Of a stretch of 50,130 nucleotides of DNA, positions 1-50,130 are shown in pieces. This DNA comes from an uncultured Candidatus Saccharibacteria bacterium (GTDB lineage Bacteria; Patescibacteriota; Minisyncoccia; Sungbacterales; HO2-52-23). The DNA is taken from positions 1-50,130 of the forward strand of contig CAYIBQ010000002.1 of NCBI GenBank assembly GCA_964361695.1, in the 5' to 3' direction. A program made the translations under genes and the position numbers. The notes under the pieces are model-generated. The model searched no databases. It had not been told where the DNA came from and worked only from the letters and a program-made list of their open reading frames with translations. Positions within the stretch are counted from its first letter, which is position 1. Each line of letters opens with the position of its first letter.

Positions 1-121
1 CAGTAGTAAGTACGACTATCATACCGCAAGATTCTTACGTGCTTGTGGATAACTCCCAGTTCGTTGACAAAGACAAAAGGAAATTACCAAACGCCACTGA
101 AAAGCATGATGGATACAAAAG

Positions 122-153
122 AAAATCATCCCGACATACATCGGGATGATTTT
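122..153. terminator. Bidirectional intrinsic terminator hairpin downstream of ftsZ
   Basis: Perfect 13-bp stem AAAATCATCCCGA / TCGGGATGATTTT with a 6-nt loop. There are A/T runs on both flanks, giving a U-tract on either strand. It lies about 40 nt past the ftsZ stop. Confidence 0.6.
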
Positions 154-193
154 CTTTTTACTTGACAGGTTTTATTTCTCAAAAGACGGCGCT

Positions 194-1333
194 CTATTTA
201 TTCCTGCGGCGCAGAAACGCGGGGATCGCATCCCAGTCGCTTTCTTGCTGGAGCGGCTGGCGGTTTTGCAAAGGCCCCTTTTCAACCCCCGACATACCGG
301 GAACCGGTTGCATCGGAGCCCTCTTTATCTCCACCGCGTGTTCTTCTTTGCCCAGCGGCGTATGGGTCATACCCTGCCCCCCAGGAAAGCCCGTGGCAAT
401 GACTGTTATCTTTACTTCCCCTTTCTTGAGCCGCTCGTCGTGTACGGCCCCAAAAATGACCTTGGCATCACGGTCAATGGATTCGGTGATCACCCGCGCC
501 GCCTCATTTATTTCCCACATCGTCAGATCCATGCCGCCGGATACGTTGAACAAAACGCCCCGTGCGCCTTCAATAGAAATGTCCAATAGCGGGGAGTTGA
601 TGGCGGCCTTTGCCGCGGCAGTAGCACGATCTTCGCCCGTGCCGTATCCGACACCCATGAGCGCTGATCCCGTATCGCGCATAATGGCGCGCACGTCGGC
701 AAAGTCAACGTTGATGATGCCCGGCGTGACAATGAGATCGGAGATGCCCTGCACCGCGTGGCGCAGTACGTCGTCACAGATGGCAAATGCTGAAAGTAGA
801 GGCATATCCTTGCCAATGACCGCAAGCAAGCGATCATTGGGTATCGTAATCAAGGCATCCACGCGGTCGCGCAATTCCCGCCATGCGTCTTCCGCAATGC
901 GCGTGCGCTGTACGCCCTCAAAATTGAACGGCTTGGTCACCACGCCGATAGTCAGCGCGCCGGAATCGCGCGATACCTCGGCAATCACCGGACTGGCGCC
1001 CGATCCCGTGCCGCCGCCAAGCCCGCACGTCAAAAAGACCATGTCAGCGCCTTTGAGCGCCTCATGGATTTCATCACGGTTTTCCTCTGCGGCCTGCCGT
1101 CCCAGATCGGGATTCATCCCCGCCCCCAGCCCCTTGGTCAGATTCTTTCCGATATGTATCTTGGTCCGCGCTTTGGTAAAATGCAGATCCTGGACATCAG
1201 TGTTTATGGTCAAAAAATCAACCCCGTTGATTTTGTGGTCAATCATGCGCGTCACCGCCTTGCCGCCGCCGCCGCCAATGCCGATGACTTTGATGCGCGC
1301 GTATGTTTCAATGTCTGGTTTCACCGATGGCAT
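194..1333 (-). CDS. ftsZ: Cell division GTPase FtsZ
   Basis: 379 aa. Tubulin signature GLGGGTGSGASPVIA, N-terminal IGIGGGGGKAV, NTDVQ, and the TIPNDRLL motif. Sits directly downstream of ftsA. Confidence 0.97.
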   Translation of the reverse strand: MPSVKPDIETYARIKVIGIGGGGGKAVTRMIDHKINGVDFLTINTDVQDLHFTKARTKIHIGKNLTKGLGAGMNPDLGRQAAEENRDEIHEALKGADMVFLTCGLGGGTGSGASPVIAEVSRDSGALTIGVVTKPFNFEGVQRTRIAEDAWRELRDRVDALITIPNDRLLAVIGKDMPLLSAFAICDDVLRHAVQGISDLIVTPGIINVDFADVRAIMRDTGSALMGVGYGTGEDRATAAAKAAINSPLLDISIEGARGVLFNVSGGMDLTMWEINEAARVITESIDRDAKVIFGAVHDERLKKGEVKITVIATGFPGGQGMTHTPLGKEEHAVEIKRAPMQPVPGMSGVEKGPLQNRQPLQQESDWDAIPAFLRRRNK

Positions 1334-1400
1334 ACCAAAAAATATTTAAATAGTAAATATTTAAATATTGGCTCTATCGGACACACTATATCGGACGCCG

Positions 1401-2642
1401 CTAGGGAAGTAAAGAGCGGAGCCAGCGCATGATCCATGCCTGCCCGCCCGCGTAGGGAAGATGACGCGTCCATCCGAGTCCCGGATTTTTTCTCTTGTCC
1501 GCAGCCCAGCGCGCAATGCCGAGCACTGCGGCCATGGGGGGGCCCTCGGTTTCGTCCGGCATGGGTGAAAATCCTTGGGGTATGCCCTGCTCCACCGGCA
1601 GACCCAATTCCTTGCGAGTAAGCCCCATGATGCCGGGCACCAAGGATGAGCCACCCACAAGCACCACGCCGCCGGGCAAAAGGCGGACCTTATTAATACG
1701 ACGAAGTTCCTTTTGCAAAAGTTCAAACATGTCCTGAAGGCGCGCCTCAACGATCTCGGCCAAGGTTCTCCGTGAAAACACATCTTCCTGGCCGGGGATA
1801 AATTCAGCCAACCGTATGCCGTCGCGCTTGGGCAAATCAGCGGCCATGCACGTCCCGTACGCCAGTTTGATCTGATCGGCAACATCAAATGCCTGGCGGA
1901 ATCCGATGGCCACGTCTCCGGTGATGTGATTGCCACCAATGGGGATCGCGCCCGCATGCACAGGCACCCCCTCTTCAAACACGATGAATGAACTACTTCC
2001 CCCGCCGATATCCAGCAGTATCGCGCCGAGTTCTTTCTGGCGCTTGGTCAACACGGTTTCTGCCGCGGCAAGCGGCGAAAACACATAGTCGTCTACGCGA
2101 AGACCCGCGTGCTCCACGGCCTTGAAAAGCGATTTGATATACAGTGACGTGCCCTCAATCACGAGCGCTTCGGCTTCCAGGCGCACGCCGTGCATGCCAA
2201 TGGGATCGTGTACGCCTGATTCATTGTCCACTTTGAATTCGCGGGGGATGATGTGGAGGACTTCTTTGTTGTGATTCTTGGGGATAAAGGTCTCTGCCGC
2301 CGCCAGCACGCGCTGGACATCTTCGGGAGCAATCTCCTGATCGGCGCGGGATACGGCGACCACACCGCGCACCGATGTGGATGAGATATACGAGCCGTCC
2401 ACGCCCACCCACGCCGAGCGCACGGGCACACCTGCGGTCTTTCTGGCCTGATCCACGGACTGGCGGATGGCGGCGGCGGCGTCATCTACGTCTATGACCG
2501 CACCCCTGCGCACGCCTGCCGAGGGTACCGATCCTATACCTAAAATTTGCAATGATTCACGATCCGGAACACGTTCCGCCACTACGGTCTGCACCATAGT
2601 ACTGCCTACGTCAACTGCCGTGACGATGTTCCTCTGCGCCAT
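1401..2642 (-). CDS. ftsA: Cell division protein FtsA (actin-like ATPase)
   Basis: 413 aa. Has VDVGS and DIGGGSS phosphate-binding motifs, in the conserved ftsA-ftsZ order. Confidence 0.93.
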   Translation of the reverse strand: MAQRNIVTAVDVGSTMVQTVVAERVPDRESLQILGIGSVPSAGVRRGAVIDVDDAAAAIRQSVDQARKTAGVPVRSAWVGVDGSYISSTSVRGVVAVSRADQEIAPEDVQRVLAAAETFIPKNHNKEVLHIIPREFKVDNESGVHDPIGMHGVRLEAEALVIEGTSLYIKSLFKAVEHAGLRVDDYVFSPLAAAETVLTKRQKELGAILLDIGGGSSSFIVFEEGVPVHAGAIPIGGNHITGDVAIGFRQAFDVADQIKLAYGTCMAADLPKRDGIRLAEFIPGQEDVFSRRTLAEIVEARLQDMFELLQKELRRINKVRLLPGGVVLVGGSSLVPGIMGLTRKELGLPVEQGIPQGFSPMPDETEGPPMAAVLGIARWAADKRKNPGLGWTRHLPYAGGQAWIMRWLRSLLP

Positions 2643-3039
2643 TGAATACCTTCGCTAAAACGGATCGCTCTATACGTACAAACTTCTTTTCCGCGGTCTT
2701 TGATTCCTCGTGATGGAGTCCCGACAGGTGAAGCATACCATGCAGAACCATCCATGTCATCTGATATTTGAAGCTGTGTTTTTGTTTTTTCGCCTCGGCC
2801 CTGATCACCGAGGGGCATACCAGTATTTCCCCATAGGCAGGCGAATACCGAAAAGACAGGACGTTGGTTGCCCTGTCTTTTTTGCGATACCGGCGGTTGA
2901 TCGCGCGGGATTTCGCCGGAGAGAGGGCGACAACGGCAACTTCCTTTGGAAGTTGCCGTTGTATGACAGACGACAAATCCTTGACAATCCGCTTAAAAAA
3001 TGATAGATTTTTCGGCGTGCGTAGGATGAGTTCCTTCAT
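2611..3039 (-). CDS. ybeY: rRNA maturation endoribonuclease YbeY
   Basis: 142 aa with the metal-binding motif HGMLHLSGLHH (H-x3-H-x5-H). The 3' end overlaps the ftsA start by 32 nt. Confidence 0.85.
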   Translation of the reverse strand: MKELILRTPKNLSFFKRIVKDLSSVIQRQLPKEVAVVALSPAKSRAINRRYRKKDRATNVLSFRYSPAYGEILVCPSVIRAEAKKQKHSFKYQMTWMVLHGMLHLSGLHHEESKTAEKKFVRIERSVLAKVFNGAEEHRHGS

Positions 3040-3069
3040 TGTTTTTGTACCTCAAAGAGGGGTAGTGAA

Positions 3070-3303
3070 ATGGCAGAACAGAACCAACCCATAGTAGTTC
3101 GACCTTGGATGTCGTTATTGCTCGTTCTGGGGGTCGCGCCTTTTCTCTTCATTTATGGTTTCGATCTCATCGGAGATAAGCTTGCAGAAAACTTCGGTGG
3201 TGGAGCAAAATACTATGGCCGTGGCATTACTGTTCTTCTGATCGCGGTTTTCTATGTATGCGCAATAGTACTGTTTTGCCGTAGACGACGGACAAGGCAG
3301 TAA
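3070..3303 (+). CDS. Hypothetical small membrane protein (two predicted TM helices)
   Basis: 77 aa with two hydrophobic stretches (LLLVLGVAPFLFIYGF; VLLIAVFYVCAIVLF) and a basic tail. No family recognised. Confidence 0.4.
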   Translation: MAEQNQPIVVRPWMSLLLVLGVAPFLFIYGFDLIGDKLAENFGGGAKYYGRGITVLLIAVFYVCAIVLFCRRRRTRQ

Positions 3304-3343
3304 ACTTGACGCTCCTGTGAATAATCCCATGGGAGCTTTTTCT

Positions 3344-3562
3344 TTACAGTTTTTCATCCAATTCTTTTCTGGTGATTTCTGCTTGCTGAAGAATGGAGTG
3401 GAGCGTGCCGATGAAAAGTGGCTTGGGATGGACGGAAACAGAAACGCGCCTGCCGTTGGCGTGTTTCAACCGAACATGGCTACCTTTTTTATTGATCACG
3501 AAAAAACCCAGCTTTTGCAGGGCTTTGACCACATCCTTTGGAAATACTTCCCTGCTCGCCAT
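3344..3562 (-). CDS. hicA: HicA-like mRNA interferase toxin
   Basis: 72 aa. The pattern KDVVKALQKLGF..KGSHVRLKH is typical of the HicA/YcfA family. Lies 6 nt downstream of a HicB-like ORF. Confidence 0.75.
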   Translation of the reverse strand: MASREVFPKDVVKALQKLGFFVINKKGSHVRLKHANGRRVSVSVHPKPLFIGTLHSILQQAEITRKELDEKL

Positions 3563-3568
3563 GATGCG

Positions 3569-3826
3569 CTATGTAGGAACCACAACACGAGCCATGGTAA
3601 TAAAGTCGGCTGCGTGTTCCACAGGCACCGGCTGTTTTTCTTTGCGCAGGCACTCCAAATGGAACGCGATCAACCCCCGGATATTTCGCAACGCTTCCTC
3701 CACCGAGTCCCCGTCGGTCGCAATACCCAGTACCGGCACCAGTGCGGTAAAGCCCGGCTCCCCGGATCCGGTTCGAACATCCGGGGTTATCACCACACGA
3801 TAGTCCATATATTTCCGGCGCTTCAT
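3569..3826 (-). CDS. hicB: HicB-like antitoxin (UPF0150 fold)
   Basis: 85 aa with the pattern YRVVITPD..GFTALVPVLGIATDGDSVEEALRNIRGLIAFHLE. An alternative start is at Met7 (3808). Confidence 0.7.
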   Translation of the reverse strand: MKRRKYMDYRVVITPDVRTGSGEPGFTALVPVLGIATDGDSVEEALRNIRGLIAFHLECLRKEKQPVPVEHAADFITMARVVVPT

Positions 3827-3853
3827 AATGAAAATATTAAACTTTTGAAACGG

Positions 3854-4303
3854 CTATGTCAACAGCCGCTTCACCGCCGCTGATACGCGATCTCCAGAGG
3901 CACGGCCGGCGATGGCTTGCATGGCTGATTTCATGACACGGCCAAAATCATCTGCAGATGCTCCTGTTACGAGAGGTAGAATGAGTGTTTCTATTTCTTT
4001 GTCGCTGATTTCCGCGGGCAGGTACGGCTCCAGCATAGTCAATTCTGTGGCCTCTTTCTCCGCCAAATCCGTACGTCCCGCTTTTTGGAACTCCGCGATG
4101 CTGTCGCGGCGTTTTTTGACTTCGCTTTTCAAAACACTTGCCTGCTCTTCATCGCTCAATGCGGCATCTGGGTTCTTAGCCCTTTTTTCTATCTCTTTAT
4201 TTTTGAATGCCGCCAGAACCATGCGCAGAACGCCAAGCCGCTCCGCATCGCGGTTCTTCATTGCGATCTTCATCTCGTGCTCAATGGTTTCCTTGAGTCC
4301 CAT
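3854..4303 (-). CDS. yqeY: GatB/YqeY domain protein
   Basis: YqeY-like sequence MGLKETIEHEMKIAMKNRDAERLGVLRMVLAAFKNKEIE. The start was moved to Met28 of the ORF (4303) to remove the overlap with rpsU. Confidence 0.8.
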   Translation of the reverse strand: MGLKETIEHEMKIAMKNRDAERLGVLRMVLAAFKNKEIEKRAKNPDAALSDEEQASVLKSEVKKRRDSIAEFQKAGRTDLAEKEATELTMLEPYLPAEISDKEIETLILPLVTGASADDFGRVMKSAMQAIAGRASGDRVSAAVKRLLT

Positions 4304-4307
4304 AGGG

Positions 4308-4574
4308 TTATCGCGCGGCGGTGGTCGGCGAGCGGCGGATGCCACGGCCTTTTTTATCCGGCAGAGCTTTACCCAGTTTTTCAAGCCGCGTGCGTTCGCG
4401 GGCGAGCGTGATACGGCGCAAGGCGCTCTCGCGCGACTGGCGCTTGGTTGCTTTACCTTTGTGGAATTTCAGCTTCCTCGCCTGCACCAAAATCCCCGAC
4501 TGCTGGACCCTGCGGGTAAAGCGGCGCACCATAGCGCCCGTGGTCTCGTGTTCTCGTTTTCTGACTTCTACCAT
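4308..4574 (-). CDS. rpsU: 30S ribosomal protein S21
   Basis: MVEVRKREHETTGAMVRRFTRRVQQSGIL..KFHKGKATKRQ is typical of bS21. Start taken at Met22 of the ORF (4574). Confidence 0.85.
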   Translation of the reverse strand: MVEVRKREHETTGAMVRRFTRRVQQSGILVQARKLKFHKGKATKRQSRESALRRITLARERTRLEKLGKALPDKKGRGIRRSPTTAAR

Positions 4575-4594
4575 ATCGTTCGTGTTTGAAATGT

Positions 4595-4945
4595 TTAAAC
4601 GTTTAAATTTTTGATTGTTGGCTTCTGTTCTTTCCATCCGCCGAGTATGTGCAGGTGCAGATGATCCACCATCTGTCCGCCCTCCCGGCCGACATTGAAC
4701 AGCAGTTTATATCCCGCAAGTCCCCGCGCCGCGGCAATGTCTTTTGCCGCGTGGAGCAAGGCCGCTATGACAGTATCATGCTCGGGCGTCAATACCGCGA
4801 CGGACGCGACGTGTACTTTCGGGATAACCAGGACATGCACCGGCGCTTTGGGGTGAATGTCGCGGAATGCTTTTACCTCGGCGTTTTCAAATACGACATC
4901 CGCCGGTAACGCGCCCTGGGCGATTTTGCAGAATATGCACCCCAT
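4595..4945 (-). CDS. HIT family (HinT-like) nucleotide hydrolase
   Basis: 116 aa with the histidine triad HLHLHILGG and CIFCKI at the N-terminus. Confidence 0.9.
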   Translation of the reverse strand: MGCIFCKIAQGALPADVVFENAEVKAFRDIHPKAPVHVLVIPKVHVASVAVLTPEHDTVIAALLHAAKDIAAARGLAGYKLLFNVGREGGQMVDHLHLHILGGWKEQKPTIKNLNV

Positions 4946-6330
4946 CAGTATTTTTTCAATTTTTTCTTCAGAAAATCTACAAGCTTGTCCTGCGACACGG
5001 TCTCCTGTATGCCTGACCCGACTTCCCTGACAATTACCGTCCCGTCCAGCGCTTCTTTTTGTCCTAGAATTACGGCAAACCGCGCACCCAGACGCTCGGC
5101 AATTTTCAACTGGGTCTTGATTGAATCGCGGCCGAGCGATTCTTTTGCCTCTATCTCGCCCTCGCGCAATGCTTCCAAAATCTCAAAACTCCGGCGCTTG
5201 GCCAAGTCACCCAATTGCACGAAAAAGACCTCAACCGTTCCCTGCTGGTTTATCTCCTCCTGTCGCGCAAGCGCTCCTGCCACAGTTTCTAGAAACATGA
5301 TGCCTACGACAACCGGCAGTTCCTTGCCGCCGATGAGTGACGCGGCATGGGACAGACGCCCTCCTTCGGCCAGCACCTGCTTGCCCATAGGCGCTTGCGG
5401 CAGAACCTGGCTGACAGATTCCGGCACCGGCATGGGCGCCTCCGCATTATCCGGAGATGGCGCCATCGTCTGTGGTTGACGGGGCAAGGGCTCTTTGCGC
5501 TCAAGCAACAGTTCAAAGATAACCTCACTGTACCATGAACCGTCCCTGAAAAACTTGGGATCCAGGAAATACGGAATTTTGGCTTCGTCCAGGAATTCCA
5601 GGAGCGAGCGCAACTGTTTTTTACACCCGTCACAGAGAAAATCAAGCACTTGCGGGGCTGAAGCCGCGATGCTCCGGCACCGTTCTTCTGTACATGAAAG
5701 AATACGGGTAGGTATTTTTTTCAGATCGCGCTTGGAACGAGTACACAGACGCGCCGCGTGTCTTCGGAAGTAACTGCCCAGCGATGCCCTGTATGAGCCG
5801 CGGCATGCGGCACATCCGATGGCATTGAGGCGCAGTTCAATGGAGCGATCGTTGATGCCCAGTTCCGCGGTGGCGCGGTAAAAGACCTGGGCAATGCCGG
5901 TCTCTGCCACCGCACTCTCCTCGCCAATGATGACCACTCCCCACTCATCGCGGGCAACAATGGCATTACCCGCTGACACCGGAAGCTGGCAAAATCCGTG
6001 CGCGTGGAAGAACAACTTCACCGGATGCGGCATATCCTGCATGCGATGCGAGAAGTATGCGCGTATCGCGCCGATGGCGCCCGACGGCGTCAGCAAAATA
6101 TCCTCGCCGCTCTGGACTTTGCATCGCGCAAGCGGCCATTCGTCCAGCATACCCGCACGAACGAGCGGCGTGAGGACTGCCGCTTGCTCCAGAGGAGAGG
6201 TGATTATTTTCTCAAAACCGTAAAAACGCGCGATGGTGCTGGCCGTATGTTCTATATCGGCAAAGCGGACGGCGTCACGGGGCAGGCGGTCCAATTGATG
6301 CATCCATTCCTCAATCTTTTTTTTCATCAT
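4945..6330 (-). CDS. Histidyl-tRNA synthetase-like protein with degenerate class II catalytic motifs
   Basis: HisRS-like architecture: a Cys-rich insertion domain and a C-terminal anticodon-binding domain (VFFVQLG..AVILGQKE). Motif 2, the RGLDYY motif and motif 3 are not conserved (see finding). Start taken at MMKKK (6330). Confidence 0.6.
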   Translation of the reverse strand: MMKKKIEEWMHQLDRLPRDAVRFADIEHTASTIARFYGFEKIITSPLEQAAVLTPLVRAGMLDEWPLARCKVQSGEDILLTPSGAIGAIRAYFSHRMQDMPHPVKLFFHAHGFCQLPVSAGNAIVARDEWGVVIIGEESAVAETGIAQVFYRATAELGINDRSIELRLNAIGCAACRGSYRASLGSYFRRHAARLCTRSKRDLKKIPTRILSCTEERCRSIAASAPQVLDFLCDGCKKQLRSLLEFLDEAKIPYFLDPKFFRDGSWYSEVIFELLLERKEPLPRQPQTMAPSPDNAEAPMPVPESVSQVLPQAPMGKQVLAEGGRLSHAASLIGGKELPVVVGIMFLETVAGALARQEEINQQGTVEVFFVQLGDLAKRRSFEILEALREGEIEAKESLGRDSIKTQLKIAERLGARFAVILGQKEALDGTVIVREVGSGIQETVSQDKLVDFLKKKLKKY

Positions 6331-6340
6331 AACGGTCAAT

Positions 6341-6997
6341 CTAGTAGTTGAATGCCTCTCCAGTGACCGGACCAAAGCGGCCGACGGGCCATGCGCGAAA
6401 AACTGCGCGCCCCACGAGCATGTCTTCGGGCAGGACGCCCCACAGGCGCGAATCAGAACTGAAGTCGCGGTTGTCGCCCATCACAAAATACTCACCCGCG
6501 CCGAGTTTTGTCTCCACGGACGGATGGGTTGATCTGCCGGGCAGATCAAGATACTGCTCCTGCAGGGTAAATCCTTCGGGGTACTGGTCGTTGAAAATCA
6601 TCACAGTTCCCTTTTCTATCTTTATTCGCTCGCGCGGGAGTCCGATGATGCGTTTGATAAAAAACTGGCGCGGGTCGCGGGGATAGTGGAACACAATGGT
6701 CTCCCCTCGCTGGGGTTCGCGGAAGTAATACGACGCCTCATCAATGATGAGATATTCCCGGTCCATAAATGTCGGCTCCATGGATGCCCCGCGCACCACG
6801 AACGGCTGGGCTATGAAATAGCGGATGGGGATAATGATCGCGGCCGAGATGAGTAGCACCCGCACCACCTCTCCAATTTCCGCGAATACTCGTGACACTT
6901 TGGATGCCGTCGGCTCTTGCACGGTTTCGGGAACGAACGGCGGGGTATGACTGTCCTGTGCTTCGGACTGATGTTCGGACAATTTGCTTTCCTGCAT
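6341..6997 (-). CDS. lepB: Signal peptidase I
   Basis: Catalytic Ser box GASMEPTF and box E GDNRDFSSDSRLWG. Start set at MQESK (6997), because the longer ORF (7051) would overlap the divergent pth gene. Confidence 0.85.
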   Translation of the reverse strand: MQESKLSEHQSEAQDSHTPPFVPETVQEPTASKVSRVFAEIGEVVRVLLISAAIIIPIRYFIAQPFVVRGASMEPTFMDREYLIIDEASYYFREPQRGETIVFHYPRDPRQFFIKRIIGLPRERIKIEKGTVMIFNDQYPEGFTLQEQYLDLPGRSTHPSVETKLGAGEYFVMGDNRDFSSDSRLWGVLPEDMLVGRAVFRAWPVGRFGPVTGEAFNY

Positions 6998-7037
6998 CCG
7001 TATATTATAGTAGTTTTTATAGGAATTGCAACCCCTT

Positions 7038-7601
7038 ATGATGCTTATCATCGGACTCGGTAATCCGGGTAGTGTTTACGAACGCACCCGCCACAACATT
7101 GGCAGGGACATTGCCTCCGCGTGCGCGGCGGCACATGATTTCCCCGCGTTTCGTTTTGAAAAAAAATGGAGCGCCCAGGTTGCGGAAGGAAAAATCGGCA
7201 AAGCAAAAGCCGTAATCATCCTGCCCGATACGATGATGAATAAGTCCGGAGCCGCGATTGCTCCGGCGGCACTGTTTTATAAAACCAAACCGAAAGATAT
7301 TTTTATTATTCATGATGACGCAGACATCCCGCTGGAGTATACCAAGCTCTCATTTGGCAAACGATCGGCCGGACACAAGGGTGTGGAGTCCGCCATACGC
7401 GCGCTCAAAACCCGCGAGTTTTGGAGATTTCGCATCGGCATCGGAGGAAAACGCGACATCCCCGCCGAAAAACTCGTCCTTAAAAAATTCACGCCCGATG
7501 AACAGCGTGCCATGAAAAAAATCACCAAACGCACCCTCGAAGCCATTGCCGTCATTGCCGCCGACGGCCCCGAGCGCGCAATGAATGAATATAACCGGTA
7601 G
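7038..7601 (+). CDS. pth: Peptidyl-tRNA hydrolase
   Basis: MMLIIGLGNPGSVYERTRHNIG at the N-terminus, which is the canonical Pth signature. Confidence 0.92.
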   Translation: MMLIIGLGNPGSVYERTRHNIGRDIASACAAAHDFPAFRFEKKWSAQVAEGKIGKAKAVIILPDTMMNKSGAAIAPAALFYKTKPKDIFIIHDDADIPLEYTKLSFGKRSAGHKGVESAIRALKTREFWRFRIGIGGKRDIPAEKLVLKKFTPDEQRAMKKITKRTLEAIAVIAADGPERAMNEYNR

Positions 7602-7605
7602 TCAT

Positions 7606-8349
7606 ATGCGACATACTGAATCTGCAGGCGAAGTAGCCCGCCACGAAGAACAAGAACACAACCTTACGCCCGAAAAGGCATGGACATTGTTTTTTAATTC
7701 CTATCTCTTCTCGCAAGGAAGCACCTCGTTGCAAGATACTATTTTCAAATGGCTCCACGCGCAATACCCTGATTGGCGCATCGCCGAGGAACATATGGAT
7801 CACATCTCTCATGTTGGTCCGAAAAGAATCGGACGTTACATATCCTCTCAGGCAAGCGGACATAAAGCAACGCCTCCCGAGGCCATTAGAAACAGTGTTA
7901 TTCAAGAACTCGCTGCACTTCAAACCACATTTGCTGAACCACTCCCTGCCGTATCGGATGTTTTGGAAAACTATAAAAAAACTCTCGTAGAGGCCATCGC
8001 TCGTGAGAGTATAGAGCGTGATTACAGATTTCTCATAGTAAACCAGCGGCCGTGGGGACCTTTACCACAGACACAGGAAGAGATAGAAGCTTATGGGGAC
8101 GAGGCGGAAAACCCGCCGCATACAAGAGGGATCAGCCACGTTATGCGCTACGCATTGGGAGGAGGGGAAGCACCGACCGAAGAATACACACTGATGTGGA
8201 CAGAGGTCGCGCGATGGATCCGCGAACACATCATGACCAGCAATGATCTAGAAATGAGGGGACTGCGTGAAAAGCTTGTCCGCATCAACGAAGTCCACCG
8301 CAAATCCCAAAACGCAAAACTTGAAGATTCCGAAGGAGGGGAGGCATAA
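7606..8349 (+). CDS. Hypothetical protein
   Basis: Roughly 247-aa ORF with coding-like composition and no recognisable motif. Start taken at the ATG 5 nt after the pth stop. Confidence 0.5.
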   Translation: MRHTESAGEVARHEEQEHNLTPEKAWTLFFNSYLFSQGSTSLQDTIFKWLHAQYPDWRIAEEHMDHISHVGPKRIGRYISSQASGHKATPPEAIRNSVIQELAALQTTFAEPLPAVSDVLENYKKTLVEAIARESIERDYRFLIVNQRPWGPLPQTQEEIEAYGDEAENPPHTRGISHVMRYALGGGEAPTEEYTLMWTEVARWIREHIMTSNDLEMRGLREKLVRINEVHRKSQNAKLEDSEGGEA

Positions 8350-8364
8350 CTTTTTCCATATCAT

Positions 8365-10326
8365 GTGACCGATCAACCGCACAAAGAGCTCCTAATCGCA
8401 TCGGTATGCCCCCAAAATCTGGAGCGGGATGTTTTGTGGTGGACGGAAAACCGCGACGCCATACAAAAAGCCGTGCATACGCATCCGTGGTGGCGGGACA
8501 ACGCGCTGTTTTTAGAGCCGGATCTGGAAATGAAGCCGTCATTCCTCGTCCGCCGTCTCACGGATATGGGATATGAACGGACGGGTGTTGCCGCAGGCAA
8601 AGGGCTCTATGCCGTACACGGAGGCATTGTAGAAATATGGCCGGTCAATGCGGAATGTGGCTATGCGATTGAGTTTTCCGGCAACGCGATTGCCAGCATC
8701 CATGTCAAACATCCTCCGACTATCGAGGTTAAACCTCGCCGCTATGGAGGCTTAGCCTCCATACAAAAACTCGCAGAGGGAAGTTTTGTGGTGCATGCGG
8801 ATCATGGCATTGGCATTTTCGGAGGTGTCAGCTCCGAAAAACCAGGGTTTTTTGAAATAGAGTACGCGCCGGCGGGTCACGGACGCGAGCCGGATAAACT
8901 ATTTGTGCCCATAGACCAAAAAGACCGCCTCACGCCGTACGTCGGTTTTACCACGCCATCGGTACACCGACTTGGCGGATCGCTGTGGATGAATACGCGG
9001 CGAAAAGTGCGTGAAGACACGGAAAAGCTCGCGCGTTCCCTTTTGGCGCTGTACGCCAGCCGCCATGAAGTGCTACGACCGGCGTATACCGCGGAGCAAA
9101 GTTATATGGAACAGATGCGCGAATCGTTCGCGTGGGAACCGACCGAAGGCCAGCGCCGCGCCGAAGAAGAAATTGTATCAGACATGGAAAAAGACCGCCC
9201 CATGGATCGCGTGCTGGTCGGCGACGTGGGATTTGGCAAGACAGAGATTGCGATACGCGCCGCGGCGGCGGCCGTGTTTGCGGGAAAACAAGTCGCGGTG
9301 CTGGTACCCACCACCGTGCTTGCGGTACAGCATGAACGCACATTTGCCGAGCGCTTCGCAGAATTTCCCGTAACCGTACGCCTGCTCTCGCGCCTGACAT
9401 CTCCGCACGATACCAAGGAAACCATGCGCGCTGTCGCGGATGGCCATGTTGATATTCTCATCGGCACGCATCGCCTACTTTCATCGGATATACGATTTAA
9501 AAACCTCGGTCTGGTGATCATTGACGAAGAACAACGCTTTGGCGTAAAGCAAAAAGAGCGTTTCAAACAGTTGGGGCCGGACACGGACATGTTGTCTCTG
9601 TCCGCAACACCCATCCCCCGCACGCTGTCCCTAGCGCTCGCGAGCATCCGCGACATCTCCCGCATTGATACGCCGCCTGCGGGCCGCACCGCAATCGCGA
9701 CAGCCGTACTCCCGTATGGCGCGCGCGCCATCCGAGAAGCATTGTGGCATGAGCTTGACCGCGGCGGGCAGGCGTATGTCCTGCACAACCGCGTTGAAAC
9801 CATCGGACACGCCAAACAAAAGATTGAAAATCTGCTCGCGCGGGATGGCAGAAAAAAACAAAAGCCGCGCATCGGCGTTATCCACGGCCGCATGGATGAG
9901 CGCGCGCTCATCCGAACCATGGACGCATTCCGCAACCGTGAGATTGATATTTTGCTTGCGACCACGATTATTGAAAACGGCCTAGACATTTCCAACGCCA
10001 ATACGCTCATCGTGGACGATGCCACGCGCCTGGGACTTGCCGAAGCGCACCAATTGCGCGGACGCATCGGCAGGGGCGCCACGCAGGCATTTGCGTATTT
10101 TTTGTACCGACCGCGGCACTTGACCGAACGCGCGGCTGAACGCCTGGAGGCATTGAAAGAATATGCACAACTGGGCGCTGGATATGACATTGCGCTCCGT
10201 GATCTGGAGATACGGGGTGCGGGCAACATACTCGGACGCGAGCAATCGGGTGCGGTCAATAAAATCGGTCTGAATCTGTATTGCCAAATGCTGGCCGAAG
10301 CAGTGGAGACCTTGCGACAGCAATAA
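8365..10326 (+). CDS. mfd: Transcription-repair coupling factor, short form (CarD-like domain plus SF2 translocase)
   Basis: 653 aa. CarD/RNAP-interaction-like HADHGIGIF..LFVPIDQKDRLTPYVG, helicase motif I GDVGFGKTEIA, motif II DEEQRFGV, motif VI QLRGRIGRG. GTG start. Confidence 0.85.
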   Translation: MTDQPHKELLIASVCPQNLERDVLWWTENRDAIQKAVHTHPWWRDNALFLEPDLEMKPSFLVRRLTDMGYERTGVAAGKGLYAVHGGIVEIWPVNAECGYAIEFSGNAIASIHVKHPPTIEVKPRRYGGLASIQKLAEGSFVVHADHGIGIFGGVSSEKPGFFEIEYAPAGHGREPDKLFVPIDQKDRLTPYVGFTTPSVHRLGGSLWMNTRRKVREDTEKLARSLLALYASRHEVLRPAYTAEQSYMEQMRESFAWEPTEGQRRAEEEIVSDMEKDRPMDRVLVGDVGFGKTEIAIRAAAAAVFAGKQVAVLVPTTVLAVQHERTFAERFAEFPVTVRLLSRLTSPHDTKETMRAVADGHVDILIGTHRLLSSDIRFKNLGLVIIDEEQRFGVKQKERFKQLGPDTDMLSLSATPIPRTLSLALASIRDISRIDTPPAGRTAIATAVLPYGARAIREALWHELDRGGQAYVLHNRVETIGHAKQKIENLLARDGRKKQKPRIGVIHGRMDERALIRTMDAFRNREIDILLATTIIENGLDISNANTLIVDDATRLGLAEAHQLRGRIGRGATQAFAYFLYRPRHLTERAAERLEALKEYAQLGAGYDIALRDLEIRGAGNILGREQSGAVNKIGLNLYCQMLAEAVETLRQQ

Positions 10327-10349
10327 AAACTCTTGTCGCAACATTAAAA

Positions 10350-10373
10350 ATGAGGGGCCAGCAGGTCCCTCAT
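10350..10373 (-). terminator. Intrinsic terminator after the radical SAM gene (convergent with mfd)
   Basis: 10-bp stem ATGAGGGGCC/GGTCCCTCAT (one G:T) with a 4-nt loop. On the minus strand it is followed by TTTTTAATG. Confidence 0.55.
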
Positions 10374-10400
10374 ATGATCTATAAACGACGACAGGATCCG

Positions 10401-12155
10401 TTATGCCGGGTGATGCTCTCTCGCTATCTCCTCAAGAGAGGATAGAAATGCGTCAAGAGCGTCAGTGGCATTGTGCCGAAAGTCCGCGTGCAAGGCCATA
10501 TACCGCGAACGGACACGGCGAATGGTGTCGGTCATGTATGCGCTGACCGCATGGCGACCATACCGCATGCACTCGGAAAGATGCTCCGTAACCTTCGCAA
10601 GTTCTGCTGTGAGTTCCTCTTGAAACGCATCAACGGCAAGCACATGCTCCGTCACTTTCCGCAGATGATGGCCTTTGGCGCCAAAGGCCAATGCTTCACG
10701 CAGAAGCGCCGGCTTATGCAGGAGTATTCGCAGGAGAAACCGCATGTACGCCGGACCCTCAACAGAGCACAACTGCCCGAGCGTGTAGACGCAGAAACGA
10801 AGCATTTGGCCGACCGTCAGCGGGGTCTGTGCGCTCACCGGACGCCCGCTCCGGTCAATGGACTGGAGCATATCCCAACAACGCCGGAAATAATGCTCCA
10901 GTCCTCGATCGTAGATCGTATTCAACACTCTCTTATAGCCGTCAACGAGTGTTTGTGGGGGCATCTCCGGAATGAAATTGAGTCGGGTCGAGATGTTTTG
11001 GCCAGTTGTGTCGCCCAACAGACGACCTTCTCTCTGAAGCCGGTGGTACAAATCCGTACCCTTGAGCGCCGTGAGCATTCCCTCCATCGCCGTCGCAATC
11101 TTGGCGGCCTGGATAAACTGGATATGCGCATCAAACGCATCGGGCCCGTCCCCGTCAAGACCGAGGATAAATCCTCCCAGCACTTCCAGACCCTTGCAGT
11201 GCAGCATCTGTACGGCATGGAGTGAATATTCCGGATCTGTTGTGTCTACATTTTGTCCCTTCTTGGTTTTGATCAGCGCTTCGGGCGTAGGTGTTTCAAT
11301 GCCTACGAAAACCGAAGTAAATCCCGCCGCAACCATAGCATCCACCAATTCTTCATGATCCACGAGATTCATGGACGCTTCCGTGAGGAGATTAAACGGA
11401 TACTGGCGCGCGCGTTGCCATTCCGCAAACGCCTTTAAAAATCGCAGCGCATCCCGCCTGTTCCCGATGAAATTGTCATCCACCAAAAACAAACGGCCGC
11501 GATATCCAAGCTCATACACCATCTGAAATTCAGCGAGCATTTGCTCATTGGTTTTGGTGCGTGGAATCCGTCCGTACAGCTTGGTGATGTCGCAAAATTC
11601 GCAGTCAAACGGACATCCGCGCGAAAATTGCAGAAGCATAGACGCATAATCGCGCACGCGTACGAGATCATAGCGGGGCGGGGGCGTCAGGGTGATCGCC
11701 GGACGCTCGGGGGCAGGAGTGATGTGGCGCGCCGTACCCGATTCAAGGTCGTGGAGAAATAGGGCAAACGTCTGTTCCACTTCGCCTAGAAGCAGATAAT
11801 CAACATCGTCTATTTCTTCCCAATATGACGTGGGGTGAGGGCCTCCGGCGACAACTGGTTTGCCAATGCGTTTGCAACGCGCCACTACATCTGCATGAGA
11901 ACGGCGCTGTACAATCATGGTAGATGTGCATACCAGATCTGCCCACGCAATGTCGTGATCAGTAAGCGAACGCACATTCATGTCCACGAGACGCAGATTA
12001 TAATCCGCAGGAAACATCGCCGCTATGGTCAGCAGGCCCAAAGGCGGCATAGACGACTTCTGTCCCAAAAACCGTAACGCGAACTTGAAACTCCAAAACG
12101 AGGACTCAAACTCGGGATATACCAGTAAAGCGTTTCGCATGGCCTTTATCTCCAA
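10401..12155 (-). CDS. B12-binding domain radical SAM protein (class B-like, long C-terminal helical domain)
   Basis: 584 aa. N-terminal B12-binding-like region followed by the radical SAM cluster motif SRGCPFDCEFCDI. Confidence 0.85.
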   Translation of the reverse strand: MEIKAMRNALLVYPEFESSFWSFKFALRFLGQKSSMPPLGLLTIAAMFPADYNLRLVDMNVRSLTDHDIAWADLVCTSTMIVQRRSHADVVARCKRIGKPVVAGGPHPTSYWEEIDDVDYLLLGEVEQTFALFLHDLESGTARHITPAPERPAITLTPPPRYDLVRVRDYASMLLQFSRGCPFDCEFCDITKLYGRIPRTKTNEQMLAEFQMVYELGYRGRLFLVDDNFIGNRRDALRFLKAFAEWQRARQYPFNLLTEASMNLVDHEELVDAMVAAGFTSVFVGIETPTPEALIKTKKGQNVDTTDPEYSLHAVQMLHCKGLEVLGGFILGLDGDGPDAFDAHIQFIQAAKIATAMEGMLTALKGTDLYHRLQREGRLLGDTTGQNISTRLNFIPEMPPQTLVDGYKRVLNTIYDRGLEHYFRRCWDMLQSIDRSGRPVSAQTPLTVGQMLRFCVYTLGQLCSVEGPAYMRFLLRILLHKPALLREALAFGAKGHHLRKVTEHVLAVDAFQEELTAELAKVTEHLSECMRYGRHAVSAYMTDTIRRVRSRYMALHADFRHNATDALDAFLSSLEEIAREHHPA

Positions 12156-12287
12156 AGATCATGGTCTCTATTGGAAAGGGACTGTCTTAAATTGTATATC
12201 CGCAGATACAGCCGTTGCAAGCAGAAAAATTATCGGTCTCCTGTGCTTTATTGCCAAATGTGCCTGATTCGCATACGGTTGAGGGAA

Positions 12288-13382
12288 ATGACCGACGGAG
12301 AAATAGTTTTTCTCAACGCGTTCAGCACAATTCCGGGCGTGGGTGCGGTGACCATGCGCGCGCTCAAGGATCATTTCGGATCATACGAGGCCGCGTGGCG
12401 CGCGGATACCGTGCAGTATGCGGCAGTGCATCTGGATACGTCGGCGCGCGTAGCACTGATGGCAGGGAAGCGTATGGTGCATCCGGCAGGAGCTTTGCGC
12501 CGCGTTGCAGAGACAGGAGCGTGGATGATGGCCGAAGATGATCCGTTGTATCCCCCGCTTCTCAAACATATTCATTCGCCTCCTGCAATCCTCTATGGCA
12601 AAGGACAGAAATCGGCGCTCACGCCCGAGATCTGCGGCATCGCCGTCGTGGGCACGCGCCGCCCTACGCCATACGGCATTTCCGCCGCAGAACATATTGT
12701 CCAAGGATTGACATATGCCGGCATTACGGTTATAAGCGGACTGGCGACGGGCATTGATACCAAGGCGCACAAAACGGTGCTGGAACACGGCGGGACTACG
12801 GTTGCCGTGCTCGGCTCCGGCATTGATTCCGCATCACTGTTCCCGCCGGAAAATCGCATGCTCGCCGAGCGCATTGCCCAGTCCCCCGGCGCTGTGATTT
12901 CCGAATATGCGCCGGGTACGCCGGCGGTCAAAGAGCACTTTCCCATGCGGAACCGCATCATCGCAGGACTCGCACGGGGCACGTTGGTCGTGGAAGCCCG
13001 TGAAAAATCGGGCGCCTTGATCACCGCGCGCAGCGCATTGGAAGAAAATCGGGATGTGTTCGCGGTACCCGGCTCCATTTTCTCGGCGGTGTCTGCGGGC
13101 CCGAACCGACTCATCCGTGAGGGTGCGCGCGTGGCCATGGGACATGGGGATATACTGGAAGAGTTGGGCATCGTTGCCCCGTCTGCAGTGCATGAGACAC
13201 ACCATGAATCACTGACGGAGAAGGAGCGCATGATACTCGGCCTCATGGAACACCCCCTCGGCATTGACGACATCCGCGAACAGACCCGCCTTCCGGTGCC
13301 GGAGATTATGGCAACACTTTCCCTGCTTGAACTAAAACAAATGGTCCGGGGCGTCGGCGGCGATATATTTCAAAAGGTATAA
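12288..13382 (+). CDS. dprA: DNA processing protein DprA (Smf)
   Basis: VGTRRPTPYG and SGLATGIDTKAH motifs. Start set at the ATG at 12288, preceded by GAGGGA. Confidence 0.88.
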   Translation: MTDGEIVFLNAFSTIPGVGAVTMRALKDHFGSYEAAWRADTVQYAAVHLDTSARVALMAGKRMVHPAGALRRVAETGAWMMAEDDPLYPPLLKHIHSPPAILYGKGQKSALTPEICGIAVVGTRRPTPYGISAAEHIVQGLTYAGITVISGLATGIDTKAHKTVLEHGGTTVAVLGSGIDSASLFPPENRMLAERIAQSPGAVISEYAPGTPAVKEHFPMRNRIIAGLARGTLVVEAREKSGALITARSALEENRDVFAVPGSIFSAVSAGPNRLIREGARVAMGHGDILEELGIVAPSAVHETHHESLTEKERMILGLMEHPLGIDDIREQTRLPVPEIMATLSLLELKQMVRGVGGDIFQKV

Positions 13383-15472
13383 TGGCAAAAAATAGGAAAA
13401 ATCTCGTGATCGTAGAAAGCCCCAGCAAGGGGCGCACTATATCCCGCTTTCTCGGCGATGATTTTATCGTGGAATCCAGCTATGGCCACATCAGGGATCT
13501 GCCCTCATCCAAGCTCGGCGTTGATGTGGAACACAATTTTGCCCCGCACTATATCATTCCGCTCAAAGCCCGGGCTAACGTAAAGAAATTGAAGAGTATC
13601 ACCGCAAAAGCCGATACCGTCATCCTCGCAACTGACGAGGACCGCGAAGGAGAAGCAATCGCGTGGCACTTGAGCGAAGCGCTCGGTTTGGGCACCGCCA
13701 AAGGACCCAGGACGCAACGGATTGTTTTTCATGAGATCACCGAACGCGCGATCAAGGAAGCGTTGGAACACCCGCGCGATCTGGATATGCATCTCGTAGA
13801 TGCCCAGCAGGCGCGGCGCGTACTGGACCGGCTCGTGGGATACAAGCTCTCGCCATTTTTGTGGAAAAAAATATATCGCGGCCTGTCTGCGGGGCGCGTG
13901 CAATCGGTCGCGGTGCGGCTGATCGTAGAGCGCGAGCGGGAAATCCAGGCATTTGTTCCCCGCGAATATTGGACCGTCAGCGCCCAACTTGCCAAGACCG
14001 GCCGCACCGAAGTTTTTACCGCATTGCTTGCAAAAATTGACGAGAAAGCGGTTGAAAAATTTGATATTGAACATAAAGAGCGCGCCGACAATGTGGTGGC
14101 TGATCTCCAGGGCGCCTCATGGCAGGTGGAAACCGTAGAAAAGCGCGCGGTCACCAAAAATCCCCTGCCGCCCTATACCACATCCACCCTTCAACAGGAC
14201 GCGTTCCGCCGCCTCGGTTTTTCCGCAAAGCAGACCATGCGCGTGGCCCAGCAATTATACGAAGGCATCCCCCTGGGTCCCGCAGGTCCGGTCGGGCTTA
14301 TTACCTACATGCGCACGGACTCGCTCAATCTGGCGGAAAGCGCTATTGCCGACGCTCATCGGTTTATCAAAAAAGAATTTGGCGACACGTATACACTGGC
14401 CGCACCACGCCGTTTCAAAACCAAATCCAAGGGTGCCCAGGAAGCGCACGAAGCCATCCGTCCCACCGACCCTTCGCGGACACCGGAGAGCGTCATGCCT
14501 TTTCTGGATCGCCGGCAATTCCGGCTCTACGACCTGGTGTGGCGACGTTTTATGGCAACCCAGATGCCACCTGCTATCTTTGATGCAACGGGTATCGATA
14601 TCGTTGCATCAAAGATAGCAATCCCAAATCCCAAATCCCAAATCCCAAATTCTTCTTATGTATTCCGGGCCACGGGACAAACCCAGCGATTTGACGGTTT
14701 TCTCAAAGTATACCCGGTGAAATTTTCAGAAATGTCTCTGCCGGACGTGGCTCCCCAAGACGCGCTGGGCATGCAACGCCTCATTCCGGAACAGCATTTT
14801 ACCGAGCCACCCCCGCGCTACACCGAAGCAACGCTCGTCAAAACACTGGAAACACACGGCATCGGCAGGCCGTCCACGTATGCACCTATCATCTCAACCA
14901 TTCAGGACCGCAAATATGTAGAGCGCCACGACCGCAGGACGCTCAAGCCCACCGAGGTCGGCTTTCTCGTCAACGATCTTCTGGTCGCACACTTTCCCCA
15001 GGTCGTGGACACGCAGTTCACCGCGAAAATGGAGCAGGAGTTTGATGCCATCGCGGAGGGGAACATGGCGTGGCAGCCGGTCATCAAAGAATTTTATGAG
15101 CCCTTTGCCAAGAATCTTGAACAAAAGTACGAAGAAGTAAAAAAGCACCACACGGATGAGGCGACGGAAGAGGTGTGCGAGAAATGCGGAAAGCCGATGG
15201 TCATCAAATTCGGCAGATTCGGCAAATTTATGGCGTGCACCGGTTTTCCCGAATGCAGAAATACCAAGCCGCTTGCCGGACAGGAGAAACCGTCCCCGCA
15301 AAAAATTGATATGGCGTGTCCGAAATGTACCGAAGGAGACGTCATCATGCGGCGCACCAAGCGCGGAAAAATGTTTTACGGCTGTTCCCGATACCCCCAA
15401 TGCGACTGGGCCTCATGGGACGACCCGCGCAATCCGCCAAAAGAGAAAAAAGGAAAAGAGGAAACGTCATAA
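13382..15472 (+). CDS. topA: DNA topoisomerase I
   Basis: 696 aa. TOPRIM domain LVIVESPSKGRTI..ATDEDREGEAIAWH, active-site region, and two C-terminal zinc ribbons (CEKCGKP..CTGFPEC; CPKC..CSRYPQC). Overlaps the dprA stop as TAATG. Confidence 0.95.
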   Translation: MAKNRKNLVIVESPSKGRTISRFLGDDFIVESSYGHIRDLPSSKLGVDVEHNFAPHYIIPLKARANVKKLKSITAKADTVILATDEDREGEAIAWHLSEALGLGTAKGPRTQRIVFHEITERAIKEALEHPRDLDMHLVDAQQARRVLDRLVGYKLSPFLWKKIYRGLSAGRVQSVAVRLIVEREREIQAFVPREYWTVSAQLAKTGRTEVFTALLAKIDEKAVEKFDIEHKERADNVVADLQGASWQVETVEKRAVTKNPLPPYTTSTLQQDAFRRLGFSAKQTMRVAQQLYEGIPLGPAGPVGLITYMRTDSLNLAESAIADAHRFIKKEFGDTYTLAAPRRFKTKSKGAQEAHEAIRPTDPSRTPESVMPFLDRRQFRLYDLVWRRFMATQMPPAIFDATGIDIVASKIAIPNPKSQIPNSSYVFRATGQTQRFDGFLKVYPVKFSEMSLPDVAPQDALGMQRLIPEQHFTEPPPRYTEATLVKTLETHGIGRPSTYAPIISTIQDRKYVERHDRRTLKPTEVGFLVNDLLVAHFPQVVDTQFTAKMEQEFDAIAEGNMAWQPVIKEFYEPFAKNLEQKYEEVKKHHTDEATEEVCEKCGKPMVIKFGRFGKFMACTGFPECRNTKPLAGQEKPSPQKIDMACPKCTEGDVIMRRTKRGKMFYGCSRYPQCDWASWDDPRNPPKEKKGKEETS
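14578..14650 (+). repeat. 13-bp perfect inverted repeat followed by an (ATCCCAA)x4 heptanucleotide tandem repeat, inside the topA ORF
   Basis: CTTTGATGCAACG-11 nt-CGTTGCATCAAAG (14578-14614), then ATCCCAA x4 plus AT (14621-14650). The repeat encodes the loop ..SKIAIPNPKSQIPNSS.. Confidence 0.9.
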
Positions 15473-15525
15473 CACGATATGTGCAAAAGATATGCTATAG
15501 CATATCTTTTGCACATATCGTGTTA
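15470..15525. terminator. Perfect 56-bp palindrome between convergent topA and parB (bidirectional terminator candidate)
   Basis: TAACACGATATGTGCAAAAGATATGCTA is followed immediately by its exact reverse complement. The topA TAA stop forms the first 3 nt. Confidence 0.7.
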
Positions 15526-15557
15526 CTTCGTCATCTGTCAGTGGGCTCCTTGGCGCG

Positions 15558-16631
15558 TTATAGCTCGTGTACGAGCTTGCGCAGGATGCCTTTGAGTTCC
15601 TCCTCCGAGTAAAACTCCACCACGATTTTGCCCCGCTCGCCTAGTTTTTCCAGCTTTACTTTCGTGCCCAGCGCCTCTTCCAGGCGCGACTCCCACATAC
15701 GGAATTGCGGATCCCCGACGCGGGATGCCCGCGTGCGAGGGACCAGCGTCTTGCCCGAGATTTGGCGCGCGCGGTTTTCTGCCTCGCGCACGGTCATACG
15801 GTGTTCTGTCATCTCGGCGTAGAGTTGGCGCTGGAGTACCGCATCGTCGCCTGCCATGAGAATTGCGCGCGCCTGTCCCTCGCTGATGCGTCCCTGCGAC
15901 AGACCATCCTGAATTTCAGCCGGCAGAGTCAGGAGCCGGAGGGTGTTGGTGATCGCCTCACGCGATTTGCCGACACGTGTGGATATTTCCCTCTGCATCA
16001 ACTTGAACTCATCAATCAATTGCTTGAATGCTTTTGCCTTTTCAATCGGATTGAGATCCTCGCGCTGGACATTTTCAATGAGCGCCAGTTCCAGGCGGAT
16101 GCGGTCGTCGGGAACACCGCGCCGTATCATGGCGGGAATCTGCGAGAGGCCAGCCATGCGTGCCGCACGCCACCGCCGCTCGCCCGCGATCAGCTGATAC
16201 CGCACGGCAAGACCGCCCGGCGTCTCAATTTCCCTTTTGGTCACGAGAATCGGCTGGAGTATGCCATGCTCGCGTATGGAATCCGACAGATCTTTCAGAG
16301 CGCTTTCTACAAACTCGCGCCGCGGCTGATACGGATTGGGATCAATTTTATCTATCTCTATCCAAAACACCGAATCATCGCGGCGGGGAACAAAATGGTC
16401 TTCATAGGTGCGTGCCTGCCCCGTGTTTACAGGCACCACCGGCGGCTCCGGCACAGGTGATGAAGGGAGCGTCATGTCCGGCGTGGGCTCCTCAAGGAGA
16501 GGTGCCGCAAGAACGGCGGGCGATACAGCGTCTGCGATGGTGGACTGCGGGCGCGGCAAGGCAGGCGGTACTTCGTCCGGATCTTTGTCGGGAATCAGTG
16601 ATGCAAGTCCTCTGCCTAGGGGGTCGCTCAT
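15558..16631 (-). CDS. parB: Chromosome partitioning protein ParB/Spo0J
   Basis: ParB box ALIENVQREDLNPIEKA and an HTH region. Has a Pro-rich N-terminal extension. Overlaps parA by 4 nt. Confidence 0.9.
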   Translation of the reverse strand: MSDPLGRGLASLIPDKDPDEVPPALPRPQSTIADAVSPAVLAAPLLEEPTPDMTLPSSPVPEPPVVPVNTGQARTYEDHFVPRRDDSVFWIEIDKIDPNPYQPRREFVESALKDLSDSIREHGILQPILVTKREIETPGGLAVRYQLIAGERRWRAARMAGLSQIPAMIRRGVPDDRIRLELALIENVQREDLNPIEKAKAFKQLIDEFKLMQREISTRVGKSREAITNTLRLLTLPAEIQDGLSQGRISEGQARAILMAGDDAVLQRQLYAEMTEHRMTVREAENRARQISGKTLVPRTRASRVGDPQFRMWESRLEEALGTKVKLEKLGERGKIVVEFYSEEELKGILRKLVHEL

Positions 16632-17404
16632 GCCATTTTTATGCTTTCAATTTTTAATATCTCCTCCGCAAGGCGGCGGTATGCTTTTGCGCCGTGGCTA
16701 TAGGGCGCGTACTGCACGATGCTTTTTCCATGCGACGGCGCTTCCGCGAGCATGACGTTGCGCGGTATGACCGCCTGAAACACGTAGCCCGGAAATTTGC
16801 GGCGGATTTCTTTGGCAACCGCGCGATGCAGACGCGACGTGCGGTCGTACATGGTAAGCAATGCGCCCATCACGCCTATTTTTGCCTTCAGATTGGTGTT
16901 TATCATCTGTATCGTCCGCAGGAGATCGGCAAGTCCTTCCAGCGCGTAATACTCGCACTGCACCGGAATGATGATTTTCTGCGCCGCCACTAGGGCATTC
17001 AACGTCAGCAGTCCCAAGCTCGGCGGCGAATCAACGATGATAAAATCGTACCGCTGTCGCACATCTGCCAGAATCCCCTTCAGTTTATACTCGCGTGCAG
17101 GCATGTCAACGAGTTCTATGGTGGCACCCGCAAGCGCCGGAGACGCGGGCAGGAGGTCAATGCCTCCGAATTTTGTTTTTACCATTACAGTTTCCACCGG
17201 AATCCTGCCAATGAGCGCGTGATAGACGCTTTGTTCTATTTTTCGGGGATTCACACCCATACCGGATGTCGTATTTGCCTGCGGGTCAAAATCAACCAGC
17301 AATACTTTTTTTCCATATGCGCCCAGAAACGCGCTGATCGCCTGACTGGATGTGCTCTTGCCCACCCCCCCTTTCTGATTGCACAACGTAATCACCAGCG
17401 CCAT
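16628..17404 (-). CDS. parA: Chromosome partitioning ATPase ParA/Soj
   Basis: Deviant Walker A motif NQKGGVGKSTSS; 258 aa. Confidence 0.93.
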   Translation of the reverse strand: MALVITLCNQKGGVGKSTSSQAISAFLGAYGKKVLLVDFDPQANTTSGMGVNPRKIEQSVYHALIGRIPVETVMVKTKFGGIDLLPASPALAGATIELVDMPAREYKLKGILADVRQRYDFIIVDSPPSLGLLTLNALVAAQKIIIPVQCEYYALEGLADLLRTIQMINTNLKAKIGVMGALLTMYDRTSRLHRAVAKEIRRKFPGYVFQAVIPRNVMLAEAPSHGKSIVQYAPYSHGAKAYRRLAEEILKIESIKMA

Positions 17405-17442
17405 AGTTCCTTTAGTTTAGGACAAAACAAGCCGTGCTTCAA

Positions 17443-17471
17443 TTGAATTATATGCATTTTTGATGTAGAAT
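17443..17471 (+). promoter_or_regulatory. Sigma70-like promoter for tRNA-Leu
   Basis: TTGAAT, 17-nt spacer, TAGAAT. The -10 box ends 8 nt before the first tRNA nucleotide. Confidence 0.55.
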
Positions 17472-17479
17472 GCCTCCAT

Positions 17480-17563
17480 GGGCGAGTGTCGGAACTGGCA
17501 GACGATCACGACTCAAAATCGTGTGGGGGAAACCCCGTGTGGGTTCAAATCCCACCTCGCCCA
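17480..17563 (+). tRNA. tRNA-Leu (anticodon CAA), class II with long variable arm, no encoded CCA
   Basis: Hand-folded cloverleaf: acceptor GGGCGAG/CTCGCCC, anticodon stem CACGA/TCGTG with loop CTCAAAA, variable arm GGGG-GAAA-CCCC, T arm GTGGG-TTCAAAT-CCCAC, discriminator A. Confidence 0.93.
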
Positions 17564-17569
17564 CTTTCT

Positions 17570-18268
17570 ATGCCCAAACCAAAACTTCCGTCAAAAGAGT
17601 TTACATGGACACCGGAACTTGCCTATTCCGTCGGTCTTTTGGTCACCGATGGTAATCTTTCAAAAGATGGCAGGCATATGTCTCTCCGGTCTTCGGATAA
17701 AGATCTCTTGGAGACCTTTAGAATATGTCTTCACCTGAAAAATCGCATAGCTCAGACGTACAATAACGGTTATGCAGTAAGACCAAGCTATAGGATCCAA
17801 TTCGGCAACGTACAGTTTTATGACTGGTTGCTACGTATAGGACTCTTCCCTGCCAAGACATACACTATCGGGAAAATACAAATTCCCGGAGAATATTTTA
17901 GGGATTTTCTTAGAGGACATCTCGATGGAGATGGCTCAATTCTCACATATAGTGATGATTATAACGTTTACAAAGGAAAACGCTATCTAAATACCCGTAT
18001 CTACACTAACTTTATTTCTGCAAGTAAGAGACATATTTTATGGCTTGCTCGCATGATACGAAGCCGTGCATCAGTGCAGGGAAATATAGAACGAAGTAAT
18101 GCAAAAGAAAATAGAGTACCGATATGGAAAATAAGATTTGCCAAATATGAGTCACTGACCCTCCTCCGTTGGATATATTATCGGAATAGATTACCTTCAC
18201 TCAAAAGAAAGCGCCGACTTTCTGAAGCGCTCCTCAAACGGGTGAGGAATGATAGACTTGTTCGTTAA
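17570..18268 (+). CDS. Free-standing double-motif LAGLIDADG homing endonuclease
   Basis: Two LAGLIDADG motifs (VGLLVTDGNLSKDG and FLRGHLDGDGSI). The ATG lies 7 nt after the tRNA 3' end. By eye it is AT-richer than its neighbours. Confidence 0.85.
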   Translation: MPKPKLPSKEFTWTPELAYSVGLLVTDGNLSKDGRHMSLRSSDKDLLETFRICLHLKNRIAQTYNNGYAVRPSYRIQFGNVQFYDWLLRIGLFPAKTYTIGKIQIPGEYFRDFLRGHLDGDGSILTYSDDYNVYKGKRYLNTRIYTNFISASKRHILWLARMIRSRASVQGNIERSNAKENRVPIWKIRFAKYESLTLLRWIYYRNRLPSLKRKRRLSEALLKRVRNDRLVR

Positions 18269-18275
18269 ACTCTGT

Positions 18276-18674
18276 ATGGATATCTCTCAAAAATTAGGAT
18301 GTTTGTTCTGCGATCTTTTCACTGATGGTTCCAGAACATTCCTCCAAACAACACATTTTTTCGTTATCCTTGATAATTTTCCAGTAAATAAGGGTCACAC
18401 TCTCATCATTCCCAAAGCACACAGCGCGGATGTTTTCTCTCTCCGCGCGGACGAATGGTCTGACTTTCCGCACACACTCCAGAAAACCAAATCATTCTTG
18501 GACCACAAATTTCATCCCGACGGATACAACATCGGCATAAATTGCGGTGCCTCCGCAGGACAGACCATTTTCCATACGCACATCCATGTGATCCCGCGTT
18601 ATGCGGGAGATATAGATGACCCGCGCGGCGGCATCAGAAATTTTAAAGAACCCGTCAAAAAGTATATCGTCTGA
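18276..18674 (+). CDS. HIT family protein
   Basis: Histidine triad HTHIHVIPRY and FPVNKGHTLIIPKAH. Start set at Met10 of the ORF to clear the endonuclease stop. Confidence 0.85.
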   Translation: MDISQKLGCLFCDLFTDGSRTFLQTTHFFVILDNFPVNKGHTLIIPKAHSADVFSLRADEWSDFPHTLQKTKSFLDHKFHPDGYNIGINCGASAGQTIFHTHIHVIPRYAGDIDDPRGGIRNFKEPVKKYIV

Positions 18675-18819
18675 TGTCCGTACTCCTGGGGTTTGGAGTT
18701 CCCTCGCCTTCAGGCGGTAAGTCCCAATCTGTGCGCTTCCAGCGCACAGTGGTTGAATTGAAGCGGTCTTGAATCATTGCCAGCAAAGGAATACCGAAGT
18801 ACAGAACAGAACCCCACAC

Positions 18820-18848
18820 TTGACGCTTCTCCAGTAGACCGCTATTAT
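18820..18848 (+). promoter_or_regulatory. Sigma70-like promoter upstream of the hicB/hicA pair
   Basis: TTGACG, 17-nt spacer, TATTAT, about 28 nt upstream of the hicB-like ATG. Confidence 0.45.
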
Positions 18849-18875
18849 ATCGCTATGCAATGAGTATCGGAATTT

Positions 18876-19157
18876 ATGAAACAGTTCATGTTTCCAAACA
18901 TCACCTTTACCATTCAGGTCTTCCGGGAAGGCCAGGTATTTGTCGCGCATAATTCGGAGCTTAACGTTTCCAGCTGTGGCGACACCATGGAAGAGGCCCG
19001 AAAAAATCTGAAGGATGCCGTGCGGGGCTTCTTGAAATCAGCGCATAAAATGGGGACGCTCCAAAATATCCTGGAAGACGCAGGGTATTATTTCCGCAAG
19101 AACGGATGGCAAGACCCTCAGTTGATGGTTATGGATCGATTTTCTATAACCGCATAA
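18876..19157 (+). CDS. hicB: HicB-like antitoxin (UPF0150-type)
   Basis: 93 aa with the pattern VFVAHNSELNVSSCGDTMEEARKNLKDAVRGFL. Followed by hicA. It is a paralogue of the ORF at 30173-30439. Confidence 0.65.
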   Translation: MKQFMFPNITFTIQVFREGQVFVAHNSELNVSSCGDTMEEARKNLKDAVRGFLKSAHKMGTLQNILEDAGYYFRKNGWQDPQLMVMDRFSITA

Positions 19158-19166
19158 TGAACGTTT

Positions 19167-19388
19167 GTGCCACGTATCGTTCCCATACATTATAAAAAAC
19201 TCGTGCGCGTATTTGAGCAAAACGGTTTTGTTTGTGATCGCCAAGAAGGCGATCATTTAATTTATGTGCGCAGGGGAATCCCACGACCAATTGTTATACC
19301 GATGTACCGCAGTATTCCGATTTTCATCATCAAAAATAATCTTACTATAGCCGGTATTTCCCGCGAAGAATATTTCCGGTCCCTGTAA
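19167..19388 (+). CDS. hicA: HicA-like toxin
   Basis: 73 aa with YKKLVRVFEQNGFVCDRQEGDHLIY, the YcfA/HicA pattern. Confidence 0.75.
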   Translation: MPRIVPIHYKKLVRVFEQNGFVCDRQEGDHLIYVRRGIPRPIVIPMYRSIPIFIIKNNLTIAGISREEYFRSL

Positions 19389-19390
19389 TT

Positions 19391-20218
19391 ATGATCATCA
19401 CACCCATAAAAACCCGGACGATGATGCCGCCCCGAGACGATCTCTACGGGGTCATGCGTATGGCCTTGCCGAAACTTCCTGAACGCTCGGTGCTGGTCAT
19501 TACGTCAAAAATCGTAAGCATCGGAGAAGGCCGTTGCATACCCAAGGAGCACTATCCTGACAAAGACGTGCTCATCAAAAAAGAAGCGGATAAATATCTT
19601 CCGCGCGAAGAAACGCCGGGTACTTGGGTGATGCACACGCTCAAACGCAATATCTTTATTCCCTCGGCCGGTATTGATGAGTCCAATTCGGGAGCGTACT
19701 ATACGCTTTGGCCAAAAGATCCGCAGGCGTCGGCACAAAAAATCTGGAAGATGCTCCGCCGAGCATACCGCATAAAAAATCTTGGCATCGTCATCTCCGA
19801 TTCTCACTCCGTACCTCTGCGCCGCGGCATGATGGGATTTGCCTTGAGTTATTACGGATTCCAGCCGCTGAAAGAATACCGCGGCACCAACGATCTCTTT
19901 GGCCGCGAAATGAAAATGACGCAGAGGAATTTTCCTGATGCGCTCGCTACAGCCGCGGTTATGGCCATGGGTGAGGGCAATGAATCCATGCCGCTCGCCC
20001 TCATCCGCGATATTCCGGACATAACGTTTGGAACCCGCACGCCGAAATCGCGGTTTCCTCACTCATCGTTTGAAATCAAAACCAGGGAGGATCTCTACTA
20101 TCCCTTCCTCTCTGCGGTGCGTTGGAAAAAAGGCGGCGGAGGAATAGAGTATCCTTACGAAACCAGAAAAATTCCGTCTCTCCGGCGCACGATGCCTTCG
20201 CGGAGTACGACGGCGTAG
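19391..20218 (+). CDS. CofE-like (F420-0:gamma-glutamyl ligase family) protein
   Basis: Has IPSAGIDESN and the GIVISDSHSVPLRRG pattern typical of the CofE fold. The 3' tail overlaps the convergent MOSC gene by 64 nt. Confidence 0.7.
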   Translation: MIITPIKTRTMMPPRDDLYGVMRMALPKLPERSVLVITSKIVSIGEGRCIPKEHYPDKDVLIKKEADKYLPREETPGTWVMHTLKRNIFIPSAGIDESNSGAYYTLWPKDPQASAQKIWKMLRRAYRIKNLGIVISDSHSVPLRRGMMGFALSYYGFQPLKEYRGTNDLFGREMKMTQRNFPDALATAAVMAMGEGNESMPLALIRDIPDITFGTRTPKSRFPHSSFEIKTREDLYYPFLSAVRWKKGGGGIEYPYETRKIPSLRRTMPSRSTTA

Positions 20219-20895
20219 ACGCCCGCGCAGTTTTCATGGCGCAGAGCAACGTGCGAGAGAATGCTCATATTTTTCTCGCCCGTATCGGGATCAAGAGCGA
20301 TCACTTGGCAGCGGATATCTTTTTTGGAAATTTCTATCACGAGTTTCTCCCCTATTTGCAATTTCTTTCCGACCAGCGTGTCCTCATAGAACGCTGTATT
20401 CGTATCCCACGCCGCATAGATGTTTGCCCGAAACCGCCTATGATCCAGGGAAATATTCATTTCTTTTTCCAAAGCCCGCAGGGTCGCCATACCGAAAAGC
20501 GAGAGCGGCCGGCTGTCCTGTGAGCCACGGTCTGAAAAACGCGCATACAGATCTCTGTCGAATCTTTCTTTCAAAAAAGCCGTAAAGATGGGATCGTCAA
20601 TCGCATACTCTGCGCCGTCCGGCGTCTTTACCAATATGGCATACTGCTCACGCACAGGATATGGGATTGCGACCGCAGGCATAGCGGAAAATCGCGGCAC
20701 AAAATGGATGAGTTCCGCCGCATCGCGGGCAGAAAACCAAGGAAAATTCGCTTGTTCTTTCTGTTTGTCTACGAGCGACCAGACACGGTCGCCGACGATG
20801 CCAGTATAGGCAGCAAACGCTTCAGCGATTTCTTCGCCCGCCATGCTTTTGACGGGATACCGGCGAAGTTTTTCTACGCTCCCGATTTTTTCCAT
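20155..20895 (-). CDS. MOSC domain protein
   Basis: N-terminal beta-barrel motif LRRYPVKSMAGE, with the MOSC region downstream. Start set at MEKIGS (20895); the longer ORF is an out-of-frame shadow over the PAP2 gene. Confidence 0.8.
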   Translation of the reverse strand: MEKIGSVEKLRRYPVKSMAGEEIAEAFAAYTGIVGDRVWSLVDKQKEQANFPWFSARDAAELIHFVPRFSAMPAVAIPYPVREQYAILVKTPDGAEYAIDDPIFTAFLKERFDRDLYARFSDRGSQDSRPLSLFGMATLRALEKEMNISLDHRRFRANIYAAWDTNTAFYEDTLVGKKLQIGEKLVIEISKKDIRCQVIALDPDTGEKNMSILSHVALRHENCAGVYAVVLREGIVRRRDGIFLVS

Positions 20896-21437
20896 AAAGG
20901 TTTCGTTATGAGATGATGAGCCGTCCACGCGCCTATGATACCGACGGCTATGCCGCCTACGATATCGCTCGGCCAGTGTACACCCACGATGACGCGGCTC
21001 GCGCCGATGACACATGCCAAGAGAAAAAATATGACACCTGCTTTGCGGTGGTAAAAATACACAGCCACGGCAATGGCGAATGCGAGCGTCGCGTGCCCTG
21101 ATGGGAACGACCGCTCCATGGCATGGGTAATAAGCTGATGGGAAAGTGCCTGCACCTCGTAGGGACGACTTCGGGCGAGCAGGATCCGGAGCGGCTCGGC
21201 AATGATGAGGCGGCTGATAAGAGCAGAAGCCGCCGCCGACCAAAACAATGAAATCGTTTTTTTTCTAAAGTCGGAGTTTTTTGAAACAAAACTAGATATC
21301 GTCCAGAGAATTATGGCCGCTATCATCACATACAAAAGATACACGGCGCAGAAGACAACCACGCCATCTATAAACGAGGACACTCCCGCCCACGAGTGGA
21401 GATATGTAAAAATCACTTTGTCAAAACCGGCAATCAT
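20874..21437 (-). CDS. PAP2 family phosphatase (BcrC/undecaprenyl-diphosphatase-like)
   Basis: PAP2 motifs SFPSGH and SRVIVGVHWPSD, plus several TM segments. Confidence 0.85.
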   Translation of the reverse strand: MIAGFDKVIFTYLHSWAGVSSFIDGVVVFCAVYLLYVMIAAIILWTISSFVSKNSDFRKKTISLFWSAAASALISRLIIAEPLRILLARSRPYEVQALSHQLITHAMERSFPSGHATLAFAIAVAVYFYHRKAGVIFFLLACVIGASRVIVGVHWPSDIVGGIAVGIIGAWTAHHLITKPLWKKSGA

Positions 21438-22270
21438 TGTTTTGCAAGCGTCACTACGTTCTGCATAAGCACGGCGACTGTCAGCGGCCCTACGCCGCCC
21501 GGCACCGGCGCTAGATATGCCGCCTTTTTTGACACGGTTTCGGTATCTACATCACCCTTTATTTTCCCTTCCGATTCCGACGTCCCCGCATCTATCACTA
21601 CGGCGCCCTCCCGTATCATATCACCCGTCACAATCCCGGGCTTGCCGATACCCGAAATCACGACATCAGCGCCGCGCACGCGTTCCACATCCCGCTCAAC
21701 ATCGGCGCCAATCAGCGTAAAATGCGCGTGCTCGCGCGTAAGCCACAGCGCCAGCGGTTTCCCCACCAGCATGCCCGCACCCAGCACCACGATGTGCTTA
21801 TCCCGCCAATCAATGTCATACGCTTTCAAAAGTTCTGCGACGGCTCCTACGACCGGAGGCACAACACTGCTTTTTCCGGCAGAAAAATTACCCACCGCCC
21901 GCGCGGACAGCACGTCCGCGTCTTTTTCAGGCGGGATCGCGTTGAGAATATATTGCTTGTTGATGTGCGCAGGCAGGGGCAGTTGGATGATGACCGCGGT
22001 ATTTTCTTTTTCATGCACAATATCGGCAATGCGCCCGCGCAACGCACTAGTCGTCACATCCGCCGGAAAGGGATACACGCGCACGTCAATGCCGACGCGC
22101 TCGCCCGCCTTTTTCTTTTCGCGGATGAAACTCGTGATCACCGGATCTTCGCCCACTACCACGACCGCAAGCCGTGGTTTTTTGGGCATGCCTGCAACGT
22201 CGCCTTTCACGGCATCCAGCATCCGTTCCGAGATCTTTTTTCCGTCAAGAAGGATCATAAATAGCGACAC
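21434..22270 (-). CDS. folD: Bifunctional 5,10-methylene-THF dehydrogenase/cyclohydrolase
   Basis: 278 aa of typical FolD sequence (LAVVVVGEDPVITSFIREKKK..; PVPGGVGPLTVA). Confidence 0.92.
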   Translation of the reverse strand: MSLFMILLDGKKISERMLDAVKGDVAGMPKKPRLAVVVVGEDPVITSFIREKKKAGERVGIDVRVYPFPADVTTSALRGRIADIVHEKENTAVIIQLPLPAHINKQYILNAIPPEKDADVLSARAVGNFSAGKSSVVPPVVGAVAELLKAYDIDWRDKHIVVLGAGMLVGKPLALWLTREHAHFTLIGADVERDVERVRGADVVISGIGKPGIVTGDMIREGAVVIDAGTSESEGKIKGDVDTETVSKKAAYLAPVPGGVGPLTVAVLMQNVVTLAKQ

Positions 22271-22281
22271 GCCTTAGCGCC

Positions 22282-22539
22282 TTAGTATGTGCTGCTTGTG
22301 CGACGTTCCACTTTATTTACTTCAATCACGTGGATGTCGCCGAGGATAGTATAAAAGATGCGGTAGTTGCCTACCCGATGCCGCCATACATCCACTTCGC
22401 CTCCCATCTTGATAATGTCCCCGCGCCACGGATCAACCTTGAAATCCAAAAGAGCCGCGATCACGCGCTCGCGATCTTGACGAGGGATCTTTTCAATATT
22501 CTTCCGTACACGATCAGGAACGCGTACCTCCCAGTTCAT
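22282..22539 (-). CDS. relE: RelE/ParE-superfamily toxin
   Basis: 85 aa with WRHRVGNYRIFYTI..IHVIEVNKVERR, which is RelE/YafQ-like. Overlaps the upstream antitoxin ORF. Confidence 0.75.
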   Translation of the reverse strand: MNWEVRVPDRVRKNIEKIPRQDRERVIAALLDFKVDPWRGDIIKMGGEVDVWRHRVGNYRIFYTILGDIHVIEVNKVERRTSSTY

Positions 22540-22741
22540 GCACGAGTTGGTCTATGGTTACGTACTCGCCGCGGGCCAACTCCTTTCTGCTTCTGGCGAT
22601 GGCGCGCTTATCCGCGGCAGTGAGTCGCGCTGTAGGGATAACCCTCGGTTGATGCCGTACCAATGCTTCATATTCTGCACGCGGTAAAACCACCAAGTCG
22701 CCTTTTTGCGCCAATTTTTTGGGGATGGTAATGACATTCAT
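22514..22741 (-). CDS. Putative antitoxin partner of the RelE-like toxin
   Basis: 75 aa, N-terminal ITIPKKLAQKGDLVVLPRAEYEAL. It is a paralogue of the ORF at 44479-44697 and lies upstream of and overlapping the toxin. Confidence 0.55.
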   Translation of the reverse strand: MNVITIPKKLAQKGDLVVLPRAEYEALVRHQPRVIPTARLTAADKRAIARSRKELARGEYVTIDQLVHELGGTRS

Positions 22742-22761
22742 ACCGGCATGATAGGCGACAA

Positions 22762-22798
22762 ATATAAAAAAGTAAAGAGGAGCCGCAGGGGGCTCCTC
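22762..22798 (-). terminator. Intrinsic terminator downstream of glyA
   Basis: 8-bp stem GAGGAGCC/GGCTCCTC. On the minus strand it is followed by TTTACTTTTTTATATTT. Confidence 0.55.
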
Positions 22799-22980
22799 GT
22801 CTGTCGTGTCAGTAAAGATTTCACTTGGAACTTACAAAACACCCAATTCCCGCATCTGGCGCGGGGTTAAATCATCATCGGTGAAGTCCACGGCAATCTC
22901 GTTGCCATCGTGGTACACGATGCCCCTCGACACTACCCGCTGCACAGTGGCGCGCGCAATGAACACCGTGTTGCCAAGTC

Positions 22981-24285
22981 CTAACTCCCGATGCTGCGCA
23001 TCTTTAAGGGCGTCTTTAATGGAGAAATGGGGAACCTTCTACAAAGATCGTTCACTTCTTTCTTAATACTCTTTATGCCGCCGCGCGTCAACGCCCTATG
23101 AATCAATCGCGCAATCTCACGCATCTCTCCCTCTTTCATCCCGCGGGTGGTGACCGCTGGGGTGCCGAGGCGTATACCCGACGGATCAAACGGCGGGCGC
23201 GGGTCAAAGGGCACCGTGGTACGGCTCGTGATGATCCCCGCCTGCTCCAGCATGTTTTGCGCCTGCAGTCCTGAAATATGTTTGTCCGTCAGATCCACGA
23301 GCATGAGGTGATTATCCGTGCCGCCGGAGACAATTTTGAATCCTTTTTTTTGTAGCGCCGAGGCAAGCGCTTTCGCGTTTTTCACGATCTGTTGCCCATA
23401 TTTTTTGAACGACGCCTGCATGGCTTCTTTGAGGCACACGGCGATTGCCGCAGTCTGGTTGTCGTGCGGCCCGCCTTGCAGACCCGGAAATACGGCGCGG
23501 TTTACCGCGCGCGCAATAGTCATTTCTTTTTCTTTCTCCCTGCCGCGCACCATCCGATCAATGCGGGAAAAAATAATGGCACCCCGCGGCCCCCGCAGGG
23601 ACTTATGCGTCGTGGTCGTCACCACGTCTGCATGGGGAAAGGGCGAGGGATGCGCGCCTGCGGCCACAAGTCCCGCGATGTGCGCCATGTCCACCATGAA
23701 ATACGCGCCGACTGCTTTCGCGATTTCTGCGAACTTTTTGAAATCAATCGTGCGCGGATATGCGGTAAATCCCGCAAGAATCAGTTTGGGTTTTTCGCGA
23801 AGCGCAATCTTTCGCACCTCCGCATAGTCCAGATATCCGTCTTTTCCCACATCGTAATGTATCGGAGAAAAAAGACGGCCTGAAAAATTGACCGGATCCC
23901 CGTGCGTGAGATGTCCGCCCGAACGCAAACCCATGGCCATGAATTTCTCTCCGGGTTTGAGCAGGGCGAAATACACCGCCATGTTGGCGGGCGAGCCGGA
24001 AAGGGGCTGGACGTTCACGCTCCAGTTTTTTCCAAGGCCGAATAGTTTCCTCGCGCGCTCTTTTGCAAGTGTTTCCACCTCGTCAATCACCGCGTTGCCC
24101 GCGTAGTAGCGTTTGCCTGCGTATCCTTCGGAGTATTTATTGGTAAGCGCAGACCCCAATGCTTCGCGCACAGCCAAAGACGCGATATTTTCGGACGCGA
24201 TCAGATCAATCGTCTCCTGCTGGCGTCGGGTCTCTGCCTGTATCAATCGCTCTATCTCGGGATCTGATTTTTTGAGAGGCGTCAT
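22981..24285 (-). CDS. glyA: Serine hydroxymethyltransferase
   Basis: 434 aa. Has LIASENIAS, NKYSEGYAGKRYYAGN, and the PLP-lysine region TTTTHKSLRGPRG. Confidence 0.96.
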   Translation of the reverse strand: MTPLKKSDPEIERLIQAETRRQQETIDLIASENIASLAVREALGSALTNKYSEGYAGKRYYAGNAVIDEVETLAKERARKLFGLGKNWSVNVQPLSGSPANMAVYFALLKPGEKFMAMGLRSGGHLTHGDPVNFSGRLFSPIHYDVGKDGYLDYAEVRKIALREKPKLILAGFTAYPRTIDFKKFAEIAKAVGAYFMVDMAHIAGLVAAGAHPSPFPHADVVTTTTHKSLRGPRGAIIFSRIDRMVRGREKEKEMTIARAVNRAVFPGLQGGPHDNQTAAIAVCLKEAMQASFKKYGQQIVKNAKALASALQKKGFKIVSGGTDNHLMLVDLTDKHISGLQAQNMLEQAGIITSRTTVPFDPRPPFDPSGIRLGTPAVTTRGMKEGEMREIARLIHRALTRGGIKSIKKEVNDLCRRFPISPLKTPLKMRSIGS

Positions 24286-24294
24286 GGGATCAAC

Positions 24295-25248
24295 CTACAC
24301 GTTTTTCTTGATTGCATCAACGACCGCAAGCGCGCGGCGGGTTTCTGCGACATCGTGTGTGCGGATGATGTCAGCGCCGTTGAGCACCGCAATCACGGCT
24401 TCGGCGAGAGACGCTTCCAGACGATCTTCCGCAGGCGGCACGTCCGCAAGACACAGCTCGTTTTTCAGCAGTAGGCCAATGTGACTTTTGCGGGATACGC
24501 CGATCAGAATGGGAAGACCAAGTTTTTTAAACTCCCCGAGACGCCTAATGATTTCCAGATTATGCTCCAGTGTTTTGCCGAACCCAATGCCCGGATCAAT
24601 GATAAACTGCTCACGCCGCATGCCCTGCCGCACCCCCTCCGCAATCTGTGTTTCAAAAAAATCAGTGATGTCAGCAATCACATCGCCATAAGTTATCTCT
24701 CCATCCTGCATGGTAGCTGGCGTGCCGCGCACGTGATACATCGCAAACGGGCATTCGTAGCGCGCCACAACAGCGGCCATCTCCAGATCAAACATAAATC
24801 CCCCGATGCTGTTGATGATATCCGCTCCGGCATCCAATGCTTCCACCGCCACGCGGGATTTGTACGTATCCACCGAAATAATTATTTTCGGGCCGAGCCG
24901 CTCGCGCACAGCCCGAACTACGGGTATGACGCGCGCCAGTTCTTCTTCCAGAGAAACAGGCGTTGAGCCTGGCCGTGTGGACTCGCCCCCGATGTCTATG
25001 ATGTCTGCGCCCTCTTCCGCGTGTTCAACGGCACGGGCAACTGCTTTTTCCACATCCAAGTATCGCCCGCCGTCATAAAAAGAATCGGGCGTCACGTTGA
25101 GCGTGCCCGCCACCAGCGTTTGTCTGCCGACGACGAGTGTCTTGCCTCGCGACAATGAAAACGTAACAAAATCTTTCATGTTATAAAATGGAGCGTGTAA
25201 GATTTCGGAGGCGACCATCTCTAATCGCCTCCGAAAATGATCAGCCAA
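24295..25248 (-). CDS. folP: Dihydropteroate synthase
   Basis: GTLNVTPDSFYDGG and DIGGESTRPG motifs. The true start is possibly Met24 (25179). Confidence 0.9.
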   Translation of the reverse strand: MADHFRRRLEMVASEILHAPFYNMKDFVTFSLSRGKTLVVGRQTLVAGTLNVTPDSFYDGGRYLDVEKAVARAVEHAEEGADIIDIGGESTRPGSTPVSLEEELARVIPVVRAVRERLGPKIIISVDTYKSRVAVEALDAGADIINSIGGFMFDLEMAAVVARYECPFAMYHVRGTPATMQDGEITYGDVIADITDFFETQIAEGVRQGMRREQFIIDPGIGFGKTLEHNLEIIRRLGEFKKLGLPILIGVSRKSHIGLLLKNELCLADVPPAEDRLEASLAEAVIAVLNGADIIRTHDVAETRRALAVVDAIKKNV

Positions 25249-25271
25249 AGAACTACGAAGTCATGCGTCAT

Positions 25272-25862
25272 TTATAACGCCGCACTGTCCTTCTCGTAAA
25301 AGATCGTTTCCCAAGGAACGCCCTGCGTGATTCGCCCGACTTCCCGATAGCCATTCTTCAGATACAGTTTCTGTGCCGCGACCTGAAGAATTGTCGTATT
25401 AAGGTGGATGGCACGGTATCCGCGCCTGCGTATCTCATCCTCCAAAGCGGTAAGGACCGCCTGCCCGTATCCGCGGCCTTGCCGCATTGGCAGTACCCGC
25501 ATGCGCTTGATTTCCGCGCGTTCAGGTGAAGTCCGTCTGAATGCCCCCATCGCGACGACAACACAATCATTGATCGTACCAACCAGAAATGCTCCTCCGC
25601 TCCGGGTATAAGATTGCTCAATATCCTCAAGATCGCTGTCCCATGGTCCGCTTTTTGTCCAAGCGCCGATCGCTTGCAGAGCAGCACGGTGTAAATAGAG
25701 AACCGCTGCATCGTCACGGGACTGAAATGGCCGGATACTGAACTCCCTTGTTACGGGCTCCTTGTCGGAGATAAGGCGATTTCTCGCAATATACAACAAG
25801 ACATCACCCGCGGATAACCTGCGCAGCCACAATGCTTCGTTGGATGAAAGATCTATCTCCAT
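25272..25862 (-). CDS. GNAT family N-acetyltransferase
   Basis: Acetyl-CoA motif RQGRGYGQAVLTALE. Start set at MEIDLSS (25862), because a terminator hairpin lies inside the longer ORF. Confidence 0.8.
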   Translation of the reverse strand: MEIDLSSNEALWLRRLSAGDVLLYIARNRLISDKEPVTREFSIRPFQSRDDAAVLYLHRAALQAIGAWTKSGPWDSDLEDIEQSYTRSGGAFLVGTINDCVVVAMGAFRRTSPERAEIKRMRVLPMRQGRGYGQAVLTALEDEIRRRGYRAIHLNTTILQVAAQKLYLKNGYREVGRITQGVPWETIFYEKDSAAL

Positions 25863-25881
25863 CTCACGCCTCCTTTTAATG

Positions 25882-25916
25882 AACAGAACAAAAACCTGCC
25901 CGAACAGGGCAGGTTT
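25882..25916 (-). terminator. Intrinsic terminator after the small-membrane-protein operon
   Basis: 10-bp stem AAACCTGCCC/GGGCAGGTTT with a 5-nt loop. On the minus strand it is followed by TTTTGTTCTGTTC. Confidence 0.6.
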
Positions 25917-26046
25917 CGCGGCCTTGACCATTCAAGACCTGCCCTCTCGATCAGGAGAAGAAATCGCCACGGACGAAACTTGACCAAGTTTTGACGCGCC
26001 GATTATGAAGCATGGCAATGACTTTCAAAATGCCCGATAGGCACGG

Positions 26047-26145
26047 TTACGCGCCATGTCGCCGGTGTTCGTAGTACCATAATCCGCCGGCGCTCAAGAG
26101 AGCCATGAACATGGTAATGACGAATTGGAGAATATCAGTATTCAT
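26047..26145 (-). CDS. Hypothetical 32-aa hydrophobic peptide
   Basis: Hand translation gives MNTDILQFVITMFMALLSAGGLWYYEHRRHGA. Third ORF of a tandem set, below the ORF-track length cut-off. Confidence 0.3.
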   Translation of the reverse strand: MNTDILQFVITMFMALLSAGGLWYYEHRRHGA

Positions 26146-26150
26146 ACGGG

Positions 26151-26237
26151 TTATTTTTTACGATCAGAGAGAATAAGCCATATCACGCCGATGAGGGCGA
26201 TGATGCTTGCAGCCATGTAGAATGTAAGAAGATTCAT
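26151..26237 (-). CDS. Hypothetical 28-aa hydrophobic peptide
   Basis: Hand translation gives MNLLTFYMAASIIALIGVIWLILSDRKK. Its ATG overlaps the stop of the upstream 76-aa ORF as ATGA. Confidence 0.3.
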   Translation of the reverse strand: MNLLTFYMAASIIALIGVIWLILSDRKK

Positions 26238-26464
26238 AGTTCGGAGAAGGAAGTGTCTGCTTTTTTATCCGCCATATGGGCGACGAACAGGAAGATAACC
26301 GTCATGGTAATACCTCCAAGAAAAACAAACCATGGAAATTCGTGAAATGCGGTGCTCGGGATAAAAGCGCCGATGACCAACGAGCCAAAAACAATCTTTG
26401 CGCCGTCAAGAAAAAAGTTTGCAATGATGCGGGCTGGTGATGCGGTACGCATAGAGCATAGCAT
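26234..26464 (-). CDS. Hypothetical small membrane protein (two TM)
   Basis: 76 aa with hydrophobic segments IVFGSLVIGAFIP and WFVFLGGITMTVIFLFVA. Confidence 0.45.
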   Translation of the reverse strand: MLCSMRTASPARIIANFFLDGAKIVFGSLVIGAFIPSTAFHEFPWFVFLGGITMTVIFLFVAHMADKKADTSFSEL

Positions 26465-26522
26465 ATAGTGAACTGCCTTAGTATAGCATACTGCAATACA
26501 CCGTCAATAACGCGAGAAACAA

Positions 26523-27032
26523 TTACCGTACCATGCGATACCGCAGAAGCACGACGTGGGGATTGAGATTTTTTGTTTCAATGAGTTCAAGCGCAAAATC
26601 ACGCGCCATGTCGGCAAACAAATTTACGCCTGAACCGAATATTTTCGGCTCTATCGTAATAGCCAGTTCGTCACAGAGATGCGCTTCCATGAATTGCGCG
26701 AATATTTTTGCGCCGCCTGTTACGGCGATCTGCTCGAATCCCCGATTTTTCAAGTTCTCCACCAACGCCGCAGGCGATGCGTCCGTAAACTCCAAAAGCC
26801 CATCCTGATTTTTGGAAGCATCAGGTGTCCGCGTCATCACCACATTCAGGCGTCCGGGGAGAGGGCGTCCAATCGTGCGATATGTCGCCCCGCCCATGAT
26901 CATCACCCCGCATTTTTTCGTCTCTTCATTAAAAAACCGCTTGTCCTCCTTGCTCGTCCAGTCCACCAGTTCATCCGACGCATGGGCGATCTTGCCATTC
27001 ACGGTCATTGCCGCAAAAAAGATGATTTTCAT
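26523..27032 (-). CDS. Dihydrofolate reductase family protein (RibD C-terminal / DHFR fold)
   Basis: 169 aa with MKIIFFAAMTVNGKIA..IMGGATYRTIGRPLPGRLNVVMTR, which is a DHFR-fold pattern. Confidence 0.75.
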   Translation of the reverse strand: MKIIFFAAMTVNGKIAHASDELVDWTSKEDKRFFNEETKKCGVMIMGGATYRTIGRPLPGRLNVVMTRTPDASKNQDGLLEFTDASPAALVENLKNRGFEQIAVTGGAKIFAQFMEAHLCDELAITIEPKIFGSGVNLFADMARDFALELIETKNLNPHVVLLRYRMVR

Positions 27033-27165
27033 AGCTGTATGATTGCATGATTGGATGTTTTTTTCAAGAAACGATATTTACTATTCTTGCCATACCGCCT
27101 TTTGTCGCCTATGCTCGGCATACGTTCTTTCCATAATCAACCCGCTCGCACAGAAAGGATAGCCC

Positions 27166-28185
27166 ATGAGGATGTCACCCTGGATAATTATCGCCGCGAC
27201 GCTCTACTTCGCCTACAACATAGTGGTTGTGTCGGCGATGCTCCAAGAAGCCGTGCAAACATCGTGGCGCAAAAGCGGCTGCACGGTAGCGCGTGTGATA
27301 AGCGCGTTCTTTGTCGCCCTGCCGCTTCATACCACGATTATCTTTGTTGCATGGATCCTGCCGCTATGGTTCCCTCACAGATTCAAAGTGAGCGGAGAAA
27401 GGATTCGCCGAAAAGAATGCTTTGACGTGATACCTGTCACTGCCGAACATGGGGGCATATTCTCATACTACCAGCCGCGGCTGTCCGGCAAGATGCCAGC
27501 AGTCATTATCCTGCCGATTTTCGGCAGAGACAATTACCAGCTGGAACGGTACTTTGCCCGTTATTTTGCGGGACGCGGTCTTGCGGCCATCGTGGTACAC
27601 CGCGGAAAGGAAGAGGTGATCGGCGATGAAAGAATGTTTAATATTTTTCTTTTCCGATCTGTTATGGAGGGAATCTCTGTAGTCAACTGGGCACAAGCGC
27701 ATCCGGCGATCAGTGCAGACCGCATCGCCATTTTCGGCATCAGCATGGGAGCCATCCGCGGGGCACTTCTCGCGGCCGTTGACCAGCGGATTGCGGTAAC
27801 AGTCCTCGGCCTCGCAGGCGGCGACCTACCGTACATCATCCGGCACTGCCAGGACGGCGCATGGCGAGGTAGGGGAATCAGCGCGCGACGCGCCACATAC
27901 CTAAAAGAAAAGCGCATCACACCCGAGGTATTTGAGAGGCGACTGCGCAAGCATATTGTATGGGATCCTTTGAGATTTGCGCAGTTTGCCGATCCCGACA
28001 AAATTCTTTTGATCCTAGCCGCGTTTGACCGAGTGATCCATTTTAAAAAAGGCCTCCTGTTGCGGCGCGCGATGAAAAAACCGAAAACCGTCATATTGCC
28101 GAGTGGACACTACACCGCCATGCTCTATCTCCCCCTTGTTCGATGGATTGCCTGGAGATTCATCAAGAAAAAACTCCGGCAGTAG
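27166..28185 (+). CDS. Membrane-anchored alpha/beta hydrolase
   Basis: 339 aa with N-terminal TM helices and the nucleophile elbow GISMG. Confidence 0.7.
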   Translation: MRMSPWIIIAATLYFAYNIVVVSAMLQEAVQTSWRKSGCTVARVISAFFVALPLHTTIIFVAWILPLWFPHRFKVSGERIRRKECFDVIPVTAEHGGIFSYYQPRLSGKMPAVIILPIFGRDNYQLERYFARYFAGRGLAAIVVHRGKEEVIGDERMFNIFLFRSVMEGISVVNWAQAHPAISADRIAIFGISMGAIRGALLAAVDQRIAVTVLGLAGGDLPYIIRHCQDGAWRGRGISARRATYLKEKRITPEVFERRLRKHIVWDPLRFAQFADPDKILLILAAFDRVIHFKKGLLLRRAMKKPKTVILPSGHYTAMLYLPLVRWIAWRFIKKKLRQ

Positions 28186-28197
28186 TCCTCTTTCAAC

Positions 28198-28222
28198 GCC
28201 ATCCCTTTGGGATGGCTTTTCT
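28198..28222 (+). terminator. Intrinsic terminator after the alpha/beta hydrolase gene
   Basis: 8-bp stem GCCATCCC/GGGATGGC with a 3-nt loop, followed by TTTTCTAT. Confidence 0.7.
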
Positions 28223-28266
28223 ATAACGGGATTGACCCGACCTGTGGTGTATGAAAGAATACGCGC

Positions 28267-29154
28267 ATGAAGCTATATGCCGAGCGGACGCCGGACGCGC
28301 AGTACCAGAATCTACTGCGTAAGATATATAAAGAAGGCACGGACGTGACGCCTATTCACGGCGAAAAAGCGCGTATGCTCGTGGGACAGCAGTTGCGTTA
28401 CCCACTCGCCAACGGATTTCCCGTCATCACCGAACGTGATCTTTCGGGCGCGATGTTCACCGGCGCTCTGGCAGAGCATATTGCATTTCTCAATGGCGCA
28501 CGCACGCAAAAAGAACTGGAAGCATTTGGATGCAAATGGTGGAAGCCGTGGGTGACCAAAGAAAAGTGCGACATCTTCGGCCTACCTGAAGGAGACCTCG
28601 GCGACGGCTCGTACGGCGCGGCATGGGCGTCTTTTCCCACCCGTGAAGGCATGCCGTTTAATCAGATAAAAAATCTGGTACAACAAATCAGAGAACGGCC
28701 GTATCTGCGAACGCATTTTATCTCGCCGTGGATTCCGCAGTACGCGCTTCAGCACTCGCAACTGCGGCGCAAAGTCGTCGTAGCCCCATGCCACGGATGG
28801 ATCCACGTGCTCGCATTTCCCGAGACCAAAGAACTTTCCATTCACCACTTCCAGAGAAGCGCCGATTTTCCCGTCGGCGTACCGTTCAACATGATCCAAT
28901 ACGCGGCATTTGGCATGATGCTGGGACACATCATCGGATATTCACTCAAAGAAGTCGTGTACACATTTTCCGACATCCATATATATGAAAGCCAGTACGA
29001 CAAAGTAAAAGAATTGCTCGCCCGCGAGCCGCGGCGTCTGCCGACAGTGGCGCTCGCATCCCCGCCCGATGACATTTTTGCATTCCGCCCCGAGCATTTT
29101 ACGCTCTCCGACTACGAGCCCCACGCCAAAATGTTTATCCCCACACCCGTATGA
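28267..29154 (+). CDS. thyA: Thymidylate synthase (ThyA family, divergent)
   Basis: Nucleophile motif APCHGW and FPVGVPFNMIQYA (the Asn is conserved). 295 aa, longer and more divergent than E. coli ThyA. Confidence 0.85.
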   Translation: MKLYAERTPDAQYQNLLRKIYKEGTDVTPIHGEKARMLVGQQLRYPLANGFPVITERDLSGAMFTGALAEHIAFLNGARTQKELEAFGCKWWKPWVTKEKCDIFGLPEGDLGDGSYGAAWASFPTREGMPFNQIKNLVQQIRERPYLRTHFISPWIPQYALQHSQLRRKVVVAPCHGWIHVLAFPETKELSIHHFQRSADFPVGVPFNMIQYAAFGMMLGHIIGYSLKEVVYTFSDIHIYESQYDKVKELLAREPRRLPTVALASPPDDIFAFRPEHFTLSDYEPHAKMFIPTPV

Positions 29155-29600
29155 CCAGACGCTTTGTAGATCCCCGCAACACCCGGCACCGTCCTGACAG
29201 CACCTATCCCAACGTCATCAAAAAAATCCAGCAGGACGGCGTGTGTCCGTTTTGTCCGGAGTATCTGAAGAAATATCACCTGCGGCCGATCATCAGAGAC
29301 GGTGTCCATTGGACGCTTACTGATAATATGTACCCGTACAAAGGTGCTAAACACCATCTTCTTTTCATACACAAAAAACATATTGAACGGCTTTCTGACA
29401 TTTCTCCGGCGGGATGGACTGAACTACACGATCTCGCGATGTTCGCCACAAAAAAGAGACGAATAAAAGGCGGAGCGCTTGCCATGCGCTTTGGCGATAC
29501 TGTCTATACTGGCGCATCAGTGGCGCACCTGCACGCCCAGATCATCAGCAAGGACATGACGGAGAAAAATCCCAATCCTGTCCTATTTCGGGTGGGATAA
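29151..29600 (+). CDS. HIT-superfamily protein of the GalT/Ap4A-phosphorylase branch (HxHxQ)
   Basis: Has CPFCPE and HLHAQII (H-x-H-x-Q rather than H-x-H-x-H). Its start overlaps the thyA stop as ATGA. Confidence 0.7.
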   Translation: MTRRFVDPRNTRHRPDSTYPNVIKKIQQDGVCPFCPEYLKKYHLRPIIRDGVHWTLTDNMYPYKGAKHHLLFIHKKHIERLSDISPAGWTELHDLAMFATKKRRIKGGALAMRFGDTVYTGASVAHLHAQIISKDMTEKNPNPVLFRVG

Positions 29601-29605
29601 AAAAT

Positions 29606-29629
29606 GCCGCCGTCTTTCACGACGGCGGC
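29606..29629. terminator. Bidirectional intrinsic terminator between convergent genes
   Basis: 9-bp GC stem GCCGCCGTC/GACGGCGGC with a 6-nt loop, flanked by AAAAAAT on one side and TCGTTTTGC on the other. Confidence 0.65.
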
Positions 29630-29638
29630 TCGTTTTGC

Positions 29639-29911
29639 TTACGCGCTTTTTATATCGCTCATGATGGTGCGGCGCCACAAGCAATATCCAAAATCATGTG
29701 CCACGATGACAAATGAATACCGGAGAATGAGATCGTATTTCTGCGGATCTTCTCCGGAGAGAAGTATCTCATACCGTTTGCGGTCTATACTGTCCATCAT
29801 CGCTTCGAGGCGATCAAGCCCCAGCGGGTGGACGTAGAAATCAGGCATTTGTTCGTAGCTCGCAGAAGTCGCCTGACGCACAGTAAGAATATGGCCGATG
29901 ATTGCATCCAT
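29639..29911 (-). CDS. Hypothetical protein (90 aa)
   Basis: Start set at MDAIIGH (29911), preceded by GAGGAG plus 7 nt. The longer ORF would run through the upstream terminator-like hairpin. No family recognised. Confidence 0.45.
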   Translation of the reverse strand: MDAIIGHILTVRQATSASYEQMPDFYVHPLGLDRLEAMMDSIDRKRYEILLSGEDPQKYDLILRYSFVIVAHDFGYCLWRRTIMSDIKSA

Positions 29912-29940
29912 CGCAATACTCCTCGCGTTGTAAAAGTGCA

Positions 29941-30143
29941 AACAAAAAACCCATGCGTCCGGCATAGGGTTACTGCTGAAAAATCAGCGGGTGTCTTGCT
30001 CGGACGCGCGTGGGAAGCCATGAGCTTCGCATAGGGAGGTCCGGACTTATCCCGATCCGCCAGTTGGCGGAGGGACATACCGTTGCGGCACAGTGCAGGC
30101 ATTTAACCTGCTTCACTCCATAACCACGTAGATTTTCAAGTAT
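29941..30143 (-). ncRNA. Candidate structured ncRNA (RNase P catalytic-domain-like motifs; alternatively a cis-regulatory leader)
   Basis: It has its own promoter (30148-30176). The sequence is GC-rich and non-coding, with at least 4 hairpins and a terminal hairpin plus T6. The segment GGCGGAUCGGGAUAAGUCCGGACCUCCCUAU and the segment CCGAGCAAGAC resemble M1 RNA P3/J3-4/P4/P5 and J5/15 respectively. The class is unverified. Confidence 0.4.
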
Positions 30144-30147
30144 TGAG

Positions 30148-30176
30148 ATATTATCTCTAAACAATACTCCCGTCAA
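30148..30176 (-). promoter_or_regulatory. Sigma70-like promoter for the candidate ncRNA
   Basis: On the minus strand: TTGACG, 17-nt spacer, TAATAT. The -35 box overlaps the stop codon of the hicB-like gene. Confidence 0.5.
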
Positions 30177-30439
30177 TAGGATTCCTGTCCTATCACAAGA
30201 GGCGGAATAAAAGCCGTATCTTTCTTGCCCCAACCCAAACCGGCAAGAACTTCTTCAAGTGTTCCTTTCTTATGCAACTCTTCTAATAGTAGTATTGCGG
30301 CTTCGCCAAAGAGTTGCCGCGCTTCCGTAAGCGTCTTGCCGCACGCAGACAAATCCAAAACCGGAGAATAAGCGATAAATTGCTTATCTTCCTTTAAAAA
30401 GGCGACGGGTAGCTGAAGCTGTGCGCTTACTTTCGACAT
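30173..30439 (-). CDS. Orphan HicB-like antitoxin (no adjacent HicA)
   Basis: 88 aa with FIAYSPVLDLSACGKTLTEARQLFGEAAILLLEELHKKGTLEEVL, parallel to the ORF at 18876-19157. Confidence 0.6.
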   Translation of the reverse strand: MSKVSAQLQLPVAFLKEDKQFIAYSPVLDLSACGKTLTEARQLFGEAAILLLEELHKKGTLEEVLAGLGWGKKDTAFIPPLVIGQESY

Positions 30440-30464
30440 ATATCCTATATCCCATGACAGTAGT

Positions 30465-30647
30465 TTACAGACTCTTTTTTACTACAACGATCGGAGATCT
30501 GATGCGATATGGTTCCTTTTTTGTCACTAGGATCTCTCGCACTGCTGAACGGCTTTGGACAATTGCGTTCCGTATACGTTCAAAGGCATCTGCCCGCTCC
30601 TTCAATTCTATAAGAAAATCTGGTTTTTTCTCTATTCTATTAAACAT
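30465..30647 (-). CDS. Hypothetical 60-aa protein
   Basis: ORF lying between the protease and the hicB-like gene. No clear SD and no family recognised. Confidence 0.25.
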   Translation of the reverse strand: MFNRIEKKPDFLIELKERADAFERIRNAIVQSRSAVREILVTKKEPYRIRSPIVVVKKSL

Positions 30648-30657
30648 AAAGCTTGGG

Positions 30658-31638
30658 TTAGTTTCTATTATCAGCAGACATTGGCGTGGAAAATGGTACC
30701 GTTTCTTGCTCTATACTACGAACAGGGAACGCACCTATAGGTATAGGGTTTGATGAGATCAGTGACGGCTCAAAGAGTTTTATTCTTACGGGTATCTTTT
30801 GCGATTCCAAAGATATGCCCAGACGTTCAGTAACTCTCTCGAGATCCCCCTGAGGAGCTTCAACACTAAAACCAAGTTGAGAGATCTCCTCTCTATCTAT
30901 AATAAATTCATGTGAGGGATAATCATAAACCAGCTTATGAATAACGGGGTCTGCCCTTGTTTTTTCCCAACCCATATAACGTTCGAGAATACGCATGCCA
31001 TATTGTTTAGCAACGTCTAAAGAACGGGCAGCCTCAGTGATAGTCTTAGGGTCAATCTGATTATATAGACATTCGCTCGTACTTCCAGCGAACTTAATAC
31101 CGAGTTCAACGATATCTCGCAGCCGCATCCCACTTTCAGAAGTTCGAGCAAGAAACAGCAACACCACATTATCTACGCTTTCTAAAGCATGTGCTTGAAT
31201 CTGCTCAAGTGCTTTATAACGATTAAGTGCTGATTTATAAGTAGCGACATCCCCTTCTTGTGATTCTTTAATCTGGACATCGAGTGGTCCCAATTCAGCA
31301 ATTGTCGTTAAGACGAGAGTTTCAGCAGCGAGACATATAAGTGTGCCTGCACTTTTGGCGTATGCCGGCACGATGATGTTTACTCTTTTTGCATGTCTGC
31401 GGAGTAATTTTACGATTTTATACGCGGACTCTATACTACCACCAGTGGTATGAAGCACTAAATCAAGTACGGGGAACTCTTTATCTTGTAATTCATTGGA
31501 GATCGTTATGGTCGCAGTAGGATTAATCTCGTCGTTCAAAAATAATAATGGATTTTTTCTAAGTGCTATAAGGGATTGTATGTCTTCCAAGTACATACCC
31601 CTCAACAAGACATGATCAAGCTTTTCATTCATAGCCAT
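30658..31638 (-). CDS. SDH-family (serine dehydrogenase proteinase) Clp-fold serine protease
   Basis: 326 aa with VLHTTGGSIESAYKIVKLL..PAYAKSAGTLICLAA, typical of the ClpP/SppA-like SDH family. The locus looks AT-richer than its surroundings by eye. Confidence 0.7.
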   Translation of the reverse strand: MAMNEKLDHVLLRGMYLEDIQSLIALRKNPLLFLNDEINPTATITISNELQDKEFPVLDLVLHTTGGSIESAYKIVKLLRRHAKRVNIIVPAYAKSAGTLICLAAETLVLTTIAELGPLDVQIKESQEGDVATYKSALNRYKALEQIQAHALESVDNVVLLFLARTSESGMRLRDIVELGIKFAGSTSECLYNQIDPKTITEAARSLDVAKQYGMRILERYMGWEKTRADPVIHKLVYDYPSHEFIIDREEISQLGFSVEAPQGDLERVTERLGISLESQKIPVRIKLFEPSLISSNPIPIGAFPVRSIEQETVPFSTPMSADNRN

Positions 31639-31665
31639 AAGAATATGGTAACAGAAAGTCTAAAG

Positions 31666-32511
31666 TCAACGCAAGCCCCGTACGAAAACGATTTCCACGC
31701 CTGCGGCTTTTAATACGTCTTCGGCGTCTAGGAGGGAGTATCCTTTTGAGTAGTATACTTTCTTGATGCCTGCGGCGGCGATGGATTTGGCGCATACGGG
31801 GCATGGGAATGTCGTCACATAGAGCGATGCGCCTTCAAGCGCAATGCCACGGCGCGCTGCTTCGGCGATGACTGCGGCTTCGGCGTGGATGGCTTTGGAT
31901 ACTTCAAAACCAATGCCCGCGTCAAAATTGCTCCGCGGATCGCCGAATGGCCCGAATGTATAGTCCTTTGATGGCACAGGTCTGTTGAAACCCGTGAGTA
32001 ATATTTTACCGTCTCGTACCGCAATCGCCCCTATCTGCCGCCACCAGTCGGGGCTTTTTTCGGCTTCCCTGAATGCCTTGCCCATTATTTCTCTGTCCGC
32101 CTCATCCTGCGAGATCACGCGATCCGGAGGCACTTCTATTTCTTTGGTTGAGATTTGTTTGTCCCAGCGCAAGAACACGGAGATGAACTGCACATCTTTG
32201 CCTTTGAGATGCACCTCCGCAAAATGGCGGTTTACATCTTCATCAGGCATCACGATGGTATCGGCGCTCTCCTGCACGACTGGCAAAACCGCGCGATCAA
32301 GCACGATAATTTTCTCAAAGATTCTCAGCCCTTCAAGCAGAGATTTCATCTCCGCGGGTGCTAACGCGCGGATATCCCGCTCCATGCGCGGGACTTCGCG
32401 TACCAGGTCTTCGCTCAATATATAGAGCGTCCCGCCGGAGTATTTTTTGAAAAAATCCACATATCCCTTGTGGATTGCCGGGATGTAGGAGATAACGGCA
32501 TGGTGCATCAT
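31666..32511 (-). CDS. dCMP/cytidine deaminase domain protein with an uncharacterised ~135-aa N-terminal domain
   Basis: C-terminal zinc motifs HAEAAVI and PCPVCAKSI. The N-terminal domain was not recognised. Confidence 0.8.
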   Translation of the reverse strand: MMHHAVISYIPAIHKGYVDFFKKYSGGTLYILSEDLVREVPRMERDIRALAPAEMKSLLEGLRIFEKIIVLDRAVLPVVQESADTIVMPDEDVNRHFAEVHLKGKDVQFISVFLRWDKQISTKEIEVPPDRVISQDEADREIMGKAFREAEKSPDWWRQIGAIAVRDGKILLTGFNRPVPSKDYTFGPFGDPRSNFDAGIGFEVSKAIHAEAAVIAEAARRGIALEGASLYVTTFPCPVCAKSIAAAGIKKVYYSKGYSLLDAEDVLKAAGVEIVFVRGLR

Positions 32512-33110
32512 GTGGTTCTGATTTTGTTTATGAAGTCCTTGGTCAATTTGTCCACTTCGCGGGCGAGCTGTTCCACGCCTTCAATGGTCAGGTTGCGTAT
32601 GCGCGCGCTGGTGTGCGTGGTTGCCTGGGGTGGTAACGTAACAATCTTGTCGCAAAAAGCACCGTAGGCGCCTGTTTTGAGATCGTCTTTGAAATCGGTG
32701 GTGCTGGATGAGGTGACGAGCACATGCGGCCGCACCAGGCGGATGAGGTGCCCGATGTCATGCTGTACCCCGCGCACGGTGACGATGTCCACATGCCGGA
32801 GATGGATGAGCATCTGGATGCGCTCGCGCTCGGGCACAATGGGACGATTGGGGCCTTTGCGCAGGCGTGTCAACGCGTCTGAATCAAGTCCTACCACCAG
32901 TATATCGCCGAGTGATTTGGCGGCTTCCAGATATTTGGCGTGTCCCTCGTGGATGAGGTCCCACACGCCTTGCGTGAGCACGATCTTTTTTCCCTTTTTC
33001 TTCAGCTGTCCGACCGTGCGCTCCAGTGATTTGAAATCACGGATGAGGCGGTGATCGGAGTGGATCTTGGGTGCCAAGATGGAAGCGATACGGGATGCGG
33101 GTGTCGGCAT
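32508..33110 (-). CDS. Cytidylyltransferase-family nucleotidyltransferase (RfaE-II/TagD-like)
   Basis: HxGH motif WDLIHEGH and a C-terminal TTHTSARIR (ISxTxIR-like) motif. Overlaps the downstream deaminase gene by 4 nt. Confidence 0.75.
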   Translation of the reverse strand: MPTPASRIASILAPKIHSDHRLIRDFKSLERTVGQLKKKGKKIVLTQGVWDLIHEGHAKYLEAAKSLGDILVVGLDSDALTRLRKGPNRPIVPERERIQMLIHLRHVDIVTVRGVQHDIGHLIRLVRPHVLVTSSSTTDFKDDLKTGAYGAFCDKIVTLPPQATTHTSARIRNLTIEGVEQLAREVDKLTKDFINKIRTT

Positions 33111-33119
33111 AGTGGTGTT

Positions 33120-33282
33120 GAGATGGTTACAAGACCCTTTATTCTACTGCACACGCAGAAATCCGGCTGCGGCTTCGTCCGTCCTCCTCGGCGTACTTTC
33201 CCCAAGTACGCCTTCGTCGTCCGTCCTCGCCTCGCTCGGATTTCTGCGTGTTCGCTACGAAACAGGGTTTTGTAACCATCTC
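33120..33282. repeat. 163-nt compound palindromic element filling the tsaC / cytidylyltransferase intergenic region
   Basis: The outer arms GAGATGGTTACAA/TTGTAACCATCTC and the inner arms ACGCAGAAATCCG/CGGATTTCTGCGT are perfect. There is an apical 9-bp hairpin GGCGTACTT/AAGTACGCC, flanked by two CT-rich loops that share CGTCCGTCCTC. Confidence 0.7.
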
Positions 33283-33295
33283 GTCATTATTCCCC

Positions 33296-33934
33296 CTATC
33301 GCGTGAGCGCGTCAAGGTCTTGGGGAGAAATTGGACCTGCGCGGATCAGTATAAGATTGACACCCGTAAAATCAATTACCGTGGAAGAAGCGCCTGGCAC
33401 AGCACCACCATCCACGACGAGATCCGGCTGTTCTTTTTTGTCTTTGAAATACTCTTCCACTTCCTCGCGGGATGTTGCCGCTGTCATAGTGGAGATATTG
33501 GCTGATGTCTGTGCCAGGGGAAAATCGGCGCGTAGAAGCACGGCAGAAATAAGCGGATGCTGGGAGATTCGCAGTCCAATCATATCTTTGCCACCGGTAA
33601 GAACAGGTGGTAATTTTTCTTTGTGATGCAAAACGACAGTGACGGCTCCCGGCCACACGCGTTCAAGAAATTTTGCTTTTGCGTCCGAGACGTACGCATA
33701 CCACCGCGCCATAGCAATATCTTTTACAAACACGGGGAATGCTTTTTCTTCCGGCCGGTCTTTCAGGGCAAATAATCGCCTGATCGCGTCTTCATTTCGC
33801 GCATCGCATACCAGACCGTATACCGTATCCGTCGGCACGGCAACAATACCGCCCTGACGGATCACGGCAAGGACACGTTCCGCCAGCACCGCCTGTTCAA
33901 AATCCTCCATCCGTACAATCTCCATAGCAGACAT
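33296..33934 (-). CDS. tsaC: L-threonylcarbamoyladenylate synthase (TsaC/YrdC)
   Basis: 212 aa with the VAVPTDTVYGLVCDA motif and a YrdC fold pattern. Confidence 0.88.
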   Translation of the reverse strand: MSAMEIVRMEDFEQAVLAERVLAVIRQGGIVAVPTDTVYGLVCDARNEDAIRRLFALKDRPEEKAFPVFVKDIAMARWYAYVSDAKAKFLERVWPGAVTVVLHHKEKLPPVLTGGKDMIGLRISQHPLISAVLLRADFPLAQTSANISTMTAATSREEVEEYFKDKKEQPDLVVDGGAVPGASSTVIDFTGVNLILIRAGPISPQDLDALTR

Positions 33935-33945
33935 GCGAGGCGGCG

Positions 33946-36900
33946 TCAGACCACAAAATTGATCAGTTTGTCTGGGACAAAAATAACTTTTTTCGGCTCT
34001 GCGGAAAGGTGCCGTGCGACACCAGGAACGCCGCGCGCTCTGCGCACGGCGTCTCCCTCGCTGGTACCCATCGCCAGCACAAGCCGCCCGCGTACTTTGC
34101 CGTTCACCTGTATGATCAGCTCAAACGTTTTCTGCGCAATCATTGCCGGATTGTAGAGCGGCCATGCTTCGTGATGAATGGATTTTGGTTTTCCTTTTAT
34201 AAATCCCTGCCACAATTCTTCCGTGATGTGCGGTGCTAGGGGTGCCAGTAATTTCAAAAATATTTTTATGTCCTCGCGCGCGACCGCGTGCTCATTTTCT
34301 TCAAAGACGTTGAGTAATACCATAAGCGCCGAGATCGCCGTATTATATTGGAGATTTTCTATATCATCCGTCACCTTTTTTATGGCGCGATGAAGAGCTC
34401 TCTGCATATTTTCGTTTTTGATTTTCCGCTGTTGTCTCTTGTGTGCCAACACCCATACCCGTTCCAGAAAGCGCGTGATGCCTTTGATCCCTGCGGCGCG
34501 AAAATCGACTCCCTGCTCCCATGGCGCCAGAAACATGAGGTACATGCGAAGAGCGTCTGCGCCGTAGGCGCGGATATACTCATCGGGATTGATGATATTT
34601 CCTTTTGATTTTGACATCTTGGCGCCGTCTTTGATGATGAGACCGTGCGCGCGGAAAACCGGCATCGGTTCTTCAAAATCCACGAGTCCCGCATCGTGCA
34701 AAGCCATGGCCAAGAATCGCACATACAAAAGATGCAGGACCGAATGCTCTGCCCCTCCCATATAGCGCGTAACCGGAAGCCATTTTTTCGTAATTGCCGG
34801 ACTCCATGCGGCTTTTTTGTCGCCGACACTTGGATAACGCAGGTAATACCATGCAGAATCCAAAAACGTATCCGAGACATCGGTCTCGCGGCGCGCCCAG
34901 TTCTTGCATCCTGGACACCGAACTTTGTAAAACTTCGTAACACCCGCAAGCGGCGACTGATCCTTCCCTGTCGGCCGAAAATTTTTGACAAAAGGAAGTT
35001 TTATCGGCAAAGATTTTTCCGATGCCGTGTACCATCCGGGCATTTCGGCGCGCTCGCCTTTTTTTGCAACAGCACATGCGTCACAGAAAATCATCGGAAT
35101 CGGCGGCGCCCAGTAGCGCTGGCGGCTAATCAGCCAATCACGGAGATGATACGTCGTCACAAGCTTTCCATCTACAAATTTTGTGATCTCCCCTTTTGCC
35201 GTCTGCCAATCCATGCCGTTGAACTTCCCTGAATTCACCACCATGCCGCCTTCCGTGTATGCTTCGGTGCCCTTTAAAATCTCATCAAAAAGCTCCGGAA
35301 AGGCATTCGTCCTCATCTGCTTAAAAAGGAAGTGTCCCTTACCGATGAATTTCACGATCTTCCCTTGGAGCGCCTCGGCGTACAGTATGGCGGACTTTCT
35401 GTGTCGCTCCTCATCGTCATCGGAGATCAAGATAACGATCTCGCCGACATTGTTGCGAATACGCGGATCAATACTAAAATCATATAGATTGCGTATGAAT
35501 TCGCTCGCATCATCCGCCGGAATCTTCGCTCCAGCAAGCAAAATCAATTTCTTCATCTTCCTTTGCGTCTCTCCGAGCCAACGCACCAGAAAAGCGCCCC
35601 CGCAACTATGTCCTACCGCAACGGTATTTTCATCCACCGGTATTTTTTCAAACTCTTTTTTCCACGCCTCATAGTCCGGCTTCCACGGTTCGGGCAACAG
35701 AGGCGTAAACGCCTGAATCTTTTCTTTCTGCATCTGCTCCCTCATCCACGGAATCCAGTGCTTGTCACTCGCTTTTGTCACGTCCGTCGTATCTTCCTGT
35801 CTGCTAGGACATCCGTGTACTAATACGCACTTCATGCCCTTGGGTACGATCACTGTGCGCTCGGCGATGCCATACTTTCTTGCAAACTCAAAATCGCGTT
35901 CATCGTGCGCCGGAACCGCCATGATAGCGCCCGTGCCGACATCTCCCAAGACATAATTGACCACCCACACCGGGATCTTCTCTCCATTGGCAGGATTGAT
36001 CCCCGACACACCCGTGGAGACGCCTTCTTTCTCGCGCTCCCCTTCGTTATCGCTTTTCGGCTTGGCACGGTGCTGAAGCTCTGCCGCGACAAAATCCTTT
36101 ACTTTTTCTGGCGCCTGCCACCCGACATCCAACCATTTTCTTGCCGTTTCGGGAGAGATCGCAAGGAATGTCGCTCCGAAAAGCGTATCCGGCCGCGTGG
36201 TAAAGACCTCAACATCATGTTTTCCGTTCACTTGACCAGAGATGCCTGCAAGAGAAAACTTGATCAACGCGCCTTCGGACTCGCCGATCCACTCTTTTTG
36301 CGCGATTTTCACGCGCTCCGACCAATCAAGCGTTTCAAGATTTTTCAACAAGCGCGGCGCGTACTTCGTGATACGGAAAAACCACTGCTCAAGCTCTTTT
36401 TTCACCACGACCGTACCGCACCGCTCGCATTTACCCGCAATCACCTGCTCATCGGCCAACACGGTCTTGCATGACGGACACCAATTCACCGACTGTTTTT
36501 TACGGTACGCCAAGCCCTGCTTAAACATGTGGACAAATATCCACTGGGTCCACTTATAGTATGCGGGATCGTACGTCTCCAGCCGCTCGCGCCACGCAAA
36601 CCCGTTGCCGATCATGGCAAGCTGGCGATAAAAGTTTTTTTCGGAGACGCGCGCCTGCTTCATCGGGTGCGCGCCGATTTTTAGGGCGTAGTTTTCCGAG
36701 TGAATTCCGAATCCGTCCAAACCCATGGGCTGAAACACGTCGTATCCCTGCATGCGCTTCAGGCGTCCATAAATATCAGATCCCACAAACGCATACATAT
36801 TGCCCACGTGAAGTCCCTCGGCAGACGGATACGGAAACATCATCAAATTATAAAAGGGCTTCTTCGCGCGCAAAAAATCCGGCTCGTACGTTTTATCCAC

Positions 36901-36951
36901 GAGCCATTTCTTCTGCCACATGGCTTCAATTTTTTTGGGATTATATCGCAT
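33946..36951 (-). CDS. leuS: Leucyl-tRNA synthetase with an inserted YdeN/RBBP9-like alpha/beta-hydrolase domain
   Basis: 1001 aa. HIGH-like motif HVGN, editing-domain motifs TTRPDT and AHDERDFEFA, and KMSKSKGN. There is an extra segment of about 190 aa at roughly residues 372-562 (see finding). Confidence 0.95.
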   Translation of the reverse strand: MRYNPKKIEAMWQKKWLVDKTYEPDFLRAKKPFYNLMMFPYPSAEGLHVGNMYAFVGSDIYGRLKRMQGYDVFQPMGLDGFGIHSENYALKIGAHPMKQARVSEKNFYRQLAMIGNGFAWRERLETYDPAYYKWTQWIFVHMFKQGLAYRKKQSVNWCPSCKTVLADEQVIAGKCERCGTVVVKKELEQWFFRITKYAPRLLKNLETLDWSERVKIAQKEWIGESEGALIKFSLAGISGQVNGKHDVEVFTTRPDTLFGATFLAISPETARKWLDVGWQAPEKVKDFVAAELQHRAKPKSDNEGEREKEGVSTGVSGINPANGEKIPVWVVNYVLGDVGTGAIMAVPAHDERDFEFARKYGIAERTVIVPKGMKCVLVHGCPSRQEDTTDVTKASDKHWIPWMREQMQKEKIQAFTPLLPEPWKPDYEAWKKEFEKIPVDENTVAVGHSCGGAFLVRWLGETQRKMKKLILLAGAKIPADDASEFIRNLYDFSIDPRIRNNVGEIVILISDDDEERHRKSAILYAEALQGKIVKFIGKGHFLFKQMRTNAFPELFDEILKGTEAYTEGGMVVNSGKFNGMDWQTAKGEITKFVDGKLVTTYHLRDWLISRQRYWAPPIPMIFCDACAVAKKGERAEMPGWYTASEKSLPIKLPFVKNFRPTGKDQSPLAGVTKFYKVRCPGCKNWARRETDVSDTFLDSAWYYLRYPSVGDKKAAWSPAITKKWLPVTRYMGGAEHSVLHLLYVRFLAMALHDAGLVDFEEPMPVFRAHGLIIKDGAKMSKSKGNIINPDEYIRAYGADALRMYLMFLAPWEQGVDFRAAGIKGITRFLERVWVLAHKRQQRKIKNENMQRALHRAIKKVTDDIENLQYNTAISALMVLLNVFEENEHAVAREDIKIFLKLLAPLAPHITEELWQGFIKGKPKSIHHEAWPLYNPAMIAQKTFELIIQVNGKVRGRLVLAMGTSEGDAVRRARGVPGVARHLSAEPKKVIFVPDKLINFVV

Positions 36952-37792
36952 TGTTGATGCTGAATAATGTTTGTGCGTTCATGGTCGTGCGGACACAAAT
37001 CTCTTCATAGGAAAGGGTTTTTATCTCGCCCAATTTTCTGGCGGTCTCGGTGACATAGGCGGGTTCATTTCTTCTGCCCCGATGGGGAACGGGTGTAATA
37101 TACGGCGCATCTGTTTCCAACACAATACGCTCTATCGGTATGTAGCGTACCACCGTATCATAGTCGCGGGCAAACGTGATCACCCCTCCAAATGAAAACG
37201 AAAATCCCAAGTCCAAAAGCCGCCGCGCGTCTGCTACACTACCAGCAAAGAAATGAATGATCCCCCGTCGTGTCAGCAAATCACTCTGTCGCGCGGTGAG
37301 TACATCAATGAGATCCGCAAACGCATTGCGGCAATGTATCATGAGGGGCTTTTGTACATCGTGTGCGAGCGTGATCTGTTGTTCAAAAGCGGAGTATTGA
37401 ATTTCTTTTGTTTTTTCTTCCAGACGGTAGTAGTCCAGGCCGCACTCCCCGATCGCGACAACTTTGGAATCCTCGGCAAGTTTTTTATAGTGCGCGTAAT
37501 CAAACGCCTCTCCGCGACTGATAAATCCTCCGTCATCAGCGCCCAGTTCGTGCTTGTCGTGATACGACGCAGAGGTATGAATCGGGTGCAGTCCGACCGT
37601 CGCAAACACGCCGCGCTCATACCGACGCGCAGTCGCTATGGCCGCGGCTGATGTGTCACGCTGGGTGCCGACATTCACCATCCATATACCCGTATCTAAA
37701 GCACGCCGAATCACCGCATCCTGATCATCGGCGTAGGCGGCAAACTGCGTATGGGTATGGACGTCAAACAACTGCGAGGTTTTCTCTGTCAT
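36941..37792 (-). CDS. tatD: TatD family metal-dependent hydrolase/DNase
   Basis: N-terminal FDVHTHTQF (HxH), 283 aa, TIM-barrel hydrolase pattern. Its start overlaps the stop of the upstream toxin as ATGA. Confidence 0.88.
   Translation of the reverse strand: MTEKTSQLFDVHTHTQFAAYADDQDAVIRRALDTGIWMVNVGTQRDTSAAAIATARRYERGVFATVGLHPIHTSASYHDKHELGADDGGFISRGEAFDYAHYKKLAEDSKVVAIGECGLDYYRLEEKTKEIQYSAFEQQITLAHDVQKPLMIHCRNAFADLIDVLTARQSDLLTRRGIIHFFAGSVADARRLLDLGFSFSFGGVITFARDYDTVVRYIPIERIVLETDAPYITPVPHRGRRNEPAYVTETARKLGEIKTLSYEEICVRTTMNAQTLFSINNAI
37704..37771. repeat. Direct repeat copy 1 (inside the tatD 5' coding region)
   Basis: 68 bp, matching 38338-38405 at 63 of 68 positions. Confidence 0.9.
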
Positions 37793-38064
37793 AGCCGTTG
37801 ATCCGCTGTCGCGTAAACCCGAGACCGATGCTGAATCACAAAAACATTCACGCTCTTTCTCTCAATCCTAAAAATCACGCGGTAATCTCCCACGCGAAGT
37901 TTCCGATACCCCTTGAGCGAACGGCGCAAGGGCTTGCCGTATATTTCAGGACGCATGGTCAGACGATCTTCTATCGCCCGTTTTATCTTGTCCCGCCATT
38001 CATGAGGCAAAGCAGGGATGTCTACGCTCACCACAAGTGCGTGGTACTGCACATCGTAGGTCAT
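37789..38064 (-). CDS. RelE/ParE-family toxin
   Basis: LKGYRKLRVGDYRVIFRIERKSVNVFVIQHRSRVY. Start set at MTYDV (38064), which overlaps the antitoxin stop as ATGA. Confidence 0.75.
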   Translation of the reverse strand: MTYDVQYHALVVSVDIPALPHEWRDKIKRAIEDRLTMRPEIYGKPLRRSLKGYRKLRVGDYRVIFRIERKSVNVFVIQHRSRVYATADQRL

Positions 38065-38282
38065 GCCCACGCTTTTTTGTGAGGCACGAAACGGGCACCC
38101 TTTTGGTCGCGCTTGCGGGCAATAGCATCCCATACCTCGTCCTCTTCCGTCTCAAGCGCCCGCGCCAGAAGATCAGCCGCTTTCGTGGCCTCCGGCACCT
38201 CATCGCGCTTGGCGAGACGGACCAGTGCGCGTCTGATGTCGTGGGGGATGCTGATATTGATGCGTGTTTTTGTCGCCAGCAT
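38061..38282 (-). CDS. Ribbon-helix-helix (CopG-like) antitoxin
   Basis: 73 aa with N-terminal TRINISIPHDIRRALVRLAKRD, an RHH pattern. Lies upstream of the toxin. Confidence 0.65.
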   Translation of the reverse strand: MLATKTRINISIPHDIRRALVRLAKRDEVPEATKAADLLARALETEEDEVWDAIARKRDQKGARFVPHKKAWA

Positions 38283-38305
38283 AGAGTAATTGTTAGTGTA
38301 TCAAA

Positions 38306-38333
38306 AGTGTATCACCTCATATTTTTATGTCAA
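38306..38333 (-). promoter_or_regulatory. Candidate promoter/operator of the TA cassette
   Basis: On the minus strand: TTGACA, 16-nt spacer, TACACT. The -10 box lies within a GATACAC-N4-GATACAC direct repeat. The -35 box is formed by the last codons of the tatD remnant. Confidence 0.4.
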
Positions 38334-38420
38334 GCGCCGCCGGATCACCGCATCCTGATCATTGGCGTAGGCGGCAAACTGCGTACGGGTATGGGCGTCA
38401 AATAAACGAGGCGCTTCCAT
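38325..38420 (-). pseudogene. Displaced 5' fragment of tatD (31 codons)
   Basis: Encodes MEAPRLFDAHTRTQFAAYANDQDAVIRRRLT*, compared with intact TatD ..LFDVHTHTQFAAYADDQDAVIRRALD... The HxH motif has decayed to HTR. Begins 5 nt after the upstream gene's stop. Confidence 0.65.
38338..38405. repeat. Direct repeat copy 2 (tatD remnant)
   Basis: 68 bp, matching 37704-37771 at 63 of 68 positions. Confidence 0.9.
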
Positions 38421-38424
38421 ACTT

Positions 38425-38745
38425 TTATTTTATAGGAACGCCTACTACGACTTCGCTATCTGGCTGGATCAGAACCGGTCCATCGGGGCTATCTGCGGCG
38501 AGGAGCATGCCCTGCGATTCGAGACCACAGAGCCACCGCGGCTCCAGATTGGCTACGATTACTATTTGACGGCCGATGAGCGCATCCGGCTCATACTTTT
38601 TTCCGATGCCCGCAATGATCTGGCGCTCTTCCCCGCCGAGAGAGACGCGCAATTTCAAAAGTTTTTCGGACCCCTCTACGCGCTCCGCGGACAGCACGCT
38701 CGCCACCCGCAATTCCGCTTTTTTGAAGTCGTCAAAAGAGATCAT
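38425..38745 (-). CDS. Stand-alone tRNA-binding domain protein (CsaA/Trbp111-like, equivalent to the MetRS C-terminal domain)
   Basis: 106 aa with FKKAELRVASVLSAERVEGSEKLLKLRVSLG..IVIVANLEPR, an OB-fold tRNA-binding pattern. Overlaps the metG stop by 4 nt. Confidence 0.8.
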   Translation of the reverse strand: MISFDDFKKAELRVASVLSAERVEGSEKLLKLRVSLGGEERQIIAGIGKKYEPDALIGRQIVIVANLEPRWLCGLESQGMLLAADSPDGPVLIQPDSEVVVGVPIK

Positions 38746-40232
38746 GATTTTTTATCAAGCCGTGGGAAAAGATTTACGCCTCTTTTTATCGTCGCCTCCC
38801 GCTCACCGACAGATGTCAGTCCATGTATTTTTGCAGCCGTGTCGGGAAGAAATGGCTCAAGAAGAAAAGCGACCTCCTGAACGCCGTATACCGCTGTTTT
38901 CATAAATGCCTTCAGCTGAGCAGTATCGTAGATCCAGGGCTTTTGATCGTTGATCCACTTGTCCATTCGACCGATCAATTCCCATACGCTCCCCAATGCC
39001 TCATTAAGGCGAAAGTCGTCAATACTCTTTTGGTACTTCAATCGTATGCCGGTAATGTCCGAGATCAGCAGAAACTGCTCATCATACTCCGGCTTCAAGA
39101 ATGCTTCTGCTTTTTCTCCTAAGGCGGCAACGCGCGCGACGAGATTGCCGATACCATTAGCGAGATCACCATTGTAGCGCTGTTCAAATTTTTCACACGA
39201 AAAGTCGCCGTCCTCGCCCGAGGGGATTTCCCGCAGAAGATAATAGCGCACAGCATCCACCCCGTATTTTTCAATCAGCGTGAACGGATCAGTAACATTG
39301 CCCACGGTCTTGGACATTTTTTGGCCGTCCGCAGTGATATAGCCGTGCACGATGACGGACTTGGGCAAAGGCAAGCCCGCGGACAGCAAAAACGCAGGCC
39401 AATAGACGGCGTGAAAGCGCAGGATACCCTTGCCGATGAGATGCGCGTCAGCCGGCCACCATTGCGTGTATTTTTTTTCGTCCCATCCGAAGCCCACACC
39501 GGACTGATAAATATTAAGCGCATCAAACCAGACGTACATGCGCTGGGTGTCATCATCGGGCACGGGCACACCCCAGTTGCGCGCGCGCTCATTGGAGCGG
39601 GAAATGCTGATGTCTTCAAGATCGGAGCGCAAAAATCCGAGGACTTCGTTCTTGCGCGTCGCCGGAATGATGCGCAGTTCATCTGATGCGATAAGTTCTA
39701 CGAGCCGATCGCGATACCGCGAGAGACGGAAAAAATAATTCTCCTCCGCCACCATCTCCAGTTTCCTCCCCGGATGTTCGTAACATTCGCCCTCTGGAGT
39801 CAATTCTTCCCGTTTATAAAACGCCTCGCATCCGAGACAATACAGTCCTTCGTATGATTTTTTGTAAATGTCACCCGCGGCGGCGCACCGGCGCCACAAT
39901 TCCTGACTCGCCGGATAGTGATGCGCGGTGTCGCTCCCGCGCTGGAATACGTCAAAATGCACATTGAGACGTTCAGCAAGCTCGCCAAAAAGACGCGCGT
40001 TTGTTTCAATAAAGTCGCGTACGGGTATGCCCGCTTTTTCCGCGGCCTGCACGTTTTTGAGCGCGTTCTCGTCTGCTCCGGAAAGCAGGAGTGTGTCTTC
40101 TCCCCTGCCACGGTGGTAGCGCATCAGCACATCGGCCTGCACAAATTCCAGGGCGTGCCCCAGATGCGGCCGGTCATTCACATAGGGAATGGCGGTGGTC
40201 AGGTAAAATTTTTTGCGGTTTCCCGTCTCCAT
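38742..40232 (-). CDS. metG: Methionyl-tRNA synthetase (core, without the fused C-terminal tRNA-binding domain)
   Basis: 496 aa with HIGH motif PHLGH, KMSKT, and TTAIPYVNDRPH. Confidence 0.95.
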   Translation of the reverse strand: METGNRKKFYLTTAIPYVNDRPHLGHALEFVQADVLMRYHRGRGEDTLLLSGADENALKNVQAAEKAGIPVRDFIETNARLFGELAERLNVHFDVFQRGSDTAHHYPASQELWRRCAAAGDIYKKSYEGLYCLGCEAFYKREELTPEGECYEHPGRKLEMVAEENYFFRLSRYRDRLVELIASDELRIIPATRKNEVLGFLRSDLEDISISRSNERARNWGVPVPDDDTQRMYVWFDALNIYQSGVGFGWDEKKYTQWWPADAHLIGKGILRFHAVYWPAFLLSAGLPLPKSVIVHGYITADGQKMSKTVGNVTDPFTLIEKYGVDAVRYYLLREIPSGEDGDFSCEKFEQRYNGDLANGIGNLVARVAALGEKAEAFLKPEYDEQFLLISDITGIRLKYQKSIDDFRLNEALGSVWELIGRMDKWINDQKPWIYDTAQLKAFMKTAVYGVQEVAFLLEPFLPDTAAKIHGLTSVGEREATIKRGVNLFPRLDKKS

Positions 40233-40249
40233 AGATATACTGAACGGAT

Positions 40250-40747
40250 ATGATTCTGGCGACTCACATCGTCATTGCCGCCGCGGCAGTAAAACCTTTT
40301 GCAGGCGCGCATCCGGCAGTCGCTTTTCTCATCGGTATCGCGACGCACTACGCATCCGACGCCATTCCCCACTGGCACTATCCAACCCGTACCCTCCCTA
40401 AGGAAAAGGAACAAAAAATGGGTTGGATATGGCAGGGAGACATGCGGACTCGCATGGGCGACGTAGGACGCATTGCTCTGGATACCGTGGTGGGATGTGT
40501 CGCCGTTTTGCTTATATCCCCGCCCGCGACACCAGCGGAATGGTGGTGGTTTGCGGCACTGGCTATTGGCAGTATCCTGCCAGACATATTGCAGGGCGTC
40601 TACTTTGCAGGTGCCCGTTTTCTCGCGCCACTCCAAAGATTTCATGACATGATACATGCCGATATCCGCCTTGACGCGTATCCCCTCATTGGCATTCCGT
40701 TCCAGGCACTCATACTCGCCGCCACAGCCGCAGTCCTGATGTGTTGA
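40250..40747 (+). CDS. Putative membrane-bound metal-dependent hydrolase (YdjM/DUF457-like)
   Basis: 165 aa, hydrophobic, with His-rich motifs THYASDAIPHWHY and HDMIHAD. The assignment is tentative. Confidence 0.45.
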   Translation: MILATHIVIAAAAVKPFAGAHPAVAFLIGIATHYASDAIPHWHYPTRTLPKEKEQKMGWIWQGDMRTRMGDVGRIALDTVVGCVAVLLISPPATPAEWWWFAALAIGSILPDILQGVYFAGARFLAPLQRFHDMIHADIRLDAYPLIGIPFQALILAATAAVLMC

Positions 40748-40779
40748 AAATCGCTCCGATCGGTGCAAAATAAGCTTTT

Positions 40780-41778
40780 TCAATTCTCTGCGGCGGCCGC
40801 TTTTCCGACATGCGAGAGATGGCCGAATATCTCACGAAATGATTCTCTCACATTCGTCTTGGTGTATGGCAGATTTTTCTCCCGGCACAATGCCTCGACC
40901 ATAGGTGCCACCTGCCTCAAATGCCACCGCGGCATTGAAGGAAACAGGTGATGCTCGATTTGATAATTCAGTCCGCCATATACTATATCAACCAAGTACC
41001 CGCCACGCACATTGCGGGCCGTCAGGACTTGCTGCTCAAGATATCCCGGAACAGTGCCATGTTCGATAATAGGCATGCCTTTGTGGTTCGGGGCGAAGAT
41101 CAACCCAAGATACACGCCAAGCAGACCCCAATGTATTACGACAAACGACAGAGCTTGCCATATGGACAAGAAGTAGAAAATCACTCCCAGATAGAGCGCA
41201 AGGTGCAATGTGATAAGCGCGATACCCAGCGCAAACTTCAGGATCCGCTGATGCGACAGGTACGCAATACTGGCGCATCGTAGATGCCATGATTCGCCGA
41301 AAAGCATAGGGATAAAAAGAAAGTTCTGATATCTTGCCATGACGCGATACCATCCGGTCCTTGCGCGCGCCTGATCTTCCGAGAAAGCGATGAATTTGAT
41401 TCCGATATCCGGATCATATCCAGGCTGATTCGGAAATGCATGATGCCGGTTATGCTTATATACCCACCAGTCTAAATTCCATCCCAGCATCACGCCGAAC
41501 CAATTGCTCATCAGGGCGTGCCAACGACTGCCCGTTACCTGTCCGTGCCCCACATCGTGGGAAAAAAGAGTGAGTTGCCCGAATGCGAATGCGAGGAGGA
41601 CGGCATTCAACATGTGTATCCAGGAATTTTTTACAGTGACCAAGATAACGACGCTTGCCACAACCAGCGCCAATGCCATCCCGACTGTATAAACGTAAAA
41701 AGCCGGGGTCGGGTCAAGAAGCCCTTGCGCACGGACTCGTCGTTCCAAGTCAATAAATGCTTTGTTTACGCTGTCCAT
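40780..41778 (-). CDS. Membrane fatty acid desaturase family protein
   Basis: Three histidine boxes: HDVGHG, HNRHH, HHLFP. Confidence 0.85.
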   Translation of the reverse strand: MDSVNKAFIDLERRVRAQGLLDPTPAFYVYTVGMALALVVASVVILVTVKNSWIHMLNAVLLAFAFGQLTLFSHDVGHGQVTGSRWHALMSNWFGVMLGWNLDWWVYKHNRHHAFPNQPGYDPDIGIKFIAFSEDQARARTGWYRVMARYQNFLFIPMLFGESWHLRCASIAYLSHQRILKFALGIALITLHLALYLGVIFYFLSIWQALSFVVIHWGLLGVYLGLIFAPNHKGMPIIEHGTVPGYLEQQVLTARNVRGGYLVDIVYGGLNYQIEHHLFPSMPRWHLRQVAPMVEALCREKNLPYTKTNVRESFREIFGHLSHVGKAAAAEN

Positions 41779-41781
41779 ATT

Positions 41782-42825
41782 TTATTCCGGCATGAGCGCC
41801 CGTTTTTTCTTGTCCCAATCGTTCAGAAGCTCGGCGCCGATGACCGTGACCGGCACGGCAAGAAGGATGCCAAAAATACCGCCGAGTGTCGCCCCGATCA
41901 CGAGAGCCAACACCACGATAAGCGGCGAGAGGCCAACGGCGCGGCGCATAACCACCGGCACAATCACGTGCGATTCCATCTGCTGAACGGCCACATACAG
42001 TACCGCAGTAAACAACCCCAGCACTGGAGAGGTGACCAATGCCACTATGACCGCAGGAACTGCCGCGAGAATGGGACCGGCAACCGGAATAATCTCAAAC
42101 AACGCCGCCAGAAGTGCAAAGAAAAATGCGTTGGGCACGCCGAGGAGTGTCAGCCCAAAAAAGATGAGTATGCCAACAATGGCGCCCAAGAGCATCTGCG
42201 ACCGAAACCACCGGCCGAGCTTGCGCTGTGATCGTTCCCACAGATCAATCGTATATGCCTCGTGTCGCAGAGGAGTGACGAGCCGGAGAAAACTCTCAAT
42301 ACCCCGCTCCTGCACTGCCAGATAAAAAGAAAAGACCGTGATCAGGACGAATGAGAAGATGCCGCCGAACAGCACGGAGACAAAGCTGATAACGCCCCCG
42401 CCCAGCCGCGTCACATACTGGTCGGGCAAGGTAAACAGAACTTCGGGATCAAGTTCAAAATCGGGAAGGAACGGCAAAGAGCCGGCTTCTTTCACGCCCT
42501 GAAGTATCTGCTCTTGCAAGACGGGGTATCCCGTGGACAGCGTGTGCAGTTCTTCAAGGACGAGTGGGACGATGAGGTAAATAAGGAAGAAGAGCGCTAT
42601 GCCTATAGAAAGATAAATAAGCACCACGGACAGAATGCGGGGAATACGATAGCGCTTCAGCCACTCAATGACCGGATCAATGGCTGATGCCACGATGACG
42701 GCGAACAGGAGAGCCACCAGCGTATCGCCGATGAGATAAATGATGCCAACGCCAACGGCGATGAGAAAAAAACGCACCATCGTCCATGTTGAAATGTGAA
42801 GATATTGGACGTCTTTTGTAGGCAT
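41782..42825 (-). CDS. AI-2E family transporter (PerM/UPF0118)
   Basis: 347 aa, multi-pass membrane protein with typical AI-2E topology and sequence pattern. Confidence 0.8.
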   Translation of the reverse strand: MPTKDVQYLHISTWTMVRFFLIAVGVGIIYLIGDTLVALLFAVIVASAIDPVIEWLKRYRIPRILSVVLIYLSIGIALFFLIYLIVPLVLEELHTLSTGYPVLQEQILQGVKEAGSLPFLPDFELDPEVLFTLPDQYVTRLGGGVISFVSVLFGGIFSFVLITVFSFYLAVQERGIESFLRLVTPLRHEAYTIDLWERSQRKLGRWFRSQMLLGAIVGILIFFGLTLLGVPNAFFFALLAALFEIIPVAGPILAAVPAVIVALVTSPVLGLFTAVLYVAVQQMESHVIVPVVMRRAVGLSPLIVVLALVIGATLGGIFGILLAVPVTVIGAELLNDWDKKKRALMPE

Positions 42826-42831
42826 AAGCGG

Positions 42832-42969
42832 GGAAATTCCGAATTACAAATAACAAACTACAAACAAATCCCAAATTCCAATATACAAATTACAAACGCG
42901 CGTTTTGGTGATTGGTGTTTCGGTCATTGGAGTTTATTTGGGATTTCGTGCTTGGAATTTGAAATTTCC
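42832..42969. repeat. Strand-asymmetric (AC-rich arm / GT-rich arm) imperfect long inverted repeat filling the intergenic spacer
   Basis: The arms run GGAAATTCC..CAAATCCCAAATTCC..ACAAACGCG | CGCGTTTTGG..ATTTGGGATTTC..GGAATTT..GAAATTTCC. The apex is the perfect palindrome AAACGCGCGTTT. Confidence 0.6.
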
Positions 42970-42970
42970 T

Positions 42971-44239
42971 TTATAGTACCAAAAGCTTCTCAAACGGCTC
43001 TTTCTCTTTGATCGGCCCGATCATGGCGAGATTCAGCCGTTCCGGCCTCATGAGTTCTGCGGCCACCGCCCGCAGGTCATCGGCGGTCACTGATTCTATC
43101 TTAGCAAAAATCTCGTCGGGTGTCTGCGGCTTGCCTGTAGTCATCTCCTCGGTGCCGATAAAGCTGGCAACCGCGTTGGACTGCTCCAGGCCGATGAGCG
43201 TGATGCCACGGATATAATCTTTGACGCGTTTGAGTTCGGCCGCTGGCACCGGCTCTGCGATGACGCGTCGGTATTCCTCCATTGCCGCGCGGATGGTTGC
43301 CTCAATGTTTTTATGATCCACGCCCGCATACGTCATGAGAAATCCGCGGTTTGAATATGATTCATGCGCGGTAAATACGGTATAGGCAAGGCCGAGTTTC
43401 TCGCGGATGCGGTCCCACATGCGGGCACTCCACGATCCGCCCAGAATGGCGGCGAGTACTTCGGCGGTATAGCGGCGCGGATGGTCGGCTGAAAACCCGC
43501 GAAAGCCCAGAGCAATGTGCGTCTGATCGGTCTCTTTATATTCCAGATGAAGCGCTGGTAGTGTCTGGGATTCCACAACCGATGGCTTGGTACGCATGGG
43601 TGCGGCTTCCCGCACGCCGGAAAAAAGTTCGGTGATAGTACGTATCGTTTCCTGCTCGTCAAAATTACCCGCAACCACGACTGCCGTATTGCCCGCCACA
43701 TACTGATGCGTGAAATAATCCGTGAAGTTCTGGCGCGTGAGCATGCGGATAGTTTTTTCCTCACCGATCACGTCCCATCCGGCTGGCTGGTCGCCGTACA
43801 GCAGATGCTCCCACACCCACCATATATACATCGTGGGCGTATCGCGGTCTTTGTGCAGCTCCTCAATGATCACCTGCCGCTCGCGCTCAATTTCTTCCGC
43901 CTGCAAAAGAGGGTTTTTATAAATATCGGCGAGTAAATCCAGCGACTGGCCCAGATATGTTTTGGCCGCCTTGATGTGATAGCCCGTCAGCTCATGGCTG
44001 GTGAATGCATTAGAGATAGAGCCCATGCCGTCCAGTTCATGTTTGATCGCATCGGGTGAGGGGCGGTTGGCAGTCCCCTTGAAAAACATATGCTCCAAAA
44101 AGTGCGAAATGCCCCCGATCTCGCGCGCCTCATGATCGGAGCCTGTCCCGCACAGCACCAGAACCGTGACCGTATTTGTCCCCTGCATGGGAGCCGTAAT
44201 AATCCGCAACCCGCTGGGAAGAATGGTTTTTTTGAACAT
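42971..44239 (-). CDS. M16 family zinc peptidase (pitrilysin-like)
   Basis: Inverted zinc motif HFLEHMFFKGT (HxxEH). Start set at MFKKTIL (44239). Confidence 0.88.
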   Translation of the reverse strand: MFKKTILPSGLRIITAPMQGTNTVTVLVLCGTGSDHEAREIGGISHFLEHMFFKGTANRPSPDAIKHELDGMGSISNAFTSHELTGYHIKAAKTYLGQSLDLLADIYKNPLLQAEEIERERQVIIEELHKDRDTPTMYIWWVWEHLLYGDQPAGWDVIGEEKTIRMLTRQNFTDYFTHQYVAGNTAVVVAGNFDEQETIRTITELFSGVREAAPMRTKPSVVESQTLPALHLEYKETDQTHIALGFRGFSADHPRRYTAEVLAAILGGSWSARMWDRIREKLGLAYTVFTAHESYSNRGFLMTYAGVDHKNIEATIRAAMEEYRRVIAEPVPAAELKRVKDYIRGITLIGLEQSNAVASFIGTEEMTTGKPQTPDEIFAKIESVTADDLRAVAAELMRPERLNLAMIGPIKEKEPFEKLLVL

Positions 44240-44243
44240 GTGT

Positions 44244-44540
44244 TCAATATGTTTTAGACGTTCTCCGTTCCAGCCGAAACACGAGCAATATTTTTTCTTC
44301 CACCTTGATTTTATAGAAAACACGATAAGCGCCTGTTCGGCGCCGCCACGTATTTTCCTCGCCTTTCATTTTCTGGATATCGCCAAAATACGGATCGGCG
44401 GGCAACAATCTGATAACCACGAGCAACGCTTCCGCATCACGCCGCGGAAGGGTCCGAAGCGTTTTGAAAACAACCGAATCAATCTGCAAATCCCAGTTTT
44501 CTGACGAGTGCATGATAGGAAAGCGTTTTTCCTCGCTCAA
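44244..44540 (-). CDS. relE: RelE/ParE-superfamily toxin (paralogue of 22282-22539)
   Basis: WRRRTGAYRVFYKIKVEEKILLVFRLERRTSKTY, parallel to the C-terminus of the 22282 toxin. The start is uncertain (Met1 or Met10). Confidence 0.7.
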   Translation of the reverse strand: MSEEKRFPIMHSSENWDLQIDSVVFKTLRTLPRRDAEALLVVIRLLPADPYFGDIQKMKGEENTWRRRTGAYRVFYKIKVEEKILLVFRLERRTSKTY

Positions 44541-44697
44541 GATTTTTCTCAGCTTTTCTCAACGCCGCGCGTTGTGCCGCACTCGGCGTAAACTCCGCGG
44601 TTTTCCGCAATTCGGTCAACGCTTCGTACTCCTTGCGCGGAATCACGATTAGATCGTCTCGTTGGGCTAATGTTCTCGGTATCGTTATCGTTGGCAT
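44479..44697 (-). CDS. Putative antitoxin (paralogue of 22514-22741)
   Basis: MPTITIPRTLAQRDDLIVIPRKEYEAL; same architecture and same overlap as the other pair. Confidence 0.55.
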   Translation of the reverse strand: MPTITIPRTLAQRDDLIVIPRKEYEALTELRKTAEFTPSAAQRAALRKAEKNLERGKTLSYHALVRKLGFAD

Positions 44698-44710
44698 AAG
44701 AATATCTGGG

Positions 44711-44866
44711 CTAACCTGTCATTGAAAGATGGAGCTCCACCGCTTCTTGAATGTTTGCCGTCAGCTCGTCTGGTGTCTTCCCCTGCGTCACCACGGGCAG
44801 ATCAATGCCTTCAGCCACATACTGCCGTTCTCCCTTAAAAATATGGAATTGAATGATGCGCTTCAT
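44711..44866 (-). CDS. Short orphan HicB-like (UPF0150) ORF
   Basis: Hand translation gives MKRIIQFHIFKGERQYVAEGIDLPVVTQGKTPDELTANIQEAVELHLSMTG (51 aa, below the ORF-track cut-off). Confidence 0.45.
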   Translation of the reverse strand: MKRIIQFHIFKGERQYVAEGIDLPVVTQGKTPDELTANIQEAVELHLSMTG

Positions 44867-44903
44867 AACTCCATGGTGTACCAGTCATCCGACAAAGTCA
44901 ATG

Positions 44904-44931
44904 TGCGCACCTCTGCACGCAGAGGTGCGCA
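44904..44931 (-). terminator. Strong GC hairpin (possible terminator or processing site)
   Basis: 12-bp perfect stem TGCGCACCTCTG/CAGAGGTGCGCA with a 4-nt loop. There is no clear U-tract. Confidence 0.35.
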
Positions 44932-44968
44932 TTGCAAATCTGTATCACACCTCCAGATACCTATGCTT

Positions 44969-45190
44969 TCATCGCTGATGCATCCTCGTATATTCCCAAT
45001 ATACATATAAGCATAGGAGAAACACAGCCACGGCATTCCAAAAGCTGAATACCTCCAGAAATCCAGCAAAAAATATCATCAAGACAAGACCGATCAACAC
45101 CACATCTTTTACGTCCGGGGCTTTCCGCCACAGCCCTTCTGATCGCCTGCGTACCCTGATGATCAGTTTTGAGACTCTTGAATAAATCAC
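44969..45190 (-). CDS. Hypothetical small membrane protein
   Basis: 73 aa with two hydrophobic segments. Overlaps the glyQS stop by 4 nt. Confidence 0.4.
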   Translation of the reverse strand: MIYSRVSKLIIRVRRRSEGLWRKAPDVKDVVLIGLVLMIFFAGFLEVFSFWNAVAVFLLCLYVYWEYTRMHQR

Positions 45191-46518
45191 AGTTGCAATT
45201 TTTCAAGAAACCTAAGATGTAGTTCAGAACTGTGCATCCTTTCTTGTATTGCCGTGTCGCGGTCGCGGATAGTGACCGTATCGTCTTCCAGCGTCTGAAA
45301 GTCCACGGTTATGCAGTACGGAGTACCAATTTCGTCCTGGGAGTAATACCGCTTGCCGATGTTGCCGCGCTCGTCCCACGCAATGTTTAAATTTTGTAAC
45401 TTTAAATTTTTAAATATCATCCGTGCTTTCTCCACGAGCTGGGGTTTATTGGCAAGCAGAGGAAATACGGCGGCAGTGTAGGGTGCGAGCCGCGGATGCA
45501 ATTTCAGGATGACGCGATCGCCTTCTTCGTGGTATGCGTCCAAAAGGAAAAAGAGCAGAGCGCGATCCACCCCTGCCGACGTTTCAATCACCCATGGCGT
45601 ATAGCGCGTTTTGCTCGCTTCGTCAAAATACGTGAGATCCGCGCCTGAATACTCGGCATGGCGCTTCATATCCCAGTCCCCGCGATGATGGATACCCATC
45701 ATCTCTTTCCATCCGCCAAACGGCGTATCATATTCTATATCCCATGCGGTACTGGCATAGTGCGCGCGCTCGTCGGGCGCGTGCTCGCGAAAACGCATTT
45801 TTTCCGACCGCATACCCAGCCCCACGAACCACTGCATCCTCTCGTTTTTCCAATACTCAAACCACTGCATGGACTCCGCCTCATCCGGCGGCACATAGTA
45901 TTGCAGTTCCATCTGTTCAAACTCCCTGCTGCGGAAAATGAAGTTGCCCGGCGTGATCTCGTTGCGAAACGCACGGCCGATCTGTATGATGCCGAACGGA
46001 ATTTTCACCCGCGTGGAATCCAGAACATTTTTGAAATTGACGTGTACGCCCTGCGTTATCTCGCCGCGCAGGTACACTTTTAGTTTTTCTCCTTCCACCG
46101 AGCCGAGCCATGCTTCTACAAGGAGATTGAATGTCTTGGGCTCCGTCCACTCCGCTTTTTCTTTTTTCTTCGCGTGCATCTCCCTATGCGATTCCAACTC
46201 CTCCCGATGATCCGCGCGAAAGCGCTGATGGCACAGTTTGCATTCCACCAACGGATCACTGAATGCTTCGGTATGTCCCGACGCTTCCCAGACCCGCGGA
46301 TTCATGAGAACCGAGGCATCCAAGCCCACGATGTCGTCGCGTTCCAGCGTATGCGCGCGCCAAAACTCCCGCTTAAGATTATTTTTCATCAGCGTACCCA
46401 GAGGGCCGTAGTCCCACGTACCCGCAAGCCCGCCGTAAATTTCCGAACCCGGAAAAAGGAAGCCGCGCCGTTTGGCGAGCGCTACTATTTTTTCCATGAT
46501 CTGAGAGTTGTCGTTCAT
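45187..46518 (-). CDS. glyQS: Glycyl-tRNA synthetase (homodimeric class II GlyQS type)
   Basis: 443 aa with RRGFLFPGSEIYGGLAGTWDYGPLG at the N-terminus and a C-terminal anticodon-binding domain. Confidence 0.93.
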   Translation of the reverse strand: MNDNSQIMEKIVALAKRRGFLFPGSEIYGGLAGTWDYGPLGTLMKNNLKREFWRAHTLERDDIVGLDASVLMNPRVWEASGHTEAFSDPLVECKLCHQRFRADHREELESHREMHAKKKEKAEWTEPKTFNLLVEAWLGSVEGEKLKVYLRGEITQGVHVNFKNVLDSTRVKIPFGIIQIGRAFRNEITPGNFIFRSREFEQMELQYYVPPDEAESMQWFEYWKNERMQWFVGLGMRSEKMRFREHAPDERAHYASTAWDIEYDTPFGGWKEMMGIHHRGDWDMKRHAEYSGADLTYFDEASKTRYTPWVIETSAGVDRALLFFLLDAYHEEGDRVILKLHPRLAPYTAAVFPLLANKPQLVEKARMIFKNLKLQNLNIAWDERGNIGKRYYSQDEIGTPYCITVDFQTLEDDTVTIRDRDTAIQERMHSSELHLRFLEKLQL

Positions 46519-46546
46519 AGATGGTATGAGAAAAAAGTGCGGATAG

Positions 46547-48442
46547 TTATGGTCTCACATTCCATTCTTCTCCCTTGACCAAGGGATCCTGGGGCATCTG
46601 CGTATCAAGGCCGGGTATATCCAGACGCACGTCTTGGGCGGTAAACATATCGCGGCCGGTAAAATGAGTGTCTCCGATGAGAGCCGGTGAGCTCCCAAGA
46701 TCAACGGCTGATGGGATGATAGACACCTGAAACGCGGCAACGCGCGCTGGTGTCAGCACTCCCGTGCCAGCCGGTATCCTGCCCATGCGCCACCGCACTT
46801 CTCCGGATGCGTTGTCAAACCGCACATCCGCGTCACTTGGGGATATGACGTTTTCCCATCGGACGTTGGGCGGCAGAGAAGCGCGCATCTCCCCACCCTC
46901 CACATCGTTGGTGAAATTGCGTACCTCCCAGACAATGGCATAGGTAGTTTTTTCTCCAACCTTTGGCGGCAGAGGGCCGGTATTGGGTATGGGAGAGGTG
47001 CGAAATACGGTACGACCTGCCGTCAGCACGACCGTGGATACCTTGAATGTCACGCTGTCTTCCGGAGCCAGCACAGATCCGTGCAACTCATCCGGAACAG
47101 TCGGCGTCTCAATGCGGGTGCGCATACGAATAGTCATATTTTTATCGGCGCTTGTTGATACCACCGGCCGCGGCCGCACGCGCGCCTGCAGATGCAGGGT
47201 ACCCTCATGGCCGGGTGCTGCTTCGCGCAGTACGTCAGTACCCCCCGGACCCCACACGATATTTTTGGTCGCAAAGTCAAACACGCCGCCGTCTCCGATA
47301 GTCAGCGATGAGACATCAAGCACGCTTGTCTCAAGCGCCAAACGTATGGAAACATTTTTCACCGCAACTGCCGAGCGATTGCGATACCGCACAGTCATGG
47401 AGATAAAATCCCCGGGTTTGACGATGCCCTCGCGCTGGCCCCCAATCGCGGCTTCCAGGAGAAAGGGGGATGACGAGAGCGCCACTTCGCGCACCGACTC
47501 ATACCACGGCTTCCATTCTTTTGTCAGTTCATTGAAAGATCCGATCCCCGCCCGCAGGGACTGGATGTCCCCGCCCGCGGTTCCGAATGTCGTTTTCAAC
47601 GAAATGGTTCGTTCCTCGCCGGGGGAGAGCGTGCCGACAAACCACCGCGCATCCGTACTGCTCGCTACGGGTACCGCAGAAACAATGGAAAAACCTGGTG
47701 GATATTCAAGCATGAGCCAAAGATTGTCAAACGAGGAGCCGGCCTGGGAACTGTAGCGTAGGATAATCGGCACTTCCTGTCCGGGTGTTACGGTTGCGGG
47801 TATGTCCCATGAAATCGCGAGCGGTACCCGCGCGATAGTCACTTTTTTTTCCGCTGAAGAAGAAAAGCGCGCGCGGAGTCCCGCGGGACGATACACCAGT
47901 TCCGCAAAAACAGTTTTTTCTTCCGTTTCGCGGCCGAAAAATTGTACCTGAAATTCCTCCCGCCGTTCTTCCCCCGCCGCGAGCGCCCCGATGCGGCGTA
48001 CCACGCGGCCTGCTATCGGCTCCATGAATCCTGCCTGATTTTGTAGGAGCGTGTCGGGCGGAAACATGGCCACGAGATCCGCTTCTTCCAGCACGCCACC
48101 GGACACGTTGCGAAACATGATGGGGACAGTCGTCAGTTCTCCTGCCTCCACGCGATCGCGCCCGCCGATTTCCACCTGCGCCTCATATCGGTTGCTCCCA
48201 AGATATAAAAACGCAAAAACAGCGGCGCCGATGATAAATAAAACTCCCGCGAGTGCGGCAATGGCTGTCGCTTTGGAAAATCGCCGTGCGGACGCCATAC
48301 TCGGACGCGGCTTGGCCGCCTCCCACGAAGTGCGCAGTTTATTTCCCAGAGACGGAAACATGGCCTGACGTTTGCTCCTGCCGGTCGGCAATTTGTCTTC
48401 CCGTCCGTAGAGGGACTCTTCAAGTTCGTCCAGCTTACTCAT
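46547..48442 (-). CDS. Large membrane-anchored hypothetical protein (beta-rich extracellular repeats)
   Basis: 631 aa. One N-terminal TM helix (AIAALAGVLFIIGAAVFAFLYL) followed by long beta-strand-like repeats. No catalytic motif recognised. Confidence 0.6.
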   Translation of the reverse strand: MSKLDELEESLYGREDKLPTGRSKRQAMFPSLGNKLRTSWEAAKPRPSMASARRFSKATAIAALAGVLFIIGAAVFAFLYLGSNRYEAQVEIGGRDRVEAGELTTVPIMFRNVSGGVLEEADLVAMFPPDTLLQNQAGFMEPIAGRVVRRIGALAAGEERREEFQVQFFGRETEEKTVFAELVYRPAGLRARFSSSAEKKVTIARVPLAISWDIPATVTPGQEVPIILRYSSQAGSSFDNLWLMLEYPPGFSIVSAVPVASSTDARWFVGTLSPGEERTISLKTTFGTAGGDIQSLRAGIGSFNELTKEWKPWYESVREVALSSSPFLLEAAIGGQREGIVKPGDFISMTVRYRNRSAVAVKNVSIRLALETSVLDVSSLTIGDGGVFDFATKNIVWGPGGTDVLREAAPGHEGTLHLQARVRPRPVVSTSADKNMTIRMRTRIETPTVPDELHGSVLAPEDSVTFKVSTVVLTAGRTVFRTSPIPNTGPLPPKVGEKTTYAIVWEVRNFTNDVEGGEMRASLPPNVRWENVISPSDADVRFDNASGEVRWRMGRIPAGTGVLTPARVAAFQVSIIPSAVDLGSSPALIGDTHFTGRDMFTAQDVRLDIPGLDTQMPQDPLVKGEEWNVRP

Positions 48443-48447
48443 CTCTT

Positions 48448-48921
48448 TTATACTATCCCCTCTTCATCAGACGCGCCATACCCCAGAGACACCCTGAATC
48501 GTGCCCGAAAATCAGTGAGAAACGGAGACATATCATCTTCAGAGAATTCTTCGTGGTCAAGTACCGCAAACGTATGGTTGAGCAGTTCCCATATCTGGGT
48601 ATCTTTTTCACCCGGAAAACATTGTATATCCACCTCGCGCGCGATCTCGGCGGCCACCAGCAGCGTATGCTCGCGCGAACGCAGGCGCGGGAAAAAGTCG
48701 GCGAGCGTGGCGCCGATCAGTTTTTCCCCGCCCCTGCCGATGACAAATTGAACACGCGCGAGCGACAGCGGCTCCAGATGCCCGCGCAGTTTTGCCTCCT
48801 CCCGGCGTACACCCTGGGCAAGAGCGCGCATTTTCCCAAAATCGCGCGTATACATGCTGTAGAGCGCATCATGCTCCCCCACATCCAGTTTTTTCAAGAC
48901 AATCCCCTCGGTATGGTGCAT
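48448..48921 (-). CDS. recO: DNA repair protein RecO (short form, no zinc-finger C-terminus)
   Basis: 157 aa with MHHTEGIVLKKLDVGEHDALYSMYTRDFGKMRALAQGVRR, an OB-fold RecO N-terminus. Confidence 0.8.
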   Translation of the reverse strand: MHHTEGIVLKKLDVGEHDALYSMYTRDFGKMRALAQGVRREEAKLRGHLEPLSLARVQFVIGRGGEKLIGATLADFFPRLRSREHTLLVAAEIAREVDIQCFPGEKDTQIWELLNHTFAVLDHEEFSEDDMSPFLTDFRARFRVSLGYGASDEEGIV

Positions 48922-48927
48922 ACCGCA

Positions 48928-49929
48928 TTATGCGGTTTTTTCTGACAAGAGCGCAATATCGCGCCTGATCCTTTGCGCATTTCCGTGCCCCAGCATCCCG
49001 AGATATGATTGCACCACTTCTCCTTTCCCGACTTTCTTGCTGATAGTGCGCATCATCCTCCGCTTTGTCGCTGTCCGTAGCACCCGATGATCGGCGAAAT
49101 GCACCCACCCGAGAAAGTCAACGCCCGAAGCAAGCGTTTTGATGAAGACCTTGTCCGGATGCAATACCAGATTCATCTTCTCGTGCAAGAAAGTGCCGAT
49201 CAACGGTAGTATCCGCTCAAGTGCCGCGCGATCGTCCGACAGCACAACAAAATCATCCGCGTAGCGGATATAATACCGCACTTTGAGCGTATGCTTCACA
49301 AACTGATCAAACTCATTCATATATACGTTCGCAAAAAGCTGGGACGTGAGATTACCGAGCGGCAAGCCCGTGCCTTGCTTCTCCGATGAAAAACTTGAGA
49401 TCACTTCCCACAACAGTCCGAGAATACGAGCGTCCGGAATATACTGCCACAGAATATCCAGCAGTACGGTGTGATCCACACTCGCAAAGAACTTTTTGAT
49501 GTCGCACTTGAGTACCCAACACGCGCGCGTGTTATTTTTACTCACCATGCGGCCGAACGCGCGAAAACGGTTGATGGCGCGATGGGTACCCTTCTCCACT
49601 CTGCACGAATACGAGTCAGTAATAAACACGCGGTCAAAGAAGGGATACAGTTTCCGATAGAGCGCGTGGTGCAGGAGCCGATCTCGCACCGTCGCTTTGT
49701 GGATAATCCGCGGTTTGGGATCGGAGATGTTGAAGGCATGATAGCCGCCGTGGCAATAGGTGCGATTGGCAAGATCGCGGTGGAGCGCAAGAATATTATC
49801 CATAAGAGACATCTGAAACTCCTGCACGTCTTGTTTATTCCGCTTGCCTTTGATAAACTCCCGCCATGCGTCAAGCAGATTTTCCACGCTGATAATATCT
49901 TCGTATGTATGACTCAACTGAATTTTCAT
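48928..49929 (-). CDS. Reverse transcriptase, diversity-generating retroelement (DGR) type
   Basis: 333 aa. Has the DGR-typical motif LPLGNLTSQLFANVY, the catalytic YADD, an N-terminal LLDAWREFIKGKRNKQDV, and SYSCRVEKGTH. The ATG at 49929 is preceded by GGAGG plus 5 nt. Confidence 0.85.
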   Translation of the reverse strand: MKIQLSHTYEDIISVENLLDAWREFIKGKRNKQDVQEFQMSLMDNILALHRDLANRTYCHGGYHAFNISDPKPRIIHKATVRDRLLHHALYRKLYPFFDRVFITDSYSCRVEKGTHRAINRFRAFGRMVSKNNTRACWVLKCDIKKFFASVDHTVLLDILWQYIPDARILGLLWEVISSFSSEKQGTGLPLGNLTSQLFANVYMNEFDQFVKHTLKVRYYIRYADDFVVLSDDRAALERILPLIGTFLHEKMNLVLHPDKVFIKTLASGVDFLGWVHFADHRVLRTATKRRMMRTISKKVGKGEVVQSYLGMLGHGNAQRIRRDIALLSEKTA

Positions 49930-49952
49930 AACAACCTCCAAGCGGACTTATC

Positions 49953-49972
49953 CACACACACACACACACACA
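49953..49972. repeat. (CA)10 dinucleotide microsatellite between RT and avd
   Basis: Ten uninterrupted CA units, read directly from the sequence. Confidence 0.95.
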
Positions 49973-49985
49973 CGGACGGACGACA

Positions 49986-50130
49986 CTGCCGATTATTCAG
50001 AAGTTCGTTGCCGCATATAAGCAATGGGACGAATACAAAAACCATTTTCCGAAAAAGTCGCGATATACGCTCGGCGGGAAGATTGATACGCTGTTTCTTG
50101 AAGTCATAGAGACACTTTTCGTCGCGGGCA
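49986..50130 (+). CDS. avd: Avd-like accessory variability determinant (four-helix-bundle family), 5' part only, truncated by the window edge
   Basis: Hand translation gives ..LPIIQKFVAAYKQWDEYKNHFPKKSRYTLGGKIDTLFLEVIETLFVAG, which fits the Avd / S23-intervening-sequence-protein N-terminal pattern. There is no in-frame ATG/GTG/TTG; the CTG at 49986 is the only nearby candidate start. Confidence 0.5.
   Translation, partial: MPIIQKFVAAYKQWDEYKNHFPKKSRYTLGGKIDTLFLEVIETLFVAG

Follow-up and report, generated by a model that had tools for sequence, protein, structure and literature searches.

The structured RNA encoded on the minus strand just ahead of a 90-aa ORF in the window (the whole 50,130-nt stretch of DNA that was analysed) is probably a divergent cobalamin-type riboswitch, that is, the leader of a one-gene operon that would have a corrinoid as its ligand and act through terminator/antiterminator control. 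A sequence-only reading of the same DNA had taken this RNA for a bacterial RNase P RNA reduced to its catalytic domain, which is not supported and to which we give next to no chance. The other possibility offered by that reading, a riboswitch or attenuator leader for the 90-aa ORF, is the one that the analysis supports. The corresponding features are collected in Table 1.

Table 1. Features of the RNA-ORF unit, in order of transcription (positions are those of the window).
Feature	Position	Strand	Details
Sigma-70-type promoter	30148..30176	minus	-35 TTGACG 30176-30171; -10 TAATAT 30153-30148
5' leader	30123..30140	minus	CUUGAAAAUCUACGUGGU
Probable cobalamin-type aptamer, four-way junction	30032..30122	minus	RF00174 matches, covariation, reciprocal covariance-model matches
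Closing helix	30122-30116 with 30038-30032	minus	UAUGGAG with CUCCCUA
J3/4		minus	UGAA
P4 hairpin	30111-30095	minus	7-nt T-loop-like loop
P5 hairpin	30092-30084	minus	
P6	30082-30042	minus	internal loop carrying AAGU
Variable apical P6 extension	30056..30071	minus	UCCGCC-AACU-GGCGGA; earlier "P3"
B12-box-like segment	30035..30048	minus	AAGUCCGGACCUCC; aligns to RF00174 B12 box
J6/3	30041-30039	minus	GAC
Hairpin P-a	30014..30028	minus	GAAGC-UCAUG-GCUUC; directly 3' of aptamer
Invariant CCCAC	30010..30014	minus	12/12 sequences
Antiterminator 5' strand	29995..30007	minus	GCGUCCGAGCAAG
Hairpin P-b	29973..29990	minus	CCGCUGA-UUUU-UCAGCAG; apex of antiterminator
Intrinsic terminator	29968-29950, U6 29949-29944	minus	CCUAUGC-CGGAC-GCAUGGG plus U6
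Putatively regulated gene, 90-aa ORF	29639..29924	minus	RBS GAGGAG 29924-29919; ATG at 29911; stop ends 29639
Bidirectional terminator hairpin	29606..29629		ends small ORF and convergent HIT-family gene

The limits of the transcription unit are those read from the sequence. The TTGACG-17-TAATAT promoter is present, and relatives have a promoter in the equivalent position though the flanking sequence is unalignable (TTGACA-17-TACAAT in L021; -10 boxes TATAGT or TATACT in L002, L004 and L005). Transcription would start around 30141, and the expectation of about 200 nt of structured RNA devoid of a credible ORF downstream of the promoter is borne out. The RNA has an MFE z-score of -3.58 against dinucleotide shuffles and, when the window is compared with L021 and L022, it is 64-83% identical versus 54-61% for the nucleotides of the downstream ORF. 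Mechanical ORF calling puts two frames, 87 and 101 aa long, across it, both of which are broken in relatives by indels of 2, 10 and 11 nt; since such indels disrupt all frames, there is no conserved leader ORF. At every homologous locus having upstream sequence, this RNA forms a 5' leader to the same small ORF, in the same orientation, and it is never free-standing.

The first line of evidence for a cobalamin-type fold comes from Rfam. When 29850-30250 was scanned with all 4227 families at E<=10, the cobalamin family RF00174 matched the window with 19.9 bits (E=0.004, local search), and its scores in relatives were higher, i.e. 31.3 bits in L005 (E=8e-6), 29.0 in L022, 27.3 in L004 and 26.3 in L021. 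All five scores lie beneath the gathering cut-off of 31.5 bits, with local E-values that are significant (8e-6 to 4e-3). RF00174 is the sole family recurring in the window and all four relatives scanned, and the best Rfam match in 5/5 sequences tested, while other matches over the RNA are scattered, weak (E ~0.01-10) and differ between loci. Two details of the Rfam alignments were rejected: (i) in L022, a B12 box placed on the downstream GCGCAAGGC, which entails many non-canonical pairs, the upstream copy being preferred because covariation backs it, and (ii) in L005, an outer helix (CUUCGCAUAC/GUAUGCGAAG) whose 5' strand overlaps the -10 box and which is missing in other members.

The second line of evidence is covariation, helix by helix. 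The closing helix, P4, P5 and P6 follow one another in the canonical order of the cobalamin clan (CL00101). In an alignment of 12 distinct sequences, which was fitted to the model's structure, 98.5% of the cells of the four-way junction are paired with 7 compensatory pairs (three in the closing helix, one in P4 and three in upper P6), a level of pairing reached by 0/500 shuffles, and sliding the partner strand by 1-3 columns leaves only 27-58% paired. An independent MAFFT alignment of 6 sequences gives 96.7% paired cells and 6 compensatory pairs. P5 and the base of P6 are invariant, with no covariation there. The L4 loop has 7 nt in all sequences, in line with the clan consensus UGNNAAU; it reads UGAGAAU in most of them and UGAGAUG, UGGGAUU or UGGGAAU elsewhere, while the window, with UUAAAUG, diverges further. 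The apical extension of P6, the "P3" hairpin of the RNase P reading, turns out to be a variable insertion, which in L005, L021, L022, L023, L026, L028 and L031 is missing, shortened or swapped for 6-15 unrelated nucleotides. The B12-box-like segment runs from the 3' strand of the P6 internal loop through the base of P6 and J6/3 into the closing helix. Its alignment to the RF00174 B12 box has a 2-nt deletion, J6/3 is only 3 nt long, and the counterpart of the segment in L015 aligns to AAGUCAGGUCUUU of RF01482. A pair at the base of P6 is G-C here versus U-A in the consensus, both strands having changed. Outside the junction, an invariant GUGG in the 5' leader (30127-30124) is complementary to the invariant CCAC within the downstream CCCAC; the two can pair, as RNAalifold predicts, and the aptamer and P-a would then sit inside a three-way junction. 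Because GUGG and CCAC never vary, covariation is unable to test this pairing.

The third line of evidence is reciprocal. R1, a covariance model built from the aptamer, finds the RNA at 89-116 bits before the small ORF at every homologous locus having upstream sequence, nine of the matched loci having taken no part in model building. Along its full length, R1 also matches the metagenomic L015-L020 elements at 26-30 bits (E ~3e-6), part of which score is there by construction since these elements were retrieved with a pattern from this RNA; it does not match L006-L008 and L010, four loci fitting a looser pattern by chance. The L015 element scores 49.3 bits against RF01482 (AdoCbl), the cut-off of which is 50. 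Judged by eye, L015-L020 lie upstream of an ORF resembling a TonB-dependent receptor, and L015 also beside an ABC ATPase-like ORF. They have the exact CCGCAACGGUA...AGUCCGGACC of this RNA and the same helices in the same order, and R1 aligns to them end to end. They differ from it by a longer J3/4 (AGGAAAU) and J6/3 (GACCAU) and by preceding that receptor-like (BtuB-type) ORF. No terminator was seen in their short aptamer-RBS stretch, which suggests translational control there. A pattern scan of a genome collection (GCCGCAACNGTA..AGTCCGGACC) gave nine matches, all by chance and with no cobalamin element among them; seven of the nine, in Alphaproteobacteria/Stellaceae MAGs, share a repeat that is probably an insertion-sequence end, and the other two are in unrelated sequence. 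A protein-database search with the spurious ORF called across the L005 RNA brought up no further copies of the RNA.

How does this RNA compare with known cobalamin riboswitches? It resembles class-II-type elements (RF01482, RF01689; env8/env50 Cbl-II) in its compact four-way junction without a P7-P11 peripheral domain, its 5-bp P4 with a 7-nt loop (UGAGAAU in most members versus the UGaaAAU consensus), its 3-bp P5, its P6 with an internal loop (5' UAU / 3' AAGU) and variable apex, and its B12-box variant AAGUC(C/A)GG. Like some Cbl-II members (PMC6158498), it is also without a J1/3 element. However, several differences set it apart. In Cbl-II, the kissing loop between L5 and L13 is the regulatory switch (PMC6158498), whereas no P13/L13 partner for L5 is identified here: when L5 (GCC or CGC) was set by eye against the P-a, P-b and terminator loops and the antiterminator strand in all the sequences, no pairing of the L5-L13 type came out consistently. 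J3/4 and J6/3, which in known cobalamin riboswitches line the ligand pocket, are shorter by 1-3 nt than in Cbl-II, J3/4 being UGAA (versus UGGAA(G) or GGGAA in the consensus) and J6/3 being 3 nt (versus 4-6 nt). A terminator/antiterminator pair would exert control, not sequestration of the RBS, the conserved hairpin P-a comes in addition, together with invariant GUGG...CCCAC flanks, and the Rfam clan filter retained RF00174, not RF01482, as best match. With RF00174 (class I, B12 element), it has in common the motifs GAA-P4(GGUGNNAAUCC)-CUG-CCGCAAC-GUA and AG(Y)C(M)GG...ACCU(S)CC, but it lacks the 5' hairpin and the large peripheral extension of P6 and, if GUGG and CCAC pair, the outer-junction hairpin leaves from the 3' side (P-a) and not from the 5' side.

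Downstream of the aptamer lies what looks like an expression platform. The hairpins listed by the sequence-only reading are all present in the window, and relatives carry compensatory changes in each of GCAGG/CCUGC, UCCC/GGGA, GAAGC/GCUUC and the terminator, the exception being the outer GCG/CGC of the third hairpin, which is not conserved. The P-a stem is kept in all sequences, with inner pairs that exchange C-G, U-A and U-G and a loop that varies in length and sequence. In P-b (GCUGA/UCAGC), L024 has, judged by eye, a compensatory change from G-C to A-U, and the mismatch of the window is a G-C pair in L021 and L022. The RNA ends, as had been read, in GCAUGGG followed by U6 (29968-29944), and this terminator has 7-8 bp in 12/12 sequences, two of its pairs having changed in a compensatory way (C-G/U-A and A-U/G-C); the RBS and ATG are located 20-33 nt past the U-tract. 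The antiterminator 5' strand pairs with the end of the terminator 5' arm, the loop and the first bases of the 3' arm (UGC-CGGACGC). The GCGUCCG/CGGACGC pairing put forward earlier holds up in 12/12 distinct sequences, as does GUCC(G)/(C)GGAY together with GCA/UGC, and the antiterminator duplex has an energy of -14 to -19 kcal/mol versus -6.5 to -9.7 for the terminator hairpin.

In the mechanism that we propose, the aptamer (30122-30032) folds into the cobalamin type and the 3' half of the RNA is the expression platform, in which the terminator (29968-29944) competes with a thermodynamically stronger antiterminator formed by GCGUCCGAGCA (30007-29997) and the 5'-arm end and loop of the terminator. 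The outcome would decide whether RNA polymerase reads through into the 90-aa ORF, and ligand occupancy would presumably shift the choice. By family precedent only, the switch would lean weakly towards OFF, ligand leading to termination. No aptamer strand was found to sequester the antiterminator better than shuffled antiterminator strands do (duplex energies, z -0.85 to +1.9), and the coupling step is thus absent from the mechanism; strong aptamer/antiterminator pairings in L021 and L022 are lineage-specific. In constrained folding, an enforced aptamer tilts the balance to the antiterminator in 10/11 sequences, a shift that we put down to the constraint as such and set aside as evidence for an ON switch.

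The gene under this putative control belongs to an orphan protein family, of which 16 members were found, with a small alpha/beta fold predicted. Searches of Pfam, NCBIfam and PDB sequence profiles gave nothing significant, and two AlphaFold models (pLDDT 69 and 79) have no Foldseek match in the PDB better than E=3.5. The order of genes is conserved (dCMP deaminase, RNA, ORF, convergent HIT gene, thyA), with DHFR and SHMT also among the surroundings of the RNA-ORF unit. The carriers are Patescibacteria-like groundwater bacteria, one locus with both RNA and ORF being in a Candidatus Sungiibacteriota MAG. A B12-binding-domain radical SAM protein is encoded 18 kb away, at 10401-12155, which makes the organism plausibly a cobalamin user, and the ligand, as far as sequence can tell, would be a corrinoid (adenosyl-, methyl- or hydroxocobalamin).

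It is on the ligand that the more serious alternatives turn. Variant riboswitches, in which the ligand has changed on a retained parent fold, are an established phenomenon, and this precedent lends some weight to the idea that a cobalamin-riboswitch fold has been retuned to another, folate-, nucleotide- or cofactor-related ligand and controls an orphan gene in a dTMP-synthesis cluster. The shortened pocket-lining junctions and Rfam scores beneath the cut-off fit this idea, and so does the strict link to the dCMP deaminase/HIT/thyA/DHFR/SHMT set with none to the genes that known cobalamin riboswitches control (B12 transport, B12 synthesis, B12-independent isozymes), the orphan 90-aa protein being one without known B12 link. 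Nevertheless, the most conserved motifs of the cobalamin clan are kept (GGUGNNAAUCC-like P4/L4, GCCGCAACGGUA and AAGUCCGG), the exact B12-box variant AGUCCGGACC is common to the elements upstream of the TonB-receptor-like ORF, and a B12-dependent enzyme is encoded nearby, which leaves a change of ligand unlikely in our estimation. A bolder version, namely a Patescibacteria-specific offshoot of the cobalamin fold, with an outer junction permuted by GUGG/CCAC, shortened pocket junctions and a regulatory logic unlike that of known cobalamin switches, that would control the orphan protein either by sensing a non-corrinoid (thymidylate/folate) ligand or as a natural ON-type cobalamin switch, strikes us as similarly doubtful, at roughly one chance in a handful.

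Readings that do away with the cobalamin fold fare much worse. The terminated transcript of ~197 nt might be functional in its own right, as a small RNA that acts alone or in trans and whose 5' and 3' ends pair, and the ORF would then be read only incidentally, since leader GAAAAUCUA (GAAAAYCUA) has complementarity to the 3' arm and U-tract of the terminator in 104/108 cells, RNAalifold nests the whole RNA in one closed fold and conservation of the 3' half equals that of the aptamer. We consider this very unlikely, because the RNA invariably comes directly before one and the same ORF in the same orientation, no additional promoter was noticed along the ~30 nt that separate the U-tract from the RBS, the end complementarity exceeds that of shuffled leaders in 6/10 sequences only and is partly an A-run facing a U-run, and a compensatory change in L028 favours the terminator over end-pairing. 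No more credit goes to a ligand-independent terminator/antiterminator attenuator driven by a protein, a tRNA or a leader peptide, whose likeness to cobalamin elements would be a coincidence. Scores uniformly beneath the gathering cut-off and the coupling that was not found would suit it, but it has to face independent RF00174 matches with the same helices in five divergent homologues, covariation that fits the cobalamin architecture helix by helix, reciprocal covariance-model matches, and a leader with neither a conserved ORF nor a match to T-box or other leader families. As for RNase P RNA (RF00010/RF00011, or archaeal type T RF02357), the likeness goes no further than long-range 5'/3' complementarity and a short resemblance around AAGUCCGG and GAGCAAG to E. 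coli M1 RNA. The complementary segments read as P2 (GGUUAU/GUAACC), as P4 (GUCCGG/CCGGAC) and as a P1-like pairing of the ends (GAAAAUCUA/UGGGUUUUU) do exist in the window; in relatives, P2 has at least one unpaired position in 3/6 sequences, P4 shows no covariation (6 sequences) and is disrupted in L026 (AAGCCCG, loop AGGAC), and the ends show one-sided changes only. The AAGUCCGG stretch, once read as CR-I/P4, falls on the B12-box region when aligned with cobalamin riboswitches, and a better-scoring fold that covariation backs takes up the nucleotides on which the RNase P reading relies. None of the Rfam RNase P models, all of which (RF00010, RF00011, RF00373 and type T among them) were in the scan of 29850-30250, matched at E<=10, there was no match in the whole window at E<=1 or in the relatives scanned whole (E limits 1-5), and no rnpB lies within the 50-kb window; the significant match is to another RNA family, the cobalamin riboswitch. 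Since it invariably sits in cis ahead of an ORF, with terminator and RBS, the RNA is not the free-standing gene that RNase P would call for.

The claim of a bacterial RNase P stripped down to its C-domain, which would have ranked as a major finding, can therefore be dropped, and what takes its place, if the cobalamin-type reading is right, is a coherent riboswitch family found in Patescibacteria/CPR-type genomes and missed by standard annotation at Rfam gathering thresholds. Our literature search found nothing pairing "cobalamin riboswitch" with "Patescibacteria"; riboswitch, Candidate Phyla Radiation and cobalamin were found co-mentioned once only. The riboswitch draws attention to a conserved, uncharacterised protein of 90 aa that would be tightly regulated in reduced genomes. 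If the ligand is B12, the availability of corrinoids would be tied to some step close to thymidylate/folate metabolism in organisms whose cofactor supply depends on hosts or communities, and if it is not, this RNA would represent a new ligand class on an old fold.

The ~200-nt RNA on the minus strand is a real entity, conserved and structured. Judging by its sequence, it is not an RNase P RNA but a divergent cobalamin-riboswitch clan member or variant, one that scores below threshold and has a platform for transcription termination. Its physical outline had been drawn correctly by the sequence-only reading: promoter and terminator are in place (Table), the ~200 nt between them fold at -77.8 kcal/mol vs -61.9 ± 4.4 kcal/mol in dinucleotide shuffles (z = -3.58), and the two mechanical ORFs crossing the region (87 and 101 aa) both have their frames broken in relatives by indels of 2, 10 and 11 nt.

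Table. Features of the RNA, its Rfam alignment and other loci in the window; aptamer elements are threaded on the cobalamin architecture.
Feature	Sequence	Position (strand)	Remark
Promoter	TTGACG-17-TAATAT	30176-30148 (-)	
Closing helix	UAUGGAG with CUCCCUA		aptamer
J3/4	UGAA		aptamer
P4	GCAGG-N7-CCUGC		aptamer
P5	UGU-GCC-GCA		aptamer
P6 base	CGG with CCG		aptamer
P6 internal loop	UAU (5' side), AAGU (3' side)		aptamer
Upper P6	UCCC with GGGA		aptamer; variable apex as cap
J6/3	GAC		aptamer
Intrinsic terminator	CCUAUGC-CGGAC-GCAUGGG + U6	29968-29944 (-)	
RBS of 90-aa ORF	GAGGAG	29924-29919 (-)	3' of U-tract
Start of 90-aa ORF	ATG	29911 (-)	3' of U-tract
RF00174 block	GUGAAG-CAGGUUAAAUGCCUG		consensus GGGAA-cccGGUGcaAauCCggg
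RF00174 block	CACUGU-GCCGCAACGGUA		consensus GCuGCCCCCGCaACUGUA
RF00174 block	AAGUCCGG--ACCUCCC		consensus gAGCCAGGAGACCuGCC (B12 box)
88-aa and 60-aa small ORFs		30173-30647 (-)	directly upstream of the RNA promoter; no Pfam match
584-aa protein		10401-12155 (-)	B12-binding (PF02310) and radical SAM domains, DUF4070
tRNA, 84 nt		in 17480-18268 (+)	long variable arm
Mechanical ORF		17486-18268 (+)	weak LAGLIDADG_3 match; overlaps the tRNA and extends 3' of it
Leucyl-tRNA synthetase, 1001 aa		33946-36951 (-)	serine-hydrolase / alpha-beta-hydrolase domain inserted at residues 393-544
631-aa protein		46547-48442 (-)	weak DUF11 match
Reverse transcriptase (RVT_1)		48928-49941 (-)	adjoins the 631-aa protein

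At gathering thresholds, the whole window yields a single tRNA and otherwise no Rfam match. A scan of 29850-30250 at E ≤ 10, run with the full set of 4227 families, gave no match to any RNase P model; its top match was the cobalamin riboswitch RF00174 (19.9 bits, gathering cut-off 31.5; E = 0.004 for this stretch, 0.54 over the whole window), the aligned blocks being the hallmark motifs of that family. AAGUCCGG aligns to the B12 box and is therefore the B12-box region, where a resemblance to RNase P CR-I/P4 had been seen. Four related loci also score against RF00174: L005 (31.3 bits, E = 8e-6), L022 (29.0 bits, E = 2.3e-4), L004 (27.3 bits, E = 1.2e-4) and L021 (26.3 bits, E = 1.3e-3).

The promoter-proximal aptamer has cobalamin-riboswitch architecture, with covariation in its closing helix, P4 and upper P6. 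In a MAFFT alignment of six sequences, aptamer, the 3' hairpins P-a and P-b, and terminator together show 96.7% of cells paired and 6 compensatory pairs, vs only 31-44% paired when the 3' partner is slid by 1-3 columns. When 12 distinct sequences are aligned to R1, the covariance model built for this aptamer, 98.5% of cells in the aptamer helices are paired and 7 pairs are compensatory, with the caveat that this alignment was fitted to R1: three in the closing helix (which reads, for example, UAUGGAG/CUCCCUA, UAUAGGG/CCCUAUA or UAUAAAG/CUUUAUA), one in P4 and three in upper P6. On four of five measures, 0/500 shuffles reach the observed values. P5 and the P6 base are invariant in the 12 sequences; a P6-base pair is G-C here vs U-A in the consensus (ACGG...CCGG vs ACUG...CCAGG), both strands having changed. 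Three sites (L5, J6/3 and the antiterminator strand; window 30089-30087, 30041-30039 and 30000) change together, giving two sequence types: GCC, GAC and CCGAGC in the window clade and L031, and CGC, AGC or AAC, and CCGCGC or CCGCGU in all others. Shared ancestry alone may account for this, or else a tertiary or alternative pairing.

The aptamer is followed, in order, by P-a (GAAGC...GCUUC, conserved, with a variable loop and covarying inner pairs), an invariant CCCAC, the strand GUCCG-N-GCAAG, P-b and the terminator, which has 7-8 bp in all sequences and compensatory changes at two positions. The antiterminator proposed as an alternative by the sequence-only reading, for a leader of the 90-aa ORF, holds up: in 12/12 distinct sequences, the terminator loop (C)GGAY pairs with GUCC(G), and UGC at the end of the terminator 5' arm with GCA; for the six computed, the antiterminator duplex comes to -14 to -19 kcal/mol and is thus more stable than the hairpin of the terminator at -6.5 to -9.7 kcal/mol. 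The two helices are mutually exclusive. RNAalifold nests the whole RNA in one fold, in which (i) the 5' leader GAAAAYCUA pairs with the terminator 3' arm and U-tract, (ii) GUGG/CCAC encloses aptamer and P-a, and (iii) the antiterminator encloses P-b. GUGG and CCCAC, whose pairing is a prediction of this fold, are invariant. The leader/3'-arm pairing is formed in 104/108 cells and is better than shuffled leaders in only 6/10 sequences; a compensatory change in L028 favours the terminator over it.

It is this long-range complementarity that had been taken for RNase P P1. The other helices of a C-domain RNase P fare as follows: P2 (GGUUAU/GUAACC) has unpaired cells in 3/6 sequences and an insertion in L021 and L022; P4 (GUCCGG/CCGGAC) shows zero variation in the six-sequence alignment and is broken, uncompensated, in L026 (aptamer AAGCCCG, loop AGGAC); and the supposed P3 hairpin (UCCGCC-AACU-GGCGGA) is the variable P6 apex, missing or replaced in most lineages. 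RNase P RNA is rejected because of the P2 and P4 failures, because the antiterminator accounts for the loop nucleotides of P4, because no RNase P covariance model matches at E ≤ 10, and because the RNA occurs strictly as a cis-leader.

That context, an RNA with its own promoter in the window and in relatives and an ORF with its RBS downstream, is conserved as an entire module. The first close homologues of the ORF were four only, all from Hainich groundwater metagenomes; a profile search of 1.8 billion representatives added two distant members and a second one brought the family to 16, one of them annotated in a Candidatus Sungiibacteriota MAG (Patescibacteria / Parcubacteria group). In the contigs fetched for eleven members, R1 matches the RNA directly 5' of the ORF, with 89-116 bits, in every locus with upstream sequence, nine of which had no part in building R1; L027, where the sequence starts 53 nt upstream of the ORF, yielded no match, and L003, which begins inside the terminator, was left out. 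Gene order is kept: Sua5, cytidylyltransferase-like, dCMP deaminase, RNA, small ORF, convergent HIT, thyA, DHFR/SHMT.

The riboswitch looks to be separated from the gene upstream, for dCMP deaminase or a protease, by a variable insertion site: the window and L002 carry a small variable cassette there, and L021, L023 and L024 carry none. The L002 cassette (L002 1-332), partly different from the window's, holds a weak HicA_toxin match; the window's 88-aa and 60-aa ORFs, judged by eye only, may be a HicB/HicA-like toxin-antitoxin pair, and the 88-aa stop codon falls inside the -35 box. In L022, a near-perfect inverted repeat of ~60 nt (GAUAUUCCAGACUAAGUCUGG..., 1752-1815) between two convergent genes, which surfaced as spurious plant-miRNA matches in the Rfam scan, is probably a bidirectional terminator or repeat element.

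Elsewhere in the window, the reverse transcriptase region (46547-49941) may represent a retroelement, either diversity-generating or of another kind, and the fusion of leucyl-tRNA synthetase with a hydrolase domain is unusual.

A link to known cobalamin elements comes from six loci (L015-L020), picked out of metagenomes by the pattern CCGCAACGGTA-N(8-38)-AGTCCGGACC, with a compact aptamer upstream of an ORF whose N-terminus is, by eye, TonB-dependent receptor-like (in L015 beside an ABC ATPase-like ORF, also by eye). L015 scores 49.3 bits against RF01482 AdoCbl (cut-off 50, E = 2.8e-8). R1, built solely from Patescibacteria-type sequences, aligns end to end to 6/6 with all helices in place (26-30 bits, E ~3e-6); part of this score stems from the choice of loci, which the helix-by-helix agreement does not, and four loci fitting a looser pattern by chance gave no match. 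Compared with these elements, J3/4 of the present RNA is 3 nt shorter and J6/3 2-3 nt shorter. The AdoCbl-type aptamer lies at L015 881-1017 (-), with equivalent sites in L016-L020; L015-L018 have no Rfam match at gathering thresholds and are therefore missed by default annotation.

As for function, we infer that the ligand would be a corrinoid from (i) family resemblance, (ii) the B12-box variant common to this RNA and the elements upstream of the TonB-receptor-like ORF and (iii) the B12-binding radical SAM gene at 10401-12155, whose product is a predicted cobalamin-dependent enzyme on the same genome fragment. A search by eye for a consistent L5 kissing partner found none, and complementarity between aptamer strands and antiterminator is not above shuffled controls. 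Enforcing the aptamer in constrained folding shifts 10/11 sequences toward the antiterminator, which is regarded as a generic effect; on family precedent only, we lean weakly towards an OFF switch.

The regulated proteins (~90-116 aa) share invariant residues including P23-D24-F25, F67, V70, G75, C77 and W79. Sequence comparison of the 90-aa protein with Pfam, NCBIfam and the PDB gives no match. The best AlphaFold model (pLDDT 78.8), in which a short strand and helix are followed by a long helix, another helix and a beta hairpin, has no fold neighbour in the PDB, and the only clue to function is the constant position of the gene within the dCMP deaminase / HIT / thyA / DHFR / SHMT cluster.

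Readings of greater novelty, in which the ligand has changed or the switch works as ON, may hold, though the evidence does not favour them. The novelty is modest: the RNA is a lineage-specific variant in Patescibacteria that has shorter junctions and one additional 3' hairpin, and its target gene is an orphan.

What the first reader, a model, noticed from the sequence alone, without database searches (positions are those of the whole stretch)
35266..35838. Complete YdeN/RBBP9-type serine hydrolase domain inserted into the LeuRS editing (CP1) domain
LeuRS is 1001 aa, against roughly 860 aa in E. coli. Between the conserved editing-domain motif AHDERDFEFARKYG and the conserved ..EGGMVVNSGKFNGM.. 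segment there are about 190 extra residues: KCVLVHGCPS..DKHWIPWMREQMQKE..PLLPEPWKPDYEAWKKEF..ENTVAVGHSCGGAFLVRWL..LILLAG..VILISDDDEE..GKGHFLF. This follows B. subtilis YdeN almost motif for motif (ILIVHGY..DHWFPWLKK..MPNP..W..ENTYLVAHSLGC..LR.L..ILVSG..SKDDQIVP..GGHFL). It includes a nucleophile elbow GHSCG, an acidic DDD and a GHF histidine, which make a plausible Ser-Asp-His triad. No intein signatures are present and the reading frame is continuous. An extra hydrolase grafted into the proofreading domain of an aaRS could provide an additional deacylase or esterase activity. I am not aware of this architecture having been described.
Basis: partly seen in the sequence, partly recalled or inferred. 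Interest (0 to 1): 0.7.

Follow-up and report, generated by a model that had tools for sequence, protein, structure and literature searches.

The report
Serine hydrolase nested inside LeuRS proofreading domain
A complete, apparently active small serine hydrolase is built into a surface loop of the proofreading domain of leucyl-tRNA synthetase in a Patescibacteria (CPR) bacterium, and related genomes show this is one case of a recurrent, undescribed link between these hydrolases and leuS.

Summary
Window 33946-36951 (-) encodes a continuous 1001-aa bacterial-type LeuRS. Residues 372-562 (35266-35838) form a YdeN/RBBP9-type alpha/beta hydrolase: Pfam PF06821 above threshold, AF2 pLDDT 93, TM 0.84-0.87 to YdeN. 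It replaces a 10-residue loop of T. thermophilus LeuRS CP1. The Ser449/Asp513/His540 triad and the canonical editing motifs are intact, and the insert is under purifying selection (omega about 0.10).

It is not a one-off. In Patescibacteria LeuRS, two hydrolase lineages (GHSCG and GHSLG) are nested at several positions, often together with NUDIX. About 190-aa free-standing homologues are common in CPR and DPANN. In four different gene arrangements they abut or overlap leuS (or follow ileS in one case) by 1-4 nt, including a locus syntenic with this window.

However, most family members are not linked to leuS. The same hydrolase is also embedded in UvrB and a glycosyltransferase, and LeuRS loops also host unrelated domains.

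Best reading (about 0.5): an auxiliary aminoacyl-ester/amide hydrolase functionally coupled to LeuRS, substrate unknown. Main rival (about 0.3): an autonomous esterase carried in a permissive loop. I found no prior description. Geometry and activity could not be tested.

The parts
33946..36951 (-). leuS: continuous 1001-aa bacterial-type leucyl-tRNA synthetase ORF (stop codon included). It lacks the leucine-specific domain.
   Evidence: ORF list. TIGR00396 810 bits against a 548 cutoff. T. thermophilus LeuRS 1h3n 622 bits; query 773/776 aligns to Tth 578/635.
35839..36297 (-). N-terminal part of the CP1 editing domain (residues 219-371), up to the strand TVIVP that immediately precedes the insert.
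   Evidence: PF13603 residues 219-374 match model 1-146 of 185. AF2 full-length model pLDDT is mostly 84-97 here.
35266..35838 (-). Nested YdeN/RBBP9-type alpha/beta serine hydrolase domain (residues 372-562), joined to CP1 by linkers of 0-4 residues.
   Evidence: PF06821 45.4 bits. PDB 1uxo and RBBP9. AF2 pLDDT 93.2 alone and mostly above 90 in the full-length model. Foldseek TM 0.84-0.87 to 1uxo. Boundaries. omega about 0.10 against L002.
35137..35265 (-). C-terminal part of CP1 (residues 563-605, EAYTEGGMVVNSGKFNGM...LRD), which returns to the catalytic body.
   Evidence: Query 563-773 aligns to Tth 375-578. Conserved in insert-less relatives.
35599..35613 (-). Nucleophile elbow GHSCG (447-451). 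Ser449 is codon 35605-35607; Cys450 follows the nucleophile.
   Evidence: Aligns to RBBP9 Ser75 in GHSSG. Ser is invariant in 127 free-standing and all nested copies. Numbering.
35413..35415 (-). Asp513, the predicted catalytic acid (third D of SDDD).
   Evidence: Aligns to RBBP9 Asp138 and to the YdeN KDD motif. The column is always Asp or Glu.
35332..35334 (-). His540, the predicted catalytic base (GKGHF).
   Evidence: Aligns to RBBP9 His165. Invariant across the family.
35527..35529 (-). Ala475, at the position of a Trp that is conserved in 85% of free-standing homologues (LVAPW). It is Ala, Gly or Ser in all 11 site-B LeuRS-nested copies and in 6 of 7 copies nested at or near site A.
   Evidence: Column comparison. 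Equivalent to RBBP9 Tyr99 by the alignment; Tyr99 contacts the substrate alpha-amine (PMC8866121). The Trp-less free-standing minority are the nearest free-standing relatives of nested copies.
36184..36201 (-). Thr-rich editing motif TTRPDT (251-256), intact.
   Evidence: Motif search. Conserved in relatives with and without inserts. Its role in the LeuRS editing pocket is from established knowledge of T. thermophilus and E. coli LeuRS.
35893..35937 (-). GTGAIMAVPAHDERD (339-353): the GTG region and the conserved editing Asp motif, intact. It lies about 20 residues upstream of the insertion point.
   Evidence: Motif search. Invariant G339, T340, G341, H349, D350, R352 and D353 in alignment A3.

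Best explanation
Residues 372-562 are a genuine, folded and catalytically competent YdeN/RBBP9-family Ser-His-Asp hydrolase (Ser449, His540, Asp513). It was captured long ago into a surface loop of the LeuRS CP1 editing domain, has been inherited vertically, and is kept under purifying selection. These points are shown or strongly supported.

It belongs to a CPR/DPANN family of about 190-aa hydrolases (GHSCG type). Together with a second lineage (GHSLG type), this family is repeatedly tied to class Ia editing synthetases. The ties take two forms: nesting at several LeuRS positions, and translationally coupled genes abutting leuS or, in one case, following ileS.

I infer that it works as an auxiliary hydrolase functionally coupled to LeuRS. 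Held rigidly on CP1 by linkers of 0-4 residues, it would cleave an acyl or aminoacyl ester or amide bond through an acyl-Ser449 intermediate, while the canonical CP1 post-transfer editing site stays intact and active. The most likely substrates are aminoacyl compounds generated or used by LeuRS, such as a mis-acylated tRNA 3' end or small aminoacyl esters or amides. The substrate is not known, and the coupling is inferred, not shown.
For: Identity and fold. The triad is conserved in all nested and free-standing copies. Selection: insert dN 0.079, dS 0.78, omega 0.10; rest of LeuRS omega 0.13. Insert identity tracks host identity. Editing motifs are intact with and without inserts.

Recurrent fusion: the hydrolases sit at LeuRS HMM positions of about 240 (site A), about 375 (site B, this window) and about 450 (site C). 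One or two proteins each place one at about 206, about 409 and about 663. Two lineages are involved, and several captures have different nearest free-standing relatives.

Operon linkage, four different arrangements: L086 leuS-TAA-A-ATG-hydrolase. L092/L093, leuS 3' end overlapping the hydrolase start by 4 nt. L107, hydrolase and leuS overlapping by ATGA. L090, GHSCG-type then PaaX then GHSLG-type-TAA-T-ATG-leuS, in the same metG-tatD-leuS-sua5 synteny as the window. In addition, L139 has ileS followed by both hydrolase types.

In a scan seeded only with the hydrolase family, 6 of 68 assessable loci were nested in or adjacent to a class Ia synthetase. I estimate that well under 1% would be expected by chance.

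The two lineages recur as a pair: P0005, L156, L090 and L139. LeuRS-nested copies share a Trp-to-small change next to the active site. The one family member with a defined substrate, RBBP9, cleaves aminoacyl amides and needs a free alpha-amine (PMC8866121). A YdeN-like esterase, ML-005, prefers short acyl esters (PMC6119806 abstract).
Against: More than 90% of sampled family members are free-standing and not near leuS. The flanks of 80 leuS loci held no strong free-standing copy.

The same GHSCG domain is nested in UvrB, embedded in a GT2 glycosyltransferase, and fused to NUDIX and YdjC. LeuRS loops in this clade also carry NUDIX, Ham1, HAD, GNAT, an IS200-type Y1 transposase domain and a DUF559 endonuclease. 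This argues that the loops are simply permissive.

Presence is patchy among close LeuRS relatives, so the domain is dispensable. Nested copies are not more basic than free-standing ones, p = 0.20. Two of the three RBBP9 residues that contact the alpha-amine are not kept: Ser76 is Cys450 and Tyr99 is Ala475.

The distance and orientation of Ser449 relative to the CP1 pocket or the tRNA path could not be measured, because no model coordinates are exposed. No activity data exist.
Confidence: 0.5

Rival explanations
1. Autonomous housekeeping esterase carried by LeuRS. The hydrolase acts on a small-molecule substrate unrelated to leucylation. CP1 surface loops are just unusually permissive insertion sites in an essential, constitutively expressed protein. 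Nesting or operon coupling only secures co-expression in a minimal genome.
For: The same two or three LeuRS loops host unrelated domains: NUDIX, Ham1, HAD, GNAT, Y1 transposase and DUF559. An IleRS hosts a His_Phos_1 phosphatase. The GHSCG hydrolase is also nested in UvrB, embedded in GT2, and fused to NUDIX and YdjC. One free-standing copy lies in a Ham1/MazG-like/patatin cluster, another overlaps a glyoxalase gene, and NUDIX genes neighbour it in L125 and L165. Most family members are unlinked to leuS. Distribution among close LeuRS relatives is patchy. There is no charge adaptation.
Against: Among proteins whose GHSCG domain scores about 134 bits or more on its own, LeuRS is the host in about 11 of about 17 fused cluster representatives. 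There are four different translationally coupled leuS or ileS arrangements. Two hydrolase lineages recur as a pair with the synthetase. Nested copies share a Trp-to-small change near the active site. Permissiveness alone does not explain adjacency of free-standing genes.
Confidence: 0.3
2. Substrate supply. The hydrolase is an aminopeptidase or amino-acid-ester hydrolase that releases leucine or other hydrophobic amino acids from scavenged peptides or esters, next to the synthetase that consumes them. These organisms are thought to lack most amino-acid biosynthesis (own knowledge).
For: RBBP9, the closest characterised relative by structure after YdeN, is an aminopeptidase that removes N-terminal hydrophobic/aromatic residues and needs a free alpha-amine (PMC8866121; fold match). 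Linkage is to LeuRS and IleRS, both of which use hydrophobic amino acids.
Against: RBBP9's alpha-amine contacts Ser76 and Tyr99 are not conserved here; they are Cys450 and Ala475. Identity to RBBP9 is only 22-25%. The co-nested NUDIX and Ham1 domains do not fit a supply role. No channel or geometry could be examined.
Confidence: 0.1
3. Non-catalytic module. The domain has lost or never uses its hydrolase chemistry in this context. It serves as a structural, tRNA-contacting or regulatory appendage of CP1.
For: Short rigid linkers. Some nested copies have altered elbows, AHSCG in P0064 and ATSCG in P0107. Conserved free-standing positions are relaxed in nested copies.
Against: Ser, His and the acid are retained in every nested copy examined, at 40-50% identity. 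omega is 0.10. There is no gain of positive charge.
Confidence: 0.05
4. Artefact or selfish insert: an assembly chimera, a frameshifted pseudogene, an intein, or a recent mobile-element insertion.
For: Relatives do carry in-frame Y1-transposase and DUF559 domains in the same loops. Read mapping could not be done.
Against: The frame is continuous. The architecture recurs in independent assemblies and sources. There is no Hint/intein family. Flanking repeats are no longer than short chance-level matches. GC content matches the host gene. Selection is purifying, and insert divergence tracks host divergence.
Confidence: 0.02

Closest known systems
B. subtilis YdeN (PDB 1UXO) and human RBBP9 (2QS9, 7OEX), Pfam PF06821 Ser_hydrolase
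   Same: Same minimal lid-less alpha/beta hydrolase fold of about 190 aa (TM 0.84-0.87 and 0.78-0.82). Same order and position of the GxSxG nucleophile, the acid and the His.
   Different: Only 21-25% identical. It is nested inside another domain rather than free-standing. It belongs to a CPR/DPANN subfamily with GHSCG and HGCP cysteines. RBBP9's alpha-amine contacts Ser76 and Tyr99 are Cys450 and Ala475 here.
Canonical bacterial LeuRS with CP1 editing domain (T. thermophilus 1H3N/2BYT, E. coli 4AQ7)
   Same: Full-length collinear match. The KMSKS, Thr-rich TTRPDT, GTG and AHDxRD editing motifs are all present.
   Different: A 192-residue enzyme replaces the 10-residue Tth loop 365-374. The leucine-specific domain is absent. 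The HIGH motif reads HVGN.
Cis/trans editing-domain families (ProRS INS with YbaK/ProX; AlaRS editing domain with AlaX); comparison from own knowledge
   Same: The distribution pattern is similar. One hydrolytic domain family occurs both built into a synthetase and as scattered free-standing proteins, and only some of the latter lie near the synthetase gene.
   Different: There is no sequence or fold relationship. No alpha/beta-hydrolase-fold aminoacyl-tRNA deacylase is known to me. Here the domain also occurs in non-synthetase hosts, and no deacylase activity has been shown.
Synthetases carrying accessory enzyme domains, e.g. IleRS with a GNAT domain (NCBIfam NF040702 ileS_w_GNAT)
   Same: A class Ia synthetase fused to a complete small enzyme of unclear role. 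The NCBIfam model appears in the hit lists.
   Different: Different domain, and here it is nested within the editing domain itself. A 2026 survey found PF13603 never acting as a host (PMC13114784).
BPHL/valacyclovirase, an alpha/beta serine hydrolase acting on alpha-amino-acid esters (own knowledge, not tested here)
   Same: It shows that this fold and triad can hydrolyse aminoacyl esters with a free amine. That is the chemistry an auxiliary deacylase would need.
   Different: No specific homology was tested or found. It is cited only as a chemical precedent.

Membership tests
Pfam PF06821 Ser_hydrolase (YdeN/RBBP9 family) | Profile match above the curated gathering score | tested here: met
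   45.4 bits for the insert alone and 40.7 bits in the full protein, against a cutoff of 22.
Pfam PF06821 Ser_hydrolase (YdeN/RBBP9 family) | Compact alpha/beta hydrolase fold of about 190 aa without a lid, superposable on YdeN and RBBP9 | tested here: met
   AF2 pLDDT 93.2 and pTM 0.91. Foldseek 1uxo TM 0.84/0.87 and RBBP9 0.78-0.82, ranks 1-7.
Pfam PF06821 Ser_hydrolase (YdeN/RBBP9 family) | Ser (GxSxG), acid and His triad at the canonical positions | tested here: met
   Ser449, Asp513 and His540 align to RBBP9 Ser75, Asp138 and His165. They are conserved across nested and free-standing copies.
Pfam PF06821 Ser_hydrolase (YdeN/RBBP9 family) | Hydrolytic activity dependent on the serine | not testable with these tools
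   Needs a recombinant enzyme and the S449A mutant.
Bacterial-type LeuRS (TIGR00396) | Equivalog profile above the curated cutoff, collinear with solved LeuRS structures | tested here: met
   810.5 bits against 548.4. 1h3n 622 bits over three collinear stretches.
Bacterial-type LeuRS (TIGR00396) | Class I signature motifs HIGH and KMSKS | tested here: met
   KMSKS at 778-782. The HIGH position reads HVGN at 48-51, with H48 and G50 invariant in the clade. The fourth-position His is Asn in this clade.
Bacterial-type LeuRS (TIGR00396) | CP1 editing site residues (Thr-rich motif, GTG, conserved Asp) | tested here: met
   TTRPDT 251-256 and GTGAIMAVPAHDERD 339-353. Conserved in relatives.
Known aminoacyl-tRNA trans- or cis-editing families (YbaK/ProX, AlaX, Dtd) | Sequence or fold homology of the insert to one of these families | tested here: not met
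   Pfam and NCBIfam scans of the insert returned only alpha/beta hydrolase families. All fold hits were alpha/beta hydrolases. Any deacylase role would be by analogy, not by membership.
Inteins | Hint/intein splicing domain and conserved junction residues | tested here: not met
   No Hint or intein family in the Pfam scan. The insert is a complete hydrolase fold from its first strand to its last helix.
Functional partner of LeuRS (fusion plus neighbourhood criterion) | Recurrent, independent fusion and conserved adjacency with leuS | tested here: met
   Several nested positions and two lineages. Four translationally coupled arrangements: L086, L090, L092 and L107. 6 of 68 assessable loci in a hydrolase-seeded sample. 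This holds for only a minority of family members.
Functional partner of LeuRS (fusion plus neighbourhood criterion) | Hydrolase active site positioned to reach the CP1 pocket or the tRNA 3' end | not testable with these tools
   Model coordinates are not exposed. Only pLDDT and secondary structure are returned.

The most novel reading that the evidence does not exclude
The GHSCG hydrolase, with its GHSLG partner, is a previously unrecognised alpha/beta-hydrolase-fold proofreading or clean-up module for class Ia synthetases. It would act in cis when nested in CP1 and in trans when free-standing across CPR bacteria and DPANN archaea. Its targets would be mis-acylated tRNA or reactive aminoacyl by-products that the canonical CP1 site does not handle.
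Probability: 0.2. Interest if true: 0.9.

Novelty: new variant of a known kind. Interest (0 to 1): 0.7.

Why it matters
Synthetase editing domains are regarded as terminal inserted modules. A 2026 survey of 48,551 insertion events found no case of the LeuRS editing domain acting as a host (PMC13114784).

Here CP1 hosts a complete second enzyme. Across Patescibacteria the same hydrolases recur at several LeuRS positions and as translationally coupled neighbours of leuS and ileS.

If the hydrolase acts on aminoacyl substrates, it would be a new fold class of translational quality-control enzyme, found in organisms with minimal genomes. If it does not, the system is still a clear natural example of an essential protein serving as a scaffold for nested enzymes, with defined permissive loops that could be useful for protein engineering.

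Either way, it assigns a testable context to a CPR/DPANN protein family of unknown function with more than 1300 detected members.

Tried and rejected
1. Alignment A1, which mixed full-length LeuRS with free-standing hydrolases, was unusable. MAFFT smeared the short proteins over the whole length. I replaced it with A2 and A3.

2. The apparent 4.4-kb leuS matches suggested LeuRS proteins of about 1460 aa. They were an artefact: a neighbouring class-I synthetase paralogue of about 500 aa upstream (MetRS in the window) was being joined to the match.

3. I looked for free-standing hydrolase genes in the flanks of 80 leuS loci and found none with a strong score. Adjacency is therefore rare from the LeuRS side.

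4. I tested whether nested copies are more basic, as a proxy for RNA binding. They are not, p = 0.20.

5. I looked for direct or inverted repeats flanking the insert as a trace of mobile insertion. Only short chance-level matches appeared.

6. I tried to obtain model coordinates to measure the distance from Ser449 to the editing pocket. They are not available in the sandbox.

7. I tested whether loss of the LVAPW Trp marks LeuRS association among free-standing copies. It does so only partly: P0124 lacks it, but P0156, which abuts leuS, keeps it.

8. Literature searches for any description of hydrolase or NUDIX insertions in LeuRS or CPR synthetases found nothing relevant.

9. The word-indexed homology search with the insert alone did not list the fused LeuRS proteins, although they are 85% identical. 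The hydA query returned only 10 hits. Counts from those two searches are therefore not used quantitatively.

10. Compensation for a degenerate editing site is rejected, because the editing motifs are intact in LeuRS both with and without inserts.
Full report
**Observation.** The window carries one uninterrupted 1001-aa ORF at 33946..36951 on the minus strand. It is a bacterial-type LeuRS: TIGR00396 scores 810 bits against a cutoff of 548, and T. thermophilus LeuRS 1h3n scores 622 bits. The finding's coordinates 35266-35838 are exactly residues 372-562.

Against T. thermophilus LeuRS, query 2-370 aligns to Tth 3-364 and query 563-773 to Tth 375-578. The 192 residues therefore replace a 10-residue loop. 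This loop lies inside the Pfam editing-domain model PF13603, which is interrupted at model position about 146 of 185. The leucine-specific domain is missing, since query 773/776 aligns to Tth 578/635.

**What the insert is.** It matches Pfam PF06821 Ser_hydrolase above the gathering score: 45.4 bits alone and 40.7 bits in context, against a cutoff of 22. Its only PDB sequence hits are YdeN 1uxo (E 2e-8) and RBBP9 (E 3e-6).

An AF2 model built on 115 homologues has pLDDT 93.2 and pTM 0.91. Foldseek ranks YdeN first (TM 0.84/0.87) and RBBP9 next (0.78-0.82), followed by other alpha/beta hydrolases. In the full-length model (pLDDT 87.9, pTM 0.78) both CP1 and the insert are confidently folded.

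By alignment to RBBP9, the triad is Ser449 (GHSCG), Asp513 (third D of SDDD) and His540 (GKGHF). No intein family is detected.

The canonical editing motifs are intact: TTRPDT at 251-256 and GTGAIMAVPAHDERD at 339-353. KMSKS is also present. The linkers are 0-4 residues...ERTVIVP|KGM-KCVLVHG ... FPELFDEILKGT|EAYTEGG....

**Real, old and constrained.** The organism is a Patescibacteria (Parcubacteria/Paceibacteria-type) bacterium, judged from its nearest LeuRS relatives. The same site-B architecture occurs in independent assemblies: P0002-P0004, P0055, P0064, P0107, P0111, and species-representative loci L002 and L003.

Insert identity tracks host identity: 85-91% against 77-86%, 58% against 68-71%, and 41-51% against 55-57%. 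Compared with L002, the insert has dN 0.079, dS 0.78 and omega 0.10. The rest of LeuRS has omega 0.13, though its dS is near saturation. GC content is unremarkable, and no meaningful flanking repeats exist.

A chimera, pseudogene or recent mobile insertion is therefore very unlikely. Read mapping was not possible.

**The wider pattern.** Free-standing homologues of about 190 aa, 45-54% identical and sharing the GHSCG motif, number more than 1300 in CPR bacteria and DPANN archaea.

The first 120 LeuRS homologues showed two CP1 insertion sites:
- Site A is the tip of the hairpin just before TTRPDT.
- Site B is the site used in this window.

Site-B inserts belong to the GHSCG family (175-275 bits to its HMM). 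Most site-A inserts belong to a second, GHSLG lineage (24-61 bits), which also has free-standing relatives. NUDIX domains occupy site B in many LeuRS. Observed combinations include hydrolase at A with NUDIX at B, and hydrolase at A with hydrolase at B (P0005).

An exhaustive search of 1.84 billion cluster representatives with a junction-spanning fragment, classified with my own HMMs, gave more:
- GHSCG copies also occur at site A.
- GHSLG-like copies occur at site B and at a third site just after CP1, at HMM position about 450.
- Single or double examples occur at about 206, about 409 and about 663.

NJ trees suggest one old capture for the clade that includes this window, followed by losses. 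They also indicate separate captures elsewhere, because several nested copies have different nearest free-standing relatives. These trees carry no support values.

**Evidence for a specific link to LeuRS.** I sampled contexts of free-standing genes and found four different translationally coupled arrangements:
- L086: leuS-TAA-A-ATG-hydrolase.
- L092/L093: the 3' end of leuS (TIGR00396, 189 bits on the fragment) overlaps the hydrolase start by 4 nt.
- L107: the hydrolase stop and the leuS start overlap as ATGA.
- L090: GHSCG-type (P0124), then PaaX, then GHSLG-type-TAA-T-ATG-leuS with no insert. The surrounding synteny (AI-2E transporter, metG, tatD, leuS, sua5) is the same as in the window.

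L139 has an IleRS followed by both hydrolase types.

In a metagenome scan seeded only with the hydrolase family, 4 of 80 loci were nested in LeuRS, 1 abutted leuS and 1 followed ileS. That is 6 of the 68 loci with at least 1 kb of flank on at least one side. I estimate that chance adjacency would be well under 1%.

The two lineages recur as a pair: P0005, L156 (in tandem at site A), L090 and L139. LeuRS-nested GHSCG copies replace a Trp conserved in 85% of free-standing proteins (LVAPW) with Ala, Gly or Ser; here it is Ala475. The Trp-less free-standing minority are their nearest relatives. By the alignment this position is RBBP9 Tyr99, which contacts the substrate alpha-amine (PMC8866121).

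**Evidence for mere permissiveness.**
- LeuRS loops in this clade also host Ham1/ITPase (L028, P0256), GNAT (P0355), HAD (P0291), an IS200-type Y1 transposase domain (P0294), a DUF559 endonuclease (P0309) and unidentified domains. The L139 IleRS hosts a His_Phos_1 phosphatase.
- The GHSCG hydrolase itself is nested in UvrB (P0363), embedded in a GT2 glycosyltransferase (P0246), and fused to NUDIX and YdjC.
- Most free-standing copies are not near leuS. One sits in a Ham1/MazG-like/patatin cluster and one overlaps a glyoxalase gene.
- The flanks of 80 leuS loci hold no strong copy.
- Architectures are patchy among close LeuRS relatives.
- Nested copies are not more basic than free-standing ones, p = 0.20.

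**Mechanism.** It is shown, or strongly supported, that this is a folded, selected, triad-bearing serine hydrolase nested in an intact CP1. The rest is inference.

I favour (about 0.5) an auxiliary hydrolase functionally coupled to LeuRS. It would cleave an aminoacyl or acyl ester or amide via acyl-Ser449 alongside canonical editing. Three observations support this. Fusion and adjacency recur independently. LeuRS is the dominant host of fused GHSCG domains, about 11 of about 17 cluster representatives. And the only family member with a defined substrate acts on aminoacyl amides with a free amine.

The main rival (about 0.3) is an autonomous housekeeping esterase using LeuRS as a carrier. Lesser rivals are leucine supply by an aminopeptidase-like activity (about 0.1), a non-catalytic appendage (about 0.05) and an artefact (about 0.02).

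The decisive geometric test is the position of Ser449 relative to the CP1 pocket and the tRNA 3' end. It could not be run because model coordinates are not exposed.

**Comparison and novelty.** The insert meets every testable criterion for membership of PF06821, and the host is a standard bacterial LeuRS. The insert is not a member of any known editing-domain family.

I found no description of this architecture. A 2026 survey states that the LeuRS editing domain shows 100% insertion behaviour and zero host events (PMC13114784). Public annotations call such proteins 'class I tRNA ligase family protein' or 'NUDIX domain-containing protein'.

I rate it a new variant of a known kind, namely a synthetase with an accessory domain. 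The interest is substantial because of the recurrent, multi-site, two-lineage association and the testable possibility of a new fold class of translational quality control.

Noticed in passing
Related proteins P0015, P0016, P0018, P0030, P0032, P0041, P0044, P0047 and others; loci L004, L005, L012, L036, L041, L060, L068: Many Patescibacteria LeuRS carry a NUDIX domain (PF00293) at the same CP1 loop (site B) that holds the hydrolase in this window. Some carry NUDIX at B together with a hydrolase at site A or site C, and P0347 has NUDIX at both A and B.
   Followed up: partly
L028 5935-9102 (residues about 273-478); P0256 250-460; P0355 240-462; P0294 241-396; P0309 250-385; P0291 649-838: Other complete domains are nested in LeuRS loops of relatives: Ham1/ITPase, GNAT acetyltransferase, an IS200-type Y1 transposase domain, a DUF559 endonuclease domain and a HAD hydrolase. 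There are also unidentified inserts of about 110-135 aa (L020, L065, P0283, P0316).
   Followed up: partly
P0363 (796 aa), P0246 (508 aa), P0277, P0287, P0320: The same GHSCG hydrolase domain is nested inside UvrB, between UvrB_inter and Helicase_C. It is embedded after the GT2 domain of a glycosyltransferase, and it is fused to YdjC-like and NUDIX domains.
   Followed up: partly
L139 756-4148: A 1131-aa IleRS (TIGR00392, 864 bits) carries a nested histidine-phosphatase (His_Phos_1) domain at residues 511-641. It is followed by two free-standing PF06821-type hydrolase genes.
   Followed up: partly
window 38428-40232 (-): MetRS is split into a 496-aa core (38745-40232) and a separate 106-aa tRNA_bind (Trbp111-like) ORF (38428-38745) whose start overlaps the core's stop. 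A class-I synthetase paralogue of about 500 aa (MetRS in the window) lies upstream of leuS in most related loci.
   Followed up: partly
window 37792-38133 (-) and 36941-37792 (-): A ParE-toxin-like ORF (PF05016, 31.9 bits) sits between the metG/tRNA_bind pair and a TatD-family gene. The 3' end of the TatD gene overlaps the leuS start codon region (36941-36951), which suggests a single operon.
   Followed up: no
window 36799-36813 (-), LeuRS residues 47-51: The class I HIGH signature reads HVGN in this LeuRS and in the clade consensus (H48 and G50 invariant). The fourth position is Asn instead of His.
   Followed up: no
window 35803-35817 and 35599-35613 (-): Two cysteines are conserved near the predicted active site of the GHSCG family: Cys380 in HGCP, at the usual oxyanion-hole position, and Cys450 right after the nucleophile. 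The GHSLG lineage lacks both. This might indicate redox sensitivity or thioester chemistry.
   Followed up: no
L009 5938-6867 and 6648-9005; L030 5911-6690 and 6823-8847: In two species representatives, leuS is read as two ORFs that break at or near insertion site A (HMM position about 238). This is either a frameshift or assembly error, or a genuinely split LeuRS.
   Followed up: no
L082 6001-7799; L083 373-3402: A free-standing GHSCG hydrolase lies in a run of putative house-cleaning genes: the hydrolase, an unknown 197-aa protein, Ham1, patatin and MazG-like. In L084 another copy overlaps a glyoxalase gene.
   Followed up: partly
window 17480-17564 (+): tRNA-Leu(CAA) is the only RNA gene detected in the window by Rfam and ARAGORN.
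   Followed up: no
(tool behaviour): The word-indexed homology search with the insert alone did not list the fused LeuRS proteins that are 85% identical to it. The hydA query returned only 10 hits. Hit counts from those searches under-represent nested copies.
   Followed up: no

Follow-up and report, generated by a model that had tools for sequence, protein, structure and literature searches.

In the Bordetella diversity-generating retroelement (DGR), cDNA synthesis requires the accessory protein Avd. Unrestrained mutagenesis of a functional protein is costly, and to our knowledge little has been described of how DGR activity is controlled. Among CPR bacteria, 90% of the described DGR set has architecture B3, i.e. 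TR-(avd)-RT, in which TR is the template repeat and RT the reverse transcriptase (Wu et al. 2018, NAR, PMC5758913). The RTs of DGRs carry the motif [I/V/L]GxxxSQ where other RTs have QGxxxSP (PMC7826257).

The stretch of DNA analysed here (the window) is a complete contig of 50130 nt, at the end of which the following features are found:

48448-48921, minus strand: recO, short, 157 aa (OB-fold N-terminal domain and part of the helical domain), by RecO_N and TIGR00613
48922-48936: RT-recO junction with the 6-bp palindrome ACCGCA-TAA-TGCGGT (minus-strand reading), from the sequence and a terminator scan
48928-49929, minus strand: RT, DGR-type, full length, 333 aa from its ATG (RVT_1, 3e-23)
49935-49939, minus strand: Shine-Dalgarno sequence of the RT, GGAGG, 5 nt before the ATG, from the sequence and the comparison with L081 (the contig of a second, co-occurring strain)
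49909-49985, plus strand: putative leader of avd, with its ATG at 49909-49911 and starting MTQLNFHNNLQADLSTHTHTHT, from translations and synonymous-site tests
49953-49985: simple-sequence tract, (CA)10.5 at 49953-49973 and then GGAC GGAC GACA (TRF)
49986-50130, plus strand: body of Avd, first 48 codons, beginning with CTG and cut by the contig end (NF033474, 3.2e-5)

Read jointly, these features would be the RT-proximal half of a B3 DGR, the rest of which lies on an adjoining contig, with recO as a neighbour and with avd being read through the repeat; we put the probability of this reading at roughly 80%.

The RT, which includes LPLGNLTSQLFANVYM and IRYADDFVV, has the DGR signature in the form LGNLTSQ, as well as YADD and the equivalent of Arg74 of the Bordetella RT (bRT), found as PKPR. 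In the PDB it is closest to 8ub7_A, which is the RT in the bRT-Avd-RNA complex of Bordetella (E 7.6e-48, 167 bits, aligned over 10-313), whereas the scores of retron and group II RTs in the same comparison are about 76 bits or lower. An exact-protein look-up returned no identical records for either the RT or recO of the window. Patescibacteria MAGs and metagenomes from groundwater contributed 160 relatives of the RT at 62-69% identity. Of 104 relatives, 97 carry an A-biased TR/VR pair, with 75-100% of the TR/VR mismatches falling at TR adenines. It is hardly credible that the RT belongs to another class (i.e. group II intron-like, retron, or a defence RT such as Drt/Abi) and that the Avd-like frame is a chance match. 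The top NCBIfam matches of the RT are a group II intron RT (140 bits, far under the 300-bit cutoff) and Drt3a, and the Avd fragment by itself scores under its family cutoff, but bRT is by far the nearest solved relative, the DGR-specific SQ replaces the motif of other RTs, and the relatives sit in cassettes with A-biased TR/VR pairs. Moreover, no intron RNA, maturase or En domain, or msr/msd was found, and an Rfam scan of 46000-50130 gave no family. An RT outside the DGR type is effectively refuted by the bRT match, the SQ motif and the TR/VR cassettes of the relatives. The original prediction of a DGR-type RT with an Avd partner is supported.

On the opposite strand, the Avd frame LPIIQKFVAAYKQWDEYKNHFPKKSRYTLGGKIDTLFLEVIETLFVAG opens at 49986, 56 nt from the ATG of the RT. 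The divergent Avd-type frame running off the contig edge was thus correctly anticipated, but its spacing to the RT (about 45 nt) was not. The match of this fragment to NCBIfam NF033474 (DGR protein Avd) covers profile positions 1-47, and the fragment is 71% identical to the Avd of a relative, L001, and 71-87% identical to full-length Avd proteins. The L001 protein itself covers the whole NF033474 profile (79.8 bits) and Pfam bAvd PF22296 (55 bits, cutoff 40), and database homologues carry the name 'diversity-generating retroelement protein Avd'. All 48 codons in the window are clean. From its upstream stop to codon 48, the frame contains no ATG, GTG or TTG; such codons are absent altogether in 31 of 143 Avd ORFs (that of the window included), and present only downstream in 18 more. 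A protein search with the Avd fragment returned zero candidates, probably because gene callers cannot call a startless ORF. With a hybrid Avd query, 1179 homologues were obtained, the nearest of which, P0097 (87%), belongs to a decayed relative (L165) and not to this genome.

A divergent avd, 13-77 nt away from the RT, is found in 142 of the 148 relatives with room for avd. This layout, described originally as atypical, is architecture B3 and therefore the usual one in CPR DGRs (90%; PMC5758913). In the relatives, the TR lies just past the 3' end of avd and ends 378-546 nt (median 405) upstream of the RT start, while the VR lies a median of 872 nt upstream, at the C-terminus of a small target protein with no Pfam match. 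In the window, neither an A-biased repeat pair (50130-nt contig, ending about 200 nt short of the predicted TR) nor a TR-like sequence or target-like gene (comparison with the targets of 70 relatives) was found. With both searches empty over 50 kb, the TR, VR and target are placed outside the window, as had been proposed; from the distances in the relatives, they are best placed just beyond 50130. By the same comparison, a TR of about 130 nt would be expected at about 50.31-50.48 kb (about 200-350 nt past 50130), and a VR at about 50.80-50.93 kb (about 670-800 nt past 50130), C-terminal in a target gene of roughly 200 aa. The rest of avd, the TR, the VR and the target would then share a neighbouring contig, all on the RT strand (with avd on the reverse strand).

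Position 50130 is an assembly break at a two-strain bubble and no biological end. The window stops, 145 nt into the avd body, at the k=55 overlap where the alleles of two strains merge (at 50076, i.e. 50130-54), and L081 ends at the same base. Unitigs continue for 270, 384 and 785 nt past the end, a contig of run X4 continues for 1348 nt, and Logan contigs extending 730-1348 nt past 50130 exist. An exact DNA search of metagenome contigs for the continuation past 50130 was empty. The DNA past the contig end is at full depth, and the unitigs break near the predicted TR and VR positions.

The repeat, (CA)10.5 followed by GGACGGAC, sits exactly where the start of avd would be expected. At 130 of 143 loci (about 91%), the Avd body is closely preceded by a simple repeat, against a background of 10 poly-C/G tracts of at least 8 in 1.59 Mb of flanking sequence (0.006 per kb). 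In the relatives it is mostly a poly-C tract (C7-C14 at 119 loci, mostly C8-C14), the place of which is taken by (CA)n in the window; the remainder are CA (4), GCCA (3), and AACC, GCCAGCC, CT and AG (one each). The unit sizes are thus 1, 2, 4 and 7, and never 3 or 6. Several other roles or origins of the tract were considered and dropped: a ribosome-binding site of the RT, since its distance to the ATG is variable (15-30 nt); a promoter spacer, since some of the repeats are, at 40 nt, too long; the GC-element of a DGR IMH, since it is in the wrong place, about 400 nt from the TR end; and an assembly artefact, since it is found across independent studies and assemblers.

Where avd starts can be approached through the RT gene that it would overlap. 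RT codon 7 (His, CAT) has the ATG at 49909-49911 as its reverse complement, which would give a head-to-head overlap of 21 nt. This His codon is CAT in 72 of 76 relatives, compared to 55% elsewhere in the same genes (p 1.2e-14), and codons with a stop as their reverse complement occur in 0 of 68 cases, compared to 24.6% elsewhere (p 4.6e-9). These two synonymous-site tests indicate that the ATG opposite RT codon 7 is where avd starts and that its frame continues through the repeat; an ATG with a frame that is open through the repeat is found at 127 of 130 loci. No mention of the head-to-head avd/RT overlap and the repeat was found in searchable papers.

As assembled, the leader runs for 77 nt to the first codon of the Avd body, which leaves it 2 nt out of frame, so that translation from the ATG would end at 50107-50109. 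In the second strain the tract lacks 3 of the CA units and one GGAC (10 nt in total), and avd is likewise one CA unit out of frame, as it is in the window contig. The corresponding 10-nt indel, at 49966, was seen in runs X1-X3, with the two alleles linked to strain SNPs; in runs X5-X8 and X17-X20, the repeats were not usefully covered. As neither strain has avd in frame, no ON allele was observed at this locus. Among the relatives, 38 of 127 leaders are in frame and 89 are out, a share of in-frame leaders that is not above chance, with the three frames near even (35:51:41) and a slight excess needing a +1 shift. Leaders of the in-frame kind are found in database Avd proteins.

These observations could also be read as signs of decay. 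A remnant DGR, decaying or orphaned, would have an avd pseudogene (startless and out of frame) and a TR/VR pair that has been lost or eroded. The lack of a canonical in-frame start in avd and the frame of both strains relative to the leader ATG would fit with this, as would the weakened ribosome-binding site of the RT in the second strain (GGTGG at the Shine-Dalgarno position, seen as a T>A variant at 49937 in runs X1-X4) and the existence of decayed relatives such as L165, in which the RT has lost an internal part and avd is truncated. It is nevertheless an improbable explanation, in view of a full-length RT with all catalytic motifs, the clean Avd codons, and the full-depth DNA past the contig end with its unitig breaks near the predicted TR/VR. 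Furthermore, an RNA-derived contig covers the 3' end of the RT, and about 70% of the relatives with an intact TR/VR and Avd body are equally startless or out of frame.

If avd reads through the repeat, the length of the repeat sets the reading frame of avd, and with Avd being required for cDNA synthesis (as in Bordetella), slippage in the repeat would turn mutagenesis on or off (i.e. phase variation). The element would be ordered as target(VR), TR, avd (on the reverse strand) and RT. By analogy with Bordetella, RT and Avd would copy a TR-containing RNA with errors opposite adenines, after which the cDNA would replace the VR, and all of this would depend on an avd that is read through a slippage-prone repeat, (CA)n in the window and poly-C in most relatives. 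As in phase-variable genes, the repeat lies inside the predicted avd frame, its unit is not divisible by 3, and its length is polymorphic (at the contig level). Near-identical relatives differ only or nearly only in the tract, as in C10/C9 pairs and (GCCA)9/10/11, and in two runs of one sample a relative has G9 in one and G10 in the other with otherwise no difference; these comparisons are between contig sequences. It is therefore proposed, at what we judge to be even odds, that across the clade slippage of the tract stochastically switches Avd, and hence the adenine mutagenesis of the target, and that the copy in the window would be OFF, one CA unit from ON. In the searchable literature, no mention of a phase-variable control of DGRs via a repeat was found.

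Alternatively, the repeat may be real and conserved without acting as a switch at the DNA level, which could be the case in three ways. Ribosomal +1/-1 frameshifting, or slippage of RNA polymerase on the tract, could yield a low and constant amount of Avd; Avd could start at a TTG or CTG body codon, in which case the tract would belong to the 5' UTR; or the tract, being G-rich, could serve the mRNA of the RT. For frameshifting speak the near-equal leader frames, with their slight excess needing a +1 shift, and the fact that CCC-C runs are known +1 frameshift sites. An internal start would fit with the raised frequency of TTG as the first codon of the Avd body (55 of 120, compared to 19%) and with the purine-rich stretch 4-8 nt upstream of this codon in the relatives. 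In some lineages the TTG enrichment hints at such an alternative start of avd, and one relative (L047) has an ATG at the body codon yet keeps its C14. A start-capable body codon and the leader frame are associated in the direction that would be expected, though without reaching significance (p 0.12). On the other hand, about 45% of the body codons cannot initiate, being TTA or CTN, and the synonymous-site constraints favour the upstream ATG. Also, poly-C is replaced by di-, tetra- and heptanucleotide repeats, which are of the classic DNA-slippage rather than the RNA-slippage type, and the differences in tract length, within one sample and between near-identical contigs, are at the DNA level. 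Even when taken together, the three alternatives are considered possible but less probable than the proposed slippage switch.

At the other end of the RT, its stop codon TAA (48930-48928) is followed by 6 nt (48927-48922) and then by the ATG of recO (48921), which is the spacing that was first reported. The palindrome at the junction encloses the RT stop codon, abuts the recO ATG and is terminator-like for the plus strand only, so that nothing at the junction stops read-through from the RT into recO. In addition, a contig of 177 nt from RNA run X11, 100% identical to the window, spans the junction (48884-49060). From the 6-nt gap, the lack of a minus-strand terminator and this contig, co-transcription of RT and recO is plausible and probably takes place, and to this extent the coupling noted in the original prediction holds up. 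The functional link that it implied is unsupported: among 160 relatives, only one has recO directly after the RT (L148, a distant one, with an overlap of 8 nt), and the downstream neighbours of the RT fall into 112 unrelated clusters among 132. They include ribosomal proteins, tRNA synthetases, kinases and transporters, and about half of those on the same strand start within 20 nt of the RT or overlap it.

The recO gene itself matches Pfam RecO_N (2.8e-16) and TIGR00613 (55.2 bits, cutoff 48.7), the latter over profile positions 3-129 of 239. No RecO_C match or C-terminal zinc-finger part was found in its 157 aa (the family length being about 240 aa). Its homologue in L012 is of the same length, while that in L148 has 188 aa and both domains. 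It is followed by a DUF11-repeat membrane protein (46547-48442) and then glyS, and the recO-DUF11 pair recurs in L012, L033 and L075 independently of the position of the RT, lying there upstream of the cassette.

A functional RT-recO operon, in which a recombination mediator has been recruited to help the mutagenised cDNA integrate into the VR, would be consistent with the short gap, the read-through and the RNA-run contig across the junction, as well as with the arrangement in L148. Repair or recombination genes also make up 6 of 39 tight same-strand downstream neighbours (two RecJ-like, UDG, Fpg, RuvA and RecO), but this enrichment is post hoc and marginal, with about 5 independent events among about 35 compared to about 5% expected. 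Together with the recurrence of recO in L148, it leaves a small probability for a loose link of the element to repair. The single relative with recO after the RT, the otherwise unrelated downstream genes and the RT-independent recO-DUF11 pair make such an operon unlikely, as does the fact that retrohoming in Bordetella is RecA-independent. Since recO follows the RT in one relative only and the downstream genes are otherwise unrelated, it is read as a compact-genome neighbour, i.e. a host gene that is probably a bystander, with no dedicated role seen.

The element itself is routine, being one more ordinary CPR DGR that is split by an assembly break and has a bystander recO. If the proposed control by the repeat is true, a slippage switch on an essential accessory protein would be a simple means, both heritable and reversible, of limiting diversification to a subpopulation, in effect a phase-variable hypermutator, with a bet-hedging switch added to a diversity generator. 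The inconsistent or missing starts of avd in gene-caller annotation would be explained as well, and in metagenomic time series the tract length modulo 3 should then follow the turnover of the VR. The avd repeat may, moreover, be useful for engineered DGR mutagenesis systems.

Compared to the CPR DGRs of architecture B3 (PMC5758913), the element has an RT of the same clade and an avd that lies immediately upstream of this RT and on the other strand. It differs in that the window contig holds only the RT and 48 codons of avd, in that recO lies immediately downstream (matched in one other relative), and in that the avd leader contains (CA)n instead of the usual poly-C.

With the DGR of Bordetella phage BPP-1 (bRT, Avd, TR and mtd; PDB 8ub7 series) it shares an RT of the same length that aligns end to end, the [I/V/L]GxxxSQ signature, the Arg74 equivalent, YADD, an Avd-family partner and, presumably (from the TR/VR mismatches of the relatives), adenine mutagenesis. 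In BPP-1, however, avd-TR-brt are on one strand, whereas here avd is divergent, so that antisense avd would separate the TR from the RT, and avd, given the putative leader, would overlap the RT start and contain a repeat. The host is also different, the element in the window being chromosomal in a CPR bacterium and that of BPP-1 belonging to a phage.

A third comparison is with the SSR contingency loci of Haemophilus, Neisseria and Campylobacter, including the phase-variable mod genes (phasevarions). Shared with these are a repeat in the 5' part of the coding sequence, which is a homopolymer of 8 or more or has units of 2, 4 or 7 nt (never a multiple of 3), tract lengths that differ among otherwise identical sequences, and alleles that are mostly out of frame. 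Here the hosts are environmental, ultra-small bacteria and the switching is predicted from sequence; and instead of a surface or modification gene, the candidate for being switched is the accessory factor of a targeted hypermutation machine.

The reverse transcriptase (RT) of the window is that of a diversity-generating retroelement (DGR), as originally predicted. Among solved structures it is closest to chain A of 8ub7 (E 7.6e-48, 167 bits, residues 10-313 aligned), 8ub7 being the Bordetella phage bRT-Avd-RNA complex, since the same structure entries hold five copies of a chain named Avd (i.e. the accessory protein), whereas solved retron and group II intron RTs reach ~76 bits at most. The LGNLTSQ of the RT fits the DGR signature [I/V/L]GxxxSQ, at which position other RT classes have QGxxxSP, the residue corresponding to bRT Arg74 is kept, and so is the YADD box (PMC7826257). 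NCBIfam holds no better model for the RT, the top match being a group II RT far under its cutoff. The RT and the N-terminus of an Avd protein are arranged head to head, with the following features:

48448-48921, minus strand: recO, 157 aa, its ATG 6 nt after the TAA stop of the RT
48928-49929, minus strand: RT open reading frame, 333 aa, with GGAGG as ribosome-binding site, 5 nt ahead of the ATG
49909-49911, plus strand: ATG of the avd leader (the 5' part of avd up to the conserved Avd body), 77 nt before the first conserved body codon at 49986 and 2 nt out of frame with it
49953-49973: (CA)10.5 repeat, followed by GGACGGAC, the two together filling the gap between RT and avd
49986 to the contig end, plus strand: N-terminal part of the Avd body, encoding LPIIQKFVAAYKQWDEYKNHFPKKSRYTLGGKIDTLFLEVIETLFVAG and starting 56 nt beyond the RT start

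The Avd frame matches the NCBIfam DGR-protein-Avd model NF033474 (3.2e-5, profile positions 1-47), so that the divergent Avd-type frame running off the contig end stands as first read, with the spacing corrected from ~45 to 56 nt.

Relatives of the RT numbered more than 580 in a scan of GTDB species genomes and more than 580 in one of metagenome contigs; the best 160, which were used here, are 62-69% identical to it and come nearly all from Patescibacteria/CPR MAGs and from groundwater, sediment and lake metagenomes. Of the 148 relatives with upstream room, 142 have an Avd-fragment homologue on the strand opposite the RT, at a distance of 13-77 nt from the RT start; full-length copies match the entire Avd profile as well as Pfam bAvd, and NCBI names the homologues 'diversity-generating retroelement protein Avd' or 'four helix bundle protein'. 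Nearly all relatives with at least 1.1 kb upstream (97/104) also have a repeat pair of ~95-145 nt, at least 75% of the mismatches falling at adenines of the RT-proximal copy, i.e. the template repeat (TR). The TR ends 378-546 nt upstream of the RT start (median 405), and the variable repeat (VR) ends a median of 872 nt before it, at the extreme 3' end of a gene of ~180-250 aa on the RT strand. This layout is exactly architecture B3, TR-(avd)-RT, which makes up 90% of the CPR DGR set and is almost never seen elsewhere (Wu et al. 2018, PMC5758913). Because the relatives share this published layout, the divergent avd, initially regarded as atypical, is the norm of the clade, and the window element joins the known CPR B3 group as a new member. 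The closest Avd N-terminus found (87%) belongs to a decayed relative (ENA k141_2128355, 2161-3052), which has lost RT residues 19-154, has its avd truncated at 114 aa and retains a tract of only C7.

The 50 kb of the window contain no TR/VR-like pair and nothing resembling the TR or target of the relatives, in line with the prediction that TR, VR and target lie outside it. A direct repeat of 68 nt (37704-37771 and 38338-38405, 93% identity, copies 634 nt apart) was ruled out as such a pair, its mismatches being without adenine bias; an inverted repeat at 33120-33282 has 79-nt arms (71% complementary) and a 5-nt loop. When the geometry of the family is transferred to the window RT, the TR is predicted roughly at 50.31-50.48 kb and the VR at 50.80-50.93 kb, with the target gene further out on the minus strand. 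The window is one entire contig of 50130 nt, and the contig of a co-occurring second strain (L081) terminates at the very same base. In k-mer contigs from three public runs the two strain alleles run separately as far as 50075 and become one at 50076, and since 50076 + 54 = 50130, the contig end is the k=55 overlap at a strain bubble, i.e. an assembly artefact. The merged unitigs extend 270, 384 and 785 nt further and end near 50345, 50459 and 50860, not far from where the limits of TR and VR are predicted, and a contig in a fourth run reaches 1348 nt past the window end.

Downstream, the proposed distance of 6 nt between the RT stop and the recO ATG was borne out. The product of recO matches RecO_N (2.8e-16) and TIGR00613 (55 bits, cutoff 48.7), the latter only over profile positions 3-129 of 239. 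A terminator scan gave none on the minus strand between the two genes, and a 177-nt metatranscriptome contig from the aquifer (run X11; depth 2, DNA carry-over possible) spans 48884-49060 at 100% identity, from the 3' part of the RT gene across the spacer into the 5' part of recO. These data are consistent with a single transcript, as had been suggested, and hint at in situ transcription of both genes. Such a tight arrangement is, however, nothing special: of the 132 relatives with enough downstream sequence, 85 have a same-strand gene next to the RT, about half of these genes starting within 20 nt of the RT stop or overlapping it, and clustering of the 132 downstream neighbours gave 112 unrelated groups. 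Only one relative (L148) has recO directly after the RT (ileS-target-TR-(avd)-RT-recO-proS, 8-nt overlap), and a recO-DUF11 pair sits on the other side of the cassette in three (L012, L033, L075). It is therefore most likely that recO is a host gene beside the cassette and its adjacency incidental. Repair or recombination genes make up 6 of the 39 tight same-strand followers (two RecJ-like DHH, UDG, Fpg, RuvA and RecO, at L009, L142, L019, L113, L121 and L148), ComEC also occurring among the followers; the excess over the ~5% expected is marginal and post hoc.

The second strain, from the same aquifer, is 97.9% identical to the window over 1.7 kb and has GGTGG (position about 181 of L081) in place of the GGAGG ribosome-binding site at 49937. 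Strain-level variation also extends to gene content: two further assemblies of this population (L082 and L083, about 5360-6670) have, in place of the M16 peptidase gene beside a ParE-like toxin pair (window about 42971-44323), a different short segment with a 76-aa ORF on the other strand. Between glyS and this peptidase, small genes of toxin-antitoxin type form a cluster (44244-44866) that includes ORFs of 98 aa (ParE/RelE-like, with a weak Pfam mark on its L081 equivalent), 72 aa (its partner) and 51 aa.

When 143 loci are aligned at the codon where Avd conservation begins, a simple-sequence repeat is seen to end 4-16 nt upstream of the Avd body in 130 of them. On the avd strand this is poly-C of 7-14 nt (mode 9-10) in 119 loci, and in the other 11 it is (CA)n (four, including the window), (GCCA)9-11 (three), or (AACC)10, (GCCAGCC)6, (CT)n or (AG)n (one each); the remaining 1.59 Mb of these loci hold only 10 poly-C/G runs of at least 8. 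Units of 1, 2, 4 and 7 nt thus occur, and none whose length is divisible by 3. The first body codon is TTG in 46% of loci, and this enrichment, together with a purine-rich stretch upstream, would fit initiation of Avd at a TTG or CTG body codon; the codon is TTA or CTN in ~45%, and the occurrence of 2-, 4- and 7-nt repeats, together with the length variation seen at the DNA level, favours a switch in the DNA over such initiation. In the window, no ATG, GTG or TTG stands in the Avd frame from the upstream stop to the contig end; 31 of the 143 loci, the window included, have none up to codon +11, and in 18 further loci the only one lies downstream of the first body codon. An ATG upstream of the repeat, with its frame open through the repeat, is present in 127 of 130 non-identical loci. 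Its reverse complement is a conserved His codon of the RT (codon 7 or 8). Of 76 genes, 72 spell this His as CAT, compared with a CAT share of 55% among their remaining His codons (p 1.2e-14), and Leu/Ser codons giving antisense stops (TTA, CTA, TCA) are used between RT codon 2 and this His in 0/68 cases, compared with 24.6% elsewhere (p 4.6e-9). These two synonymous-site tests show that the leader ATG is under selection and indicate that avd starts there, overlapping the RT head to head by ~21 nt and carrying the repeat within its reading frame. In-frame leaders of database Avd proteins bear this pattern out (e.g. MAELNPHINALQGSPPPRV-LPIIQ and MAQFDFHNNKQVKESTHTHTHTQQV-LPIIQ).

The repeats are polymorphic within populations. 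C10 versus C9 is the sole difference in 650 nt between L073 and L153, two loci from the same aquifer well; one relative has G9 in the contigs of three runs and G10 in a fourth, with the contigs of the G10 run and of one G9 run coming from one sample and being otherwise identical; L166-L169 (C10) differ from L170 (C9) by 3 substitutions in 4.9 kb; the GCCA repeat has 9, 10 and 11 units in L106, L029 and L164; and the differences between L140 and L144 are confined to the tract. In the L166-L170 type an ATG precedes the tract in two of the three frames (MAELNPH..., MRFKEA...), so that C9 and C10 would both yield full Avd with different leaders. In the window, the leader frame as assembled terminates at 50107-50109 and would be restored by one CA unit fewer or two more. 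The repeat region of the second strain is 10 nt shorter (three CA units and one GGAC), giving a leader of 67 nt, and its avd is one CA unit short of frame. Elsewhere in the window, topA (13382-15472, plus strand; DNA topoisomerase I) contains a perfect in-frame heptanucleotide repeat, (AATCCCA)4.4 at 14620-14650, encoding IPNPKSQIPN, in which the gain or loss of one unit would put an essential gene out of frame; degenerate versions of this motif lie at 8296-8325 and 42834-42897.

Slippage of the repeat would change the frame of avd and so decide whether Avd is made, and, as Avd is required for bRT catalysis (bioRxiv 10.1101/2023.10.23.563531), it could toggle the whole DGR. As rivals to such a switch, the ribosome could undergo programmed frameshifting or the transcript slip on the tract, or the G-rich tract could act in the RT mRNA; here too the 2-, 4- and 7-nt units and the DNA-level polymorphism favour the DNA-level switch. 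We put the probability of such a switch only near one half, because in-frame alleles are not enriched (leader and Avd body share a frame at 38 of 127 loci, about 70% of assemblies being out of frame) and no ON allele was observed for the window element.

In the literature that could be searched, no paper connected simple-sequence repeats, homopolymers or phase variation with DGRs, and Wu et al. (2018, PMC5758913) mention neither the avd-RT overlap nor the repeat; the repeat in the leader is possibly a new property of the clade, not an established one. What it would toggle is, judging by the relatives, a complete target-TR-(avd)-RT cassette expected to perform the same adenine-directed mutagenic retrohoming as the Bordetella DGR.
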